Source: Cycas panzhihuaensis (taxonomy: Eukaryota; Plantae; Cycadophyta). From it: a stretch of 64,000 bases of DNA. The position numbers and the translations under genes were made by a program. Below the pieces are notes generated by a model. The model was not told the origin of the DNA. It saw only the letters and a list, made by a program, of their open reading frames with translations, and did not search any database. This document shows positions 1 to 64,000 of the stretch, piece after piece; the stretch's first letter is position 1; each line of letters opens with the position of its first letter. The stretch lies in assembly GCA_023213395.1 (NCBI GenBank), contig CM041465.1, positions 57,233,741 to 57,297,740 on the forward strand, given 5' to 3'.

Positions 1-2134
1 CCCGGGCTATATCCAAGGCAGGATTAGCAGAATCTTAGGTATGGACATAAAAAAGCTTCCCACAATTTACCTGGGCTTGCCCCTATTTGTCGGTAAGATG
101 TCCAAAGATATGTGGAACCCTCTTTTAGATAGAATGCAAAGAAAGTTAGCGGGCTGGAAAGGTGCCCTCCTGAGCTTAGCTAGAAAATTCCAGCTAGTTG
201 CCTCTACTCTCCAGAGCATCCCAGTGTTTTGGATGTCCATCTTCAGGGTTCCGCCGGGCATCTCAGACACTATTGAATCAATCCAGAAAAGATTCCTCTG
301 GTCTGGATCAGAAAGTAAAGACAGGATTCATTTGGTGAGTTGGAGCAAAGTATGCACCCCGAAATGGGCCGACAGTCTCAATTTGCGAAGGCTCTCTCCC
401 TTCAATGTCGCCCTTGGGGCAAAGCTTGGGTGGAGATTATTCAAAGGTGGGGAGAGACTTTGGGAGAGGATCCTCTCTAGAAAATATATTTAGGGGGGCT
501 CCCTTCTGGATAACAGTGTCTCAATTTGGTTCTCTAAATGCGGAGGAGCATCCTCAAAGCGTGGGCAGCTATCAGGGATGGCCTAAAATGGAGACTGGGC
601 GATGGCAATTCCATAAGATTTTGGGATGACGTGTGGTGTTGTGACAAGGCTCTGAAGGAGTTCCCAGATCTGGTGCCTCTAATGGGTCCTTGTGTTAGGC
701 AATACGACAATCTGATTAAAGATTATTGGACTGGGAGAGAAGGAAGCAGGATCTGGAGGAATTTTGAGGATATCCATGGGATAGGCAGCCTGCAGGAGGG
801 TCTCAATAAGATCAAAAGGATCTTAAGTAAGAGTTATATCCCTAGAACTCCGTCGCAGGATTCGATGGTGTGGCCCTCTAGTTCGGGGAGTACACGATTG
901 CAGCAGGCTATCAATACTTATGCCTGAAAAGAGGGGACAAGAAAAACCCAATGTTGGAAGGTGTCTGGAGGCTCCTCCTCATTCCAAAAATAGCTCTTTT
1001 CTGGTGGACCTGTCTCATGAACAAAATCCTTACTATTGATAACCTTCAAAAGCGAGGATTTATGTTGGCTAACAGATGTGTCCTATGCTGCAAGGGGGAG
1101 GAATCCATTGATCACATCATCCTAGAGTGCCCTTTCATAAAGGAAGTTTGGAGGATGCTGCTTGGAAAACTAGAAGTGTGTTGGACTTTCTCGCAAAAAA
1201 CTGCTGACCTTTGGCTTGCATGGCAAAGCCCATTCAAAAGTAATACCCTCAGCCGCATCTGGAAGAATACGCTCCCAATTTTGGCATGGAATATCTGGAA
1301 AGAAAGAAACAGTAGGATTTTTCAGGGAAAAGAAAAGGACCAGATGGGCGTTTATAACAGAGTCTGCTCGGACATCAGAGAAAACGTTGGAAACATTAAA
1401 GAAAAACGTATAACCACGCCGGAAAGCGAGTTTTACTCAAATGGGGTATAGAACCTGAAATAGTAGCGTCAAAACCCAGAAGCACTAGATGGATCCCACC
1501 GGAGGAGCCATGGATCAAAATTAATTTTGACGGGGCAGCAAAAGGGAACCCAGGGGAAGCCGGGGGTGGGGGAATCTGTAGGGACAGCAAAGGTTCCCTC
1601 ATCTGGGCCTTTGCGGACTACTATGAGACCCAGACAAATAACTATGCGGAAATGCATGCTATGCTTAAAGCCCTCGACTTAGCCCACATAGGGGGCATCC
1701 AGAGGTTGGTGATTGGGGGTGACTCAGAGGTTGTTTTAAACTCATTAAAAGGAGTGGCCCTCCCGAATTGGAAATTTCAGGCTATAATCAAAGATGCCAA
1801 AGAAATCATTAAGGGTTTGTCGGATGTCTGTATAAGACACACTCTGAGAGAAGGTAATAAAGCAACAGATTTTTTGGCAAACTGGGGGATGAGGAACAAG
1901 AGGGGGCAAGTGTGGAGATGTGATTTCCCTAAGGACCTTCTGGCTCTGGTTGAGAAGGATATGATCTGCAGTAGCTAGCCGCGGGGCTTGTCCCGGCTTT
2001 CTAGTTCTCTTGCCTATACCGTGGGGTTGTCATGGTTAACTCTGACTTGGTACCTTATTTGCATTCTGATGTATTAGGTTGTGGGACCCTGTTTTCAAAC
2101 CCACTTTAATTCATTTTATCTTACCAAAAAAAAA
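1..2134 (+). mobile_element. L1-type LINE, 3' part (RT C-terminus, zf-RVT, RNase H) with poly(A) tail; 5' end outside window; frameshifted
   Basis: Motifs YLGLPL..KLAGWKGALLS, RFWDDVW, NRCVLCCKGEESIDHIILEC, WIKINFDGAAKGNPG, HTLREGNKATDFLANWG; A-run at about 2126-2134. Confidence 0.93.
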
Positions 2135-2384
2135 GAGCGCTACATGTTTGACAAATGTCAAACATGCAAACTAGCTAGTTGCATGTGGGACAAGTGTCCC
2201 CTTGAGCTCTTTTGTGAGCACAAGTGCATGAGGGTACATTAACCTTCAAGTTACAATGTTGTGCAACTAGAAAGAAAGTGGGTGCGTACTTTATCACTTT
2301 AAGTGATAAGTCACACTAACATAAAGTACATTAATAAAACATTATAAAGTACATCACTTAACATTTAAATATAAAGGTTTAACA
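2135..2384 (-). mobile_element. Copia LTR fragment (same family as LTR 29351-29910), cut on the left by the LINE
   Basis: Shares tgtttgacaa..ggacaagtgtcc..gtgagca.aagtgcatg..ttatcactt.aagtgataagtca..aaggtttaaca with 29650-29910. Confidence 0.8.
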
Positions 2385-2399
2385 ACTTCCATTATCTAA

Positions 2400-2646
2400 T
2401 TATAGTTCTAGTCGTATTTTGGGCGCCTAATTGCGACTTGGTTGCACCTTTGGTGGCAACTAGTCGCACCTTTGGTCATAGTTGGTCATACTTGGTCGCA
2501 GTTAGTATGACCTTACTCAGCTTTTGGTCACACTTGGTATGACCTTACTCAGCTTTTGGTCGTACCTAGCCGCATCTGGTACTACCTTATTTCATCAAAA
2601 CTGCAGTCAATTCTTTGGAGTTGCATGCATTTTTCTCCAGCACACA
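2400..2646 (-). repeat. Degenerate short tandem repeats (gttgcacc/gtcgcacc, plus a duplicated gtatgaccttactcagcttttggtc); probable gypsy LTR remnant
   Basis: Resembles the gttgcac array in the G5 LTR and ends in cacaca. Confidence 0.45.
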
Positions 2647-2859
2647 TAGTGAAGTTATGAGAGTAGATGAGTTATTGAGCTACTTATAATAATGAAGACT
2701 AGACATTCAAAAACTAATGGTTGAATTATGAAGTTTTCAATTTTGTGAATAATTATAATGCATGTGGTCTCAGACACATGTAGCATGTAGGTGTTGAAGG
2801 TGAGTTCACAAGTTTGAAAGCAGCAAAAGGGAAGTAGGCTCCTATGTAGGCCTATACAC

Positions 2860-5393
2860 ACTGCAATGGGAGAGCTAGTACACTGGATGAACAAGCAATA
2901 CCGAATACCATCAGTATGTTTCCATGACAAGAAGAGCGTTCTAGGTGAAGTGCACACACATGTTGACAATCTTCACCATGTTAGGACAATCCATTGTGTT
3001 GTGCAGATTGCCAATGACATGAGAGATTCCATAGGTACGTGCAAGGGTCCTTGAAGAAGGATTTGCTACTACAAGGTTGAGTATAGCACCACAACACAAG
3101 TTGAAATAGGCTATAGGCTTGGGATGTAGTGCAAAATTGAGAAGAGGGTTTCTCATTTCAGACCAATTTTGAAATTCACAACAATTGTGAAGAACAAAAA
3201 ATCGGCAATAATTGTGGAGCACATCAAATTAAAGCAAGTGAGAGTAGTCTAATGAAAGACAATTCTACAACATGTATTTAAATGTGGAAGTAAGCATTGA
3301 TTGTTGGAATTGTTGAATGGCATAAATAACTATTGTTTGATAAAATTTGGGCAAGCACGAACATAATCTCATAGGTTGTGTGAGGTGGTTATGGGCATGG
3401 TAAGGAAATAATGGTAGATTTATAAGTTTAACAGGGATGTAGTCTCAATGACATATTGTTAAAGGAGGGTCCCACCTTATTTGGGAAGCACTTTGAGTTG
3501 GAAGTGAACATTATGAATTAATATATAGATTGAGGTGGTTTGTTGATGTTGGATGAATCTCACAAAGCAAGATAAAGATGTCCATGGAAAAATGCGATTG
3601 ATGTTGGATACTGAGTGTCACAAATTTTTGATAGGTGATTCAAATTTAAAGGATGAAGTTGGTGGAGCACATTAGTTGGAGGTAGCGACATATGTGCTCA
3701 ATGCATTCAATAAGTCCATGAAGCCCTTGTGGTAAGTATTGCTCAATATTTTGTAGAAAAGCAAATGTATGGCTCAAAATTCAAGAATTAAAAATATGAT
3801 GGAAGGACAATAAGGTGGAAACAATATTCGATATTAAAAGTGAATTTGTAGTTGTGAAAAGTATTGAACTAGATTCAGGCATGGGGACAAAAACATATGG
3901 TGGCAAAAATGAGTGGCTTTCAAAAATCTAAAAGAGTCTCCAAGTAGGTGATGTATAAGCACTTGAAATAGATCAATTATGAAGGTTAGATAAAGAGATT
4001 GATTCACGAACCTAAAGTCGTATAGAAAATATTTCTGTTTGCATGAGTCTAAACCAAGAAGGGCATTTATCAATGAAAAGTTTGGAAATTTTCAAATTAA
4101 TTTTGAAAAGCATTGCAGACCAATTCTTAAGTAAATGAAAAATCTTATGGAAAATTCTAAAATTGAGGGGAAGACGAGAATTTTTGAAAATTGTTATAGG
4201 CCAATTATGATGCCACACTTGACTCTAAATCTAAAACTATAAGTGAAATTATTTGGGTGAATTTTTCTTAAATGAAACTATAGATCTACGTGCCACTTGT
4301 AGACTCCTCGACATTTAAAAAAATGATGTACATGTGTCGAAGGTAAGAATTCATTGATGATGTAGAAAATGTGGGAATTGAATTGTAGTCACCTAAATTT
4401 GTTGATTCAGGGATAGTTATCCACATGTTAGATCAATTGCGATCTTAGATTAAAGGGGTGTTAGGAATGTAAAAGTTATTGATAGATGGCATGCAAGAAG
4501 TAGGTAAATTGAGTGAACGTCTGAATACAGTACAAGATCATATCACAACACTTAATTTGTTGTTGTCACAACAATTCTCCATTGAATTGGCTCATCAAAA
4601 CACAGTTGATCCCATGTAAGAATAGTTTTATAGTTTTCTTTAGCCTTATTTTTCTATTTTTTGTAATAGTTCTTCTCTTTAAGTGTACAAAAGGGAAGAA
4701 ATTCTAAGATATGGGACTTTGGGATGCTAGAGCATTTTTGAGAAATAGAAATATATTTTTTCAAAAACTATTTGTGATAAATAAAGTACTTTTGATGAGT
4801 TGTTATTTGTGAGTGAATGTGTTACTTAAATGCATTGTGCTTGGAAGAGTTGTGAGCTTTAATTTGTTTAAGTGTTCCTTTAAGTATAAACCCTAGTGAG
4901 AATTCAGGGTAGAGTTAATATGTATGAGTATTTGAGGTACATGCCACATGCTTCAAGTATAAAGATTGCACATAGGATTAGGCATTCTAATCTATAAGTT
5001 TTTTTAGTTTGGGTTGGTCACTTGTCGCTCGTTAGATTGTGAATGAACAGTGGTGGGTCTTATACTTTCGGGTCTTTTGATTCCCTATACTATAATTTTA
5101 TTGTAATGAACACATGGATAATTGTTTGTTTAGCCTCTTTCTGGTGAATAATTCTCTACTCTCTTGTTGGACTTAATCTCGTGAGCTTGGCATCTTTTTG
5201 GCTAGATGCAGTTGGGTTAATAAGATTTGATCCCCAAAGGTTCTCTTCGTCAAATAAGATTTCGTTACTTTTCCTTGCGATGTCCTTTGCTCGGTTTCTT
5301 ACAACTCATCAAAACCCTTGCATTTGTCCTCTTTAGGGGACTATTTTCTCTATACACTTGTAACCATATATGTATATAAATTTAGGTGTTACA
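2860..5393 (+). mobile_element. Highly degenerate gypsy-like remnant with possible polypurine tract (PPT, aaagggg) and LTR-like segment 4459-5393
   Basis: taaagggg|tgttagg at 4451-4465, tgttaca at about 5387-5393; faint gag/protease-like peptide traces. Confidence 0.3.
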
Positions 5394-5559
5394 TCATGGA
5401 GTATTTCCATCGATTGTCTCCATAATCTTACACGCTCAAGCACTTTGTAGACTAGTCAAATCTCCTATCTTGGATGGTGCGATCTTGCAAGACAATAACT
5501 CTGACTTGGTGTAAGGATATTCTATTGTCACACCAACATTCACCAATGAATCATATGAT

Positions 5560-6857
5560 AAATGATTGTATATGGTGAAAAGACATGCTAGTGGTACCCG
5601 ATGTTTATGAATTGCATCAACTTGGTTCTTATGAGATGCATGGCAATCCCAATGCATTGTATGTTGGTGGCGAAAAAACCTATTGGATAACTAAGAGCTT
5701 AGTGCATTGGAAAGACATTAAAAAGAACATTATGGATTATGCTATCACTTGTTTAAAATGCCAAGTTAACAAGGTAGAGCATGAAAAGTCTACAAGTTTA
5801 TTACAACCGTTGACAATACCTACAGGTAAATGGTATAATGATTCTAAGGGCTTCATAGCCCGTTTGCCTAGAACTCAAAAGCAACATGATTAGATCATTG
5901 TTGTGATGGATTGGATCCTAAAGTTGGCAAGGTTTATTCCTTGTCAAATGCTTGACTCTAGTATTGATATTGCTCTGATTGTGTTAGCTAAAGTCTTTTG
6001 TCTTTTTGGTATGCTAAACGAGATTGTTGGTGATATAATCCTAAATTCATTATAGCATTTTGGGCAGAATTCCTTAAAGTGTTGGAAACTAGATTATATT
6101 TCAAAAGTGGGGATCACCCTCAAAGCAATAACTAAACAAAGTGAGCTAATCAAGTATTGGAGGACATGTTAAGGGCATTTGTTGTGGAACTTCAAATTGC
6201 TTGAGAGGAGAGGTTATGCTTAATGGTGTGCAATCATCTCTAAAAATGTCTTCATTCAACATGATGTTGGATTATGATCTAGTAATTCCTCTTAGTATTG
6301 TTTAAACCAAGGTGTAGTTAATCAATGAAATGCTATAAGGCATGGAAGCTATAATAATTAATTGCATGGAAAATTTCAAAAACACTACGATATAGCTAAA
6401 CTTCATGGGTACAATGCTAGACACCATTAGCTTTTGTATTAGGTGAACAAGTTGTTCTCCTAGTATAACTGAGTAATTGACTGTCTACAGGAAAATGTTC
6501 CAAGTTATCTCCATAGTATTGTAGACTATTTGAGGTGTTGGAAAAGGTTGACGATGTTATTCATCATTTACAATTGCCATCACATGTGAAGGTATGCCCA
6601 ATTTTCCATCTCAGTTGGATACAAAAAGCTTTGTTATGTCTTGACAAGAATATTCCTATGGTTGTAGATGTCTAGGATGTTCACCCTACAATGCATGAAC
6701 CAAAAAGGATTTTGGACTAAGAGATTACCAAGTACTTGATACAATGGATAAATCGACCAATAGAAGATGCTACTTGGGAGTTTGAGGCCTTTGTAAAGGC
6801 AAATGATTTGTTGTTTATGGGTCATTGAGAGCAATGATCTCCCTAAGGGGGGAGCAA
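5560..6857 (+). mobile_element. Chromoviral Ty3/gypsy integrase plus chromodomain pseudogene with PPT
   Basis: WKDIKKNIMDYAITCLKCQVNKVEH..LLQPLTIP; KYLIQWINRPIEDATWE; taagggggggag at about 6844-6854 followed by gtaaca. Confidence 0.8.
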
Positions 6858-8649
6858 CGTAACACATCAATAAAGTTTATATAGTTTCATTATAACCCTA
6901 AGAGGGGCCATGTATTATTATTGCCATTCGAAGTGGGAACATGTATTACTATTGTAACCCTAAGGGAGACTTAGGCATGTAAAAGAGATGATGCCTAGTG
7001 GATAAAGTCATCGCTTATGAAAGGGGTATTTATAAGACTCTCAAGAGGTAGCTCTTTAACTCTTCACCTCACTAGTGACTACTCACTTTACATGGACTCT
7101 TTGACTCTTCACCTTACTAATCACTTTTTACTTCTTTTCCAATAACCTTTTATGTGGTCATTCTATGAAAGAGAAGTGAATTGGGGTGGAAGGCAATTAG
7201 TGAACATGAGTTCTTTGATGTTTACCTCTATAGGTGAGCTTGTGGGGAGAGCTACAACATCTCACCTAGAAGAGGCTACTATACATAGTACAATTGTAAA
7301 GGTTGTGTGTAGTATTATTGGTTGGTACTACTACGTCCAAATAACCTAATAGTGGAACTAGTGCATCTAGTAGATCCACTTATGAAATATGATACTAACA
7401 AGATGAGATTGTTAGTGCAATGTGCTAACCTTGAGCTATAGTTTATAAAGACGGTGGTTTATGATGGAAGAAATATGATTGTTATCCTCTATGGTGATAT
7501 TACTTGGCTCTCATTGATGTTTGGCTTCTTTCTTATCCACTCTTAATACTCTCATGGAGATTCTTTCTTGTTATTTTCTATTTTAACCTCCTCTCTTAAA
7601 AGGACATTTATTATGTAATATTGAATATTGGATAGAGAATTTGACATTGTTCATTCTTGTGAATTGTAATAGGAATGGCATTAAAAAACACGAAAATGGT
7701 AGTTCTAGTGTTCAAAATGACATGTGAACAACACAAGAATGACATGTACAAGAGCTAAAACAACACATGTAGGAATGGGGACAATGTGAGAACATCACAT
7801 GTAGTCATAAAAGCAACATGCATAGGAGATAGAATGACACTTGTAGAAATAAGAATGATGCTAGTAGACACAAGAATGATAGATTGACAAACCAGTATGG
7901 CAATGGCAATGGATAATGGTATTAACATAGTTAAGGTCTATTCACTAGCTTGGAGTTTGTACAAACATATGGAGATTCCAAATGTTAATAATAATCATTA
8001 ATGAAGTCATTAGGCACATGATCATTATGTCACATAATGAAAAGACATGACGTAACAAGGTGCCTCTTGATAAAAAGGTAGTGGACTGGGGGATAAATAA
8101 GGCATTCTCACACCCTATTTAGTGCGATAGCTGAGTTATCCAATCTTAAGCAAAGGTAATAGAATCTTATTCACTATTTGTAGTCATTGTGAGTGGAATT
8201 ATGAATTTTGTGGATATTGTGTATGAGCAATTTAATCATGTGTGATGATATGTTATGATTGTATTGCTTGAGTATTGCCATTGTTAGTATGCAAGCCTAA
8301 CATGGAGGAATGAGGTTGTTGTGCCATAGAGTCATAGTGGAGATGAGAGCCATGGAGAACTGACATTGACATGTGGCTTGAAGATAAGCAAGGAGCTAAG
8401 GGATAGCTATTATGTTACCTTCTAGTCAACATTGGTTATGTTGCAAAAAACTATTAGAAGAAGAATTTGAGTCTTGCCATGTCAAGTGTATGATCCAGTC
8501 ATCGTGGACCCTATTTGCGTGTGATATGGCGAGTTTTAACTAAATCCAAGGAAGCTAGGGGACCTTTTAGTGCCACTAAAGAAGCCTTCAAACAAGAAAG
8601 GAGTTGAACCTGGTTGAGAGAGGGTAATGAGACAGGCCAAGAAATAAGG

Positions 8650-9410
8650 GAATCATCATGACAAGACGACAACACTAGTCACAAGTGAAGCCAAGGAGAG
8701 CCCGACTAATAAAATAGAAGATAGAGAAGGAGAGGCCGACTAATAAAATAGAAGATAAAGAAGAAAAACATACCACTCCATTAAATAGTTCGTAAACATT
8801 GGCATTTGAAGCAACCCCAAAAATGGAAGAGTCCCATCTACTAGACTTTAGCAAGGCACCAAAAGGGAAGGAACAGACATATAACTGGGAAACAACATTA
8901 GAGGAAAGTTCAGAGTTTGAAGCAATATAGAAGTAAAGGCAATAAAAGGTCCCATTGCAAACTTTGAATATGTATTCACTATATAATTGTTTAATACAAC
9001 TATAACAAAAGTGTTAGGAGAAGGCAATCCATTTCTAATTATCACTCTGATGGTAGTTCAAATACTAAGAGGAGACACACCAATATGCTCAAAAACACTA
9101 CATATAAATCCATTGTTTAAGAGTATAATAGAGCCTGAATTGTAGTTTGAAATAGAACTGACATGCATAATGGTGAGCGAATTATCTCCAATAGTAATCT
9201 ATCAGAATGACAATGCCCTTTGTTGCCTTATTTTTGACGGTATGGATTATCCTATAGAACACCTATTCCTATTTAAGAATATGATTGCAATACAAGGAAT
9301 TAATAAAGAAGAGAAAATCAAGTGTCATTTCTTAGGTACGTTACAAGTGTTGCACTACTATGGTGTCAAAACTTGGATATTAGCATTATAAATTGGGAAA
9401 CCATAAGGAA
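8650..9410 (+). pseudogene. Gypsy gag remnant (Retrotrans_gag-like), truncated at 9410
   Basis: FDGMDYPIEHLFLFKNM..FLGTLQ-VALLWCQNL; contains a 34-bp tandem duplication at about 8701-8762. Confidence 0.55.
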
Positions 9411-10040
9411 GGTCAGCTGCAGTTGCTTTATCATAAACCTAGATACAAGCTACAATTGCTCTATCATCAACAGAGGCAGCATATAAATTAGTAGTCAGTG
9501 TAGCCTGTGAACCAGTTTGGCTCAGACAATTGCTATCAGATTTGGACCAACAGCAGAAAGAGTTAACTACACTACTCTGTGATAATCAAAGCGTGTTCAA
9601 GCTGAAAAAGAATCTAGTTCTACATGCTTGAACAAAACATATTGAAGTTCATCATCACTTCATAAGAGAATAAGTTCAGAACAAAGAAGTTAACTTAATC
9701 TACTGTTCATTAAGTGAACAGATTGCAAACATTTTGACAAAGCCTCTCAGCAAAGACAAGTTCATAGCACTTAGAGATAAATTAGGATTGAAAGGATGAA
9801 ACATTAAGAGAGGGTGTTAGAATATAATGTTTCATCTAGAAGGGTGTTCTTGAGGGTCATGTAAAACCCCCCTTTTGTATTCTTAGACAAGTGTCTGACA
9901 TGTGTCACTCAGACACATGTCAGTTACAATGTACAATTGTATACATATGTAATTGATCTCTCATAATAAATCATTAGTCTTTCTGATAATAATCTAAGTT
10001 TCTACAGAGCCTTGGTAGAAGCTAGCAAGGAATCTCTTTA
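9411..10040 (+). mobile_element. Inverted 3' end of copia C1: RNase H, PPT, 3' LTR (9815-10006) and about 34 bp of host-element flank
   Basis: ATIALSSTEA.YK..CDNQS..TKHIEVHHHFIRE..LTKPL; aagagaggg|tgttag...tctaca; the LTR is the reverse complement of 16364-16563. Confidence 0.9.
9815..10006 (+). repeat. Copia C1 3' LTR (192 bp)
   Basis: TG..CA ends, PPT upstream, about 95% identical to the reverse complement of 16364-16563 apart from a TA-microsatellite indel. Confidence 0.92.
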
Positions 10041-13000
10041 ATCAATGAACGTCAAAAAATAGTTAGCACCATTGATTGAGCAAGGTGTAAGAGGACCACA
10101 TAAGTTAGTGTATACCAGTTCCAATTTACTTTGGGCTCACCATTAATTTGTTTTAAATGGAAAACAATGTTGTTTTCCATCATGCAACTTTTTCACATAA
10201 GATGTTGAAAGGGAACATTTGAAAGACCATCAACCATTTCAGATTTTTGTAATTGCATTAGCTTGCCAGATGAGATATGCCCATACTTCAAATGCTACAA
10301 TTTATTATTATCAGTATTAATTGCAGTACATGCCTTTTATCGATGATTACATGTTTGGAAAGTAACCTATATAGATCATTACTTTCTATGCCTTTTGCAA
10401 TTATGGCTCACCCCTTTTTCATGTCCAGAATGTGACAATACCCATTTTTATCAAACATTGTTCTCAACTTTTTCTTTCTTTTTTTTTTAATTAGGTAAAA
10501 GAAAGAATCTTGGGTTTTAAACAGGATCCCAAAACCTTTTACATTAAGTTCACATCAATCCAAATAGCAAGATGGCCATGAAAAGCCCATGGCCTAGCTA
10601 GACCATCTCAACAAATACAAGACCCCTACCACAACAAGCCTTGTGGCTAGCTCTGCTACTGCACTCAATCCCAATCGTCCTTAACTAGCCTCATTATTTC
10701 CTCTAGGAGATCCTCTCTCCAGACACAAGCCCTTCTGTGGTTAACCCCCCAGTTAGCCAATTTATCTGCCACTTTGTTGCCTTCTCTATAGGTGTGGTTC
10801 AAGTGATAGTTTTCAAGCCCTCCTAGAACTTCCCGAGTATCCTTAATTATATCCTGAGTTCTCCAATCTGGCATGGATGTACCTTTGAGAAGGTTAATCA
10901 CATTGAGTGAGTCTCCTTTTAAGATTAACTTGCTATGGCCCCCTTGTATAGCCATGTTCACAGCTTTCATCATAGCTTCCATCTCAGCCCTATTGTTCTT
11001 CTGGTGACTATAGTACTAGGCAAAATCCCATATAACCTTCCCTTTTGCATCTCTGCAGATACCCCCCCCTCCCTCCCCCCAACTTCCCCTAGGTTACCTT
11101 TCGAAGCACCGTCAAACTTAACCTTCACCCATGGGTCTTTCGGAGGGGACCAAAAACAACTTCTTTGCTGATCCATCTGGATCCTTGGGGTTATTCCCCA
11201 CTTTTTCAAAATAGAGCTTTCTCTTGGTGACACTCGTTTATCCTTTCTGGACCTCACATTTTCCCCCATCTCTGAAGTGATGATGCTAAAAATTCTAGTC
11301 TCATCCGTCTGACTATCTTGGAACAACCTCCTGTTCCTCTCCTTCCATAGATTCCACATGATTAACGGAAGGGAGGCTTTCCAAATGCTGGATAAACATC
11401 TACTTCTAAATGGGCTACTCCAAGATGACCGTTGATCTACCAAATTTTCTAAGGGAACCCAACAGACCTCAAAGAGGTCCATTATTAACCTCCGCACCCC
11501 CCTAGCAAAACTGCAATGGAGGAGAATATAATCTACTGACTCCTCCTCGTTGTAGCAGAGAATACACCTGTTCGGCATCACAAATCCCCTCTTCCTAAGG
11601 TTGTCCACAGTGAGGATTTTGTTCTTTAGACATGTCCACCAGAACACCATAATCTTAGGGATTAGGTCTAATTTCCAGACCCCTTCCAAAAGCGACGACC
11701 TTCTATCTCCCCTTCCGAGGCACAATAAGTGATATCCCTGTTTGACTGAGTAATCCCCAAACTGGGATGATGGTCATACCATAGAGTCTGCTACCCCTCT
11801 CTTTGGGATATAATACTTATTAATTTCCTTAGTTAAGGCTTCTAACCTTTCTTGGACCGCGGTCTCCCCCTGAAGATCCTTAAAGCTTCTCTATTTTCTC
11901 TCAAGACCCCCCCAGTCCAATAATCCTTCACATAAGTCCTATAGCTTCTCTTGCACAGGGGCTGCAAGGGGGCTAAATCCTCCCTTCTGCTCAACTTATC
12001 ATCTCCACACCATATGTCCTCTCAAAATCTTATGGTTCTCCCATCTCCCAGTTTCCAATGAACTCCAACCTTTAGCATACTTCTAGACTTTAAGATGCTC
12101 CTCCAAACGGCAGATCCACAGGAGGGGACCAAATTCTCTTTTAAAAAATGGCGGCCTTGGATATACTTATGAGAAAGAATCTTGTCCCACATGCCCCCTT
12201 CCCTTTTGACCAAATGGCAGCCGGTCTTCGCAATAAGAGCATTATTGAATAATGACAGTTGTTTAAGGTTGAGTCCACTCGCCCATTTTGGGTGGCACAC
12301 CTTCTTCCAATTTACCAAATGAATTCTATCTTTCTCCTCCATCCTCAACCAGAGGAATCTCTTTTGGATAGACTCCGACACCACTGTCACCCGTATTGAC
12401 AATCTGAATATTGACATCCAATAAATAGGAATACTCTGGAGAGTTGTAACCACTAATTGTAGTTTTTCAGCTTGGCTAAGAAGAGCTCCTTTCCAACTGG
12501 CCAATTTCCTCTAAGTCCTGTCTATAATAGGGTCCCACATTTCCTTTGTCATTCTACCCACAAATAAAGGCATTCCAAGGTATGCGGTCGGCAACTTCCT
12601 GACTGCCATCTCTAGAATTTTGCTGATCCTTCGTTGGGTACTCTCCAGCGTGTTGATGAAGAACACACTGTTTTTATATTTATCTTTTGGTTAGTGGTGC
12701 GTTCAAACCTTTCCAGACCTTCTCTAAGGGTGCGGGCTTCCCCCAGGGCTGCCTTGCCCAAGAAAATATTATCGTTCACAAATTAATGATGTACCATGTT
12801 GTCAACACCTGAGGTAGGCTTTAGTCCAATGATTGCCCCATGTCTCCTTGCCTCCTCTGTGGTCCTACCCAACATTTTTGCCATAATTATAAACAAATAG
12901 GGGGATAATGGGTCCCCCTGCCTCAAACCTCTAAAGCCCTGGAAAAATCTTGAAGATTTGCCATTAATAATAACAGAATATTGGGGATTTGAAATGCATA

Positions 13001-16000
13001 ATTTCACCTATTCCCTCCAAATATTTCCAAAACCAAAAGCTTCCATGCATTCCATTAGGCAATCCCATGAAACTCTATCATAGGCTTTCGATAGATCAAT
13101 TTTAATTAACATACTAGGCTCCTTTCTTTGGTTAGCCAAATGGAGAGTTTCATGGACAACTATTATGCCATCCATAATTTGTCTGCCTTGCACAAAACCA
13201 TCCTGATTCTTGGAGATGATCCCAGGGAGGATCTTTTTTAATCTGTTAGCCAAGACTTTCATTAAGATCTTGTACTTAACATTACGAAGGCTTATGGGGC
13301 GAAAATCCTCCATCCTTCTTGCTCCCTCCTTCTTTGGAATCAACACAATAAAAGTTGCTTGCCATTTTGCCAAAAGCATTCAATTCCTTTGGAACTCGTG
13401 CAAGGCCTCCATCAAGTCCCCTTTTATTATATCCTAAAAGTCTTGGAAAAAACCTAGAGGACAACCATCCGGTCCCGGAGCTTTCTCCCTCTTCATGCCG
13501 AACACTGCTTCTCTCACTTCCTCCTGGGTAAAAGGAGCTTCCAGCTTTTCATTTTGGCCTGCCTTAACCAGTTTAGGGATTGATCTCAGAAAATCCTTCC
13601 TAGCATCCCTATCTATATATCCTAGCTCATCAAAGAGGTCTGAAAAATATTCAATAGCAGTGTCCTTTAAGTTTTCCAATCTATTTATTTCCTCCCCGTT
13701 TTTCCTTTGGAGGCTACTTATTTTGTTACTAGCTCTATGCTTAATTGTTGTCATATGGAAAAATTTTGTGTTCTTGTCTCCCTCGGCTAACCAAATGGCC
13801 CTAGATTTCTATCTCCAGTGGACCTCCTCCCTGCTTAAGGTCTCCTCCAAGTCCTTAACCAAATCTCTCTCCTCTTTATCCAGCCCCTCGGTTCTGCCTT
13901 CCTCCTGAATCTTATCTTCAGTAGCTTTCAAATCCTTTAATATTTGGTCCTTAACTGCAAATATATTTCGAAAGACTTCTTTGTTCCATCTTTTCTCTTC
14001 CCTCTTAATCCAATCCAGCTTCCTTGAGAATCTGTACATTGCATGACCCTAAGCTGGGACTTTCCACCATTCCCTAATAAGCTCCCTAAAGTGTGGGTGT
14101 CTAGTTCACATCATCTCAAATCTAAAAGGGGAGCCCTTGTGCTTCTCAGAGTTAAAAAACACTAGTTGGAGAGGAGAATGATCTGATAAGATTTTCGGGA
14201 GCGCTTCCAAGTAAAAATCATTGTAATTGACAGACCATTCATAGTTGAGCATCACCCTATCAAGCTTCACCTGGATATGTTGGTTACCCATTCTTCTGTT
14301 TGACCAAGTGAAGTTTGCTCCTCTAAGGGGGACGTCCACCAATCCACCCCTTTGCATAAAGCTGCTGAGATCCTACATGCTGCTCGTCCACCCCTCCTAG
14401 CCCCCTCTCTTTTGGCCTCTCAACTTTTTCTTTCTCAGCTGAGAAATAGAAAGGAGATTCTTTTTTTAATCCTGGAACAAAAAGTACATTGCCAATTTTT
14501 TGTATGCCCCCTTTTATTTCAATGCTATGGTTCCAACTCCTTGATGTTTAGAGGATGCTTGCCCCCTAATTCAACAGATTTATGAGAGGTGAAGGGTTTC
14601 AAAGATTTGAACCAATCCTCTTGCCCAGTCATGTGTCTAGATGCCCCAAAATCAATGTACCAAACCTCCTCATCTTCAAGGCTAGTTGTAAGTGCAACAA
14701 TGAAAGCGGTTTCTTCCTCATCTTCATCGTCCTGTTCTTTGCTAAAGTTTCTTGCAAGTCGCTTTCCCTTCTAGATTTTGGCTCTTCTTTGCGGGCATTG
14801 ATATGGATAGTGCCCAGACTGACTGTAGTGATAGCAGATATCAAAGGCTCTACAATTACTGGATTAATGTCCTGGTCTTCCATAGTTAAAACCTACCCTA
14901 GCTTCTCTGGGAGGTATGCTCTGTCCTCATCAACGACTATCTTGCCCTCTTCCTCGAGACATACTTCGTGTGTCTAAAGCCTTAGCGTGAACGTGAAATT
15001 GACCCCTTCCTCTGGGTCCTAAATGGAGTTTTGTGACTAAAGCGTCTTCAACCTCTGTTATGTCTTCATATCGCTTATTCCTCTGTTCCTGTCTTAATAA
15101 CAAACTTGTGAATGTATCAAGGGTCATGTTATTAATTTGATCATTTTTGGTGATCATGTTGATTGTCACATCAAATGATCTTGGTAGCTTGCTTGTTACT
15201 ATTTCAACTATCTCTTATTCTTCTATTTTGGCCCCTGCACTCAACAAATCATTTCTGATTGTAATGACTTTATGAAGGAATTTTGAGATTGTTTCAATCT
15301 CCTTCATATATAATTTGAATAAGTCTTCGTTCAGTGCTATGATTCATGCCTTGCTTTTCTGTCCATATACGTTTTCAAAGAGTTGCTAAACCTTTGAAGA
15401 TGAATTTAGATTTTTGACATAAACAAGGAGCGGGTCTGAGATAGAAAGCTTTAGCGTAATCAAACCTGTATTGTCCCTTTCTTCCTAGTTGGAGAAGTCT
15501 ATGTCACTTTTATCTAGCTTTTTTTCATGACCTATAGTTATTTTCCATGCATTTTTCGCTCTGAGTAGGGTTTCTATTTTGATTTTCTAGACATGGTAGT
15601 TGGACGCAGTCAGTTTATCTTGATTTAACATGGCCAGGACAATGGAAGCCATTTTAAAGAAGACAAAAAATTAAGATCTATAGTCTGGAACAGGTTTTGT
15701 CTGTACAGCTGTATGAACTTTCATACATAAATGAAAGTGTACGAAATCGAACAAGAGGTATCCCAAAAGAAAGGTCTTCAAATGAGGGTCCCAAATCTAT
15801 AATTATTTTTTGAAAATTCCTTCTAGATTCAGAGAAAACAGGCCCGAAAACTGTGAAGGGGTGGCTAGGGTTTTATCAAAAAAACCTTTGAATCTCTTCA
15901 AATCTTCAACAAAAATTAGCAAGAATGGATTCAACTTCTTAGCAACAGAGATTAGAATAGATTAAATTGGGTTTTACCCAGATTTTGGCAGAATCTTTGA

Positions 16001-16563
16001 AGAAATCTAGGATTTATCTCTTAAATCCATGCAAACATGAAATGAGGCAAAAGTCCCCCAAAACAGCTCCAAATGACTTTGCGCTTGAAGAAGAAGTTGA
16101 CGTCCGTATTGAGACGGTCCTAATGATCAAATTTCATCAAAAATTAAGCAGTTCAAAATTTCTGCGACAGTACAAGCTTGTACAGGTCCGTACAAGTATG
16201 TACTGCAATAAATTCTGCAGACAATTTCTTCTTCTGAAAAAGAAAACTTTGCCCCTTGTCCTCTTTAAGTTTTAAAGTGATCTAACTTCGTTCTGATCCT
16301 GAATCCTTATTGCAACTTCAAGTTCTTCTTTTCAAGGAGCCAGGTTGATCTGCTCTAATACCATGTAGAAACTCAGATTATTATCAGAAAGACTGATGAT
16401 TTATTATGAGAGATCAATTATATATATATATATATACACAATTGTACATTGTAATCGACATGTGTCTGAGTGACACGTGTCAGACGCTTGTCTAAGAATA
16501 CAAAAGGAGGGTTTTACATGACCCTCAAGAACACCCTTCAAGATGAAACATTATATTCTAACA
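10041..16563 (-). mobile_element. Copia C1 5' part: 5' LTR 16364-16563, Met PBS 16352-16363, gag, protease, start of integrase; interrupted by a LINE
   Basis: PBS tggtattagagc; WYIDFGASRHMTG; NLLSISQL; LELVYTNLCGP..YFLTFID ending near 10041. Confidence 0.88.
10480..14417 (-). mobile_element. 5'-truncated L1 LINE (endonuclease tail, RT, zf-RVT, RNase H) with poly(A) and 18-bp TSD
   Basis: [61 protein letters not shown]; TSD tctcaactttttctttct at 10462-10479 and 14418-14435. Confidence 0.95.
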
Positions 16564-19500
16564 AGCTTGATATTCAACTTCTGTTGTAGATAGTGCCAAT
16601 GATTGCATCTTTTTATTAGACCATGTGATAGGAGAAGAGTTAAGAAAGAAGATATATATAGTTGTAGACTTTCGATCATCTAAATCTCCTTCCCAATCTG
16701 AATTTGTATAACCTATCAATTTTAGATTAGTATTATAGTAATTATATGTTAGGCCATAATAAATTGTACATTGAAGATATCGTAGAATTCATTTTGCTGC
16801 TTTACAATATGATTCATGGGACTTTTGACATATACCTGGAACACAAAGCAATAATATAGAAAATGTCTGGGTGAGTGTGGGTTAGATAAATAAAACTTCC
16901 TATTAATTGACGATATAATATAGGATCACAAGGTGGGGTTTGACAATCAGTAGATAGTTTTACACCTGATTGTAGAGGAGTTGGGGCTAATTTTGAATTT
17001 TCCATATTAAAGCTTTTAATTAGATCAAGTATGTACTTAGGTTGTGAAATGGAAATTATAGATTTAGACTGACAGATTTGATGACTGAAAAAGTAGTGAA
17101 GAAGTCTTAGGTCTATCATTTCGAATTTATTTATTAGAATAGATTTTAATTGAAAGATATCAGAGAGTAGAGATTCAATTATGATAATATCATCAACATA
17201 AAGAATTAGAATAGTGATATTGTCATCGTATTGTTTGAAATAAAAGTTAGGATCACTAATGCATTTAGTGTATCCATTTTGAAGCAGATAGTTGTCTATT
17301 TTGATGTGCCAAGCTCGAGGGACTTGTTTTTGTTTACAAACGAGATTTGGATTAGACACTAAACCAGGAGGTTGGGACATATAGATTTCTTTGTTAAGGT
17401 CACCATTTAGAAAAACACTCTTTACATCCATTTGATGTATTTGCCAGCCAAATTTGGCTGCGAGAGCAATAATAGTTTTGATCGTATTTATTTTTGTAAC
17501 AGGAGCAAAAGTTTCGGTATAGTCAATACCATCAATTTGAGAAAAACCTTTGGCTACCAAACGTGCCTTATATTTTTCTACAGCTCCTTTAAAGTTATAT
17601 TTGGTTTGGTAAACCCATTTGCAGTCTACCAAAGTTTTACCTGGTGGAAGTAGAACTAAATCCCAAGTTGAATTGTTTAGAAGAGCATCATATTCTATTT
17701 ACATGGCTTGTTGCCATACAAGATTATTACAAGCTTCCTTGAATGTTTTAGGATCATTATTGGCCATTAAAGTAAAATTGACTTGTAATTTTTGTGATTT
17801 GGTTCTCTTGGTATCTGATGGATTACCAGCATCAGAACTGACATTAGAAAGGGTTTTTTGAGCCCAAATTAGTTGTTTATTTTTAGAAAATTGGTTGGAA
17901 AAAATAGATGGATCTGATGTACTAGGTTCAGTTACAATCCAATTTTGGACTTGTGTAGATAAACTTTCAATTACTTCATTGTTTGCTTGTTTTCTTGAAG
18001 GATCTGTTAAAAAAGTGTTTGTTAACAGACTTTCAACAGGAAGTTCAACTTGATTGGAGTTTGATGAAGATCCCTCTTCATCAAAAATGACATTACACAT
18101 AATTGAGATTTTGTGTGTGATAGGATCTAATAACCTATAAGCTTTACATTCTTCGTTGTATCTAACGAAGATAAATTTAGAGCTTTTAGGGTCTAGTTTC
18201 TTATGTTTTTCCTTTGGAACATGTCCTTAAACAATGTTTCCAAAGATTTTAAGGTGCTTTACAAACGGTTTATGACCAAACCACTTTTGTTTTGGTGTAA
18301 CATTCTGTAAAGATTTACTTGATAATCAGTTTAACAAGTAATTGGAGAAAGCTATTGTTTCAACCCACAATTTTAAGTCAAGACATTTTGCATGTGACAT
18401 GCATCTAGTCATTTCAACTAAGGTACGATTCTTGCATTCAACAACACCGTTTTGTTGGGGAGTATAGATAATGGAATGTTGAAATTTTATTTCATGTTTT
18501 TTGCAGAATGAAGTGAATTCATTACTCAGATATTCCTTGGCATTGTCAGATCTAAAGATTTTAATTTTTGAGTTAGATTGATTTTCAACCAACATTTTGA
18601 ATTCAACAAAAATATCAAATACTTGACTTCTAAGTTTAAGCATATAGACCCAATACTTTCTAGAAAAATCATCGATGAAGGTAACAAAATATTTGCTTCC
18701 AGAGTGTGATGATACTTGGAAGGAACCACAAATGTTTGAATGTACAAGTTCGAGCAATAATTTTGCTCGAAATGAGGTTCAATGGGGAAAGGGGTTTATG
18801 TGTTGCTTAACTATTACATAGGCTTCACAAACACCATAAACCATTGATAAGGGTGGGAGTCCATGAATCATGTCATGTTGATTTAATTACCATAGTTTGC
18901 CATAACTTGTATGGTCAAACCGTGCATGCCAGAGTTTACTAACTGGGTCAGAATTAGCTATAAAAGCAATGAAGGGTTTAGTTTTAGAATGATTGAGATT
19001 TGTCAAGTTGTACAGACCTGTTTTATGGTCAGCAAGTTCTGAAACAATATGTTTGAATTTATTAAAAGGTTGCTTGATAATAAATTTATCTTTTTAGAAT
19101 TTGATAACAAGGTCCTTTTGGCAGATCTGATATACGGATAAAAGGTTGGGTAACAAACCTGGAACGTAAAATACGTCTTTAATAGAACCATCCTTCAAAG
19201 ATACGTCACCAATTCCTTTGACTTTTAATTGAGAACCACTTCTGAGAGAGATTTCCTCTTCATAATTGGAATAAGGTTGATAAGTGGATAAATATTCTTG
19301 GTGTCCCATCATATGGTGGGAAGTACCAAAATTTAAGATCCACGAAGGTTGTTGAGAAGTAGAAGCAGAAAAAGCAGATGTGGTGGGAGTTACAGAATTG
19401 TGAGAATTGTGGGATCGTGATTGGATCCCTTTTAAAGCTTTCCATGTTTTAGAGGTAATTTTGTTCCTACAGACGTCTATTGTATGCCCTTTTTTATGAT

Positions 19501-22497
19501 AGTAGGCACAATTAACATTTTGATTGTTATTGGGATTGAAATTATTCATTTTTTGGAATTTTTGTTTAGGTGAGTTTTGATTTTTAGGTGGTCCTGAGTA
19601 CTTAGGATTTTGATTATAACTATTTAAAGTAGAGCCTCTATGAGGTTTTTGAAATTTAGGATTACTGTTGTGATTATTTTGTTGATTGCTTTGGTTTCTC
19701 GGTTTGTTTTGTGCCTTAGCTTTAGAAAAAAGGGCCTGAGAAGGATCTTGAATTTTTCCAGTTTGGATTAACATAGTCTGGTATTCAACTATTTGGTTTG
19801 TTGATTGATCAAATGTAATGGGAGGGTGCCCACACTGGTGCCTAGCAATTTTGTATTGATTAAAAGATTTCAGAAGCTTGTTGATGGCAAGACAGACGAG
19901 CATGTTGTCACCTTTTGCATGTGTTAGGTTATAACTTTATCATTTTCTTTAGTTGATGATTTAATACAATTTCCTAAATCTATGTTTATAAGTTGAAGGT
20001 TTGATAAGAAATCTTCATACTTCAAATCATACATTTTTTGTTCAAGAATAGCTACTTATTGTGTATCTACCTTATCGTATTTATTCTTGAGCTTGGCCCA
20101 GATGGTGGCAAGATCATCTGTGTCAGAGAACTACCTACATATGTCTAACGAGAGAGAGGTTAAGATGGTGGCTAAATCTCCATCACAGTTCATCAGGTAA
20201 ACCATATAAGCATCTAATGTTTTGTTGGTAGGTTTCGCAAACTCTCTAGTCATGTACCGCCAAATCTTTTGTTGTTTAAGTTGATCAAATACTTTGATTT
20301 TCCAATCGACATGAGTTGTGCCATTTAAAATTGGAATTGAGATGGAGGAGATTGTCCCTGACATGATTGCCATTTTGGGAAAGAAATCTAGGTAGAGATC
20401 CTCTTTTGATTAAAAGAAATGATAAGATAAATAAAAAGAAAAAATAAGCTTTCAAATTGATATAATTAAGCCACAAATATTAAATGAAGATAATCATAGC
20501 TTTTTTATTTCATAGTTAAAAAAAATAACATTGATTTAATATAAATAAAGATACATAAATGTTTGTGAATGAATTAAATGAAGATAATCATAGCATTTTT
20601 ATTTCATAATTTAAAAAAAATAATATTGATTTAATACAAATAAAGATACATAAATGTTTGTGAATAAAATGGGAAAGTTATCCCTTTAACACATTAAAAA
20701 ATTGATTGTAAATGTTTTGAAATTATGTTTTTAATCATACATATCGAAAATTAAATCCAATTTGCAAATATTTGCATAAATTATAACATCATTTGCAATA
20801 AATAACATTAAAATAATAGTTAAATTACTTATAAATAAATTAAATAAATTTGTTAAAAAATAAGTGATAAATGGTGTGATTAATTCATCAAATTAATAAA
20901 TGATTAATAATGTATTAAATTGAATTAAAAATTTGAAAAAATTATAAAGAAATTTGCAAACTTAAAACACGTGCCTGAACTTAGTCGTAGTCAGTTTTGT
21001 TGACTTAGATCGAAGTTTTCCCTGTCAAAATGGCATTAAAAGTACTCGAGTGACCAGTCAAATTGTCAGCGTCTAACTTAAGATTTTGACACAAACTTCC
21101 AAAACTGAATTCTAACTCTAGATGATGAAGTTATGCTAGAAAACATATAGGTGACTCTTTTGAAATGTGGGGAGGGGGCTAGGGGTTAATCCCCTTTTTA
21201 CATCAAAGTTAGGGTCGTATGAGGGCGCTATAGGACCAGGGGTTGGCAGAATAGGTGGCTACAGACCCAAAATGAAATTAGGGTAGATTTAAACATTTTT
21301 GCAATTGCAAAAATATTAAACAATATTTAATAAAGATTTGGCATCCATTTGAATGCAAAAAACAAAGGGATAACATAATTCGGCCCAAAACTTAGGGTTC
21401 CAAACAAATTTTCACAATTTTTTTTGCGTCTCCCTGTATTTACGTTGTGTTCACATTGTGTATTGGCATTCAGAGGACTTACAAGCATTTGAGCCCTATT
21501 TTGCTATGCGACTGAGTGGAGGCTGCAATGGCGTCCTCTTCTGCGTTGCAACTCTGTGGAGCAATTGCGTCTAGAGCAATGATTGTGTGGAGGACGACTT
21601 CAAAAGACTACGAGAGTTAATGCAGAGATGCGTGGTGAGTGTAGGCTACTCCATGACGTGCGATGGATTGCATTTTGTGTCTCTGGTTTACGTCTAGGAC
21701 TTCTTCTTCTTTTTTATTTTTTTTGTTTATTTTTTTTATTTTTTATACATTGTAGGTGATTAGAGGCTGCGTGGAGGTATAATGGCTTCAGACTCTTCTC
21801 CATGCCTTCTCTACATCTTCTCTACGGCTTCTTCAGTTGCTTGGATGACAGATGGGATGGCAGACGAGATTGTAGATAATTCATAGGATTGTGTACGACA
21901 ACGGGGACGTGCATTTGTCGAATTGGTCACATATGCAAACCTCTATTTGTAAGGGGGAGGTCGTTGCACAAACCAATAGCCTTTCTGGTAGACTTTCAGA
22001 TGTAAAGCTTGCACCCTACTTCAATACTTCTGAACTTGCTCTGAATCCCGCTTTAATACCATGATGGAGGGAGAGGACTTGTGCATTACATCTGCTCAAA
22101 ACATAGGCATAACATTGAATACATTTAACACAAATTCATCCACGTAATGCATACCAGATTGGCAGGTGGAAAACCCCTATAGGGGAAGAAAAACCACCTT
22201 AGAATATAGTAATATGTTATTAAAATAACATCAAAGTACATAGATGGAAAATGAGAATCTCATTCTCTCTTCATGTTGCTAACCTGACTAGAGACGTGCA
22301 CCCACGTAGCCAACCTTCATACATAAATTCTTGAATAATTAATTCAAGAAGATACAGTAAAGTTTGTTGAATGGACACTTGTCCATTTCACTAAACGTTT
22401 TAGTAAATAACAATTAAATACATAATAGTTTATAATAAGGTTTATAACAATGTTTGCAAAGATAACATTAGAATTTTATAAAAGATTATTTCTAACA
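16564..22497 (-). mobile_element. Copia C2 (host of C1): 5' LTR about 22062-22497, Met PBS 22050-22061, long AT-rich leader, gag-PR-INT-RT-partial RNase H pseudogene
   Basis: PBS tggtattaaagc; WILNFGTSHHM; LELVHSNICG..TPQQNGVVE; YKARLVAKG..HQMDVKSVFLNG..LYVDD; ends at ALSTTEVEYQA against the C1 LTR. Confidence 0.88.
20480..20665. repeat. About 94-bp tandem duplication in the C2 leader
   Basis: taaatgaagataatcatagc...aaagatacataaatgtttgtgaat occurs twice. Confidence 0.85.
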
Positions 22498-22870
22498 AAT
22501 TATAAGAGTAAAATCAATGTAATTGTTGCAAACAAGATAGGCAATGCAGTCATACTAGATTACCTTTTTGAATGATCTTTTGTGAATGGGTTGTTGGCCA
22601 AGCTATGTGATTACCTGAGGTAGGACGCAATTGAAAGTTGTAACCTAGATAGAGATTTGGCATTAAATGTTGAATCCTAAATGAATAAGGGAGGTGCTTT
22701 GAGTCATGACAACATGTGTTGATAATTAAGAGAAGAAATCCAAGAGTTACATGCGAAAAAAAATGTCATATCATTATAAAGACAAAGGAGAATGCTAAAT
22801 TGGAAGCACTTTATAAAGAGAGGACTAAATTAAACTTGGATCTATAAAGGAACATGAATTCATACATATA

Positions 22871-25800
22871 TGTTCCTATCTGCAGAATCTTTAACCATAC
22901 ACAACAAGCAAACAAAGATATATACAGAATACAGATGCACAGTACACAGGATTTATGTGGGAAACACTTTTGGGAAAAAACCCACCACAAAAGATCCTTT
23001 GAATCACATTAATTACACTCCTTTGAATTGATTGAATACACAAGGGCTCTAGGATATAAATATCCTTCCAAAAGGTGTCACCTGACAAGGGTTGTGACCC
23101 TACGAACATCTCACACCTTTTCGATAATCATGATTAGTTAAACCACATTAACATTAACTAGTGGCTTAACAAACAACTGCTATGTTAACATCTCCCCTTA
23201 ATGTGAATGTGGGAAACCTACAATCTGTAGTAGTTGTGTTATCATGAAGTCTGGGACTATCAACCTGTAGCTTTTTTATCCTTGTCGATACATCCCCCCT
23301 CAAGGATAACATCTGTGAGTCCTATTCCAGTACGCATCTTTTGAATGGATCTTTAGTAAGCAATTTGGTGAAGACATCCACAAGTTAATATTCACTCAAA
23401 CAATAGTTGACTTGCAACTTCCCTGACTTGATCTGTTCACAAATGTAGTGGTGCTGAATCTTTATATGCTTCGTACATGCATGAAACTCTGGATACTTCG
23501 ACAAGCGAATGGTACTTTGATAAACAACAAAAATAATCGGATGTCCATTTCAAACTCCAAGAAACTCCAAGAGACCTTGTAACCATACAACTTCCTTCAC
23601 ACCAACACTGAATCCTTGATATTCCATCTATGTAGAAGATAGTGCCACTGTTTGTTGCTTCTTCAACTGCCACGAAACAAATTCATTATCGACACCAAAG
23701 ATGTATCCAACAATGGACTTCCGATCATCAAAGTCTTCTCCCAATTAGCATTAGTGTAGCCATGCAACCTTATCTTCTCATCTCGGTGGTATTCGAGATC
23801 AAGATAGAGTGTACCCTTTAGGTACTTTAGAATCTGCTTCACGGCAACCTAATGTGGTTTCTGAGGATTTTGCATATAGCGAGAAACCAATCCAATAACA
23901 TAGGCGATATGTGGTTTGGTATGAGTCAAGTAGATTAGACTTCCTACCAATTGGTGATACTTTGTTCCATCTACAAAGGGTTTGGCCATATCCTTCTGGA
24001 ATCTTGCGCCCTTAACACATGGTGTTGCAACATGTTTGCAATTCTGCATTCCAAACTTCTCTGGTAGGTTCTTCACGTAATGTGACTACGACAACATGAT
24101 TTGATTGTCCATCTACTTGCTTTGAATGCCTAAGAAGTAGTGAAGCCTCTCGAGGACTATCATGTCAAAGAAGCTCCCAAATTGGACTTGACTTCTACAA
24201 TAGTCTTATTACAATTGTCACTGATGATTAAATCATCCACATACGCCACAATAGCAACTATTGAAGTCCCCTTCCTTTTCACATATAAATTCAGGTCGAG
24301 ATCTAAAACTACGAAACCTTCAACTTTTAACTTGGCATCCATCTTCTCATACCAAGCACGGGGTGCTTGTTTCAGACCATAGATTGTTTTCTTCAACTAG
24401 CATACAAGATGCTCCTGGCCTTCCTTAATGAATCCTAGAGGTTGTGACATGTATATCTCCTCCTTTAGATCTCCATTAAGAAATGCAGACTTGACGTCCA
24501 TCTGGTGTAACTCCCAACCATAAGCAATTGCTAAGGAAATGATCAAATGGACCGTTGTTATCTTGGAGACTAGTGCAAACATCTCCTCATAATCAATTCC
24601 TTCTTTTTTGTTTGAACCCTTGAGCGACAAGCCTGGCCTTGTACTTGTCCACCTCTCCATCAGAGTGGTACTTAGTCTTGTAGACTCACTTGCATCCAAC
24701 AAGGTTCTTTGTCTAAGGGAGCAGAACCAAATCCCATGTGTCGTTCTTCATGAGAGAACCATGCTTCTCTTCCATTGTAGTTCTCCATTGTGGATCTCCT
24801 TTCGCTTCATCATACGAATCAGGATCATTGGAGTTGTTGGTGTCTACTAGTAGAGTTTGACTGACATGTTGACTTCTTGTTCTTCTCTCATCAGTAAGGG
24901 TATGCATTGCTACTCCAGAATCTTCAATCGTCTTCATTGCCATAGTGGTATAGAAGGACCCATTGCTGAAGGTGCTTCTTCATGTGGCGGCTCCTCACTG
25001 TTACTCGATCCACTTGACCTTGCTTCCTTATGTATTCTAGTGACGCTCATCATCCTCTTTGCTTGATGGATTTGAGAATGGAAGTAGTGGGGGGCAAAAA
25101 GGTTCTTCTGATGATTTTTTAGCATGATACGTCAATAACTCATCAAATTTTACATTCCAACTAATCACAATCTTTCTTTCTTGTGGATCTCACAGTCTGT
25201 AAGCTTTATTTTGATCACTATACCCCATAAAATACACTTCAGACTTTTTCGATCTAACTTTTTGCGAGTGTCATCTAGGATGTGGGCATATCCAATACAC
25301 CTAAAAGTTTTCAAATGGCTAATGACAGGTTTTCGACGAGTCTATTTTCCTTTGGGGGTCATGCTATGAATTGCTTGAGTAGGTACCCGTTTTAGAGAAT
25401 ACATAGCAGTTGCCATAGCCTCTGCCCAAAACTCCAGTGGTAGATTTTTAGTGTGCACCATACACCTTGCCATGTCCATCATGGCATAGTTCTTTCTTTC
25501 AGCAACTCCATTTTGTTGTGGGGTATATGGGACCATAAACTCCCGCTTTATATCATGATCACGACAAAATTGATTAAATGCATGATTGTCGTACTCCTTG
25601 CCATTATCACTTTTTAATGACTTGATCTTCTTATCACTTTCGTTTTCAACCATCGCTTTCTAGTCACGGAAACGATCAAACACATCTGACTTTTTCTTTA
25701 GAAAGTATACCCAGGCTTTCTTGGTGTAATCATCCCAAAACACTAGGGTGTAATGAGCTCTTGATGTTGAGGGGTTTGGGATTGGACCCATTATATCCAT

Positions 25801-27290
25801 ATGCACAAGCTCTAGCTTCTCCTTGGCTCCATAGGCATTATATTGAGCAAAATGATAGCGATGATGCTTTCCATACATGCACCCTTCACAACCACTATCT
25901 GAGTATGAAATGGATGGTCAACCTTCCACCATCTTCAACCTCTTGAACAGTACAATGCTCCTGTAATTAAGGTGTCCTAGGCGATTATGCCATAGTTTGC
26001 TCACATCATCAGCGCTAGCAACAAAGGCGTAAGACCTCTTCTAAGATTGAAACTTCTCAAACACCCAAAAACTATCTTTGACCTTCTCAGTAGCGATGAC
26101 AGAGAAATTTTGCTTCAGATCCTTAATTAGGCATCTATCATGGTATAACTCCTTTTTCATACCTTGTTTGTAGATCTCCCAGGTTGAAAGCAAATTCAAT
26201 TGCATCTTGGATACATAATATACCCCTGTAAACTTACCACCTGCTAAAGAAACTTTGCTGACACCTTCCATTAGCAATACACGAGCATCTCCAAGGATGA
26301 TTTCGACACCACTATGATTTTCGTTCACCATATCGAAGTTATGCTTCTGGTAAGAGATACGCTTCTGCACTACAGAGTCTAAAATCTAATAATCTCTCTG
26401 ATTCGACTCGGCTAATAAGGTTGATGCTTAGATGCAGTATGCAGTAGTGCTCTTCCCTTTGTCATCCTAGCTTACTTTGTGCTTGTCATGTCTCTTGAAC
26501 CAATAGTTCTTCTCTTTGTGACCACCTTTTTTGCAGTAGTTACATTTACCATTGAATTTCTTCTTCTCCCAAGAATTTTCCCCAGACCTCTGTGTGAACT
26601 TCTCCTCCTAAATGGCCTCTTTCCTCTGTGTCTTCATGGCTAAGGCCTAACTCAATTTAGAACCTCCAAGCATTCCATGGTGTTTTAACTAGGCATCCTC
26701 AGCTAGAATAAGATTTTTAATGCCATCAAAGGTCTCTACCTCCATTACTTCATCTCTACCATAAATGGTCTGAAAAGTGGCAAAAGCAGATGGCAACATC
26801 GAGATGATTATCGCAAACAAGAGTGCATCATCAATCGAATTCGACTTTAATTCTTCTAGCTTACTTCTCAAGCCAGTGATCTTATTCAGATAGGAACTGA
26901 TGTTGGCCTCATCTTCTACATGTGAATTGAGCAGCCCCAACATCAGGGCTAAACGTCTATTCATCTTCTTTTTCTCAAAAGTGTCATACAATTTTGTCCA
27001 AATTTTGTCTAGTTCTTCCAGATTTTGAACCAAGGCCCTCTGGTCCGGTGCCAATGATAGTTTCAATAGTCCCACAACCATAAACTTCTTCTCTTGAAGT
27101 CTTACTTGCTCCTTATGATCCAGCTGAATTGCATCCACCTTTGCCTTAGTAATTCTCCAGAGTTGATTAACCATCAATACCAACTCCATGTTAGCCTTTC
27201 ACTTGCTGAAATTGTTGTCGTTGAAGATAACCTTCAACATCACACGCTCCATCTCAAGAAAAGGGCTTCAACATGAGTCAAAAAAATACC
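22871..27290 (-). mobile_element. Copia C4: 3' LTR about 22871-23190, PPT, degenerate gag-pol; 5' LTR not found
   Basis: gttaaca|tctcccctta; HQMDVKSAFLNGDLKEEIYM; AYVDDL; TPQQNGVAERKN; gag FSKWKANMELVL..LW. Confidence 0.85.
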
Positions 27291-27293
27291 AAA

Positions 27294-29350
27294 TGATAGT
27301 CTTATAAACTTTCCAAACAAAAGTACACCACTGTGGTCTCCTCTGGCTTAGGCACACTCACTGAGGGAACTCCGAATAACGACTATGCACACTCTGGGCG
27401 GCTCACCAATTGTTTGCCCCTCAACAACAAGTCTCAAATCGTCCTCAAAAGTATAAAAATGCCTTAAAAAAATTCTTCAAAAAACTTCAATATGCTTCAC
27501 ACTCTGTAATATATCTCATATCAATGGTAAAGGGTCCTTTTTATAATGTGAAATTATAAAAGGAATATACCAAAAGGTATATTCAAGGGTTATGACCTTT
27601 TATTAAGTCCTGCGCCTATTCACTTAATGCACGTGTAAATAACATAATGAACGTAGCGATTCTTTCACCAAAATGATATAAAAATGGAGCAAAACGTAGC
27701 CAATCTAGAGATAACAAAACTTAAATAGCAATTTCCTTGTATGAAAATATCCAAATCAAATGTATATCAAGTATAAATCAAGTACAACTACTAAAATTGA
27801 GACCAAATTGTGGTCAAAGTACAAATAGATGATCGAAAAAGTACCAATACGCCTGTAAAGTTCATCGATCCCTTCGAGGTGGGGATCCTCCTCACAAAAT
27901 GCAACTCTAAGGCCGAAATTCTGCACTTGCCAAAGGCCAAAATTGGAGAGGAAAACGTGCACACAATGATGATCAAATGACCCCCCAAGGGTCCCTATTT
28001 ATAGGCGCACCAACTAGGATAATAGAAGTCGGCTAGAGAGATCAAAGATGCGCCTAAAATTGTAATTCGAAGTCGGCCACAGCCTTGTATAGGAGTTGGC
28101 TAGACTTAAGACATGGTCGGTTCAAGACCCCCCCCCCCGGCTTGAAACTATGCTTTGGCCTCAAAGCACTAGTAGGTTTGGAAATTGTTTTAACCATTCG
28201 TCTTTCTACCATGTGGCATCTTCAATGTCCAAGTCCTTCATTTGATTAGTTGTTCTTTGATTTGTCTGGTCCTAAGCACTTGGGTGTGGGTTTGTAAGAT
28301 TCCTTCGAGTTCCAATGTCATCTTTCCCTCTTCGTTAAGCTCTGGCATGTTGGATTGTGGAACTATCTTCTCACAAACTTTCTTTTTCAGATAGGAAACG
28401 TGGAAGATGCCGTGGATCTTTGCATCTTCTGGTAGTCTTAATTGGTATGCAATTTCACCTATCTTGGCGGTGATTTCATAGGGACCAAAATATTCGGGCG
28501 CGAGTTTTTTATTGCTTGTTCTCTGTAGTGAAGCATGTTTGTATGGCTAGAGCTGCAAGAAAACCAAGTCACCAACTTCAAATTTTCTTTCGGAACGTTT
28601 TTTATCAGACTATTGCTACATCCTGTTTTGTGCCATTGTTAGATTATCCTTTAACTTGGCGATGGTCTCTTCTGCTTGTTTCTGATGTTCTTCCACTAAT
28701 TGGACTTTTGATGGTCAGTTCCAGGTTAGTAGCGAGGGTGGTTGATACCCGTATAAAGCTTGGAAGGGTGTCATCTTTGCTGCAGAATGATAGGTCTTGT
28801 TGTACCACCATTCTACTAAGTGTAGCCAATGGTGCCAGTGTTTTTGTTGGTCTGAACAGAAGTTTCGTAAGTATCCTTCTAAGCACTTATTGACGATTTC
28901 TGTTTGCCCGTTGATTTGCGGGTGGTAAGTTGTGCTCATCTTCAATTTCGTGCCTGCGACTTTGAAGAGATCCTGCCAAAATTTGCTAGTAAATTGTGGG
29001 TCACAATCACTTATGATTGCTTTTGGAAACTCATGTAAACGGTGGATCTCCTTCATGTATAGATCTGCAATGTCGTTGGCCTTAGTTGTTGATTTCAAAC
29101 CTCTGAAGTGGCCATATTTTGTAAGGCGATCCACTATGACCATAATTGCATCTTTTCCTTCTGAGCCAGGTAGCCCTGTTATGAAGTCCATGGAGATTTC
29201 ATCCCATTTCTGCTCTAGAATTGGCAATGGTTGGAGTAATCCAGGTGTTCTTATGCATTCGATCTTGTTTGTTTGGTAGGTATCCCACTTTGCCACAAAT
29301 TTCTGAGCGTCTGTTTTTAGGCCCTTCTAATAAAAAGAGGCTCTTATCTT
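27294..29350 (-). mobile_element. Chromoviral gypsy 3' part: integrase, chromodomain, G-run PPT (28128-28138), probable 3' LTR about 27294-28113
   Basis: LLQPLPI..ISMDFITGLP..VDRLTKY..YHPQINGQTE; GPYEI..FHVS; IK..EDATW; cut at 29350 by the C3 LTR. Confidence 0.8.
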
Positions 29351-31460
29351 TGTGAAAATGGCCAAATGGCCTTACAATCCCAAGATCTAGAAGCTATGTT
29401 CACTCTAGTTCTAGAAAGCAAATAAACTAGACTAAGAATGAAGCTATGAGACCAAACATGAGCAAGATCAAGCATGAAGAGAAAGAGCAAAATAATACCA
29501 AAGATGAGGAGTTGGAATTGGTCCAACCTCCAAATGAATAGTAGTTTGATTAACAAACTAGCAGCATAACAATGAAGCTCCAACTCTTTATGAGAGCAAT
29601 GAGGAGAGGTCTCAATACATAGAGTGAAAGGAGAGACCTAAGGTATTGGATGTTTGACAAGTGTTAAACATCCAATGTACATGCTTTGGATATAGGACAA
29701 GTGTCCTTTAGGGCTCTCAAGTGAGCAAAAGTGCATGGGGCTCCATTTGACCCTTTAATGACAATGCTGTGTCACTAGGAAAGAATGTGAGTGTGTGCTT
29801 TATCACTTAAGTGATAAGTCACTAAAGTACAAAAGAGTAAAAGTATAAAGGTACGATAGTACATGAATAATAAAGTACATAGGCTTAACATGTAAACATA
29901 AGGTTTAACACCCCCTTACTGTTTACAATGTTAAGTCGGACCCCTAAACCATCTCTAAATTTTACAAATTTTTCTCTACGAAGAGGCTTGGTAAAGATAT
30001 TTGCTGTCTACTCCTCTGTAGGCCTATACTGAAAGTTGATCTCACCACTTTGCACATGCTCTCTAATGAAGTGATGATGAACCTCAATATGTTTGGTCCT
30101 TGCATGAAATACAGGATTCTTGGCCAACTTAAGCACACTTTGATTGTCGCAATAAATCTTGGTGGGGTGATCGTGCTCAAGTCCAAGCTTTCCAAGAATC
30201 CGTTGTAGCCAGATAACTTCACAAGCTGTGCTGACTGCAGCTTTGTATTCTACTTCAGTGGAGGACAAGGCAACATTGGGTTGCTTCTTGCAACTCCATG
30301 AAACAACTGTTGAACCAAGGGTAAAGCAGTAACCCGAGGTTGACCTCTTGCTATCCTAGCAACCTGCCCAATCAGAATCTGAGAACCCTTCTAGAGTGAA
30401 GTTCTCATTATGTGCATACTCAAGGCCATGCTGCAATGTGCCTTTGATGTATTTGAGTATGTGTTTAGCTATATTCCAATGCTTTTGATTGGGTTGAGAC
30501 ATGTATCTAGAGCAAATCCCAACTGCAAATGAGATATCAGGATGAGTGTTGGTGAGATAATGAGACTCCCAATCAACTGCCAATAAAGAGTGGGATCTGC
30601 AGGTTCAACTTCCTCATTGAGAGCAAGCTTTGTGCTGTTCTCCATGGGTGTAGGCATTGGTTTGCAGTCGTGCATCCTGAACCACTGCAAAATGTCCCAA
30701 GAATATTTTGCTTGGGAGATGAAGATATAGCCTGGCTGTTGCTATACCTCAAGGCCTAAGAAATAATGGAGAAATCCAAGATCTGTCATTTCAAAACTCC
30801 TCTTCAAGTCATCCTGGAGAATCTGTATCATCTTAGTGTCATTGCCAGTGATCACTAAGTCATCTATGTACAAGACAATAAAAATGGCATGGTCTTTCCC
30901 AATTGTGATGTACAAGTTAAGATCGAAAGTAGATCGATGAAACCCATGTCTCAAGAAGTAATCATCAATCTTTGAGTACCATGCTCTTGAAGCTTGTTTC
31001 AGGCCATACAATGCCTTTTTTAGGTGACAAACTAAATGCTCCTTGCCTTGTACCTTGTAACTAGGAGGTTGCTGTTGACTTATAGATTCCACTCCCTTGT
31101 GGAATCAGTGCACTTGTCAAGGTTACACAGCGCTATAGTCTAGTTTTAGGACATCACAACATGGTTATACACATATATTCCACATATAATTCCATATATA
31201 ATTCACGAATGGTACACGCAAAGATGTAATTCAATACATACTTCAAGACATCATCAACACACATCAAGAATGCACCAATTTCCACATAACTCTTCTTTAT
31301 TAATTCAGCAGTTCATTTACATTGTGGGGAATGCGTTCTGAGCATTCCAAAGAAAGATACAGCCCGATCTCTGTTACATATGCGTGCCGGATGGTACTTA
31401 TCATGCACTCATGCTCCAATCGGCCATCATGCGATCATCTGCACCTTTGCGTACTCTTGA

Positions 31461-31640
31461 TCTCCGGCTCTCACCCTCCGAGAGTATGTCATGGAATTGA
31501 ATCACTCGGCTCTCACCCTTGAGAGTATACAATATGATTGAATCACTCGGCTCTCACCCTCGAGCACATGACATAGGAATGAATAACTCGGCTCTCACCC
31601 TTGAGAGTATACAATATGATTGAATCACTCGGCTCTCACA
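31461..31640. repeat. 5 x 41-bp tandem array with constant core (A)CTCGGCTCTCACCC in the G2 3' LTR
   Basis: Cores at about 31462, 31504, 31545, 31586, 31627; spacers after copies 2 and 4 are identical. Confidence 0.95.
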
Positions 31641-34600
31641 CTAGAATGGTCCTCAAAGCACCATTAAATATGTCCCTTTGATGCCTTTTGGGTGAAAGGT
31701 TATGACCCAAAGTCATAACCATACCTTTTTGTTACCAAGGTACCCTTTCACTTTAATCATTAGTTATACACTTAACTAATGTCTCTTTAGGTCCGTCACG
31801 TCCGGTAGCTTCCTGTGCCTCCACCGTCCTGCATCATACGTGCACTGCTTCCGCTCGGCTCGTTTCCGCTCTCGCACGTATCGTGATACGCACTGCCGTT
31901 CACGCACCGCCATAATGCACTGCACGCTGATTTCTTCATTGTTTCGCCTCGTATGCACTCCGTCTGATTCGTACTTGCATTCCTTTGGTCAATACAACTG
32001 TATTCCGCCTTCCTCAAGGCCTATGTGTCAAAATATGTCCCAACATCTATCCGGGTCAACATGATTGGGTTGAGCATCCTTGCTCAACAAAAATTCAAAA
32101 TTTGGGGTATTCCTCCCCTCTCTACATTCTAAGGTCGCTCTCCTGCGCCTCTGCTCCTTTCAGTCGCCATTCTGGTTAATAAATCCTCATCTATTGGTGC
32201 TTTGTTTTGTTTGACTCTCCCTTGATTTTCCGTATGATGATATATCTTTCCTCCATGCTTCACCATATTGCTTATGATATGAGTTACGGTTGTTTTCTGT
32301 TTTTAATTTTTGTATTTTATGTTACATACCGAATCGAATCACGTTAGGTATCAAGGCAATTCGATTTTGCCTCAACTTCATGCTGTCGATATGATACAAC
32401 CGGTGATCCTGGTAAGTTGCTCCACCCTAGTTGATATAGGGTTTCGGTTTACTACCCTTGACCATTTCGGTGCAATAAGCGGCACGAGTTTTTTCAACTC
32501 GATAGTGCCATTATGGTACACTTTCTCAATCCTGTATGGGCCTTTCCAATGCATCTTCCATTCTCCTTGGGTCGTTTGGGATTTGTTGTCGAATCGCCAT
32601 ACTCGATCACCCTTCTTGAAATATGATGTCTTGTCGTGGCGGTCGTGCCTTGTCCTTTTCCGCCTTTTCCTTGGTGTGGTATGCTTTGTCGATTTCTTCT
32701 TATGATCCCTTAATTGGTCTTCTCCTAACCAATGTTCTCTACAATGTCTCGAATGGGAAATTCCACATAGTGGTTCTCCATAAAAGGGCTTTACATAATT
32801 TCCAACATATTCTCCATGATTTCTATCTTCTGGAGTGGCAACTGTTTTGGTCACATTCCAAGAAAGTAGGTTACATCTATAGGATGAGGGGTTGACTTCA
32901 TAATTGTCCCGTAGCCAATAATCCACAAATCTCATCTCGTTTTCATCATCTGAAGAATTGTAAATTTCTCCAAAATAGGTCGGTTCTTCTTTACGGTAAC
33001 GAATTCGATGTTGTAGGCTTCTCCGCAGTATGATAGAGGTTTTCTTTGTCACATGAAGAAGTTGTTGCTTCCCTTACAACGGTTGTACTTGATCCATTGT
33101 CAGGTATCACTTCAATGGAATTCTTCCCCAACATTGGTAATACTACTTTATTTCCTTCATCGACAAGGTGAAGGTTACATCTTTCAACTCTGGAGACATT
33201 GGGTTTTGTATAGCCATGGTCTCCCCAATAAAGCTGGATAGGGTATTGCACCTTTCTCCGTTTCCACAATCGTAAAATCGATCTTTACGACAATTCCTGC
33301 CACATCCACCTTGATGTTGGTCAGTTTTCCCATGGGTCGTACTAGTAGTTCATTAGCCAACTTCAGCGAATAAGTCGCTGCTTCCAACCGTGCGCTTCCC
33401 AACTTCCGCCATGTCGAGGTGGGCGGTACATTCACAAATGCTCCCCATCAACGATCACTCTAAACTTTTCTCCCAAAACTGACATGGTTACCATCGGATC
33501 CATGTCGAATGATGGTATGATTTGCTTCCAACTCTTGGTAATTCCTTTTTGCAACACACCTCCTTTAATCCAGTCAATAACCTGGGACAGGGGGATAGTC
33601 AACTGTAACTGTTTCGCCAAATTCTCCATTAATAACAACATTCTGGGAATGTCTTCTTCTGGTAATCCTTTAAACAATTCTTCCATTTGCACCATTTGGG
33701 GTTTTACCGTTGATTCTTCTAGTAGTTTCTCTGGCTCTTTTTGTTTGTTTTTCCGAACGTAAACATTTTTTGTTTCCGGTTTACCCATTGGTAGTATATT
33801 TTCTTCCCGGACTAAACCATCCAACACTTGTTTTGCTTTTTTGTACCGATCCAATTCAGTTGGGGGGTGTGGATATTCTTCATCCACTTTCTCTTTCTGT
33901 TTATTCTGCAATTTCACATTTTTCGTTTCCGGCACGATCGTCATTAAGTTCGTTGCTTTGGCTTTACCCTTGCAATCTTCTGTTTTGTGGTCACTTGGGC
34001 CACGATTTACCACTATCTGACGGTTTTTGTTCGTATTCTAGCTTCATCGGGCATTCAGACTTCAAAGGTGCGAATCAGAGGCAAATGAGGCATCTTCCCA
34101 TTTGTTTCTTTCTTGAGGGCTCTGCACCCTCGTTGTATACACATTGCGAGGTGGGTTGCCTCTTCCCGACCTCGACCTCGAATGATTTTCCTTTGGAATT
34201 GTAGAAACAATCCCTAGTTGTGTGGGTATCTACCTCACATATGTGGCACCACTTCTCATTGGTGCCACATTGTTTTTAAGTTCAATTCACATTCCGGGTG
34301 GTATGTGAGTTTTCTTCACAAATATGGCACCACTTGGTCACCCTTCCAGCAGTGCTCTTTCTTCTTGGTGTCTCTTCTTCTTCCCGATTATTTCGATTTT
34401 CAATCGGGCTACTTCTTTCCTCGGTGCCTCTAATTGAGACTCCTCTTACGCTACTCCAACTTTGGCGGAAGGGTCGATTATCTTGATTCTCTCGACTCTC
34501 TAATCTCATCTTGCAATCTTAGCGACAAGGGATCTTGTCCCCTCCTCAAGGCGTCCATTTCCATCTCGAAATCCAATGCCAACTCCCGAGCATTCTTGAA

Positions 34601-35793
34601 TGATTTCACGGATGAGCATGCATCATGGCTCGCAACTTCTCATTTAGCCCTCGGCGAAGTAATTCTTCATGTTATGATCCGTAATTGTCTCATTGATCAT
34701 ACTTGCCGCAATAATCTTCATTCTACTAATGTAAGTTAGGACGGATTCCTTCGGCCTCTGCACGATTTCGCAATGCGATTTCCACAGCTTCATTACTGCG
34801 AAACTTTTGGAATCTCTCTTCGAACGCTTTCTTCATCTTTGCCCATGGCTCATTTTTTCGTTTCCTTATACCAAGCCAAGGGTACACCTCTCAATGTACA
34901 AAGCGTGCGTGCTTTAATCTCATCTTCGTCTGTTATTTTTCTAACATCAATGAGATTCAAACAAATACACATGCTCTGCTGCGTCAAGTATCATTGAAGA
35001 TTAATTTCGAAATCTCTATGGTCGTCCATCTTGGGAGATTGCAACCGTTCCCCCCCTGATGGTGATCTTTCCCCTCCTCCGTCCTTTGGGGATGTCTTGG
35101 GAGTGACTATGCTGCCGTATCCTTTCCAAACAACGGATTTTTGAACGGAGTTTTAATATGTATAGGTTGTACTACACCTGGTACTTGTATTGTTAATGGT
35201 GTTACCGTAATGTAAGATTGATCGTAACCCTTTTCGCCGAATCTTCAAATAGTCCTCGTTAGCTTGTTTTCCCAATATGCCGAGGACCTTCCTCCGCCTT
35301 CTTATCACTTGTCACCTAGGTCCTTGGGCTGTCCTCATTGGTATACTTCCCTCTGTTAAGATTTCCTTATGTTTTCATCCACTTTAGGCTTCCTTCCAAT
35401 TGGGCTAAACAAATCATCTCTGATAGGGGTTGGTGTCAATACCATGCGTTCGCCATGGGTTTCTTCTTCCCGAGGTGTCTGGGCTCCACTTGCCTCGGAT
35501 CCTTCAACTGACCGTCCCTTAGTCTCGTTGTTTTGCGAACTTAGTCTCCTCGCCCTTCCGAGTTTTGCCTCTTTTGACCATCTTAGTGCCCTTTGCCTTG
35601 GTTTCTTTTTCCTTAGGTGAAGTATCCTTTTGGGGCTCTTCCACCTTGAAGGCCTCTTAGGTGGCATTGGAAGGTCCCACAGGCGCCTGTGGCTTAGTTA
35701 CTGACCGCCATCACGGCGGCCCTGTGGTCCTCGCGCCTTTACACATTCTTTTTCTTTGAAACCCCTAGGCCCTGTCCCTCCTCAATGGACGTA

Positions 35794-35806
35794 GGCAGCG
35801 GAACCA
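35794..35806 (-). promoter_or_regulatory. G2 primer-binding site, tRNA-Glu type
   Basis: Plus strand GGCAGCGGAACCA next to the LTR, versus recalled plant tRNA-Glu 3' end GGCAACGGAACCA. Confidence 0.75.
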
Positions 35807-36186
35807 ATGTTGACTTATAGATTCCACTCCTTGTGGAATCGGTGCACTTGTCAAGGTTACAGTAGCTATAGTCTAGTTTTAGGACACATCAACATGGTTA
35901 TACACATATATTCCACATATAATTCCATATATAATTCACGAGAATGGTACCAGCGATGCAATTCAATACATACTTGACACATCATCAACACACATCAAGA
36001 ATGCACCAATTTCCACATAACTCTTCTTTTATTAATTCAGCAGTTCATTTACGAAGTGGAATGCGTTCTGAGCATTCCAAGAGCATCTGATCCTCATTAC
36101 ATATGCGTGCCAGATGGTACTTATCATGCACTCATGCTCCAATCGGGCATCATGCGTCATCATACGCACCTTTGCGTACTCTTGAT

Positions 36187-36362
36187 CTCGGCTCTCACCC
36201 TCAGAGTATGTCATGGAATTGAATCACTCGGCTCTCACCCTTGAGAGTATACAATATGATTGAATCACTCGGCTCTCACCCTCGAGCACATGACATAGGA
36301 ATGAATAACTCGGCTCTCACCCTTGAGAGTATACAATATGATTGAATCACTCGGCTCTCACA
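36187..36362. repeat. Same 5 x 41-bp array in the G2 5' LTR
   Basis: Near-identical to 31461-31640. Confidence 0.95.
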
Positions 36363-38294
36363 CTGGAATGGTCCTCAAAGCACCATTAAATATGTCCCTT
36401 TGATGCCTTTTGGGTGAAAGGTTATGACCCAAAGTCATAACCATACCTTTTTGTTACCAAGGTACCCTTTCACTTTAATCATTAGTTATACACTTAACTA
36501 ATGTCTCTTTAGGTCCGTCACGTCGTCGGTAGCTTCCTGGCCTCCACCGGTCCCGTCTTGTCATACGTGCTCGTTTCCGTTCGTTACATTCCGCTCTGAT
36601 ACGTACCGTGATACGCACCCGTTCACGCACTTTGTCATACGTACCCAGAATGTTGATTTCTTCACTGTTTCGCCTCGTGCGTACCTCCGTACGGTTCGTA
36701 CTTGCATTCCTTTGGTCAATACAACCTGTATTCCGTCTTCCTCAAGGCCTATGTGTCAAAATATGTCCCAACAGTTGCTCCAAGTATACCTCATCTTGAA
36801 GATCGCCATTGAGAAAGGTGCTCTTAACGTCCATTTGAAAAACCAGCCAATTGCATTGAGCTGCTAAGGCCAAGATGAGTCTGATGGTGTTCATGTTAGC
36901 CACCGGTGCAAAAGTCGCCTCATAATCTATGCCTTCTTTTTGTTTGAACCTTTTTGCAACAAGGCGGGCCTTCTGGTGCTTAAGTGTACCATTGGAATGG
37001 AATTTGGTCTTGTAGACCCATTTGCAGCTGATTGCCTGTTTATGTTTAGGCAATTCGACCAAATCCCAAGTTCCATTCTTTTCAATAGAATGGATTTCTT
37101 CATCCATGGCAGCCTTCCAATGTTCATCTTTAGAAGCCTCCTCAAAGGTGGAAGGCTCATCAACACATAGCACTTCAGCCATAAGTGCGAAATTGGTTTA
37201 CTGCCTATATCTTGATGGACATTTTCCTTCAATAATCTAGTCATCCTGCATTGTTTGAGTATACCATTTGGGTAACTTTTTGATTGATGTGACTTGAACC
37301 TCAAGATCTTCTGGTCTAAGTGGTTGATCAATAGAAGACGTGCTAGGATCAAGTGGAGCTGATGATGTGGATGGTCCAGCAAGTGCAGATGATGTACATG
37401 GAGTTGAAGATTGAGAGGGAAGGAAGGTCTCAACAATCTGTTTGCCTTTGTCAATGGGGGGTTGGATGGATGCTGTATCCAACTCCTGATCATCTTCTTC
37501 AGCAAAGATTACATCTCTTGAGAGATGCATTTTCTTTCCAATGGGATTGTACAACTTGTAGGCTTAGCTATCAATGGCATAACCTACAAAGATGCACTTT
37601 AGACTATGCTTGTCTAATTTAGTTCTTTGCTAATCGGGGATGTGCATATAAGCGGTGCACCCAAAAGTCCTCAAATGGCTGACAGTTGGCTTTTTGCTAG
37701 ACCATGCCTCCTCTAGTGTGATGTTGGTGACTGTTGTTGTTGGATTCCAATTTGCCACATAGGCAGCTGTGTGGAATGCCTCTGCCCAGTAAGCTCGAGT
37801 AAGTCCCTTGGCATGCATCATTGCTTTGGCCTTGTTAGCCAAAGTTCTATTCATTCTTTCAGAGACTCCATTTTGTTGAGAAGTGTGAGGAATAGTAAGT
37901 TGTCTCTGAATGCCATTGTCCTTGCAGAATTGGGTGAATTCGTCTGAAGTGAATTCGCCTCCATTGTCTGTCCTTAGTGTTTTGATGGATTGGCCAAACT
38001 CGTTCTCCACTTCAAGCTTGAATTCCTTAAACTTTTGAAATACTTCGGACTTACGTTTGAGGAAGTAAACCCAAACTTTATGGGAGAAATCATCGATGAA
38101 GGAGATGTAGTACAAAGCTCCTCCAAAGGAAGCGGTGGACATAGGTCCACACAAATCTGAGTGTACTAACTACAAAGGATATGATGCACTCCAAGCTTTG
38201 CCTTTAGGGAAAGGCAAGCGATGTTGTGTCCCCATTATGCATGCTTCACAAAGACATTTCATGCCATATATCTTGGGAAGCCCATGTCTAGGCC

Positions 38295-41200
38295 AAGTAG
38301 CAGGGCATGAGGTATATTTTTTTAGAAATGGCTTTAGTGGATATAATTAGGTCAGAATTGCCACACAGGACCAACTAAAAATGACCTTTGTTATAGAATG
38401 GGGAATGTATGCATACAAAGTGATGCCCTTTGGATTGACAAATACACAACCACTTTTCAAAGGACAATTTTGAATATTTTTTGACAAACAATTGGTAAGC
38501 CAATCAAGGTATTTTCGGATGATTGGACTGTATATACACTGTCAAATTTAAGGCTAATGCTTGAGACTGAAGAAGTAAATTATGTTTGAATCCAGCTAAA
38601 TGCACATTTTTGGTTCCATTCAGATCTTCACTTGGACATGTCATGACCAAAGAAGGACTGCAAACAGACCTAAACAAGGTAGCAATAATTTTGAATTTTC
38701 CTATATTGAAGTTAGTAAAGCAAGTAAAAGGCTTTTTGGGTATGATGGGATATTATAGAAAATTTATTAAGGAATATGATAGCAAATCCATTGGAAACCT
38801 TGCTTAAGAAAAAAACAACATGGAAATGGGAGTTGCGGCAGCAACTGGCTTTTGATCTACTAAAAAGAAAGATTGCAGAAGCTCTAATTCTGAGATTCCC
38901 AAATTGGGATCGACCTTTTCACGTGCATGTGGATGCTTCACTAATGGAAATTGGATGCATGTTGGCTCAACCTGGCGATGATAGCGTAGATCTTCCTATT
39001 TATTTTGCCAATCAAAAACTGACATCAGCAGAACAGAATTATTGAGTGACAGAACGTGAAGGTTTAGGCATGTTGTATGCCTTACAAAAATTCAGGCATT
39101 ACTCGTTAGTTAACCCCTTCACCTTCTTTGTAGATCATCAAGCTTTGAAATACTTAATAAATAAACCAATCTTGCAGGGAAGGATTAGTAGATGGTTGAT
39201 GCTATTCCAAGAATTTAACTTTAAGACCATTGTAAAAAAGGGAGAAAAGCATACAGTGCCTGATGTGCTGTCAAGAGAAGTTGAGGGAGAACTAGCCACA
39301 AGAATAGATGATGATTTTCCTGATACTAAATTATTTTCTGTGGAAGTAGTGCCAAAATGGTATGAAGGCATTGTAGAATATTTAGCTATGAGTCAGACAA
39401 CAAAAGGTTTGGAGTGAGTGGAATGACAAAGTTTTATTCGAAAAACATTCGCTTTCTAATTAATTCGCGACATGTTGTACAAATGAGGTCCAGAAGGGGT
39501 ACTACGAAGATGTGTTCTGGAACACAAAGTACAGGCAATTTTGCATGAAGCCCACAAGGGAGTGGCATCCAAGCATCAAGGCATTGAAGCTACAGTATGA
39601 AAGATTTTATTGGCAGGCCTGTGGTGGCCAACAGTATTCGAAGATACTGATAGATGGGTTTGAAGTTGCGATGTCTGCCAACCTGTGGGCAAGCCTGGAA
39701 AAACCCATTTCGTGCCTCTACATCTAATTCTAGCACAAGCACCATTTGAGAAGTGGGGATTGGACTTATTGGACCAATTAGCCCTCCACTGAAGCGAACA
39801 AATGCAAGGTATATAATAGTGGCTACTGATTTTTTCACACAATGGACAAAAGTTTGACCTCTCAAGAATTGTGATGCTAGAAGCACTGCAAAATTTTTAT
39901 ATGAAAATGTTATAGTTTGTTTTGGTTGTCCTTTAGAATTAGTATCGAATCAAGGAACTAGTTTTTTAAACAATACTATAAAACATTTGACTAGCGAGTT
40001 TATGATCCAACACTATCAATCTTCTTTGTATTATCCTAGAGATAATCGTCAGGTTGAAAATACTAACAAAATTTTGAAGTTTAGCCTTAGCGAAGATTTG
40101 TAGTGAGGGAAGAATAGATTGGGCAAAATGATTGCATTCTGCCCTTTGGGCGGATAGAACAACAACCAAACTGCCACATAAGTAGACACCATTCCTATTG
40201 GTATATGGCTTAGATGTCATATTTTTGTTGGAATTTCAGGCGGAAAGTTTTTAGGTGGCAGTTCGAATGTGCATGGACGAACAAAACTCTTGGAATGAGA
40301 GGATCATGGAACTATTAAAGTTGGATGAAAAAAGAGCCTGAGCATTATGGGAATTGAAAATGAAAGAAAAGGCGAAGAAAGATGTGGCATGATCGACATC
40401 TGCGAGTACGAGAGTTCCATGAAAATGATCTTGTTTTAATGTACAATAGTAAGTTTTGAATGAAACCAAGTAAGATGAAATTACGTTGGTTAGGACCGTA
40501 TAAAGTATTACACATTGGAAGAAATGGGGTAGTTCAACTTGGACAGCTCGACGGGAAAATCCTTCCCAAGGTAATCAATGGGAGTAGATTAAAGCCTTAT
40601 ACAGCAAGATTAAAAAAAAAAAAAATTGATGCAAAACACAAGGTAGTAAATGTTGATGTCATCAAAAGGAGGACCCACAAAGTGCAATTAAGGAAAGAAT
40701 AAGATTGCGATTGGTGCCAAATCTAGGAGTGATGGTTGCAAGTAAAGAAGATGTGACCATTATGATGGGAGAAATTGATCGCAATCCAAGTAGTTAGCGT
40801 TTCCATGATTGCGATAAGACAAGGATGGGGTGAGCACATTAATATGGTAGTTATGAACAACTCTTTTAAATAATTAAGCTTGGAGACAATTGAATTGCAC
40901 AAATAAAGCAGGCTTGGTAACAAGTCTTGAGTGGGTAGTGCAGAAAGAAGGAGCACAACCATGGCGACAACTGAATTGCAACGGGTGACAGTAACTTTCA
41001 GAGAATCTAACGATGACCAAATATGGAAGCAGTGGCAGGAAATGAAGGCTGAAGAAGAATGCAAAAGATATTGGTTGGCATCCTTCCAAACGTGTACAGT
41101 TTTCTTTCAACAGCAATTGCAATGGTGGTGCAGCGACTGTCTCTATTAGACTTTTCTGCTGAAGTAGTTGCAAGGATAACGGGGTTACTAAATGAAGGGC

Positions 41201-43126
41201 CGAACATTCCCAAGGATAAATAGATACCCAGGGAACAGGCAATGCACAAAATAAGAGCAAATGAATTTGATGTTTCTAGTTTAGGAATTTGAATTTCTAG
41301 GATTTCATCTAAGGAAATGCAGTGGATAGCACATTTCCTATTTACTAGAGCAATATTAGGACAAAAGAATTCATTTGTCCCTAGTCATTTGCGTACTATG
41401 TTAATAAAGGTTATGGAGGGTCATAAATTTAATTGGGCTAGGTTTGTCTCTAGTAAATTTTTGAGGAATTTAGAAGTCGTAAAAGGTGCTACTTAGTCTG
41501 TTCTATTTTTCTACCCTACTTTGTTGCAAGGGTTATTATTTTTGCAATGCCCAAGTATCCAACTTCTTGAGGTTGAGGAAGGACAACCTCTATTGGCAAA
41601 ATGGACAGAATTATTTTCAAGGTAGCGTGGATGGGGTTCTTTGCCTTTGACAAAGTTAAAAGAACATGTTAGTAATTGGCTCCACCTACAGTGGCACGCT
41701 AGCACTCCCTAGTCGTGCTCAGTGAAGAAGGAAGAACTGCGAGCAGGGGCAACCTCGCAGACCCAAACAAGGGTGTAGAATCAAAAGAATAAAGAGAAAG
41801 AGAGTAAGAAAGCAGAGATAAGAGAGGGGAAGCAAAAGGTGGAGGAAGAACCTACCACGGGTAAGGATGGAGTGGATCAGCCAGAGAAAAAGTCAAGGAT
41901 AGTTGAACCATTAAAATGCGAAGAAGAAGAGAAATAGAGGAGGAAATTAGCAACAAAAAAAAGACGGCAAGAAATTTTAGAAATCTTGAATAATAAAACA
42001 CCAAAAGTAAAATTTAATCAATTAGAGGACTATTTGGAAGAAGGCATAGACCCAATGAGCTATGACCTGCAAGACATCCTGCAATGGAAGACTTCCTTTT
42101 TGGCAAAGGTAACTAGACCACTTGTCACTAAGTTGGAACAAAGGAACATAAGACCTTTGCTAGATATGCAAAGAATTCAAAAGCTTAAAGAAAAGTTGGC
42201 AACTATAGAAGCCTGCCTGGAATTTCTGAAAAAATTTATTATGACCTGGGTAAAGAATACCAATGCCATTACTCCTAAGGTACAAGCTTTTAGAGGTTGC
42301 TTCCACTAGGAGATTCCCCTGGGCCTAGATGACATAATTTATAAGTTGAGAGCTTGGATCCTTCAAATGTAAGAGGACACAGCACATGCAAATAAATTTT
42401 GGACTAAAATGCATAATTTGTGTCGATCATAGTTGGGGTCATGATTATGAGTGGATCGTGGTTGAGGTTATAGGTATGAGCCGATTGTCGTTGGGGTCGA
42501 GAGTACAAGACAATCATAGTTGGTGTTGTGAGTACAAGCAGATCGCAATTGGGGTCGTGCCTACGAGCCGATCGTAGTTGGGGTTGCAAGTACAAGTGGA
42601 TCGTAGTTGGGTTCCTGAATACGAGCCGATCATAGTTCGGGTTGCAATTACGAGCCAATTGCAGTTGGGGTTGCGGTTGCGAGCAGATTGCACTTGGGAC
42701 CATGGTTGCAAGCTGATTGCAATTGGATGATTATACCCGATAATAGTTGCAATTAGATTGTAAAGAGAAAAGTGATTATCAAGGAAGGCTAGCCGTTGTA
42801 ATTGTTTTGTGAAGTAATTAACGGTAGTTGAAACAATTGATCTTTTTTGTATAAGTAGTAGTTGGTTCAAGGAATTAAGTATGTATGTGTGTGTGTATGG
42901 GCAAGAAAGCCTAAAAAGGGATTGTAAGGAATTTGTTCTCTTGCTGTGGTAGACTTGACATGCTAGTCCGATTCTTGTAGACTGTTGGGTCTGCGTCTGG
43001 TTGTGAAAGGACCAGACACAGTTCCCTATTATAATAATATTATGTTTTGCATCATATTGTGTATCCTTTGTGCTTACTTTATTCATTATGTTGGTAGTTT
43101 CATATGAGTAAGGTTCAAGGCACACA
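38295..43126 (+). mobile_element. G3: gypsy 3' part (partial RT, RNase H, INT, extra ORF3 about 40961-42415, LTR remnant about 42420-43126)
   Basis: VAGHEVY..GFSGYN; FHVHVDAS; EREGLGMLYALQKFRHY; WLGPYKV; LTR end gagtaaggttcaaggcacaca resembles the G5 LTR end. Confidence 0.85.
42425..42745. repeat. About 11 x 29-bp degenerate tandem array (gatcgtagttggggttgc..tacgagcc) in the G3 LTR region
   Basis: Regular 29-bp periodicity read directly. Confidence 0.85.
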
Positions 43127-46100
43127 ATCACCTAATTCAAGAAATGTGATCCCTAGTTGCTTACAATTTCTAATGGGCAGCCATATCTTGTGATAATCAC
43201 TTCATATAGAATACTATCGACATTCGCATTCCTTACTGGCCTTGTTTCTACCCACTTGGTTATATAATCTGTGGCTGCTAAGATATATCATGATTGGGAT
43301 AGTCAAGTTGCTGGTTTGATAGGTCCAACGAAATCAAGACCCCATTTTTCGAATGGTGCCAAAGATAGGATTGGATTTAGAGGTTGAAAATCTTGACAAC
43401 TTGGCTTTCCGATTCTTTAGTAGTAGCAGCATTTTTTAATCCAGTTGTTGATATCCTTGAACATGGTAGGCCACCAAAATCTTGTCATTAACACTTTTCT
43501 CCATGTTGCCTCCTTACCCATATGTTCCTTGACCACACCTTGATGGTCTTGGACTATTATTTGTTCAATCTCGTGAGGCTTTACATAATGATGTAACACA
43601 TCATCTAATCTCAAGAAATATAACTCGTCGTGAATAAGTTGATATGGTTCCACCTTCTGAACCAAGTGTCTTCTCTTTGTTTTATCCAACTCTGGTGGTA
43701 GCTCTTCTTTCTCTAGATGCTCTAGAATTCCTTTATACCATTTGATCAGAACTGATTCTACACTGTAAAACATTGCATCTAAGAAGTCATCAGGTATTCC
43801 CATGGATTTTCCTCCATTTTCAATCCTAGATAATTGATTAGGAATGACATGAGCCTTTCTAGGTTTGACCATGATCTTAAATGTAAATTCTTGAAACAAC
43901 ATTAGCCACCTACTAGTTCTTCCTCTTAACATTGGCTTATTCATGAGATACATAAGTGCTTAGTGGTCCACATAAAAGATAAACAGATTTAACAATAGAT
44001 AGTGTTGAAATTTTTGCAAAGCATACACAATCTCTAGGCCTTCTCTCTCGGTCGTTGCATAATTTTGTTATGCCTTTGTCAGTTTTCGAGTGGCAAAATA
44101 TATGGGATGATCAATATTTAATTCCCCTAGTTGTGGGAATATGCACCCAATGGCATATTGTGAAGCATCTACATGCACATGGAAGATTTTATTCTAGTTA
44201 AGAAATCAAAGAATGGGCGTCGATGCAATCACTCTTTTTATGGACTCGAATGCTTCTTGTTGCTCTTCTCTGCACTCCCATTCGATATCCTTCTCGATAG
44301 ATCCTCCAAAGGTCCTAATATACATGCATATCCCCTTATAAACATTCTATAATATCCAATTAGTTCCAAAAATCCTTTTAGTGGCTTTCATGTCACTAAT
44401 ACTAGAAAATGTAGAATAGATAACACTTTTGTTGGATCTGTCAATAAATCATTTTTGCTTACGATGTGAACCAATAAATTTGGAAATGGAATCGAGAATA
44501 TACACTTCTATGGATTCAAGAAAAGATTGTTTTCTCTACACGTTTGCAACATTTTCTTCATATTTTCCATACGATTCTTCATTATGCCATAAAGAGTCTA
44601 GTTGTCTAGGATTATAGCCACCTTGTCATATATCTTTTTGAAGATATTGATCAAAATGCACTGAAATATGGTTGGTGCATTGGTTAGCCCAAAGGGCATG
44701 ACCCTGTAGGCATATGTTCCCCATTCTATCATAAAAATGGTTTTGGCTTGATCCTTAAGAGCAATCTGCACTTGATTGTACACAATAAGCCCATCTATGA
44801 ATGAATAAGCTTCTTTACCCCCAACCATCTCCAATACATCTTTCGTAAAGGAAATTGGAAACAAGTCCTTTATGCTTACCTTATTCAACTACCAATAATA
44901 TACACATACTCTAATTTTCCATTTTTTTTTAGCACCACTACCATTGGGCTTACTTGATCACTATAGTTGATCTCATGGATATACCCTACTTCTAACATCT
45001 TATCCAACTCTGCTTTAACCTTCTCCTTATGCTTAATATTCATGTGGTAGGGCTTCTATTTCATTGGCTTGGCCACTTCGATTAGATCATATGGTGCATC
45101 CCAGTCTTTGGAGGGATGCCCTTGAGGTCCTTATAGGACCACGCAAACACATCATTGAACTCTTTAAACAATGCCTGTGCTTCCAACAATTGTTTTCTCA
45201 TATCAATGATGTTTCTATGGTGGTATTTCTTGTATTTCTAATTCCTTCTCCTTTGGTTTGTTTTATCTCATGCACATATTTCATCACGGTTTCGCCCATA
45301 GGTTAATTTTTTTCCTCTTCTTTCTTTACTACTTCTTCGAAGACTTTCCTACCTACCTCGAAGTGGTCTATTTACACTTGAGGGTTGGGGTAATTGTTTG
45401 CTACGTTCTCTTTTCTTTTTCTTTACTCCTTGTTATAGTTTCACATTCTTGCTGGATTTGAAGACTATAGTCATTAGATTCGTCACTTTAACTTTCCCCT
45501 TGGAGTCCTTCATGTGTTTATTCCCTAGTTCACAATCTTTGCATATGGAAGGACATTGCTTGTGTGCCTTAGCCCTTAGGCAGTTTGATTTCTAATGCTC
45601 AAATTCAATGCACACTAGGCACCTGCCAATAGTTGCCTTCTTCTTAGATGTTTCTGGTACATTTTTGGCAACGTATAGGTGTCTAGATGAATCAACACCT
45701 TTACTTGTGCCTCTTCCTCTACAGTTTCTCCCCCAATAATTAAAGTAGCAATCTTTTGTGTTGTGGTCGCCCACATCGCATATGTGGCACCATGTATCTT
45801 GCTTCCTCATAGCATTATTTTTAGGGTTAAGTTCACATTCTTTCATGGAATGAGAATCCTCTACCCAAATATAACACCATTTATCAATTTGCAATTCTTT
45901 CCCTTTCTTCTTCTTTCCTTTCACTTCCTCCTCTTCCTTCCTATTGGCTTTTATTTTCAATCTCGCCACTTCTTTCCTGAGGGCTTCTACTTCAAATTCT
46001 TTTTTTGCCTTCTCCACTAGGAAGTACTATCAACAATTTTACTGCCATTTTATCTCCCAAAGCTCATCTTGTAGTTTTAATAATAAGAGATCGTGCCCTC

Positions 46101-46460
46101 TCATTTGGATGTCCCATTCCTTCTCAATCTAAGGCCCGTTCTTCAGCATTTGAAAGGATTTCAATGGATGCATTTGCATTGCTAACCTCAATTTCTTGTT
46201 TAATCTTTTAACAAAATAATTCTTCATATTACGATTTATCACTTTTCATCTATCATATTAGCCGTTATTATTTTCGTGTGACTTATATAAGTCAACACTG
46301 ACTCTCTAGGTCTTTATCTAATTTCTTTTAATGCAATCTTGACAACTTCATTGCTGCAAAACTTCTGAAATCTTTCCTCAAATTCTCTGTTCACTTCCTC
46401 CTAAGATTTTGTTTTCCTCAACTCCTTGTACCATGTTAGTGGTGCTCCCCATAGTGTGTT
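43127..46460 (-). mobile_element. G4: degenerate gypsy gag, RT, RNase H, INT; protease apparently deleted; integrase cut at 43126 by G3
   Basis: WCHICDVGDHNTKDC; GTYAYRVMPFGLTNAP; SRWLMLFQEF; WWPTMFKD. Confidence 0.8.
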
Positions 46461-48639
46461 CGTGTTCTAGAGGCATATTGAACCCAATTAATTCATATTG
46501 TATTTGAATTTTGGTATCTTGATAAAGCCTACAAGTCTTCACTATCGAAAATTTAAAACTTTTGCTTCTAATTTTTTGAAAGTGACAATTTTCATTGAAA
46601 TGTTTGAATTTCCCAAAAAAGTGCTACTATAGCATTTGAAATGATCCAAAGTGATCAATTCCTTAAAGCAAACAGAATAGTGCTTAAAAGTTGCAATGAT
46701 CCGAAGACCACCTCAAAGGTTTTGAGTCCAAAGACACAAATATTATTCAATTGATTAATTGAAGTATAAATTGTTTGATACGTACATGCTAAACAACATG
46801 AAGGGGTGTATCTTATCAAGTAAGAGGCATACCTATTCATTAACACTAATTAATTGCAATTATGCTCTTATCATCACTTAATTCATTGTCCATTATTTAG
46901 GATGGTTTTAGGTTGTTTAGGTCTATTACAACAACAATAAAGCTCTTATTCACACATTGTTACAACATCATCTTTTGATGACATATTATGTAAAATCGAA
47001 ATGTGGCAATAGAAACGGAAATGAAAATGCTAATTTTTAAAAATCTAGGAAGTGTGGAAGCATCAAAATTAGGGTTCATATATATACACAGACACACACA
47101 AAATAATAATAATAGCAATAATGCATATTAAAATTTAAAAAACACATAGAAATAACCCAGAAATGGCCATAAACAGCTTAAAAACCTCCAAGAAAGGTTG
47201 GAAACAACTTAGAAACAACTAGAAATTGCCCATAAATGGCCAAGAAATATTTTCAGTTTTGGAAAACACCCTCAAAGCATTTTTAGGCCATTTCCATGTT
47301 TTCACATTTCAAAATTGGGAAACGCCAAAGGAAACTAGCATTTCTAGTAACATAGTATAAAATACCTACTATAAACCCTAATCCATTTGACTATTGGATA
47401 ATGCAGAAACATGTGGAAATCCCTTAATTGCATTCATTACAAAAATTAGTAGTATTCTTGTAATGAGGATATGGCATACAATTGGGCACACTTCATATAG
47501 GTGATTAGAGCTACCTTTTGCCTTGTACTTATCAAAGAGATATTGCCAATTAGTGGGAGAATGTAGCATAGAAACTAGAGGTGGATGTGAAGCATTGAGG
47601 AAAGGACCATGGCTCTCACATTAGAGTTGCAAGTTCTTGGTGACATGATGATCTATTAGTTTGTAATGGGGCTTGAGGATGTGGTGAAGCACATGGTGCA
47701 ACCATAATAATATGATTCCATGGTGCAACGAATGGCTTGAACATAAAATTTTGCAAATATGAAAGTGGCCCTTAAGCAAGCAACTCGCAAATTCTCTGTA
47801 TGAGGTAGCTACTACTCAAAGGGATACTACAAGACATCTTCATCCAACTACTCAAGGGAAAAAGACTAGGTTCAACATCTACAATTACTTCTTTGAATAT
47901 CGTCTATAGGTGAGATTTTGATTATCTTTAAATGGAGAGGAAAAGGTACATAAGAGAAAGTAGGTTTTCTCAATGCCAAAATGTAGTATACTATGAGCAA
48001 GATTTAAGTTACAACAACCAAGATAGACTTAAAAGAATCAGTGGTAGGTATTGCAACAAAGTCGAGCATTGCCACTTTAGACAAATGAGCAACAGTTGGC
48101 TTCTCCACCGCCCTACAACTCACCCTAGATGCACTAGTTATAGAATTCTCAAGACGAGAGAAAGTGCATTGCCATGCATGTGACTATTTGTGACATTAGT
48201 TTGAAACAAGTTTTTGAGGAAGATCTCATCCTAGAGGACCTTGCAATTAGGTCACAGCTTTCATAAGTGGAACAGGAGCCTTTGTCATTTACATCTGCCT
48301 TCAGGGATAAGGACCTGTATGCAAAGGTTCCTACCTTCTAGTAGAATATTCACAACTTTGTAGTGATTTATGGTGTCTATGTTGCAATGTTTCAAGGATT
48401 AGATATGGCACTTGGTTAGATTGCATGGCAGTTTATAATTTCTAGGTACAAAATTTGAAAGGAATCCCCACGTGTTTCCATATTTAGGCCAATAGAGAGG
48501 TGAAATAAGGAGGTACTTGTGCTGTCCTGTTTTGCAAGCCATCTAAGCTTTTCGACTGAAGCAACTAGAGGATCACAAAAACTAGTTGAAGCTTTGGAAC
48601 GCAAACACCATGCAGGATTCCTTACCAATTAAGACAACC

Positions 48640-49100
48640 ATGGAGCTAAAGCTCGAGAAATAGTTGGGGGAGCTTTTGACGAGAGTATTGGTGTGACGTA
48701 AGTCATCATCATATGGGTCTTCTATGTTCCTTGTGCTCAAGAATGATGGCATGTTCATGATATGTATTCAATATGGGGATATCAATGAAATACTCTCAAG
48801 GGTAAGTTCCCAATAATGAGTATCACAAGTGGAATTCATTTTTTAGTAAGTTGGCAAGTACCATAGTCTTTTCTGAAACAGACCTCAAATCTGGATACTA
48901 CCGTATCAGAGTCAATGATGACAATGTGCACAAGATGACTCTAGAATGGAGAGAGATTGACATTGGTTTTTGGTTACGCCCTTTGGGTTGACCAATGCCC
49001 CATCATCCTCTTGATGCATGATGCCTCAGATCTTCAAACCTATCCTTGGTAGCCTTTTTGTTTATATTCTTGGATAATATCCTAGCCTTTAGTAGGATAT
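48640..49100 (+). pseudogene. Old gypsy reverse-transcriptase remnant
   Basis: KFPI..DLKSGYYRIRV..FLVTPFGLTNAP. Confidence 0.65.
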
Positions 49101-49755
49101 GAGGGGTGCGAGTCTCATTTTTGGCAGATAGATTACAGCATTGCCACCATGCTTTTATCTGCTTGCTGGTTTCAATGGTGTATGTTAACACTGTTAAGTC
49201 ATCCTTCTTTTAACACCTAGAGGAACATGCAAACTTCTATGCTTGTTACTATAGTTTTCTTTACCATTGGCCCTAAATTGTAGACAAACCATATTCAAAG
49301 AGGCTTTGTAAATGACAAATTCAACCGAAGTGTCATGACAGCAAGATGGAAACGTGCCATAGTCTCACTCATATTATTAAATAATTATAAATATGTTTGA
49401 ATTGTTGGAAAATGTTGGAAATGTATAATTAATCCAATAACATTACAAATATTTCAAATAATTGTTTAGGATTTCATCTCGCCGGACATTTTGTAACACG
49501 TCTGGGGTCTTACATGCAGTCATAATCATGTAATCTAATTCTTAATTGTGTTGCACTCTTCTTTAACCGCTGCATTTACCTTATGTTGTTTTGACCTTAC
49601 AACATTGGCCAAAAAATAAACTACTGTCAACTTTGTATTATCCAGTTTGCTGAGGCAATTTATTTTGTAAGGGCCCTATTGCTTTATTGTTCTTAGATAT
49701 TGATGATTTGAACAGCTTGTGTCGGAATTTATATGTTCAATGCTTTCTATTACAG

Positions 49756-49910
49756 GTTGGAGGGTTGGGTGGGCAATTGCACCGGTTGAAATTGCATCTG
49801 CAATCCGAAATGTTCATGTAAAAGTCACAGATTCAGCTCCAGCACCCTTTCAGGAGGCTGCTTTGATTGCCCTCCAAAGTCCTCCAGAATACTTTGAATC
49901 TTTGAGAATG
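49756..49910 (+). CDS. Internal exon of a PLP-dependent class I/II aminotransferase (kynurenine/methionine aminotransferase-like)
   Basis: tacag|GT TGG AGG..; (G)WRVGWAIAPVEIASAIRNVHVKVTDSAPAPFQEAALIAL..LRM|gttaga. Confidence 0.88.
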
Positions 49911-50020
49911 GTTAGAATTTCTGATTTGCCTCATGTTGACCATACTTCCAAATTTAGTGTCTGCTATGGAACTGAAATTCATCATTTTCCTTTTCCCTGT
50001 ATATGTTACTGCCTTAGTAG

Positions 50021-50146
50021 GAATACAAGGAGCGGAGGGACTTTATTCTTGAGTTGCTGAATCGGATTGGCTTCAAAGTTTGCTTCAAGCCTCAGGGTGC
50101 TTTCTTTGTTTTTGCAGAACTCCCGGCTACATGTGCAATGAGTGAC
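50021..50146 (+). CDS. Next exon of the aminotransferase
   Basis: tagtag|EYKERRDFILELLNRIGFKVCFKPQGAFFVFAELPATCAMSD|gtatta; phase 0 at both ends; PQGAFF motif. Confidence 0.88.
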
Positions 50147-50309
50147 GTATTAACTCTGTTCAATATACCTTTGCTTTGGTTTAAGCTTTAGTCTTACTCA
50201 AAATTTATCCAGGAAAAAAAATATCTATAAATGTTCAATGTGGATTTCTCCTTCTGACTGTATTTGCTTTGGTAGTCTATACATTACACAGTTGCTTTCC
50301 ATTTTACAG

Positions 50310-50561
50310 GTAGAATATGTAGCTGAGATGATCAAGGTGGCAGGAGTAGCAGCGGTGCCTGGATGTGGGTTCTTTCATGCTGCAAAGAAGTCTCACTCAG
50401 CCACAGGTGATGTGGTTCCCACGACTAGACTAGAATCAGTGGGAATGTCTAATTGCTCTAATCAAATCAAAGACTATTGGAACCGATATGTCAGGTTTGC
50501 CTATTGTAAAAGCAAGGCCACCCTTGTGGCTGCTGCAGATAAACTCTACCAACATAAATGA
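50310..50561 (+). CDS. Terminal coding exon of the aminotransferase
   Basis: tttacag|VEYVAEMIKVAGVAAVPGCGFF...RYVRFAYCK...QHK*; conserved VPG..F and RF motifs. Confidence 0.88.
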   Translation, partial: VEYVAEMIKVAGVAAVPGCGFFHAAKKSHSATGDVVPTTRLESVGMSNCSNQIKDYWNRYVRFAYCKSKATLVAAADKLYQHK

Positions 50562-51427
50562 CACTGTAACCTTCCACCAGAGCTAACTTTTTCCAGGACC
50601 TTTTCGAGCATGAAATTGCAATATTCAAAGTCTTCATGCTTTAGCTTTAGCCTATAATTATAGCTTGCATAAACTGTATTATTTCTTGGGAACTTATTTT
50701 ACTTCCAACGAATCCTCCTTTTCTGCAATAATAACTTGAACTAATTGACCATTTCCATGTTTTGCGAACTAAATTGAACAAAAGGTATCAATTTGGTGGC
50801 GTATCTTTTCCATCATGCCGAAAATGTACCTCATTAGTGCTAATGTTTTTCTAGTTAGGATGTATAAAGAAATAAGGTGACACGAGAGAGGCATATGATA
50901 TATGAGTGTGTGATCCCAACCCTCAACCAAAGGAGCTAGCTCGTGGCATGATTCTTTAATCTAAGAAGGGGAATTTGGAAAATTTTATATGGCTGGCATG
51001 AGTACAACAAACAAGTTATCAACGGTGCATAGGGACAAGTGCTAGCACCCAGTGTGGCACTTCAAAATTTGGGTTTGTCAGGTTAGGGTGTGTGCGTCCT
51101 ACTCCCTTACCCTAACATTCTCGAATACATTCTACAAGAGTTACAAGCAAGAGAGAAAGACACAATGTTGGAGCACAAATAACCAAGCTTTCATTATCAA
51201 ACGGGCCCTACGTCTAGTCCTCTCACAGCCAGATGTAGGCCTGAACAGTGTACAATGGCTACAATGGACGACATTTCGCAGGAATACACAGAAATACAAA
51301 TCAGTTTTTTTTCCCTTTCTTACAATAACTTTATTTATATTTCCTATCCTACAGTTATAACTACTTGATGTAACTATTCCATCGCTCTTTAACATCATTT
51401 TACACTTTATTCATAACTAATGTTGCC

Positions 51428-51731
51428 CTAGTTGCATCGGTCGCTACCCTAGTTGCACTAGTCGAGAATCTGATTGCATCTGCTGCGATCTGGTTGCACT
51501 TGCCAACAATCTAGTTGCACCTGCCTAAAATCCAGTTGTACTTGCCAGTCGTCTAGTTGCACCTGCTAGCAATCTGGTTGCACCTATCTATAGTCCGGTT
51601 GCACCTGCCAGTAGTCTGGTTGCACCTGCCAGTAGTCTAGTTGCACTCACTGCGATTCAGCTTGCACTGCTCACATTCCAGTTGCATCTGCCTGAGCTTA
51701 GTTGCACCTATCTAAAGCCTAGTTGCACCTA
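51428..51731. repeat. About 15 x 20-bp array (ctagttgcacctgcc..) in the G5 3' LTR
   Basis: gttgcac recurs at 20-bp period. Confidence 0.85.
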
Positions 51732-52422
51732 TTTTACCTGAAAATAACAGCTACCCTTTTGGCTGTACACATCTCTCCTGTGGCTACTTTAAATGAGTAA
51801 CATACTCGTTTAAAATTCCAAATTTTTTTCTCCTCCTTCTTTCCTCCCACTGAAATTTTCACTTTCCCTTATTTTTCAACTGGGCCTCCCTAATCTTTGC
51901 TCTTTCTCTGCATATATATTCCATGTCAGGCCTGGCAATCTGCGGGGGCAATCTTAAACCATTCTGTTTCAAGTACTCACATAATAATGCTAAATTTCGC
52001 ATTGTTTCTAACTGTGGAAGTGTAGGCAATTCTCTTGAATGCAGTTGTTCTATTTCTTAGGTCAACTCAGCATTCAATCTCTGAGCAAATTCCAATTCTG
52101 ACTGGTATGAATTCATTTCTTGCCATAACTTCATGCAGCACTCTAATTCTTCGTATGACTTAAGGATCCATGCTCCCAGCCGATGATATACAGGTTGCAT
52201 ATCTTCTGGAATGTATTGATTGAACTGTTCTGTAAATTGTTGCAGCTGAGGGATGACCTCGTCAACGTCATCTACCCATTCCAACACAAATTTCTTTAAA
52301 GATTCTAACTTTTCTTCGGTCACCTACTGAATTATTTTTAATGATTCTTTGGCTAGTTTGGCTCTACTTTCCAACTCCATAACTAGTTGTCTAGTTACTT
52401 AAGCTAGAAAGGATGTTCTCCA

Positions 52423-55400
52423 TGTTGAAAATCAAACCTGCAATAAGATAATTCACAAACAGAAACAAACACCTCCATAGGATCAAACGGTACCCTTAAG
52501 ATACCTCCATTGTATTAACAAAACATCCTTACAACAGATATTACATATGATACACTATGTTGTGTATTTATAATAAATGTCATGATGGTGAGGGTGGGAC
52601 CCGCTTGCATGTGGGACAAAACAAATGTGCGTTAATATTCCAACACTCCCCCTTAATGCACATTTGGGTCATTTGTATTTGCAATGCTTTGTCCTTGAAA
52701 TTGTCATGAAGATGATGTCTTCAACTTGATCCTTGCCTTCAATCTTGTAGAGATGTCTTTGTTGTCGAATGGTGCCTGCATCTTGATTTTCGTCTTCAAT
52801 TTTGTACTGATGCCTTTGTAAGATGTTGTTCTCAGCTTGATTTCCGTCTTCCATCCTGTAGTGATGACGTTGATGTAGCAGCTCTAGCAAGTGCAAATTT
52901 TGATTCTCCATTATGGCTGGTCTAGTTTGATTTTGATGTAGATTATGTAAGTAACCACCTTCAAATATAACTTGCTTTTCATCATTATTTTGAATAAGTT
53001 CTTGATCACTATGTACAACAGTGTTTTCTTCAACCCTTGGAATGAGATCTTGATCAACTTGCATGCTCTTTGAACTTGAATCAATGCTCGAAGAAGGAAC
53101 ATCATTCAAACTTGAATCAATCCGAGACTCATCTTCTATAAGACCATCAAATTCATATTCAATTTATCTTGAAATCATGGTGTCATCTATATAAACCTTT
53201 ATCGATTCATCACTTTCAACGTCTTCATTAGTAGTTGTAGTCTCATGAATGCATTCAGTAATATGTTCAGTAGTAGTTTCATCAATAGTCAAGCATTCTT
53301 CATCTTGACATACTGTTTCATCAATGTTGATAATATTTTCTTCATTCTTTGTACTTATACCATAACCATCATTGACCTTAATCGCCTTTTCAATCATTCG
53401 TTGTATCTCTTCAAGAGTTTGTTCAAATACTTCTCTTAAAAATTTCCACGCTTCCTTAGCAATACTTGCATGTTGAATCTTAGAAATGACAAAATGGTAT
53501 GCGGAAGGAAGATCAACCTTGTTCAATGCAGCAAGAATCATGATGAATGCCTTTCTGTCTTTCTTCTCAAGTATTTCCTTTTCTTCTTCATCCATAGGGA
53601 TATCATATCCATCAGTGACAAGCTTCCACAAACCTCTAACTATGAAAAAACTTCTCATTTTAATCGTCCAAAAAAAGTAGTCTTCTCCATTACACTTAGG
53701 TATCAGAAGAAATGAATCCCTTAAGTTATATTCATTTGTTTCACGAACATACACAACCACATCATTCTCCTCCATAATTGTAAGTGTACTTCCAAACAAT
53801 GTCCCTTTTCCAATCAACAGACTCACCCATTAATCAATCTCAACAAACTTTCTCATGTCTAATGTCCTCACATCACTGACTTCATCGTCATATCATCACC
53901 TTGTCCATTTCTCACATAGAATCTAAAACACTCACTTCACCAAATTAATGCCGCATAAATCTCACAATGATAAGACACACACACTTCACTCAGTTATCCA
54001 AATATGACTCATGCCACAAATATTACCATTAATGAATAAACCACACTCATATGCAACTCAATAAAGTTTGCTTCCTTGTAACTTAGGTCATCCTTCTTTA
54101 CCCATTTAGTCAATTAATAAAGCGCACCATCGAACATGCATTCTTACTGCCCTTCTCTTGCCCATGTCATGCTCTCAAATTCCTCATATATTGCCTCATA
54201 TCACCATCTTCTTGTCCTCAAATTTGCCTTATCATGCCCATAAAGCTCCTTCAAGTAAATCACATTCCAAGAAGCACTAAGTTGCCATATGCCATCCAAC
54301 TCATTCATGCAAACACATGTATAATCGCCTCATCATCACAATAACTCTCTGATACAAACTCATACAAGAGAACCAACAGATGCCTCACATTGCCTTATGT
54401 TGCCAATATCATATTGCCATCCATGCCTCATGTATTATTACCATCAACAAAGACCTTATAAAATATTTTTATGCCACTTTAAGAAATATATATATTCATC
54501 AAAATGCCAAAATAAAATTACCAAAAGTGGCATCAAATGACAACAATGTGTATAAATAAAAAGGGCACAAATATATCAAAGTAACTCCCCAAATATATCA
54601 AAAGACCTTGATAACATTATTAAATCAAATTGATTTTGAAGTATATCAAAATCAACAAAAATAAAAATGCAACAATAACGAATTATCAATAGAGTCACAA
54701 ATCCAAATATCAAATCAACTTCATAAAATATAAAAAAGGGCGAATTGATATAATACAGCGCGACAATCTATATCAAAGGCGTAAATCACACGGCGATCTG
54801 AATTATTGAACATCAAAATATATTAACATATTAATATATTTAAACGATAAACTTGGCCGCCGGTGACATTGCAGTTGCGTGAATATATCAAACACGTAGG
54901 GCAACTCAACGCAGAGATATAAAAACAGCGGCGACTCTCAAAATTAATACGCCAATGTAACTGCGAATGGTTGAATGATTGATCTTCACTCATCAAGGAC
55001 GCACACAGACAATGATATGTATCACGCGGGGCATTTATCAAATGTGGATAGATAGAGAAAATTCATGAGTGGATGTCAGACATATTAACTGGCCGATTAA
55101 ATTAATCATTACACAGGCGACAACAAAATAAAGTACAAAACAACGAGCAGGATATTCACAATGTAATTTTGATAAATATGACTATATACAGGCGCTTGCA
55201 AATATCATGCGGACTGATATGCAATATGCGACAAAATATATCATATTGACGTAGAGGATATATAGAGGGTGATCCAATATTAACACCCAAGAAATGTAGG
55301 GTAAAATTACAGCTACGTAGGGAAATTAGCAGCCGAGCCAGAGAATATTCAACACACAGAGATTAAATCATGTGGTTCCAATAAGTATCATATATCAACA

Positions 55401-56160
55401 GGGCTACAAATCTATTAGCAAGCAGTCAGAGACATCAAGCTACAATGCAATACAGGCGACTAAGTCTTATGAGGCAACTGTATGATACATGCAAACTATG
55501 CAAGCCAAAATATATTAGTAGAGGGTGGCAAATAATATATATTGATGACGGCTGAATTATTATTCAAACCTTGAAATGTCAAAAAGGGTGACCAATATAT
55601 TTCAAAGTATGGGCATACCTTATTAATTTCACGGCTCTGCAATGGCCTCACAAGGGTTTTGCACTCTTCCACAGCTCAACCAAGGGCTGACAGCATAATA
55701 AATAGGTGTACTACTTCTCTTCATACGTGGGCAGCCTCAAACATCTCAACGGATAACAAAATCACCTCCACACAATCACATGGCTTCTATAGGCTCAACA
55801 ACGGTTACAAGAAGAATGGACATTATTGAACAAAACAAGCACTTCCTCACACACCAGAATTAGGGTTTCATCAACCAACACCTTGCTCAACCTGGCTTCA
55901 CCTCGCTCAAGCTCGCTTCACCTTAACTCTGATACCATGTTGGAAATCAAACTTGCAATAAAATAATTCACAAATAGAAATAAACACCTTCACAGGATCG
56001 AACGGTACCCTTAAGATACCTCCATTATATTAACAAAACATCCTTACAATAAATATTACATATGATACACTATGTTGTGTATTTATAATAAATGTCATAA
56101 TGGTGAGAGTGGGACCCACTTGCATGTGGGACAAAACAAATGTGCATTAATATTCCAACA
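52423..56160 (-). mobile_element. Non-autonomous copia-derived element (TR-GAG-like): 223-bp LTRs, Met PBS, PPT, gag-only ORF, TSD CTCCA
   Basis: LTRs 52423-52645 and 55938-56160; actctgatacca at 55926-55937; ctccccctta at 52646; ctcca on both sides. Confidence 0.95.
52669..53826 (-). pseudogene. Copia gag N-terminus fused to an acidic, repeat-rich tail; one in-frame stop at 53164-53166
   Basis: NGEDYFFWTIKMRSFF..GLW..AKEAWKFL; ORFs 53164-53826 and 52669-53109 are in the same frame. Confidence 0.75.
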
Positions 56161-57333
56161 CTCCATCCAGACACGTTTTGCGGGTCGTATTTCATAGAAT
56201 CCAATCCTTCTTCAAGTATCTCCTTGTCTACGGTATATTCCACCTCCAGCTGCTGGTTTTCTATTTTCTCTATAACCTCTTGTTTTCTTTTCTCCTAGGC
56301 CAGTCTTATCCTTTTTTGTCTTTGGAACTCACTCTCTATATACTCCTGTTGTTTACTACTTTCTTCTTCCTGTTTCCTTTTTCCCTCTCTTTTTTTGCCT
56401 CCCCTCAGAGAGGTTTTTCCTTCTTGCCATCTATCTCTCCTTGAGAGACCTCCGCCTGAGAATTTTCTCCTCTGTTTTCATCCTCTTCCTTAATTTCAAT
56501 CACTGTCTTTTCTAGCGTCCTCAGCTGATATCGCTTTTGTACCCTGTTTTGAACCACACGTTGGATTTCTGTCCATTTTTCTTCACTGATACAACCATGG
56601 TCCAACAGGCTAGGGGCGCCTGTTCTTCTTCTGGTTCAGGCATTACTATTTCTGGGCATTGTGCAATTAATAATCCTTGCAGAATTATCACATGATAAAA
56701 AGTAACGGACTTTACCGTCTTTTGCACCATTTGCAAATTCTGCAGCAATCACCTTGCTACAAGGCTCTCCCAGTTATAGCGCTTCCCTTGGGCTACCTGA
56801 TTGACCATAGTTCTTAAATTTGCAGGTACAAACAAATTCTTCTGGGTTAGTATAACCTTGATGAAAATAAAATGTGCCAGGAATCCTTTTTCCACGGACT
56901 GGATCCCTGCAATTCGAATCCCTGAATTGGAGGCATCCTTCTTGCTTGCTCCAAATTGCTTTGCCGCTTCTTCCCTAGTTATTTGGTTGTCTCTTTTCAC
57001 AAGTTCTCCGTCCTTGGGGAGACCGGTGAGCACTGCTATTGAATCTTTTGAGATTCGTAGTATATCTAGTTGTGTTGCTATCAATGGAGTTGCTGTACTC
57101 ATAAATTTCACCAATCATGGGAAAGTCCCGATCAATACATACCTGTGAAGTCCCGCTTCTATCATGAATTTCTTCCTCATGTCTTCATCTCCCATGACCT
57201 GCCATTCTGCGCGAATCTGAGGGTCATCGTTTTCTCTGAACAGAATTATCTTCATCATCGTTTCCCTTGTGCGTCGATTTGCCTGTTGCACACAGTCCTG
57301 CAGTGCTCTGTTTGAAATGCCGTGTCTCAACAC
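56161..57333 (-). pseudogene. G5 extra ORF3, N-terminal part (PMD-like); continues at 52422 to about 51900 after the insertion
   Basis: IAVLTGLPKDGELV..YNWESLVA; homologous to G3 ORF3. Confidence 0.7.
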
Positions 57334-60300
57334 TCTTCCTTAATGTTTCCTGCGTTGCGCCATACCCCTCCTTCCAGACGATGATATTCGGTTTGAATTG
57401 ACATGCTTCATCATTCTTTGAAGTGGTCGCACCAATGTACGCACCACGCCGTTGGTTAATTACTCACCGGTCACTTCCACGTTTCCCCATTGCATCCTTG
57501 CTTGAGGTGGTCGCACCATGTCGTTGATCATTAGTACCAACTGCTTCACGTTTTTCCATCGTGAGTTAGCAGTCGTCGCATCTTTACTTGAGGTGGTCAC
57601 ACCGCACTGTTGGTAGTTAAATACCAGTCATTTCTTTATTTGTTCATTATAGTTTTTTATTAATAACTGGTAGCCATCACGCCATTGTTTTTTCCTTCAT
57701 CAATTCCCTTAAATATCCTGTTCTAGGTAGAGAACCTATCCCCTTGGTTCTTTGTGCTTGTTTTTTTTTTTTATGTTTCATATAATTTTATCCTACTGCC
57801 ATTGACCAGCTTGGTCAATGGTTGACCATCTAGCTGCTCTAATCTAACAGCTTCATTTTCACAGATATGAATAACCTTATAAGGACCTAACCATCTGATT
57901 TTCATCTTGCATGGTTTCATTTTAAATTTACTATCATACAGTAGAACTAAATCATTTACCTTATATTCAGGTTTTTTCAAATGTCAATCATGCCAAGACT
58001 TATGTCTTCTTTTCTCTACTTGTAACTCCCACAGGCCTCGAGCTCATGTCTCATCTAATTTCATCAGTTAAATCAGTTTTTGAGCATAAGAAATTTTTGG
58101 ATCCAACCTCAATTGCTGTGCCACTCTCAGGCTTTTTGCTTGAAATTCCAAAGGAACCATTGTTTCTAACCCATATGCCAATTGAAATGGAGTACATTTA
58201 TGCGGCCTTTTATTCATGGTTCTATCTGCCTAAAGAACTAAATGCAACTTTTCTGCCCAATTCGTCTGGTTCGCATTGCAAATTTTCATCAAGGCTATCT
58301 TCAAGATTTTGTTCATACTTTCAACCTATCCATTCGCCCTTGGGTAATATGGTGAAGATTTACCATGTTGTATCAGAAATTCCAAGGTCAAATATTTGAT
58401 TATTTGATTCAAAAAACTCCCCCCTTGGTCTAATACAATCTCTAGGGGACAACCAAACCTTACTATAGTGACTTGATATAAAAATCGAACTATACTTCTT
58501 GCATTACATTTCTTCATTGGTTTGGCTTCTGTCCATTTTGTCAAAAAATCTGTAGCCACTAATATGTATCTTGCATTGATTCTACGAGCCAGAGGGTTGA
58601 TTGGTCCTACAAAGTCTAGCCCTAGTTTTCAAACGGACCCTGGGCTAGAATAGGATGTAGGGGCAAATAGTTCAGTTTAGAGGGCTTACTTGTTCGTTGG
58701 CAAATGTCACAGGTTTTTACCCATTTTTCAGCATCTTCGAATAAGGTTGGCTACCACAATCCTGCTAATAAAATTTTTCGTGCCGTGGCCTCACTCCCAT
58801 GATGAGTTGAAGCTGCTCCTTTGTGTGCCTCCCTCAATATTGATTGCACTTCATGTTGTAATATGCATCTCCGTAATATTTCATCTGGCCCCATTTTATA
58901 CAACATACCACCTATGAGTTGGAAGGGAAAGGCTTTCTTAATAAAACTTCTTCTCTGTCTTTTCTAGCCCTTTAGGTGTTTGTTCCATGGATAAATACTC
59001 TACAATTCCCTCATACCAGGATGGAACAACTTCAATAGAAAATAGTTTATGGTCTAGAAAGTCATCAAATATCTCAGTACTTGGTTCTTCTTCCTTTATT
59101 CTAGACAATTGGTCTGGTATCACATGCTTATCTCCCTTTTTTATCATGATTTTAAACATACACTCTTGAAAAAGCATTAGCCAGTGACTAATCCTTCCCT
59201 GGAGGATAGGCTTATTAATGAGATATTGCAGAGCTTGATGGTCAACAAAGAATACAAACAGGTTAGCCAACAAGTAATGTCGAAATTTTTGCAAGGCATA
59301 AATCATGCCAAGTCCCTCTCATTTTGTAACTGTATAGTTACATTCGACCGATGTCAATTTCCGACTTGCAATGGGAAGATCTATTTTTTCATCAACAGGT
59401 TGAGCCAATACGCATCCGATCGTGTACAACGAGGCATCCACATGTACATGGAATGGTTTGTTCCAATTCTGAAATCTGACCCTAGGGGCTTCCACTATCC
59501 TTTTCTTCAAAGCATCAAAGGACAATTGTTGTCTCATCGTCCATTCCCATTTCTTTGCCTTTTTCAGCAATGATTCCACGGGATAGGCAATTTGGACATA
59601 TCCCCTTATGAATTTCCGGTAATATCCGATCATTCCCAAGAATCCTTTGAGATTCTTTCATTTTGGGGAACAAGAAATTTTAGTTACCTCCACCTTTGCT
59701 GGATCTATCATCAATCCCTCCTTTGAGACAATATGGCCCAACAAAGATCCAAATGGTACCATAAAGGTACATTTGTCTGGATTTAGGCATGATCTATTTT
59801 TCCCACATATTTCCAACATCAATCTTAATTGGAACAAGTGATCTTTTAACAAACTGTACAAAGTCAAATCATCCAAAAACACTTCAATTGCCTTTCCTAT
59901 CAATTCCCAAAATATATTCAGAATTATTCTTTGAAATGTTGCTGGGGCATTAGTTAGCCCAAACGACATTACTTGATAGGCATAAGTGCCCCATTCTGTG
60001 ACAAATGTGGCATTCAATTGATTTTCAGATGCTATCCAAACTTGATTATATCCACTGAACCCGTCAGTGAATGAAAATACCTCGTGCCCCGTGACTTTTT
60101 CCAATATGTCCTTGGTGAAAGGAACTGGAAATGGGTCTTTCTTGGTGGCTTTATTTAAGGCCCTGTAATCAACACATACACGTAGTTTCCCATTTTTTTT
60201 GGGTACTACCACGACTGGGCTTACCCATTCACTATTTTCCACTTCAAAAATATATCTCGCTTTCAATAGTTTATCCAATTCTACTTTTACTTGCTCCTTA

Positions 60301-63300
60301 TACCGAGGGTTCATTCTGTAGGGCCTCTGCCTTACAAGTTTTATATTTTTCAGCAATTCAATTTTGTGCTCTCCCACTTTTGGGGGAATTCCTTGACAGG
60401 TCCTTATAGGACCACGCAAACACATCTCTAAATTCACAAAAGAGTGTTGTTGCCTGCTGCATTACTTTTGGTTCCTAGTATTCCCTCACTCTTATCCATT
60501 TAGGATCCTTTTCTGTTCCTATATTAATTTGTTTCAATTGGAGTTCTTTCTTTTTAACTATTTCCCCATTTGGATTTAGCCCATAGGCTGGGGTCTGACA
60601 GATTTCCTTCTAACCATATTCTATGACAGAATATGCCTAAGGAAAATTATGTGCTTCATCTTATTTATGCATTTGATAGCAATTCCTTTCCCCGAAGGGA
60701 GGAACATCTTGCTCTCCTAACATCAATTTAGTAGGTGCAGGAGTTTTAAACAAACATTTCCCAACTATATTCTCTGGCGATTTAATCACATTATAGCCAT
60801 ATGTCTTATTGTCAAGCAACAAGTACGAGCAATCATCTTGTGCTTTATTAAAAAGATCTTTTACATGACTTTCTACTTCGCCTTTTTCCTTATTGTGAGA
60901 TACAAGATTACCTATGTTGTTATGATCCTGCTATTGCTTGTCTGGGCACAGCTCCAATTGATAACAGTTGGGAGACGCGTCACCCGTTTCCTCCCATGTT
61001 GTTTGCAGCCAATCCAATAAATAAGTCAATGATGCTTCACTTGAAAGGTGAGGAGGAGTTTTTAAGACTTGAAATGCTGTCTTCGACCAGGGACTGGTTG
61101 TGGTAGCTGATGTAACAGTGGTTGCAAATGATGTATCTACATCTTCAACTTTTTCCATGTGAGGTCCATCCGAACAAAGAGATAAAACTACTTTCTTTCT
61201 TGCAGTATGTAGGGTGAAAGTCAAATTTCCCCAATCTTGCAATGCTTCTATTGCAAGTAGCCACGGTCTTCCAAGAAGTGTTGGATATGCCTTGTTATGA
61301 TTTTGCATCCTGACAATTGCAAAATCTAAGCGAACTGTGATCCCTGCTACTATGACCGGAATGTTCAAAAAAGACCCCATCAGTCTGACTTGCAACTGAT
61401 TAGCCAGTCTAATCGCATAATGTGGGGAAACCATTTCTGGTCGTCCCAATGAAATCCATGTAGTCTCAGGGAGTACAATTACTTCTAACCCACCATCTAC
61501 AATGGTTTTGCAAATCATCGTACCAAAGAGGGTCATAGGAACCCTAGGATCAATTGAATCTATTTTCAACGCTCATAACATAGGTTTTTCAATTTGATCT
61601 AAAATTGCCTGCTAGAAATAGTCGGCCTCCCACCACTTAAAAATGATAGAAACAGGAATAGAGATCCCTATTTCGGTCAATAATTCCTTCATTTCTTGTA
61701 TCTTCTACCAGGGATTCTTCTCAGGTTGTTCTTCATGAAATGCCATTCATCTCTAATAAACTTGGCCTTTGAATCTATTGACCTGCTTTATCTCCTCCTG
61801 TTGCACTATCTTCGTTGCTTCCTGCAGGGCCTACACAGCTTCTTGTAATCTCCTTTTTTCAACTACTGGGTCAGGAAAATTTTCTGCAACTGGCGTGGTA
61901 GTGGTTTTTCCACTTCTTGTATGGATATAGACTGGCTACTCTTTATCTGGAACCTTTGTTGCTAGATTGGAAGTTTGCACTTTCAGACTGGGATTCTTCG
62001 GGCAGTTTGCCCATTTGTGGTCAGCCAGACCACATTCCTCACAAATATAATCTCCTTTCTATTTTTGTAATGGGCAGTTTGTTCGAAAGTGTCCCCATCT
62101 TAAACATAGATGACAACGGATTGGTTTGGTTTTTCCCTTATACTGTTTAAAGAAATTGCCTTCCTTTCTTTGGTAAAATGACTCCCTCACTGGTGTTTTG
62201 TAATAACATTCCCATGTATAATGGTTCGCCCTTTTACAGATTTTGCACCATCGCCTTTCCCCCATTTGCTGATGTTCATTCTTGAAATGCCCCGGTTGTC
62301 CATAGGGAGGAGGACACCATATGTTGTCTCAGGATTTTCCTATTCTTAATTTGGCTATTACTGCCCTTAAGTTCTTAATTTCCTCATTTTGTTGGTTTGT
62401 GCCAGGAAACACAACCGAGAATTGTTGTTTCAACATTTCAACTTCCTTTCTCAAGGCTTCTACTTTAGGATTTATCATCCATTGGGACACACTTGTTTGC
62501 CCAACATTCTGAATTCCAACATTTAAATAACCTGTTCTCATTTGGTTTTCAAATCATAGAGCCAAGTCTTTGACTTGCTCATAGCTATTCAATGGATGAA
62601 AAATAATATTTTCTTTTAAATGGGATAACAACCCTTGCACAAAATATTTCAGAGATAAAATTGGGTTCATGGGTATAGCAGGATCCATTTTATTCATAAT
62701 AATCCAGAGTCTGCCATCAAAATCAGGACTCACTTGGCATCTGCCAAATTTCTTCTAGGGCTTGAAAAATGGACATTGGATTCCGTAATCGTTGGAACCT
62801 GTCCAAAAATTGTTTGTATTGCCTTCCATGTTGGATTTATTTTTGCCACATACTGGTACCACACTATTGCTACTCCCTGCAATGTTGAAAAGAATCGTGC
62901 CTTAATTTCATCTGGGTCCTTAATTTTCTTAATTTTTAGCACATTAGAAAACAAGGCCAGATGGTCTCCCAGATCTCTTAAGCCATCACACTATAAATGC
63001 CCAAACATAGCATCATTTTGAACTATTACATACGAAGGGTTTACCTGGTTTCCTCCCCCAGTTGCATTTCTTTGTGCCTGGTTTTCCGGTCTTGTTGGCA
63101 TTGGCCCACTTTGCACGATTTTGTTTGCACCTCTTACTGGGATTGTTGAATTTGTTCCTCCACCTCCGCTCATCCCCTGATTCTGGGGAGTATTGTTTGC
63201 ACTCTCCAGACTTCCTCCTAGCAACATTGATCCTAAAAACATTTTTGCCATCTTACTATAAAGCGGGTTCAGTACATGGGAATGGGAGTCCTTGACATCT

Positions 63301-63720
63301 ACAAGATAGCAATCCCACCCCATTGCGGTGGTGCTATATACTTCCAAACTTACTGATTTTCCTTCCTCTAAAATGGCCTACCCTTCCTCTACGTTCTCGG
63401 GGTCTTTGTTCTCTGTCCACTTCGAGGCTTCCGCTTGCAACTCTTGGGTTTCTTCCTAGGTTCCTTCTGTGCTTTCTTTTTCTTGTCCCCTTGGGTCTGA
63501 CTTTTTTCTCGTCTGCCCTTCGCAGGTTTCCTTCTGACTTGCTTCTTTTCGACTGGTTCTTTGGGTTTGCAAATGCCCTCCTGGCTTCTTTTCGCCTCCC
63601 ACCGCTAACTTTGTTCTTGCCTGGTCTCGACCCTTCTTACGGAATTAACCCTTGGTGGCATGGACAATCCCCCCTTACTCTTTCATCCTCGGGCGCTCAT
63701 TCTTCTCCAAATTCTGGATA

Positions 63721-63736
63721 CCCGGCAACGAAACCA
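63721..63736 (-). promoter_or_regulatory. G5 primer-binding site, tRNA-Glu type
   Basis: Plus strand CCCGGCAACGAAACCA versus recalled tRNA-Glu 3' end CCCGGCAACGGAACCA (one G-U wobble). Confidence 0.85.
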
Positions 63737-64000
63737 ATGTGCGCCCTACTCCCTTACCCTAACATTCTTGAATACATTCTACAAGAGTTACAAGCAAGAG
63801 AGAGACACAATGTTGGAGCACAAATAACCAAGCTTTCATTATCAAAAGGGCCCTACATCTGGTCCTCTCACAACCAGACGCAAGCCTGAACAGTGTACAA
63901 TGGCCGTAGTGGACAACACTCTGTAGGAATACACAGAAATACAAATCAGTGTTTTTTTCCTTTCTTACAATAACTTTATTTATATTTCCTATCCTACAGT

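Follow-up and report, generated by a model that had tools for sequence, protein, structure and literature searches.

Why should an LTR retrotransposon carry, tandemly repeated within each of its LTRs, sequence that matches part of the very tRNA its PBS appears to recognise, and do such pieces do anything for the element? The question is raised by a minus-strand element in the window, by which we mean the whole 64,000-nt stretch of DNA analysed here, plant DNA crowded with retroelements (copia reverse transcriptase (RT), gypsy RT and integrase, and LINE-type domains). The initial annotation of this DNA had read the repeats as complements of the tRNA-Glu anticodon arm and proposed that they form a multivalent module for tRNA capture. 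As judged by sequence comparison, the tRNA origin of the array is secure. That the tRNA-derived pieces act as accessory contacts for the primer tRNA, of the kind known from Ty1, Ty3, HIV-1 and RSV, is a tentative reading built on modelling and analogy, to which we would assign a probability of roughly 40%.

Alignment of the two LTRs and reading of the sequence delimit an element of 5,701 bp (~5.7 kb) at 31073-36773. Its parts are as follows, G5 and G3 being other elements in the window.

31073..36773, minus strand: whole element, a Ty3/gypsy deletion derivative nested in another repeat
31068-31072 and 36774-36778, both flanks of the element: target-site duplication GTTGC, 5 bp
35808..36773, minus strand: 5' LTR (element sense), 966 bp, TG..CA
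31073..32045, minus strand: 3' LTR (element sense), 973 bp, TG..CA
32046..35807, minus strand: internal region, 3.76 kb, with protease and integrase C-terminal remnants and basic gag-like ORFs
33184-33435, minus strand: protease remnant, 47% identical to the G5 protease (tblastn, E 4e-21)
within 32378-33052, minus strand: integrase C-terminal remnant, 29-33% identical to G3 and G5 (tblastn)
35794..35806, minus strand: PBS, 13 nt, one base off the LTR end, complementary at 12/13 positions to the tRNA-Glu 3' end including CCA

Since the PBS and the remnants of the protease and the integrase tail all lie on the minus strand, the element runs from right to left. None of the eight internal-region ORFs scanned contains a Pfam domain, and RT, RNase H and the integrase core are absent from the internal region by Pfam, by its translations and by tblastn; only ~500 nt separate the protease remnant from the integrase remnant. 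With RT, RNase H and the integrase core deleted, the element is non-autonomous, as the initial annotation had held, and it keeps protease and integrase C-terminal remnants only. A protein search found no relatives of the 224-aa integrase-tail ORF. Adjoining the 3' LTR there is just a short purine-rich run (GGATAGA in element sense, 32046-32052) as a candidate polypurine tract. The LTRs are 87.5% identical overall, the figure from which we judge its age, and this copy of the element is old and defective. The family to which it belongs is extremely abundant in at least three species, according to a survey of contigs. The insertion boundary at 36774 is borne out by empty-site contigs from three other species, in which the left flank is read directly before 36774; by their sequence these are paralogous empty sites. 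The repeat that houses the element (31045-31072 and 36774-36900) is itself very high-copy, and contigs of several species span the uninterrupted site.

The array, described beforehand as present in both LTRs, was recovered in each of them by Tandem Repeats Finder.

36187..36361, minus strand: array of the 5' LTR, 41-bp x 4.3 tandem; element RNA carries the tRNA complement
31465..31639, minus strand: array of the 3' LTR, with 98.9% identity to its 5' LTR counterpart

The period is 41 bp, with 4.2-4.3 copies per LTR, and the arrays are equally readable as 2.1 copies of an 82-bp unit with 91% matches. Unit 2 equals unit 4, units 1 and 3 represent a second unit type, and unit 5 is truncated. There are five cores per LTR, comprising three exact copies of the 15-mer ACTCGGCTCTCACCC, the altered first unit and the truncated last one. 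The earlier description of five units sharing a near-invariant core followed by tt and GAGAG thus holds for the number of cores; the full form is limited to units 2 and 4. Unit 3 carries TC and GAGCAC, and unit 1 shows small indels between the LTRs. When up to two mismatches are allowed, the 15-mer has nine matches in the window, all of them inside the two arrays, against 0.03 expected by chance. Contigs reveal array copy-number variants among the family copies.

On the plus strand, the array core is identical over 15 nt to nt 27-41 (sequential numbering) of plant-type tRNA-Glu(CUC), and units 2 and 4 resume, after a 2-nt insert, with nt 42-46 of the same tRNA. The local alignment of the array with tRNA-Glu scores 33, above 5,000 of 5,000 shuffles; this score and the excess of 15-mer matches exclude a chance resemblance. 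The reference for the comparison was obtained by scanning metagenome contigs exactly for the core followed by GAGAG at a gap of 0-2 nt, which returned at least 120 stretches, all gapless. ARAGORN called tRNA-Glu(CTC) in 25 of the 25 loci scanned first, and 119 tRNA-Glu(CTC) genes over all loci, so the proposed identity of the core with the tRNA-Glu(CUC) anticodon arm now stands on more than 100 metagenome-contig genes. The retrieved genes vary in their acceptor stems and are constant in the anticodon arm, a constancy that follows from the design of the search. From these tRNA-Glu(CTC) genes we infer that the host's own tRNA-Glu arm is identical to the array core. Since the element lies on the minus strand, its RNA carries the complement of the array, in agreement with the first reading. 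Considering its sequence, the array is most likely a tandemly amplified antisense copy of ~20 nt of the tRNA-Glu(CUC) anticodon arm.

The matches listed from the metagenome scan for the gapped core comprised tRNA-Glu genes only and included no LTR copies of the family, and the LTR form of the core had no match in viral contigs. A scan of 596 Gb of prokaryote genomes gave 13 matches in bacterial MAGs, close to the chance estimate for a 19-mer with one degenerate base. ARAGORN found no tRNA gene in the window, and a search of the literature for the anticodon-arm sequence as literal text found none. Two of the metagenome plant contigs bear ARAGORN calls of tRNA-Lys(ctt) ~250 nt from a tRNA-Glu gene (L021, 5593-5664; L023, 3652-3723). 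A 'tRNA-Lys' returned by a scripted ARAGORN run, which may correspond to these two calls, is by its sequence a tRNA-Glu copy in decay whose anticodon loop has mutated.

The PBS, which had been noted as an independent match to the tRNA-Glu 3' end, does match the same tRNA as the array, at 12 of 13 positions, the mismatch falling at tRNA position 68. A search of the element for all exact matches of at least 8 nt to tRNA-Glu recovered the arrays and the PBS and, in addition, a D-arm 10-mer that is common to both LTRs (31136-31145 and 35869-35878) and belongs to a longer box.

35865..35887, minus strand: D-arm-complementary box of the 5' LTR, 23 nt, PBS-proximal, against tRNA-Glu nt 4-28
31132..31154, minus strand: the same box in the 3' LTR, with the 10-mer at 31136-31145

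The box covers the 5' acceptor strand and the D-arm of tRNA-Glu in a layout of a 10-nt exact run, a 2-nt gap and then 9 nt, and it lies 58-81 nt upstream of the PBS in element sense. When the 103-nt PBS-proximal segment of the LTR was shuffled 5,000 times, 12 of the shuffles reached the box's alignment score of 28 (p ~0.002). All three differences between the box and the tRNA are G.U-compatible in an RNA duplex, and at 35885 other copies in family contigs have T, the tRNA-Glu letter. Specificity of the box relative to other tRNAs was assessed against Gly and Ser controls only and the comparison is hence a weak test. The coordinates of the box (tRNA nt 4-28) and of the array core (nt 27-46) abut on the tRNA, and the two pieces are collinear and of one polarity, ~300 nt apart. 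PBS, box and array are all tRNA-sense on the plus strand and therefore complementary to the tRNA in the element RNA, where three separate stretches could pair with one tRNA molecule. The position of the D-arm box near the PBS strengthens the idea of extended primer contacts. Another D-arm match, 16/18 to tRNA-Glu nt 9-26 at 44595-44612, was set aside; it falls within RT-coding sequence of a further gypsy element on the minus strand and is probably due to chance.

Two observations concern the conservation of the core. In a comparison of the unit types, the 16-nt core shows no differences and the other 25 nt show 10 (Fisher p 0.003; run-length permutation p 0.047); this test compares what are in essence just two independent unit types, and some circularity is built into it. 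Of the array variants listed from thousands of contigs of the family in three species, the four best supported (36253, 36283, 36335 and 36339) all fall outside the core. Some decayed copies of the family show C-to-T changes inside the core.

Energy predictions rank the array first among possible partners of tRNA-Glu. When 25,584 windows on both strands were ordered by predicted duplex with tRNA-Glu, array units occupied the top seven places; the box reached only about the top 0.3% of this background, a point against accessory pairing. The predicted box duplex has -36.5 kcal/mol as compared with -21.2 for the PBS duplex, and pairing of a unit with the folded tRNA is predicted to bring a net gain of -14 to -19 kcal/mol, as compared with -2.5 for shuffled units. 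The initial annotation had further envisaged a bulged hairpin that exposes GUGAGAG. The predicted fold of the unit instead pairs CUCUCA with UGAGAG and buries the anti-anticodon heptamer, and element-sense array RNA is predicted to fold no more stably than its shuffles (z +1.23; 174 of 200 shuffles at least as stable). The analogy with T-box specifier loops, also drawn at first, fares no better: an Rfam scan of the element at E up to 10 returned three chance-level matches, with no tRNA and no T-box model among them.

An AATAAA downstream of the array in element sense is indeed present at the place where it had been reported, 31296-31301 on the minus strand.

36028..36033, twin 31296-31301, minus strand: AATAAA (element sense), candidate poly(A) signal by sequence only, ~155 nt downstream of the array

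The claim attached to it, that the array is likely transcribed, holds for any part of an LTR, because every LTR segment occurs at least once in the genomic RNA, and it therefore provides no test. Two TATA-like candidates flank the array: the upstream one, near 36376-36382, is close to it, and the downstream one is at 35903-35937. Should the upstream site be the promoter, the array would lie in R with AATAAA downstream; should it be the one at 35903-35937, the array would lie in U3, ~250-430 nt upstream of the start site. The latter coordinates are those of one copy of a 12-bp x 3 tandem repeat that each LTR contains on its PBS-proximal side (unit CACATATAATTC; 31170-31204 and 35903-35937), which presents three TATA-like motifs in element sense and is a promoter candidate.

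Element G5, a different gypsy element on the minus strand (51094 to beyond 64000), has a PBS (63721-63736) that matches tRNA-Glu at 15 of 16 positions, and its LTRs also contain motifs reminiscent of this tRNA. About 120 nt from the PBS there is a hairpin with a 6-bp stem (63858-63878) whose loop heptamer is, at the RNA level, complementary to the CUC anticodon loop; its counterpart in the other LTR (51213-51233) has two stem changes, and a homologous hairpin of G3 on the other strand (42996-43016) is the version for the UUC isoacceptor. The anti-anticodon heptamer by itself occurs in the window at background frequency (27 found, 17 expected). A G5 LTR further contains a 21-bp x 15 array (51419-51730), the unit core of which resembles tRNA-Glu D-arm nt 9-18, tRNA-sense on the plus strand. 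One 12-nt exact tRNA-Glu match lies in it (51632-51643), a score equalled by 5 of 5,000 shuffles (p ~0.001), and only half of the unit's most invariant part, GTTGCACCT, resembles the tRNA. As a parallel to the array described above, these sequence motifs are suggestive only. G5 is apparently coding-competent, keeping RT and other pol ORFs, and the presence of tRNA-Glu-like LTR motifs in such an element speaks against the earlier suggestion that the feature is tied to non-autonomy.

How might pieces of a primer tRNA come to lie inside an LTR? The sequence points to RT copying of the primer tRNA followed by an 82-bp tandem duplication. The pieces are long, near-perfect, collinear and of the right polarity, which fits RT copying better than a stepwise evolution of complementarity. 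Plus-strand synthesis normally copies only the 3' end of the tRNA, regenerating the PBS. Here, RT would have copied the packaged primer tRNA deeper than usual during this step, the copy would have become fixed inside the LTR, and the part corresponding to the anticodon arm would then have been multiplied by 41-bp and 82-bp tandem duplication. As in primer-tRNA read-through during plus-strand strong-stop synthesis, the antisense of the tRNA is found on the sense strand of the element. The classical product of read-through lies directly downstream of the PBS, whereas the pieces described here are inside the LTR, and an extra step (a PBS shift, recombination or a template switch) is therefore needed.

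Once in place, the pieces could serve as accessory primer-tRNA pairing sites, that is, as an extended or multipartite PBS. With the acceptor stem opened on the PBS, the 5' strand of the tRNA and its D-arm would anneal to the nearby box and the anticodon arm would anneal to one unit of the array, and such accessory pairing would stabilise or position the primer. Provided that the array lies in U3 or R, pairing with it would also draw the RNA's 3' end near, ready for the first strand transfer. A more far-reaching version of this model, which we consider unlikely, would see in the tRNA-Glu-primed gypsy elements a multipartite primer system in which the primer is almost wholly unfolded onto the genomic RNA (at the PBS, at a U5 box that takes the 5' strand with the D-arm, and at LTR units that take the anticodon arm), the array recruits several tRNA-Glu molecules or bridges the RNA 5' and 3' ends for strand transfer, and RT copying of the primer supplies new contact sites by self-templating.

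Primer tRNAs have been described to contact the genome outside the PBS as well, within U5 or the leader close by and within U3, for Ty1, Ty3, HIV-1, FIV and RSV, and the genomic RNA of Ty3 pairs with its primer at the PBS and at further LTR-derived U3 sites, including a contact with the D-arm (PMC5371799). Like the yeast element Ty3, the element described here belongs to the Ty3/gypsy superfamily and has, as candidates by complementarity, sites for its primer tRNA beyond the PBS. The two differ in that Ty3 is primed by tRNAiMet and uses T- and D-arm contacts made by single-copy segments, as demonstrated by biochemistry and genetics, whereas our element matches tRNA-Glu, involves the anticodon arm, and has matches of 15-23 nt, with one putative site present four to five times. 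With Ty1 and the retroviruses (RSV, FIV, and HIV-1, where the A-rich loop meets the anticodon loop of tRNA-Lys3) it shares accessory complementarity near the PBS, in U5 or the leader, which in retroviruses lies upstream of the PBS. The crossed topology is also common to retroviruses and this element: a site upstream in the genome faces an upstream part of the tRNA, with the box 58-81 nt from the PBS. The known accessory boxes, those of Ty1 and retroviruses among them, measure 6-8 nt and are loop- or arm-specific. Here, in contrast, duplexes of 23 bp and of 15-20 bp would be possible, which implies a near-complete unfolding of the tRNA, and the array is much farther from the PBS.

Short head-to-tail units inside the LTR, varying in copy number among family members, are also a feature of other plant elements, in the form of U3 enhancer repeats (Tnt1 BII, the Tto1 13-bp motif) and of LTR or 3'UTR minisatellites; to our knowledge, and in difference from the array, none of these has a relation to the primer tRNA. 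The pea element Cyclops may have a tRNA-Glu PBS. In a survey of plant LTR retrotransposons, tRNA-Glu is not among the primers named in the main text (PMC6317226). We found in the literature no report of extended contacts between the RNA of plant elements and their primer tRNA, and no description of tRNA-Glu-primed plant elements with boxes of this kind.

Complementarity to the primer tRNA outside the PBS is present, in the box (against nt 4-28) and in the array cores (against nt 27-41, or to 46), and the issue is whether it is used. It is nearly as likely that it is not, and that RT-copied or retro-copied pieces of tRNA-Glu simply ride along as an inert fossil or an ordinary LTR minisatellite, for which tRNA pairing is irrelevant, and which in U3 might act as promoter or enhancer repeats. 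At 15-23 nt the matches suggest raw copying more than selection, and a copy can persist with no function at all; their length, near-perfection and collinear, abutting tRNA coordinates resemble one copied piece that was later split. Slippage or duplication typically yields a higher-order structure such as the 82-bp one seen here, family copies differ in array copy number, and the TATA-like triple repeat at 35903-35937, downstream of the array, would put the array in U3. What favours this passenger reading most directly is that the array gives no sign of excess structure, that it lies 380-550 nt from the PBS, and that it is repeated: five copies are unneeded for priming. Such a reading leaves aside that the 16-nt core is invariant while the homologous spacers differ at 10 of 25 positions, that the common family variants, among those listed, avoid the core, and that the box, with its G.U-compatible differences, sits at the place of the retroviral U5-tRNA contacts. 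The unrelated LTR of G5, with a primer of the same class, also contains tRNA-Glu-like motifs. Accessory contacts are favoured by where the D-arm box sits, by the invariance of the core and by the G5 parallel.

The other explanations are considerably weaker. A multivalent tRNA-Glu capture device or sponge, by which a non-autonomous element would compete for the primer or for packaging or would soak up tRNA fragments, appears improbable under the structural models: the five complementary sites per LTR with their strong predicted duplexes, the non-autonomy of the element and the great abundance of the family in several species all suit it, but the loop-presenting hairpin is not predicted, G5 has tRNA-Glu-like LTR motifs together with RT and pol ORFs and so removes the link to non-autonomy, and we know of no system that uses arrays for primer capture. 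The multiplicity of the units is more likely a slippage by-product in a repeat than a designed 'sponge'. No likelier, on the sequence evidence, is a target of host defence, in which small RNAs derived from tRNA-Glu (5' fragments or halves) would guide silencing at the antisense pieces. The box and the array core do complement the part of the tRNA found in 5' fragments and halves, and in plants as in mammals it is established that tRNA fragments target the transcripts of retroelements; against this, a liability of this sort should be lost, not multiplied, in a family of very high copy number.

Least probable is an LTR with a Pol III promoter of the Helenus/Cassandra kind, or a chance resemblance, the latter being excluded for the array. 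Helenus (TRIMp3) and Cassandra are non-autonomous elements whose LTRs contain the gene sequence of a small cellular RNA, a tRNA or 5S, in a sense copy that is competent as a promoter (through A and B boxes or through the 5S internal promoter), and the tRNA-like part of Helenus has no relation to its PBS (PMC10886601). That tRNA-like LTR sequences are known in such elements (PMC10886601), and that the D-arm box coincides in part with the tRNA's A-box region, lend this explanation some support. Our element resembles them in being a non-autonomous LTR element with small-RNA-derived sequence in its LTR; it differs in that its pieces are partial, antisense to the element and without a B box, come from its own primer tRNA and include one that is tandemly multiplied, and, unlike a miniature TRIM, it measures 5.7 kb with LTRs of ~970 bp. 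Neither T-arm nor B-box similarity was found in the pieces, ARAGORN called no tRNA, and no Rfam tRNA model matched at E up to 10. Antisense orientation, the missing B box, the absence of a tRNA call and size rule out an LTR of the Helenus/Cassandra type.

Extended contacts between retroelement RNA and primer tRNA have so far been studied in a few yeast elements and in retroviruses. Should the contacts proposed here be real, they evidently arose when the primer was copied into the LTR and the copy was then multiplied, which would be a simple route for a retroelement to acquire or strengthen primer recognition. An abundant family offers thousands of natural replicates in several species, and comparative genomics alone could put the idea to the test. 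If the pieces are inert, they would still constitute a clear molecular fossil of RT reading deep into a primer tRNA, as well as a caution for the prediction of tRNA-fragment targets.

The 98.9% identity between the arrays of the two LTRs was considered as a sign of function and rejected, since a single inserted copy is not selected for transposition. The LTR pair as a whole is a mosaic, 98-99% identical in the array and the next 170 nt and 83-92% elsewhere, with the lowest identity, 58%, in a GC-rich segment at 31811-31940. Point mutation after insertion does not explain such a pattern, which indicates, and on the sequence is likely to reflect, conversion with other copies or uneven decay.

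Follow-up and report, generated by a model that had tools for sequence, protein, structure and literature searches.

[quoted passage not shown] We tentatively regard this hairpin as a conserved LTR RNA stem-loop of a small clade of tRNA-Glu-primed Ty3/gypsy elements that most likely provides a second contact with the primer tRNA, a reading to which we give slightly less than an even chance. The two complementarities, the predicted structure with its exposed loop and the conservation of the hairpin between elements are the observations from which this reading starts.

G5 has the features by which Ty3/gypsy elements are recognized, namely an LTR pair, a PBS after the 5' LTR and the domain order reverse transcriptase (RT), RNase H and integrase. 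The 5' LTR (63738-63998, minus strand) is 261 nt in length, has TG...CA ends and is 91.7% identical to its partner, the 3' LTR (51091-51355, minus strand), and the RT (RVT_1, 60437-59658), the RNase H (RT_RNaseH, 59639-58938) and the integrase core (rve, a weak match, 58559-58326) are all encoded on the minus strand. In a search of representative proteins, the best single-domain identity of the G5 RT to its relatives was 49-58% among proteins of at least 800 amino acids. A small LTR element is nested inside G5 at 52420-56164; its LTRs (52420-52649 and 55935-56164) are 93% identical, and it contains a tRNA-Met-type PBS (55937-55926) and a copia-type gag fragment (53826-53164).

The PBS of G5, TGGTTTCGTTGCCGGG (63721-63736, minus strand), begins one base (T, 63737) after the end of the LTR and is unique in the window. 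ARAGORN detected no tRNA genes in the window, and the tRNA reference was a 56-nt fragment of A. thaliana tRNA-Glu/CTC given in Table 1 of PMC3221849, which is from Arabidopsis and not from Cycas. The anticodon arm of the Arabidopsis tRNA-Glu(CUC) is CUCGG-CUCUCAC-CCGAG and its 3' end is CCCGGCAACGGAACCA (PMC3221849). The preliminary description had the PBS complement the 3' 16 nt of tRNA-Glu; the complementarity is real but not perfect, since it consists of 15 Watson-Crick pairs out of 16 and one G.U pair, which reflects a C-to-T change; the calculated energy of the duplex is -30 kcal/mol. Judged against this reference, the PBS matches the 3' end of tRNA-Glu specifically, a tRNA that is not one of the main primers given for non-chromovirus gypsy elements of plants (PMC6317226). 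The hexamer GTATCC at 63721-63716 overlaps and directly follows the end of the G5 PBS, and GTATCCT is found at 43061-43067 in the LTR of a related element, G3. The complementarity of these two motifs to the GGAUAC of tRNA-Glu, at the junction of the D arm and the anticodon stem, was set aside as being at the chance level for 6-7-mers.

The G5 stem-loop (63852-63884, minus strand) is formed by 13 bp between 63884-63872 and 63864-63852, four of which are G.U pairs, and presents the 7-nt loop GTGAGAG at 63871-63865. Its minimum free energy (MFE) is -19.8 kcal/mol (z -6.0), and none of 200 shuffled sequences folded equally well. Hairpin, loop and PBS were thus found on the minus strand where the preliminary description had placed them; the stem, however, is of 13 bp and not of 8 bp as given there, and the separation of about 120 nt between the hairpin and the PBS was measured as 128 nt from the loop and 115 nt from the base of the hairpin. 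The loop had been called the exact complement of the tRNA-Glu(CUC) anticodon loop, and this holds: the loop sequence CUCUCAC is confirmed from PMC3221849, all seven of its bases are complemented by GTGAGAG and the resulting duplex has an energy of -9.2 kcal/mol. The same loop would pair with the UUC anticodon loop at -6.6 kcal/mol, with a G.U pair tolerated. In ensembles of the whole LTR the predicted probability of the loop being unpaired is 0.62-1.0, and in these models the anti-anticodon loop is exposed in the G5 LTR RNA. The loop-closing pair is U.G in all three copies of the hairpin known from the window, with the 7-nt loop being formed only on the element sense strand, and the antisense strand of the G5 5' copy folds poorly (-6.2 kcal/mol). 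In the predicted fold of 63900-63715 (z -2.1) the hairpin comes first and is followed, after about 15 nt, by a long stem that closes U5 onto the 3' half of the PBS, so that the 115 nt separating the hairpin from the PBS are drawn into a single domain.

A decayed copy of the hairpin, reported earlier near 51212-51234, is indeed present in the 3' LTR of G5 (51207-51239, core 51234-51212, minus strand); its loop is kept intact at 51226-51220, and its stem contains two A.C mismatches, with an energy of -14.8 kcal/mol. The differences between the 5' and 3' copies are all transitions, as expected for neutral decay after insertion.

The third copy belongs to G3, the pol region of which (38295-40625) aligns to 60097-57758 of G5 with 66% DNA identity and the 3' LTR of which lies at 42880-43127 on the plus strand; its 5' half and PBS were not found within the window. 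The G3 hairpin (42991-43021, core 42995-43017, plus strand) is identical to that of G5 over the upper 8 bp and presents the loop GTGAAAG at 43003-43009, which differs from the G5 loop by a single base. This loop is the complement of the UUC anticodon loop and is calculated to pair at -6.5 kcal/mol with UUC and at -3.1 kcal/mol with CUC. The changed base is the one opposite wobble position 34, and only one of the 21 possible single substitutions turns complementarity to CUC into complementarity to UUC. By its sequence, the G3 variant fits the UUC isoacceptor, in an LTR whose element has no PBS in the window. At 42880-43130 the G3 3' LTR adjoins, without a spacer, the minus-strand gypsy integrase of a further element, G4 (Integrase_H2C2, 43953-43417); G3 probably inserted into G4, or G4 was truncated at the junction. 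Neither an LTR nor a PBS can be recognised any longer in G4, which occupies about 43417-46300 on the minus strand.

The LTRs of G5 and G3 are nearly unalignable outside a single block, which corresponds to 63845-63905 of G5 (minus strand), comprises the hairpin and about 20 nt of its 5' flank, and is the only segment returned by BLAST of the two LTRs (E 5.7e-8). Within this block 45 of 61 positions are identical (74%), compared with 85 of 200 (42%) in the remaining LTR (Fisher p 1.4e-5) and with 66% in the DNA of pol, with a peak of 26 of 30 over the hairpin. Selection on the hairpin is supported by this comparison, because no other block is conserved between the G5 and G3 LTRs. The stem shows no clean two-sided compensatory change between the G5 and G3 lineages; in its lower part the changes are one-sided (G.U to G-C), together with two disruptions. 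A scan of the window with a covariance model of the hairpin recovered three copies only, two of which are from one element (G5). A further hit of 9.5 bits at 24526-24495 was rejected as copia RT coding sequence.

As to chance, on the two strands together the window has 99 sites at which a stem of at least 8 bp bears a 7-nt loop, among which 0.012 would be expected to carry either of the two tRNA-Glu anti-anticodon heptamers and two intact ones were observed. Beyond the five LTRs of the lineage formed by G5, G3 and a third element, G2, both heptamers occur in the window at background frequency and never in a hairpin, and two tRNA-Met-primed LTRs in the window contain no anti-anticodon motif. 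One of the repeats in the window is an inverted pair of 200 nt at 9815-10006 and 16364-16563 (91% identical), the right arm of which (16364-16563) is the 5' LTR of a tRNA-Met-primed element with its PBS at 16363-16352; another, at 20479-20668, consists of two head-to-tail copies of a 95-nt unit that are 94% identical. The searches outside the window gave no relatives of the motif: the hairpin pattern had no match in genome contigs, the LTR-end plus PBS pattern had seven bacterial chance matches in genome contigs, and the hairpin pattern with an N loop had 16 bacterial chance matches in metagenome contigs. In viral contigs the hairpin and anticodon-arm patterns and the RT protein had no match, and the PBS pattern had 104 matches, of which the low-GC and motif-bearing ones that were inspected are phage coding sequence.

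The conservation reaches 20 nt past the hairpin, a hint, at the level of sequence, of other functions. The hairpin might be read as a conserved LTR element with another job, with the match to the anticodon being coincidental or vestigial; candidates are an R-region structure that controls polyadenylation or assists strand transfer, a signal for packaging or dimerisation, a pseudoknot formed with the CUCUCUCU tract downstream and a palindromic protein-binding site in the DNA. Besides the non-hairpin flank, this reading can draw on the AATGAA or AATAAT that comes after the hairpin in the G5 and G3 lineages, on the CTCTCTCTT tract (63796-63804, minus strand) 60 nt downstream, which is complementary to part of the loop, and on the antisense strand of the G3 hairpin, which folds as well as the sense strand (-17.3 versus -16.0 kcal/mol). 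The CTCTCTCTT tract is a possible intramolecular partner of the GAGAG of the loop, although the MFE fold pairs it elsewhere, within the U5 stem. Another job would, however, leave unexplained why the loop matches the very tRNA specified by the PBS (expected 0.012 per window), why the sole change in the G3 loop falls on the partner of the wobble base and why G2 carries five longer complements, and we consider it doubtful, while still a serious alternative to a second primer contact.

A candidate TATA box, TATAAATAAA, lies at 63975-63984 (LTR positions 15-24, minus strand), overlaps AATAAA and is situated 105 nt upstream of the G5 hairpin; if this putative box is the promoter, then the G5 hairpin would be transcribed. 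A partly conserved A-rich box is found at the matching place in the G3 LTR. Twelve nucleotides after the hairpin, AATGAA (63835-63840, minus strand) is a candidate near-upstream element of a plant poly(A) signal, and it is aligned with AATAAT in the G3 LTR. Taken together, the positions of the box and of AATGAA would fit a short U3, with the G5 hairpin in R or U5. Counting against a leader-transcribed hairpin, the best TATA-like run of G3 is downstream of its hairpin. A hairpin upstream of the transcription start site would not on its own refute a contact with the tRNA, because the second part of the Ty3 PBS is located in U3 at the 3' end of the RNA (PMC5371799). By analogy, a hairpin in U3 or R could possibly have a Ty3-like role in 5'-3' bridging.

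The association of a tRNA-Glu PBS with an anti-anticodon sequence is found again in G2, whose LTRs lie at 31073-32045 and 35808-36773 on the minus strand. Its PBS, TGGTTCCGCTGCC (35794-35806, minus strand), is of the tRNA-Glu type, with the same ACA-T-TGG junction as in G5. The 5' LTR contains an array of five units (36192-36361, minus strand) with exact complements of 13-15 nt to the anticodon arm of tRNA-Glu(CUC), and the 3' LTR contains a corresponding array of five units (31468-31639, minus strand) with exact complements of 12-15 nt; the units are of about 41 nt and in tandem, and the complement of the anticodon arm reads ACUCGGCUCUCACCC. The suggestion that the G2 array is an amplified version of the G5 motif is borne out, with five exact complements of 12-15 nt in each LTR, which are also longer. 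The array folds no better than shuffled sequences (z +0.8). The internal region of G2 is 47% identical to G5 at the amino-acid level in one segment, and since the internal sequence amounts to only 3.8 kb, G2 is probably non-autonomous. The presence of five complements in each LTR together with a tRNA-Glu PBS argues that the link between this type of PBS and an anti-anticodon sequence is not due to chance. A tRNA-Glu PBS and an LTR anti-anticodon sequence thus recur in the lineage in two forms, always on the element sense strand; G2, G3 and G5 are related, and the association may trace to a single event. The sequence TTGTACACTGTT (63900-63889) on the 5' side of the hairpin in G5 and G3 resembles the spacer TTGTATACTCTC of G2 units 2 and 4 (36330-36319); this likeness of about 13 of 17 bases, which by itself is at chance level, hints, as a sequence comparison, at a common origin of both modules.

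The orientation and length of these complements could also be explained if the motif were a relic of a captured primer. Plus-strand synthesis would have run past the first 18 nt of the tRNA, and the resulting anti-tRNA copy would have recombined into the LTR, where it would be functionless and, in G2, tandemly duplicated. In all three elements it is the sense strand that is complementary to the tRNA, as read-through copying gives, and G2 retains up to 15 nt of contiguous tRNA complement. Yet read-through products put tRNA sequence after the PBS and not inside the LTR, and G5 and G3 share only the 7-nt loop with the tRNA, the stem being their own; that this hairpin is nevertheless the best-conserved part of the LTR argues for selection, and such an origin is improbable. 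The 15-nt sites of G2 are also long enough for pairing with small RNAs, and reviews describe the targeting of LTR elements at their PBS by tRNA fragments, so that the motif may be imagined as serving tRNA-Glu-derived small RNAs (halves or internal fragments) as a target or decoy in host silencing or its evasion. Here the 7 nt of G5 and G3 do not reach the length needed for Argonaute targeting, the motif covers the anticodon loop, which is the place where tRNA halves are cleaved, and an element would not conserve or amplify a harmful target; we regard this as less probable again than a primer relic.

A second contact with the primer would operate as follows. Transcribed in the leader, the hairpin would bind the tRNA and affect priming: its exposed 7-nt loop would form a kissing contact with the tRNA-Glu anticodon loop, the 3' 16 nt of that tRNA molecule would anneal to the PBS 128 nt downstream of the loop, and the intervening U5 would fold into a long stem that brings the loop and the PBS close to each other. 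Through such a contact the element would more readily select the correct tRNA, down to the CUC or UUC isoacceptor, and place it for the start of reverse transcription; should the hairpin also be present at the 3' end of the RNA, the contact could instead aid strand transfer. A kissing loop combined with an acceptor-end contact on one tRNA, as put forward in the preliminary description, stands at the level of complementarity, where tRNA-Glu matches both the PBS and the loop predicted to be exposed. Natural anticodon contacts that are known use 3-5 nt; pairing of all seven loop bases is sterically demanding, which counts against a second contact of this kind.

The pair of contacts, one with the anticodon and one with the acceptor end of the same tRNA, had led to the geometry being called T-box-like and to the idea of a device that senses uncharged tRNA-Glu. 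A T-box likewise reads one tRNA at two points, but it is a bacterial switch of transcription or translation that uses Stem I, a platform and an antiterminator. G5 is without these: it has neither a Stem I platform nor an antiterminator-type discriminator, no Rfam family, the T-box included, reaches its gathering score anywhere in the window, and the acceptor-end contact is an ordinary 16-nt PBS. The comparison with the T-box, a family that is bacterial, therefore fails on architecture, and a T-box-like sensor is very improbable, the least credited of the readings considered here. In any retroelement the tRNA primer must be deacylated for it to be extended. Because only deacylated tRNA can prime, the notion of sensing adds nothing, and no such device is implied by the contacts.

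The closest precedent for an anticodon contact is that of HIV-1, in which an A-rich loop pairs with the anticodon of tRNA-Lys3 and must change together with the PBS for the stable use of another tRNA (PMC2691828, PMC1785369, PMC7793103). In HIV-1 about four A residues face a U-rich anticodon at 10-20 nt from the PBS, whereas in G5 seven of seven bases are matched, on a 13-bp hairpin, at a distance of 128 nt. HIV-1 is, moreover, a lentivirus primed by tRNA-Lys3, whereas G5 is a plant Ty3/gypsy element of the tRNA-Glu type, and its anticodon contact is a predicted one. The bipartite PBS of yeast Ty3 and the extended PBS of Ty1 resemble the proposal for G5 in that the tRNA pairs at sites beyond the PBS for its 3' end; their contacts, however, involve the T and D arms of tRNA-iMet and are not displayed on a hairpin loop, whereas in G5 it is the anticodon loop that would be addressed, and on a hairpin. 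Complementarity to the anticodon stem-loop is also a feature of elements with half-tRNA priming, such as copia, Ty5, the plant elements Osser and Bianca and the fungal Helenus (PMC6317226, PMC10886601). In these elements the complement itself serves as PBS immediately behind the 5' LTR and a cleaved tRNA is used, whereas G5 has a normal 3'-end PBS next to the LTR and its anticodon complement within the LTR. A half-tRNA PBS was consequently rejected for G5, the LTR-adjacent site being of the 3'-end type and the anticodon complement lying 128 nt upstream. LTRs of the Helenus/Cassandra type share with G5 the presence of tRNA-related sequence inside the LTR (PMC10886601), but they hold whole tRNA-like units in sense orientation, with Pol III A and B boxes, which are not complementary to the primer of the element itself. 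A tRNA-derived LTR of the Helenus type was likewise rejected, since only 7 nt (G5 and G3) or 15 nt (G2) are involved, these are antisense to the tRNA and ARAGORN finds no tRNA. A literature search found no description of an anti-anticodon motif in a plant gypsy LTR.

In conclusion, we consider it possible, with a confidence that falls somewhat short of even, that these elements represent a plant Ty3/gypsy lineage with natural two-site primer capture, in which an ordinary PBS is combined with anti-anticodon modules in the LTR that recognise tRNA-Glu by its anticodon loop, either as a single kissing hairpin tuned to CUC or UUC (G5 and G3) or as a longer, five-fold array (G2); the system would then be the plant counterpart, evolved independently, of the A-loop contact of lentiviruses. 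The choice of tRNA by retroelements is understood in detail only in a few retroviruses and in the yeast Ty elements; to our knowledge, only the PBS has been catalogued for the elements of plants, which make up most of many plant genomes. If the proposal is true, an anticodon-reading hairpin would be a second and easily scored determinant of primer specificity, it would explain how the lineage stays on an unusual tRNA-Glu primer, and it would allow the A-loop principle to be tested in a natural system other than the lentiviruses.
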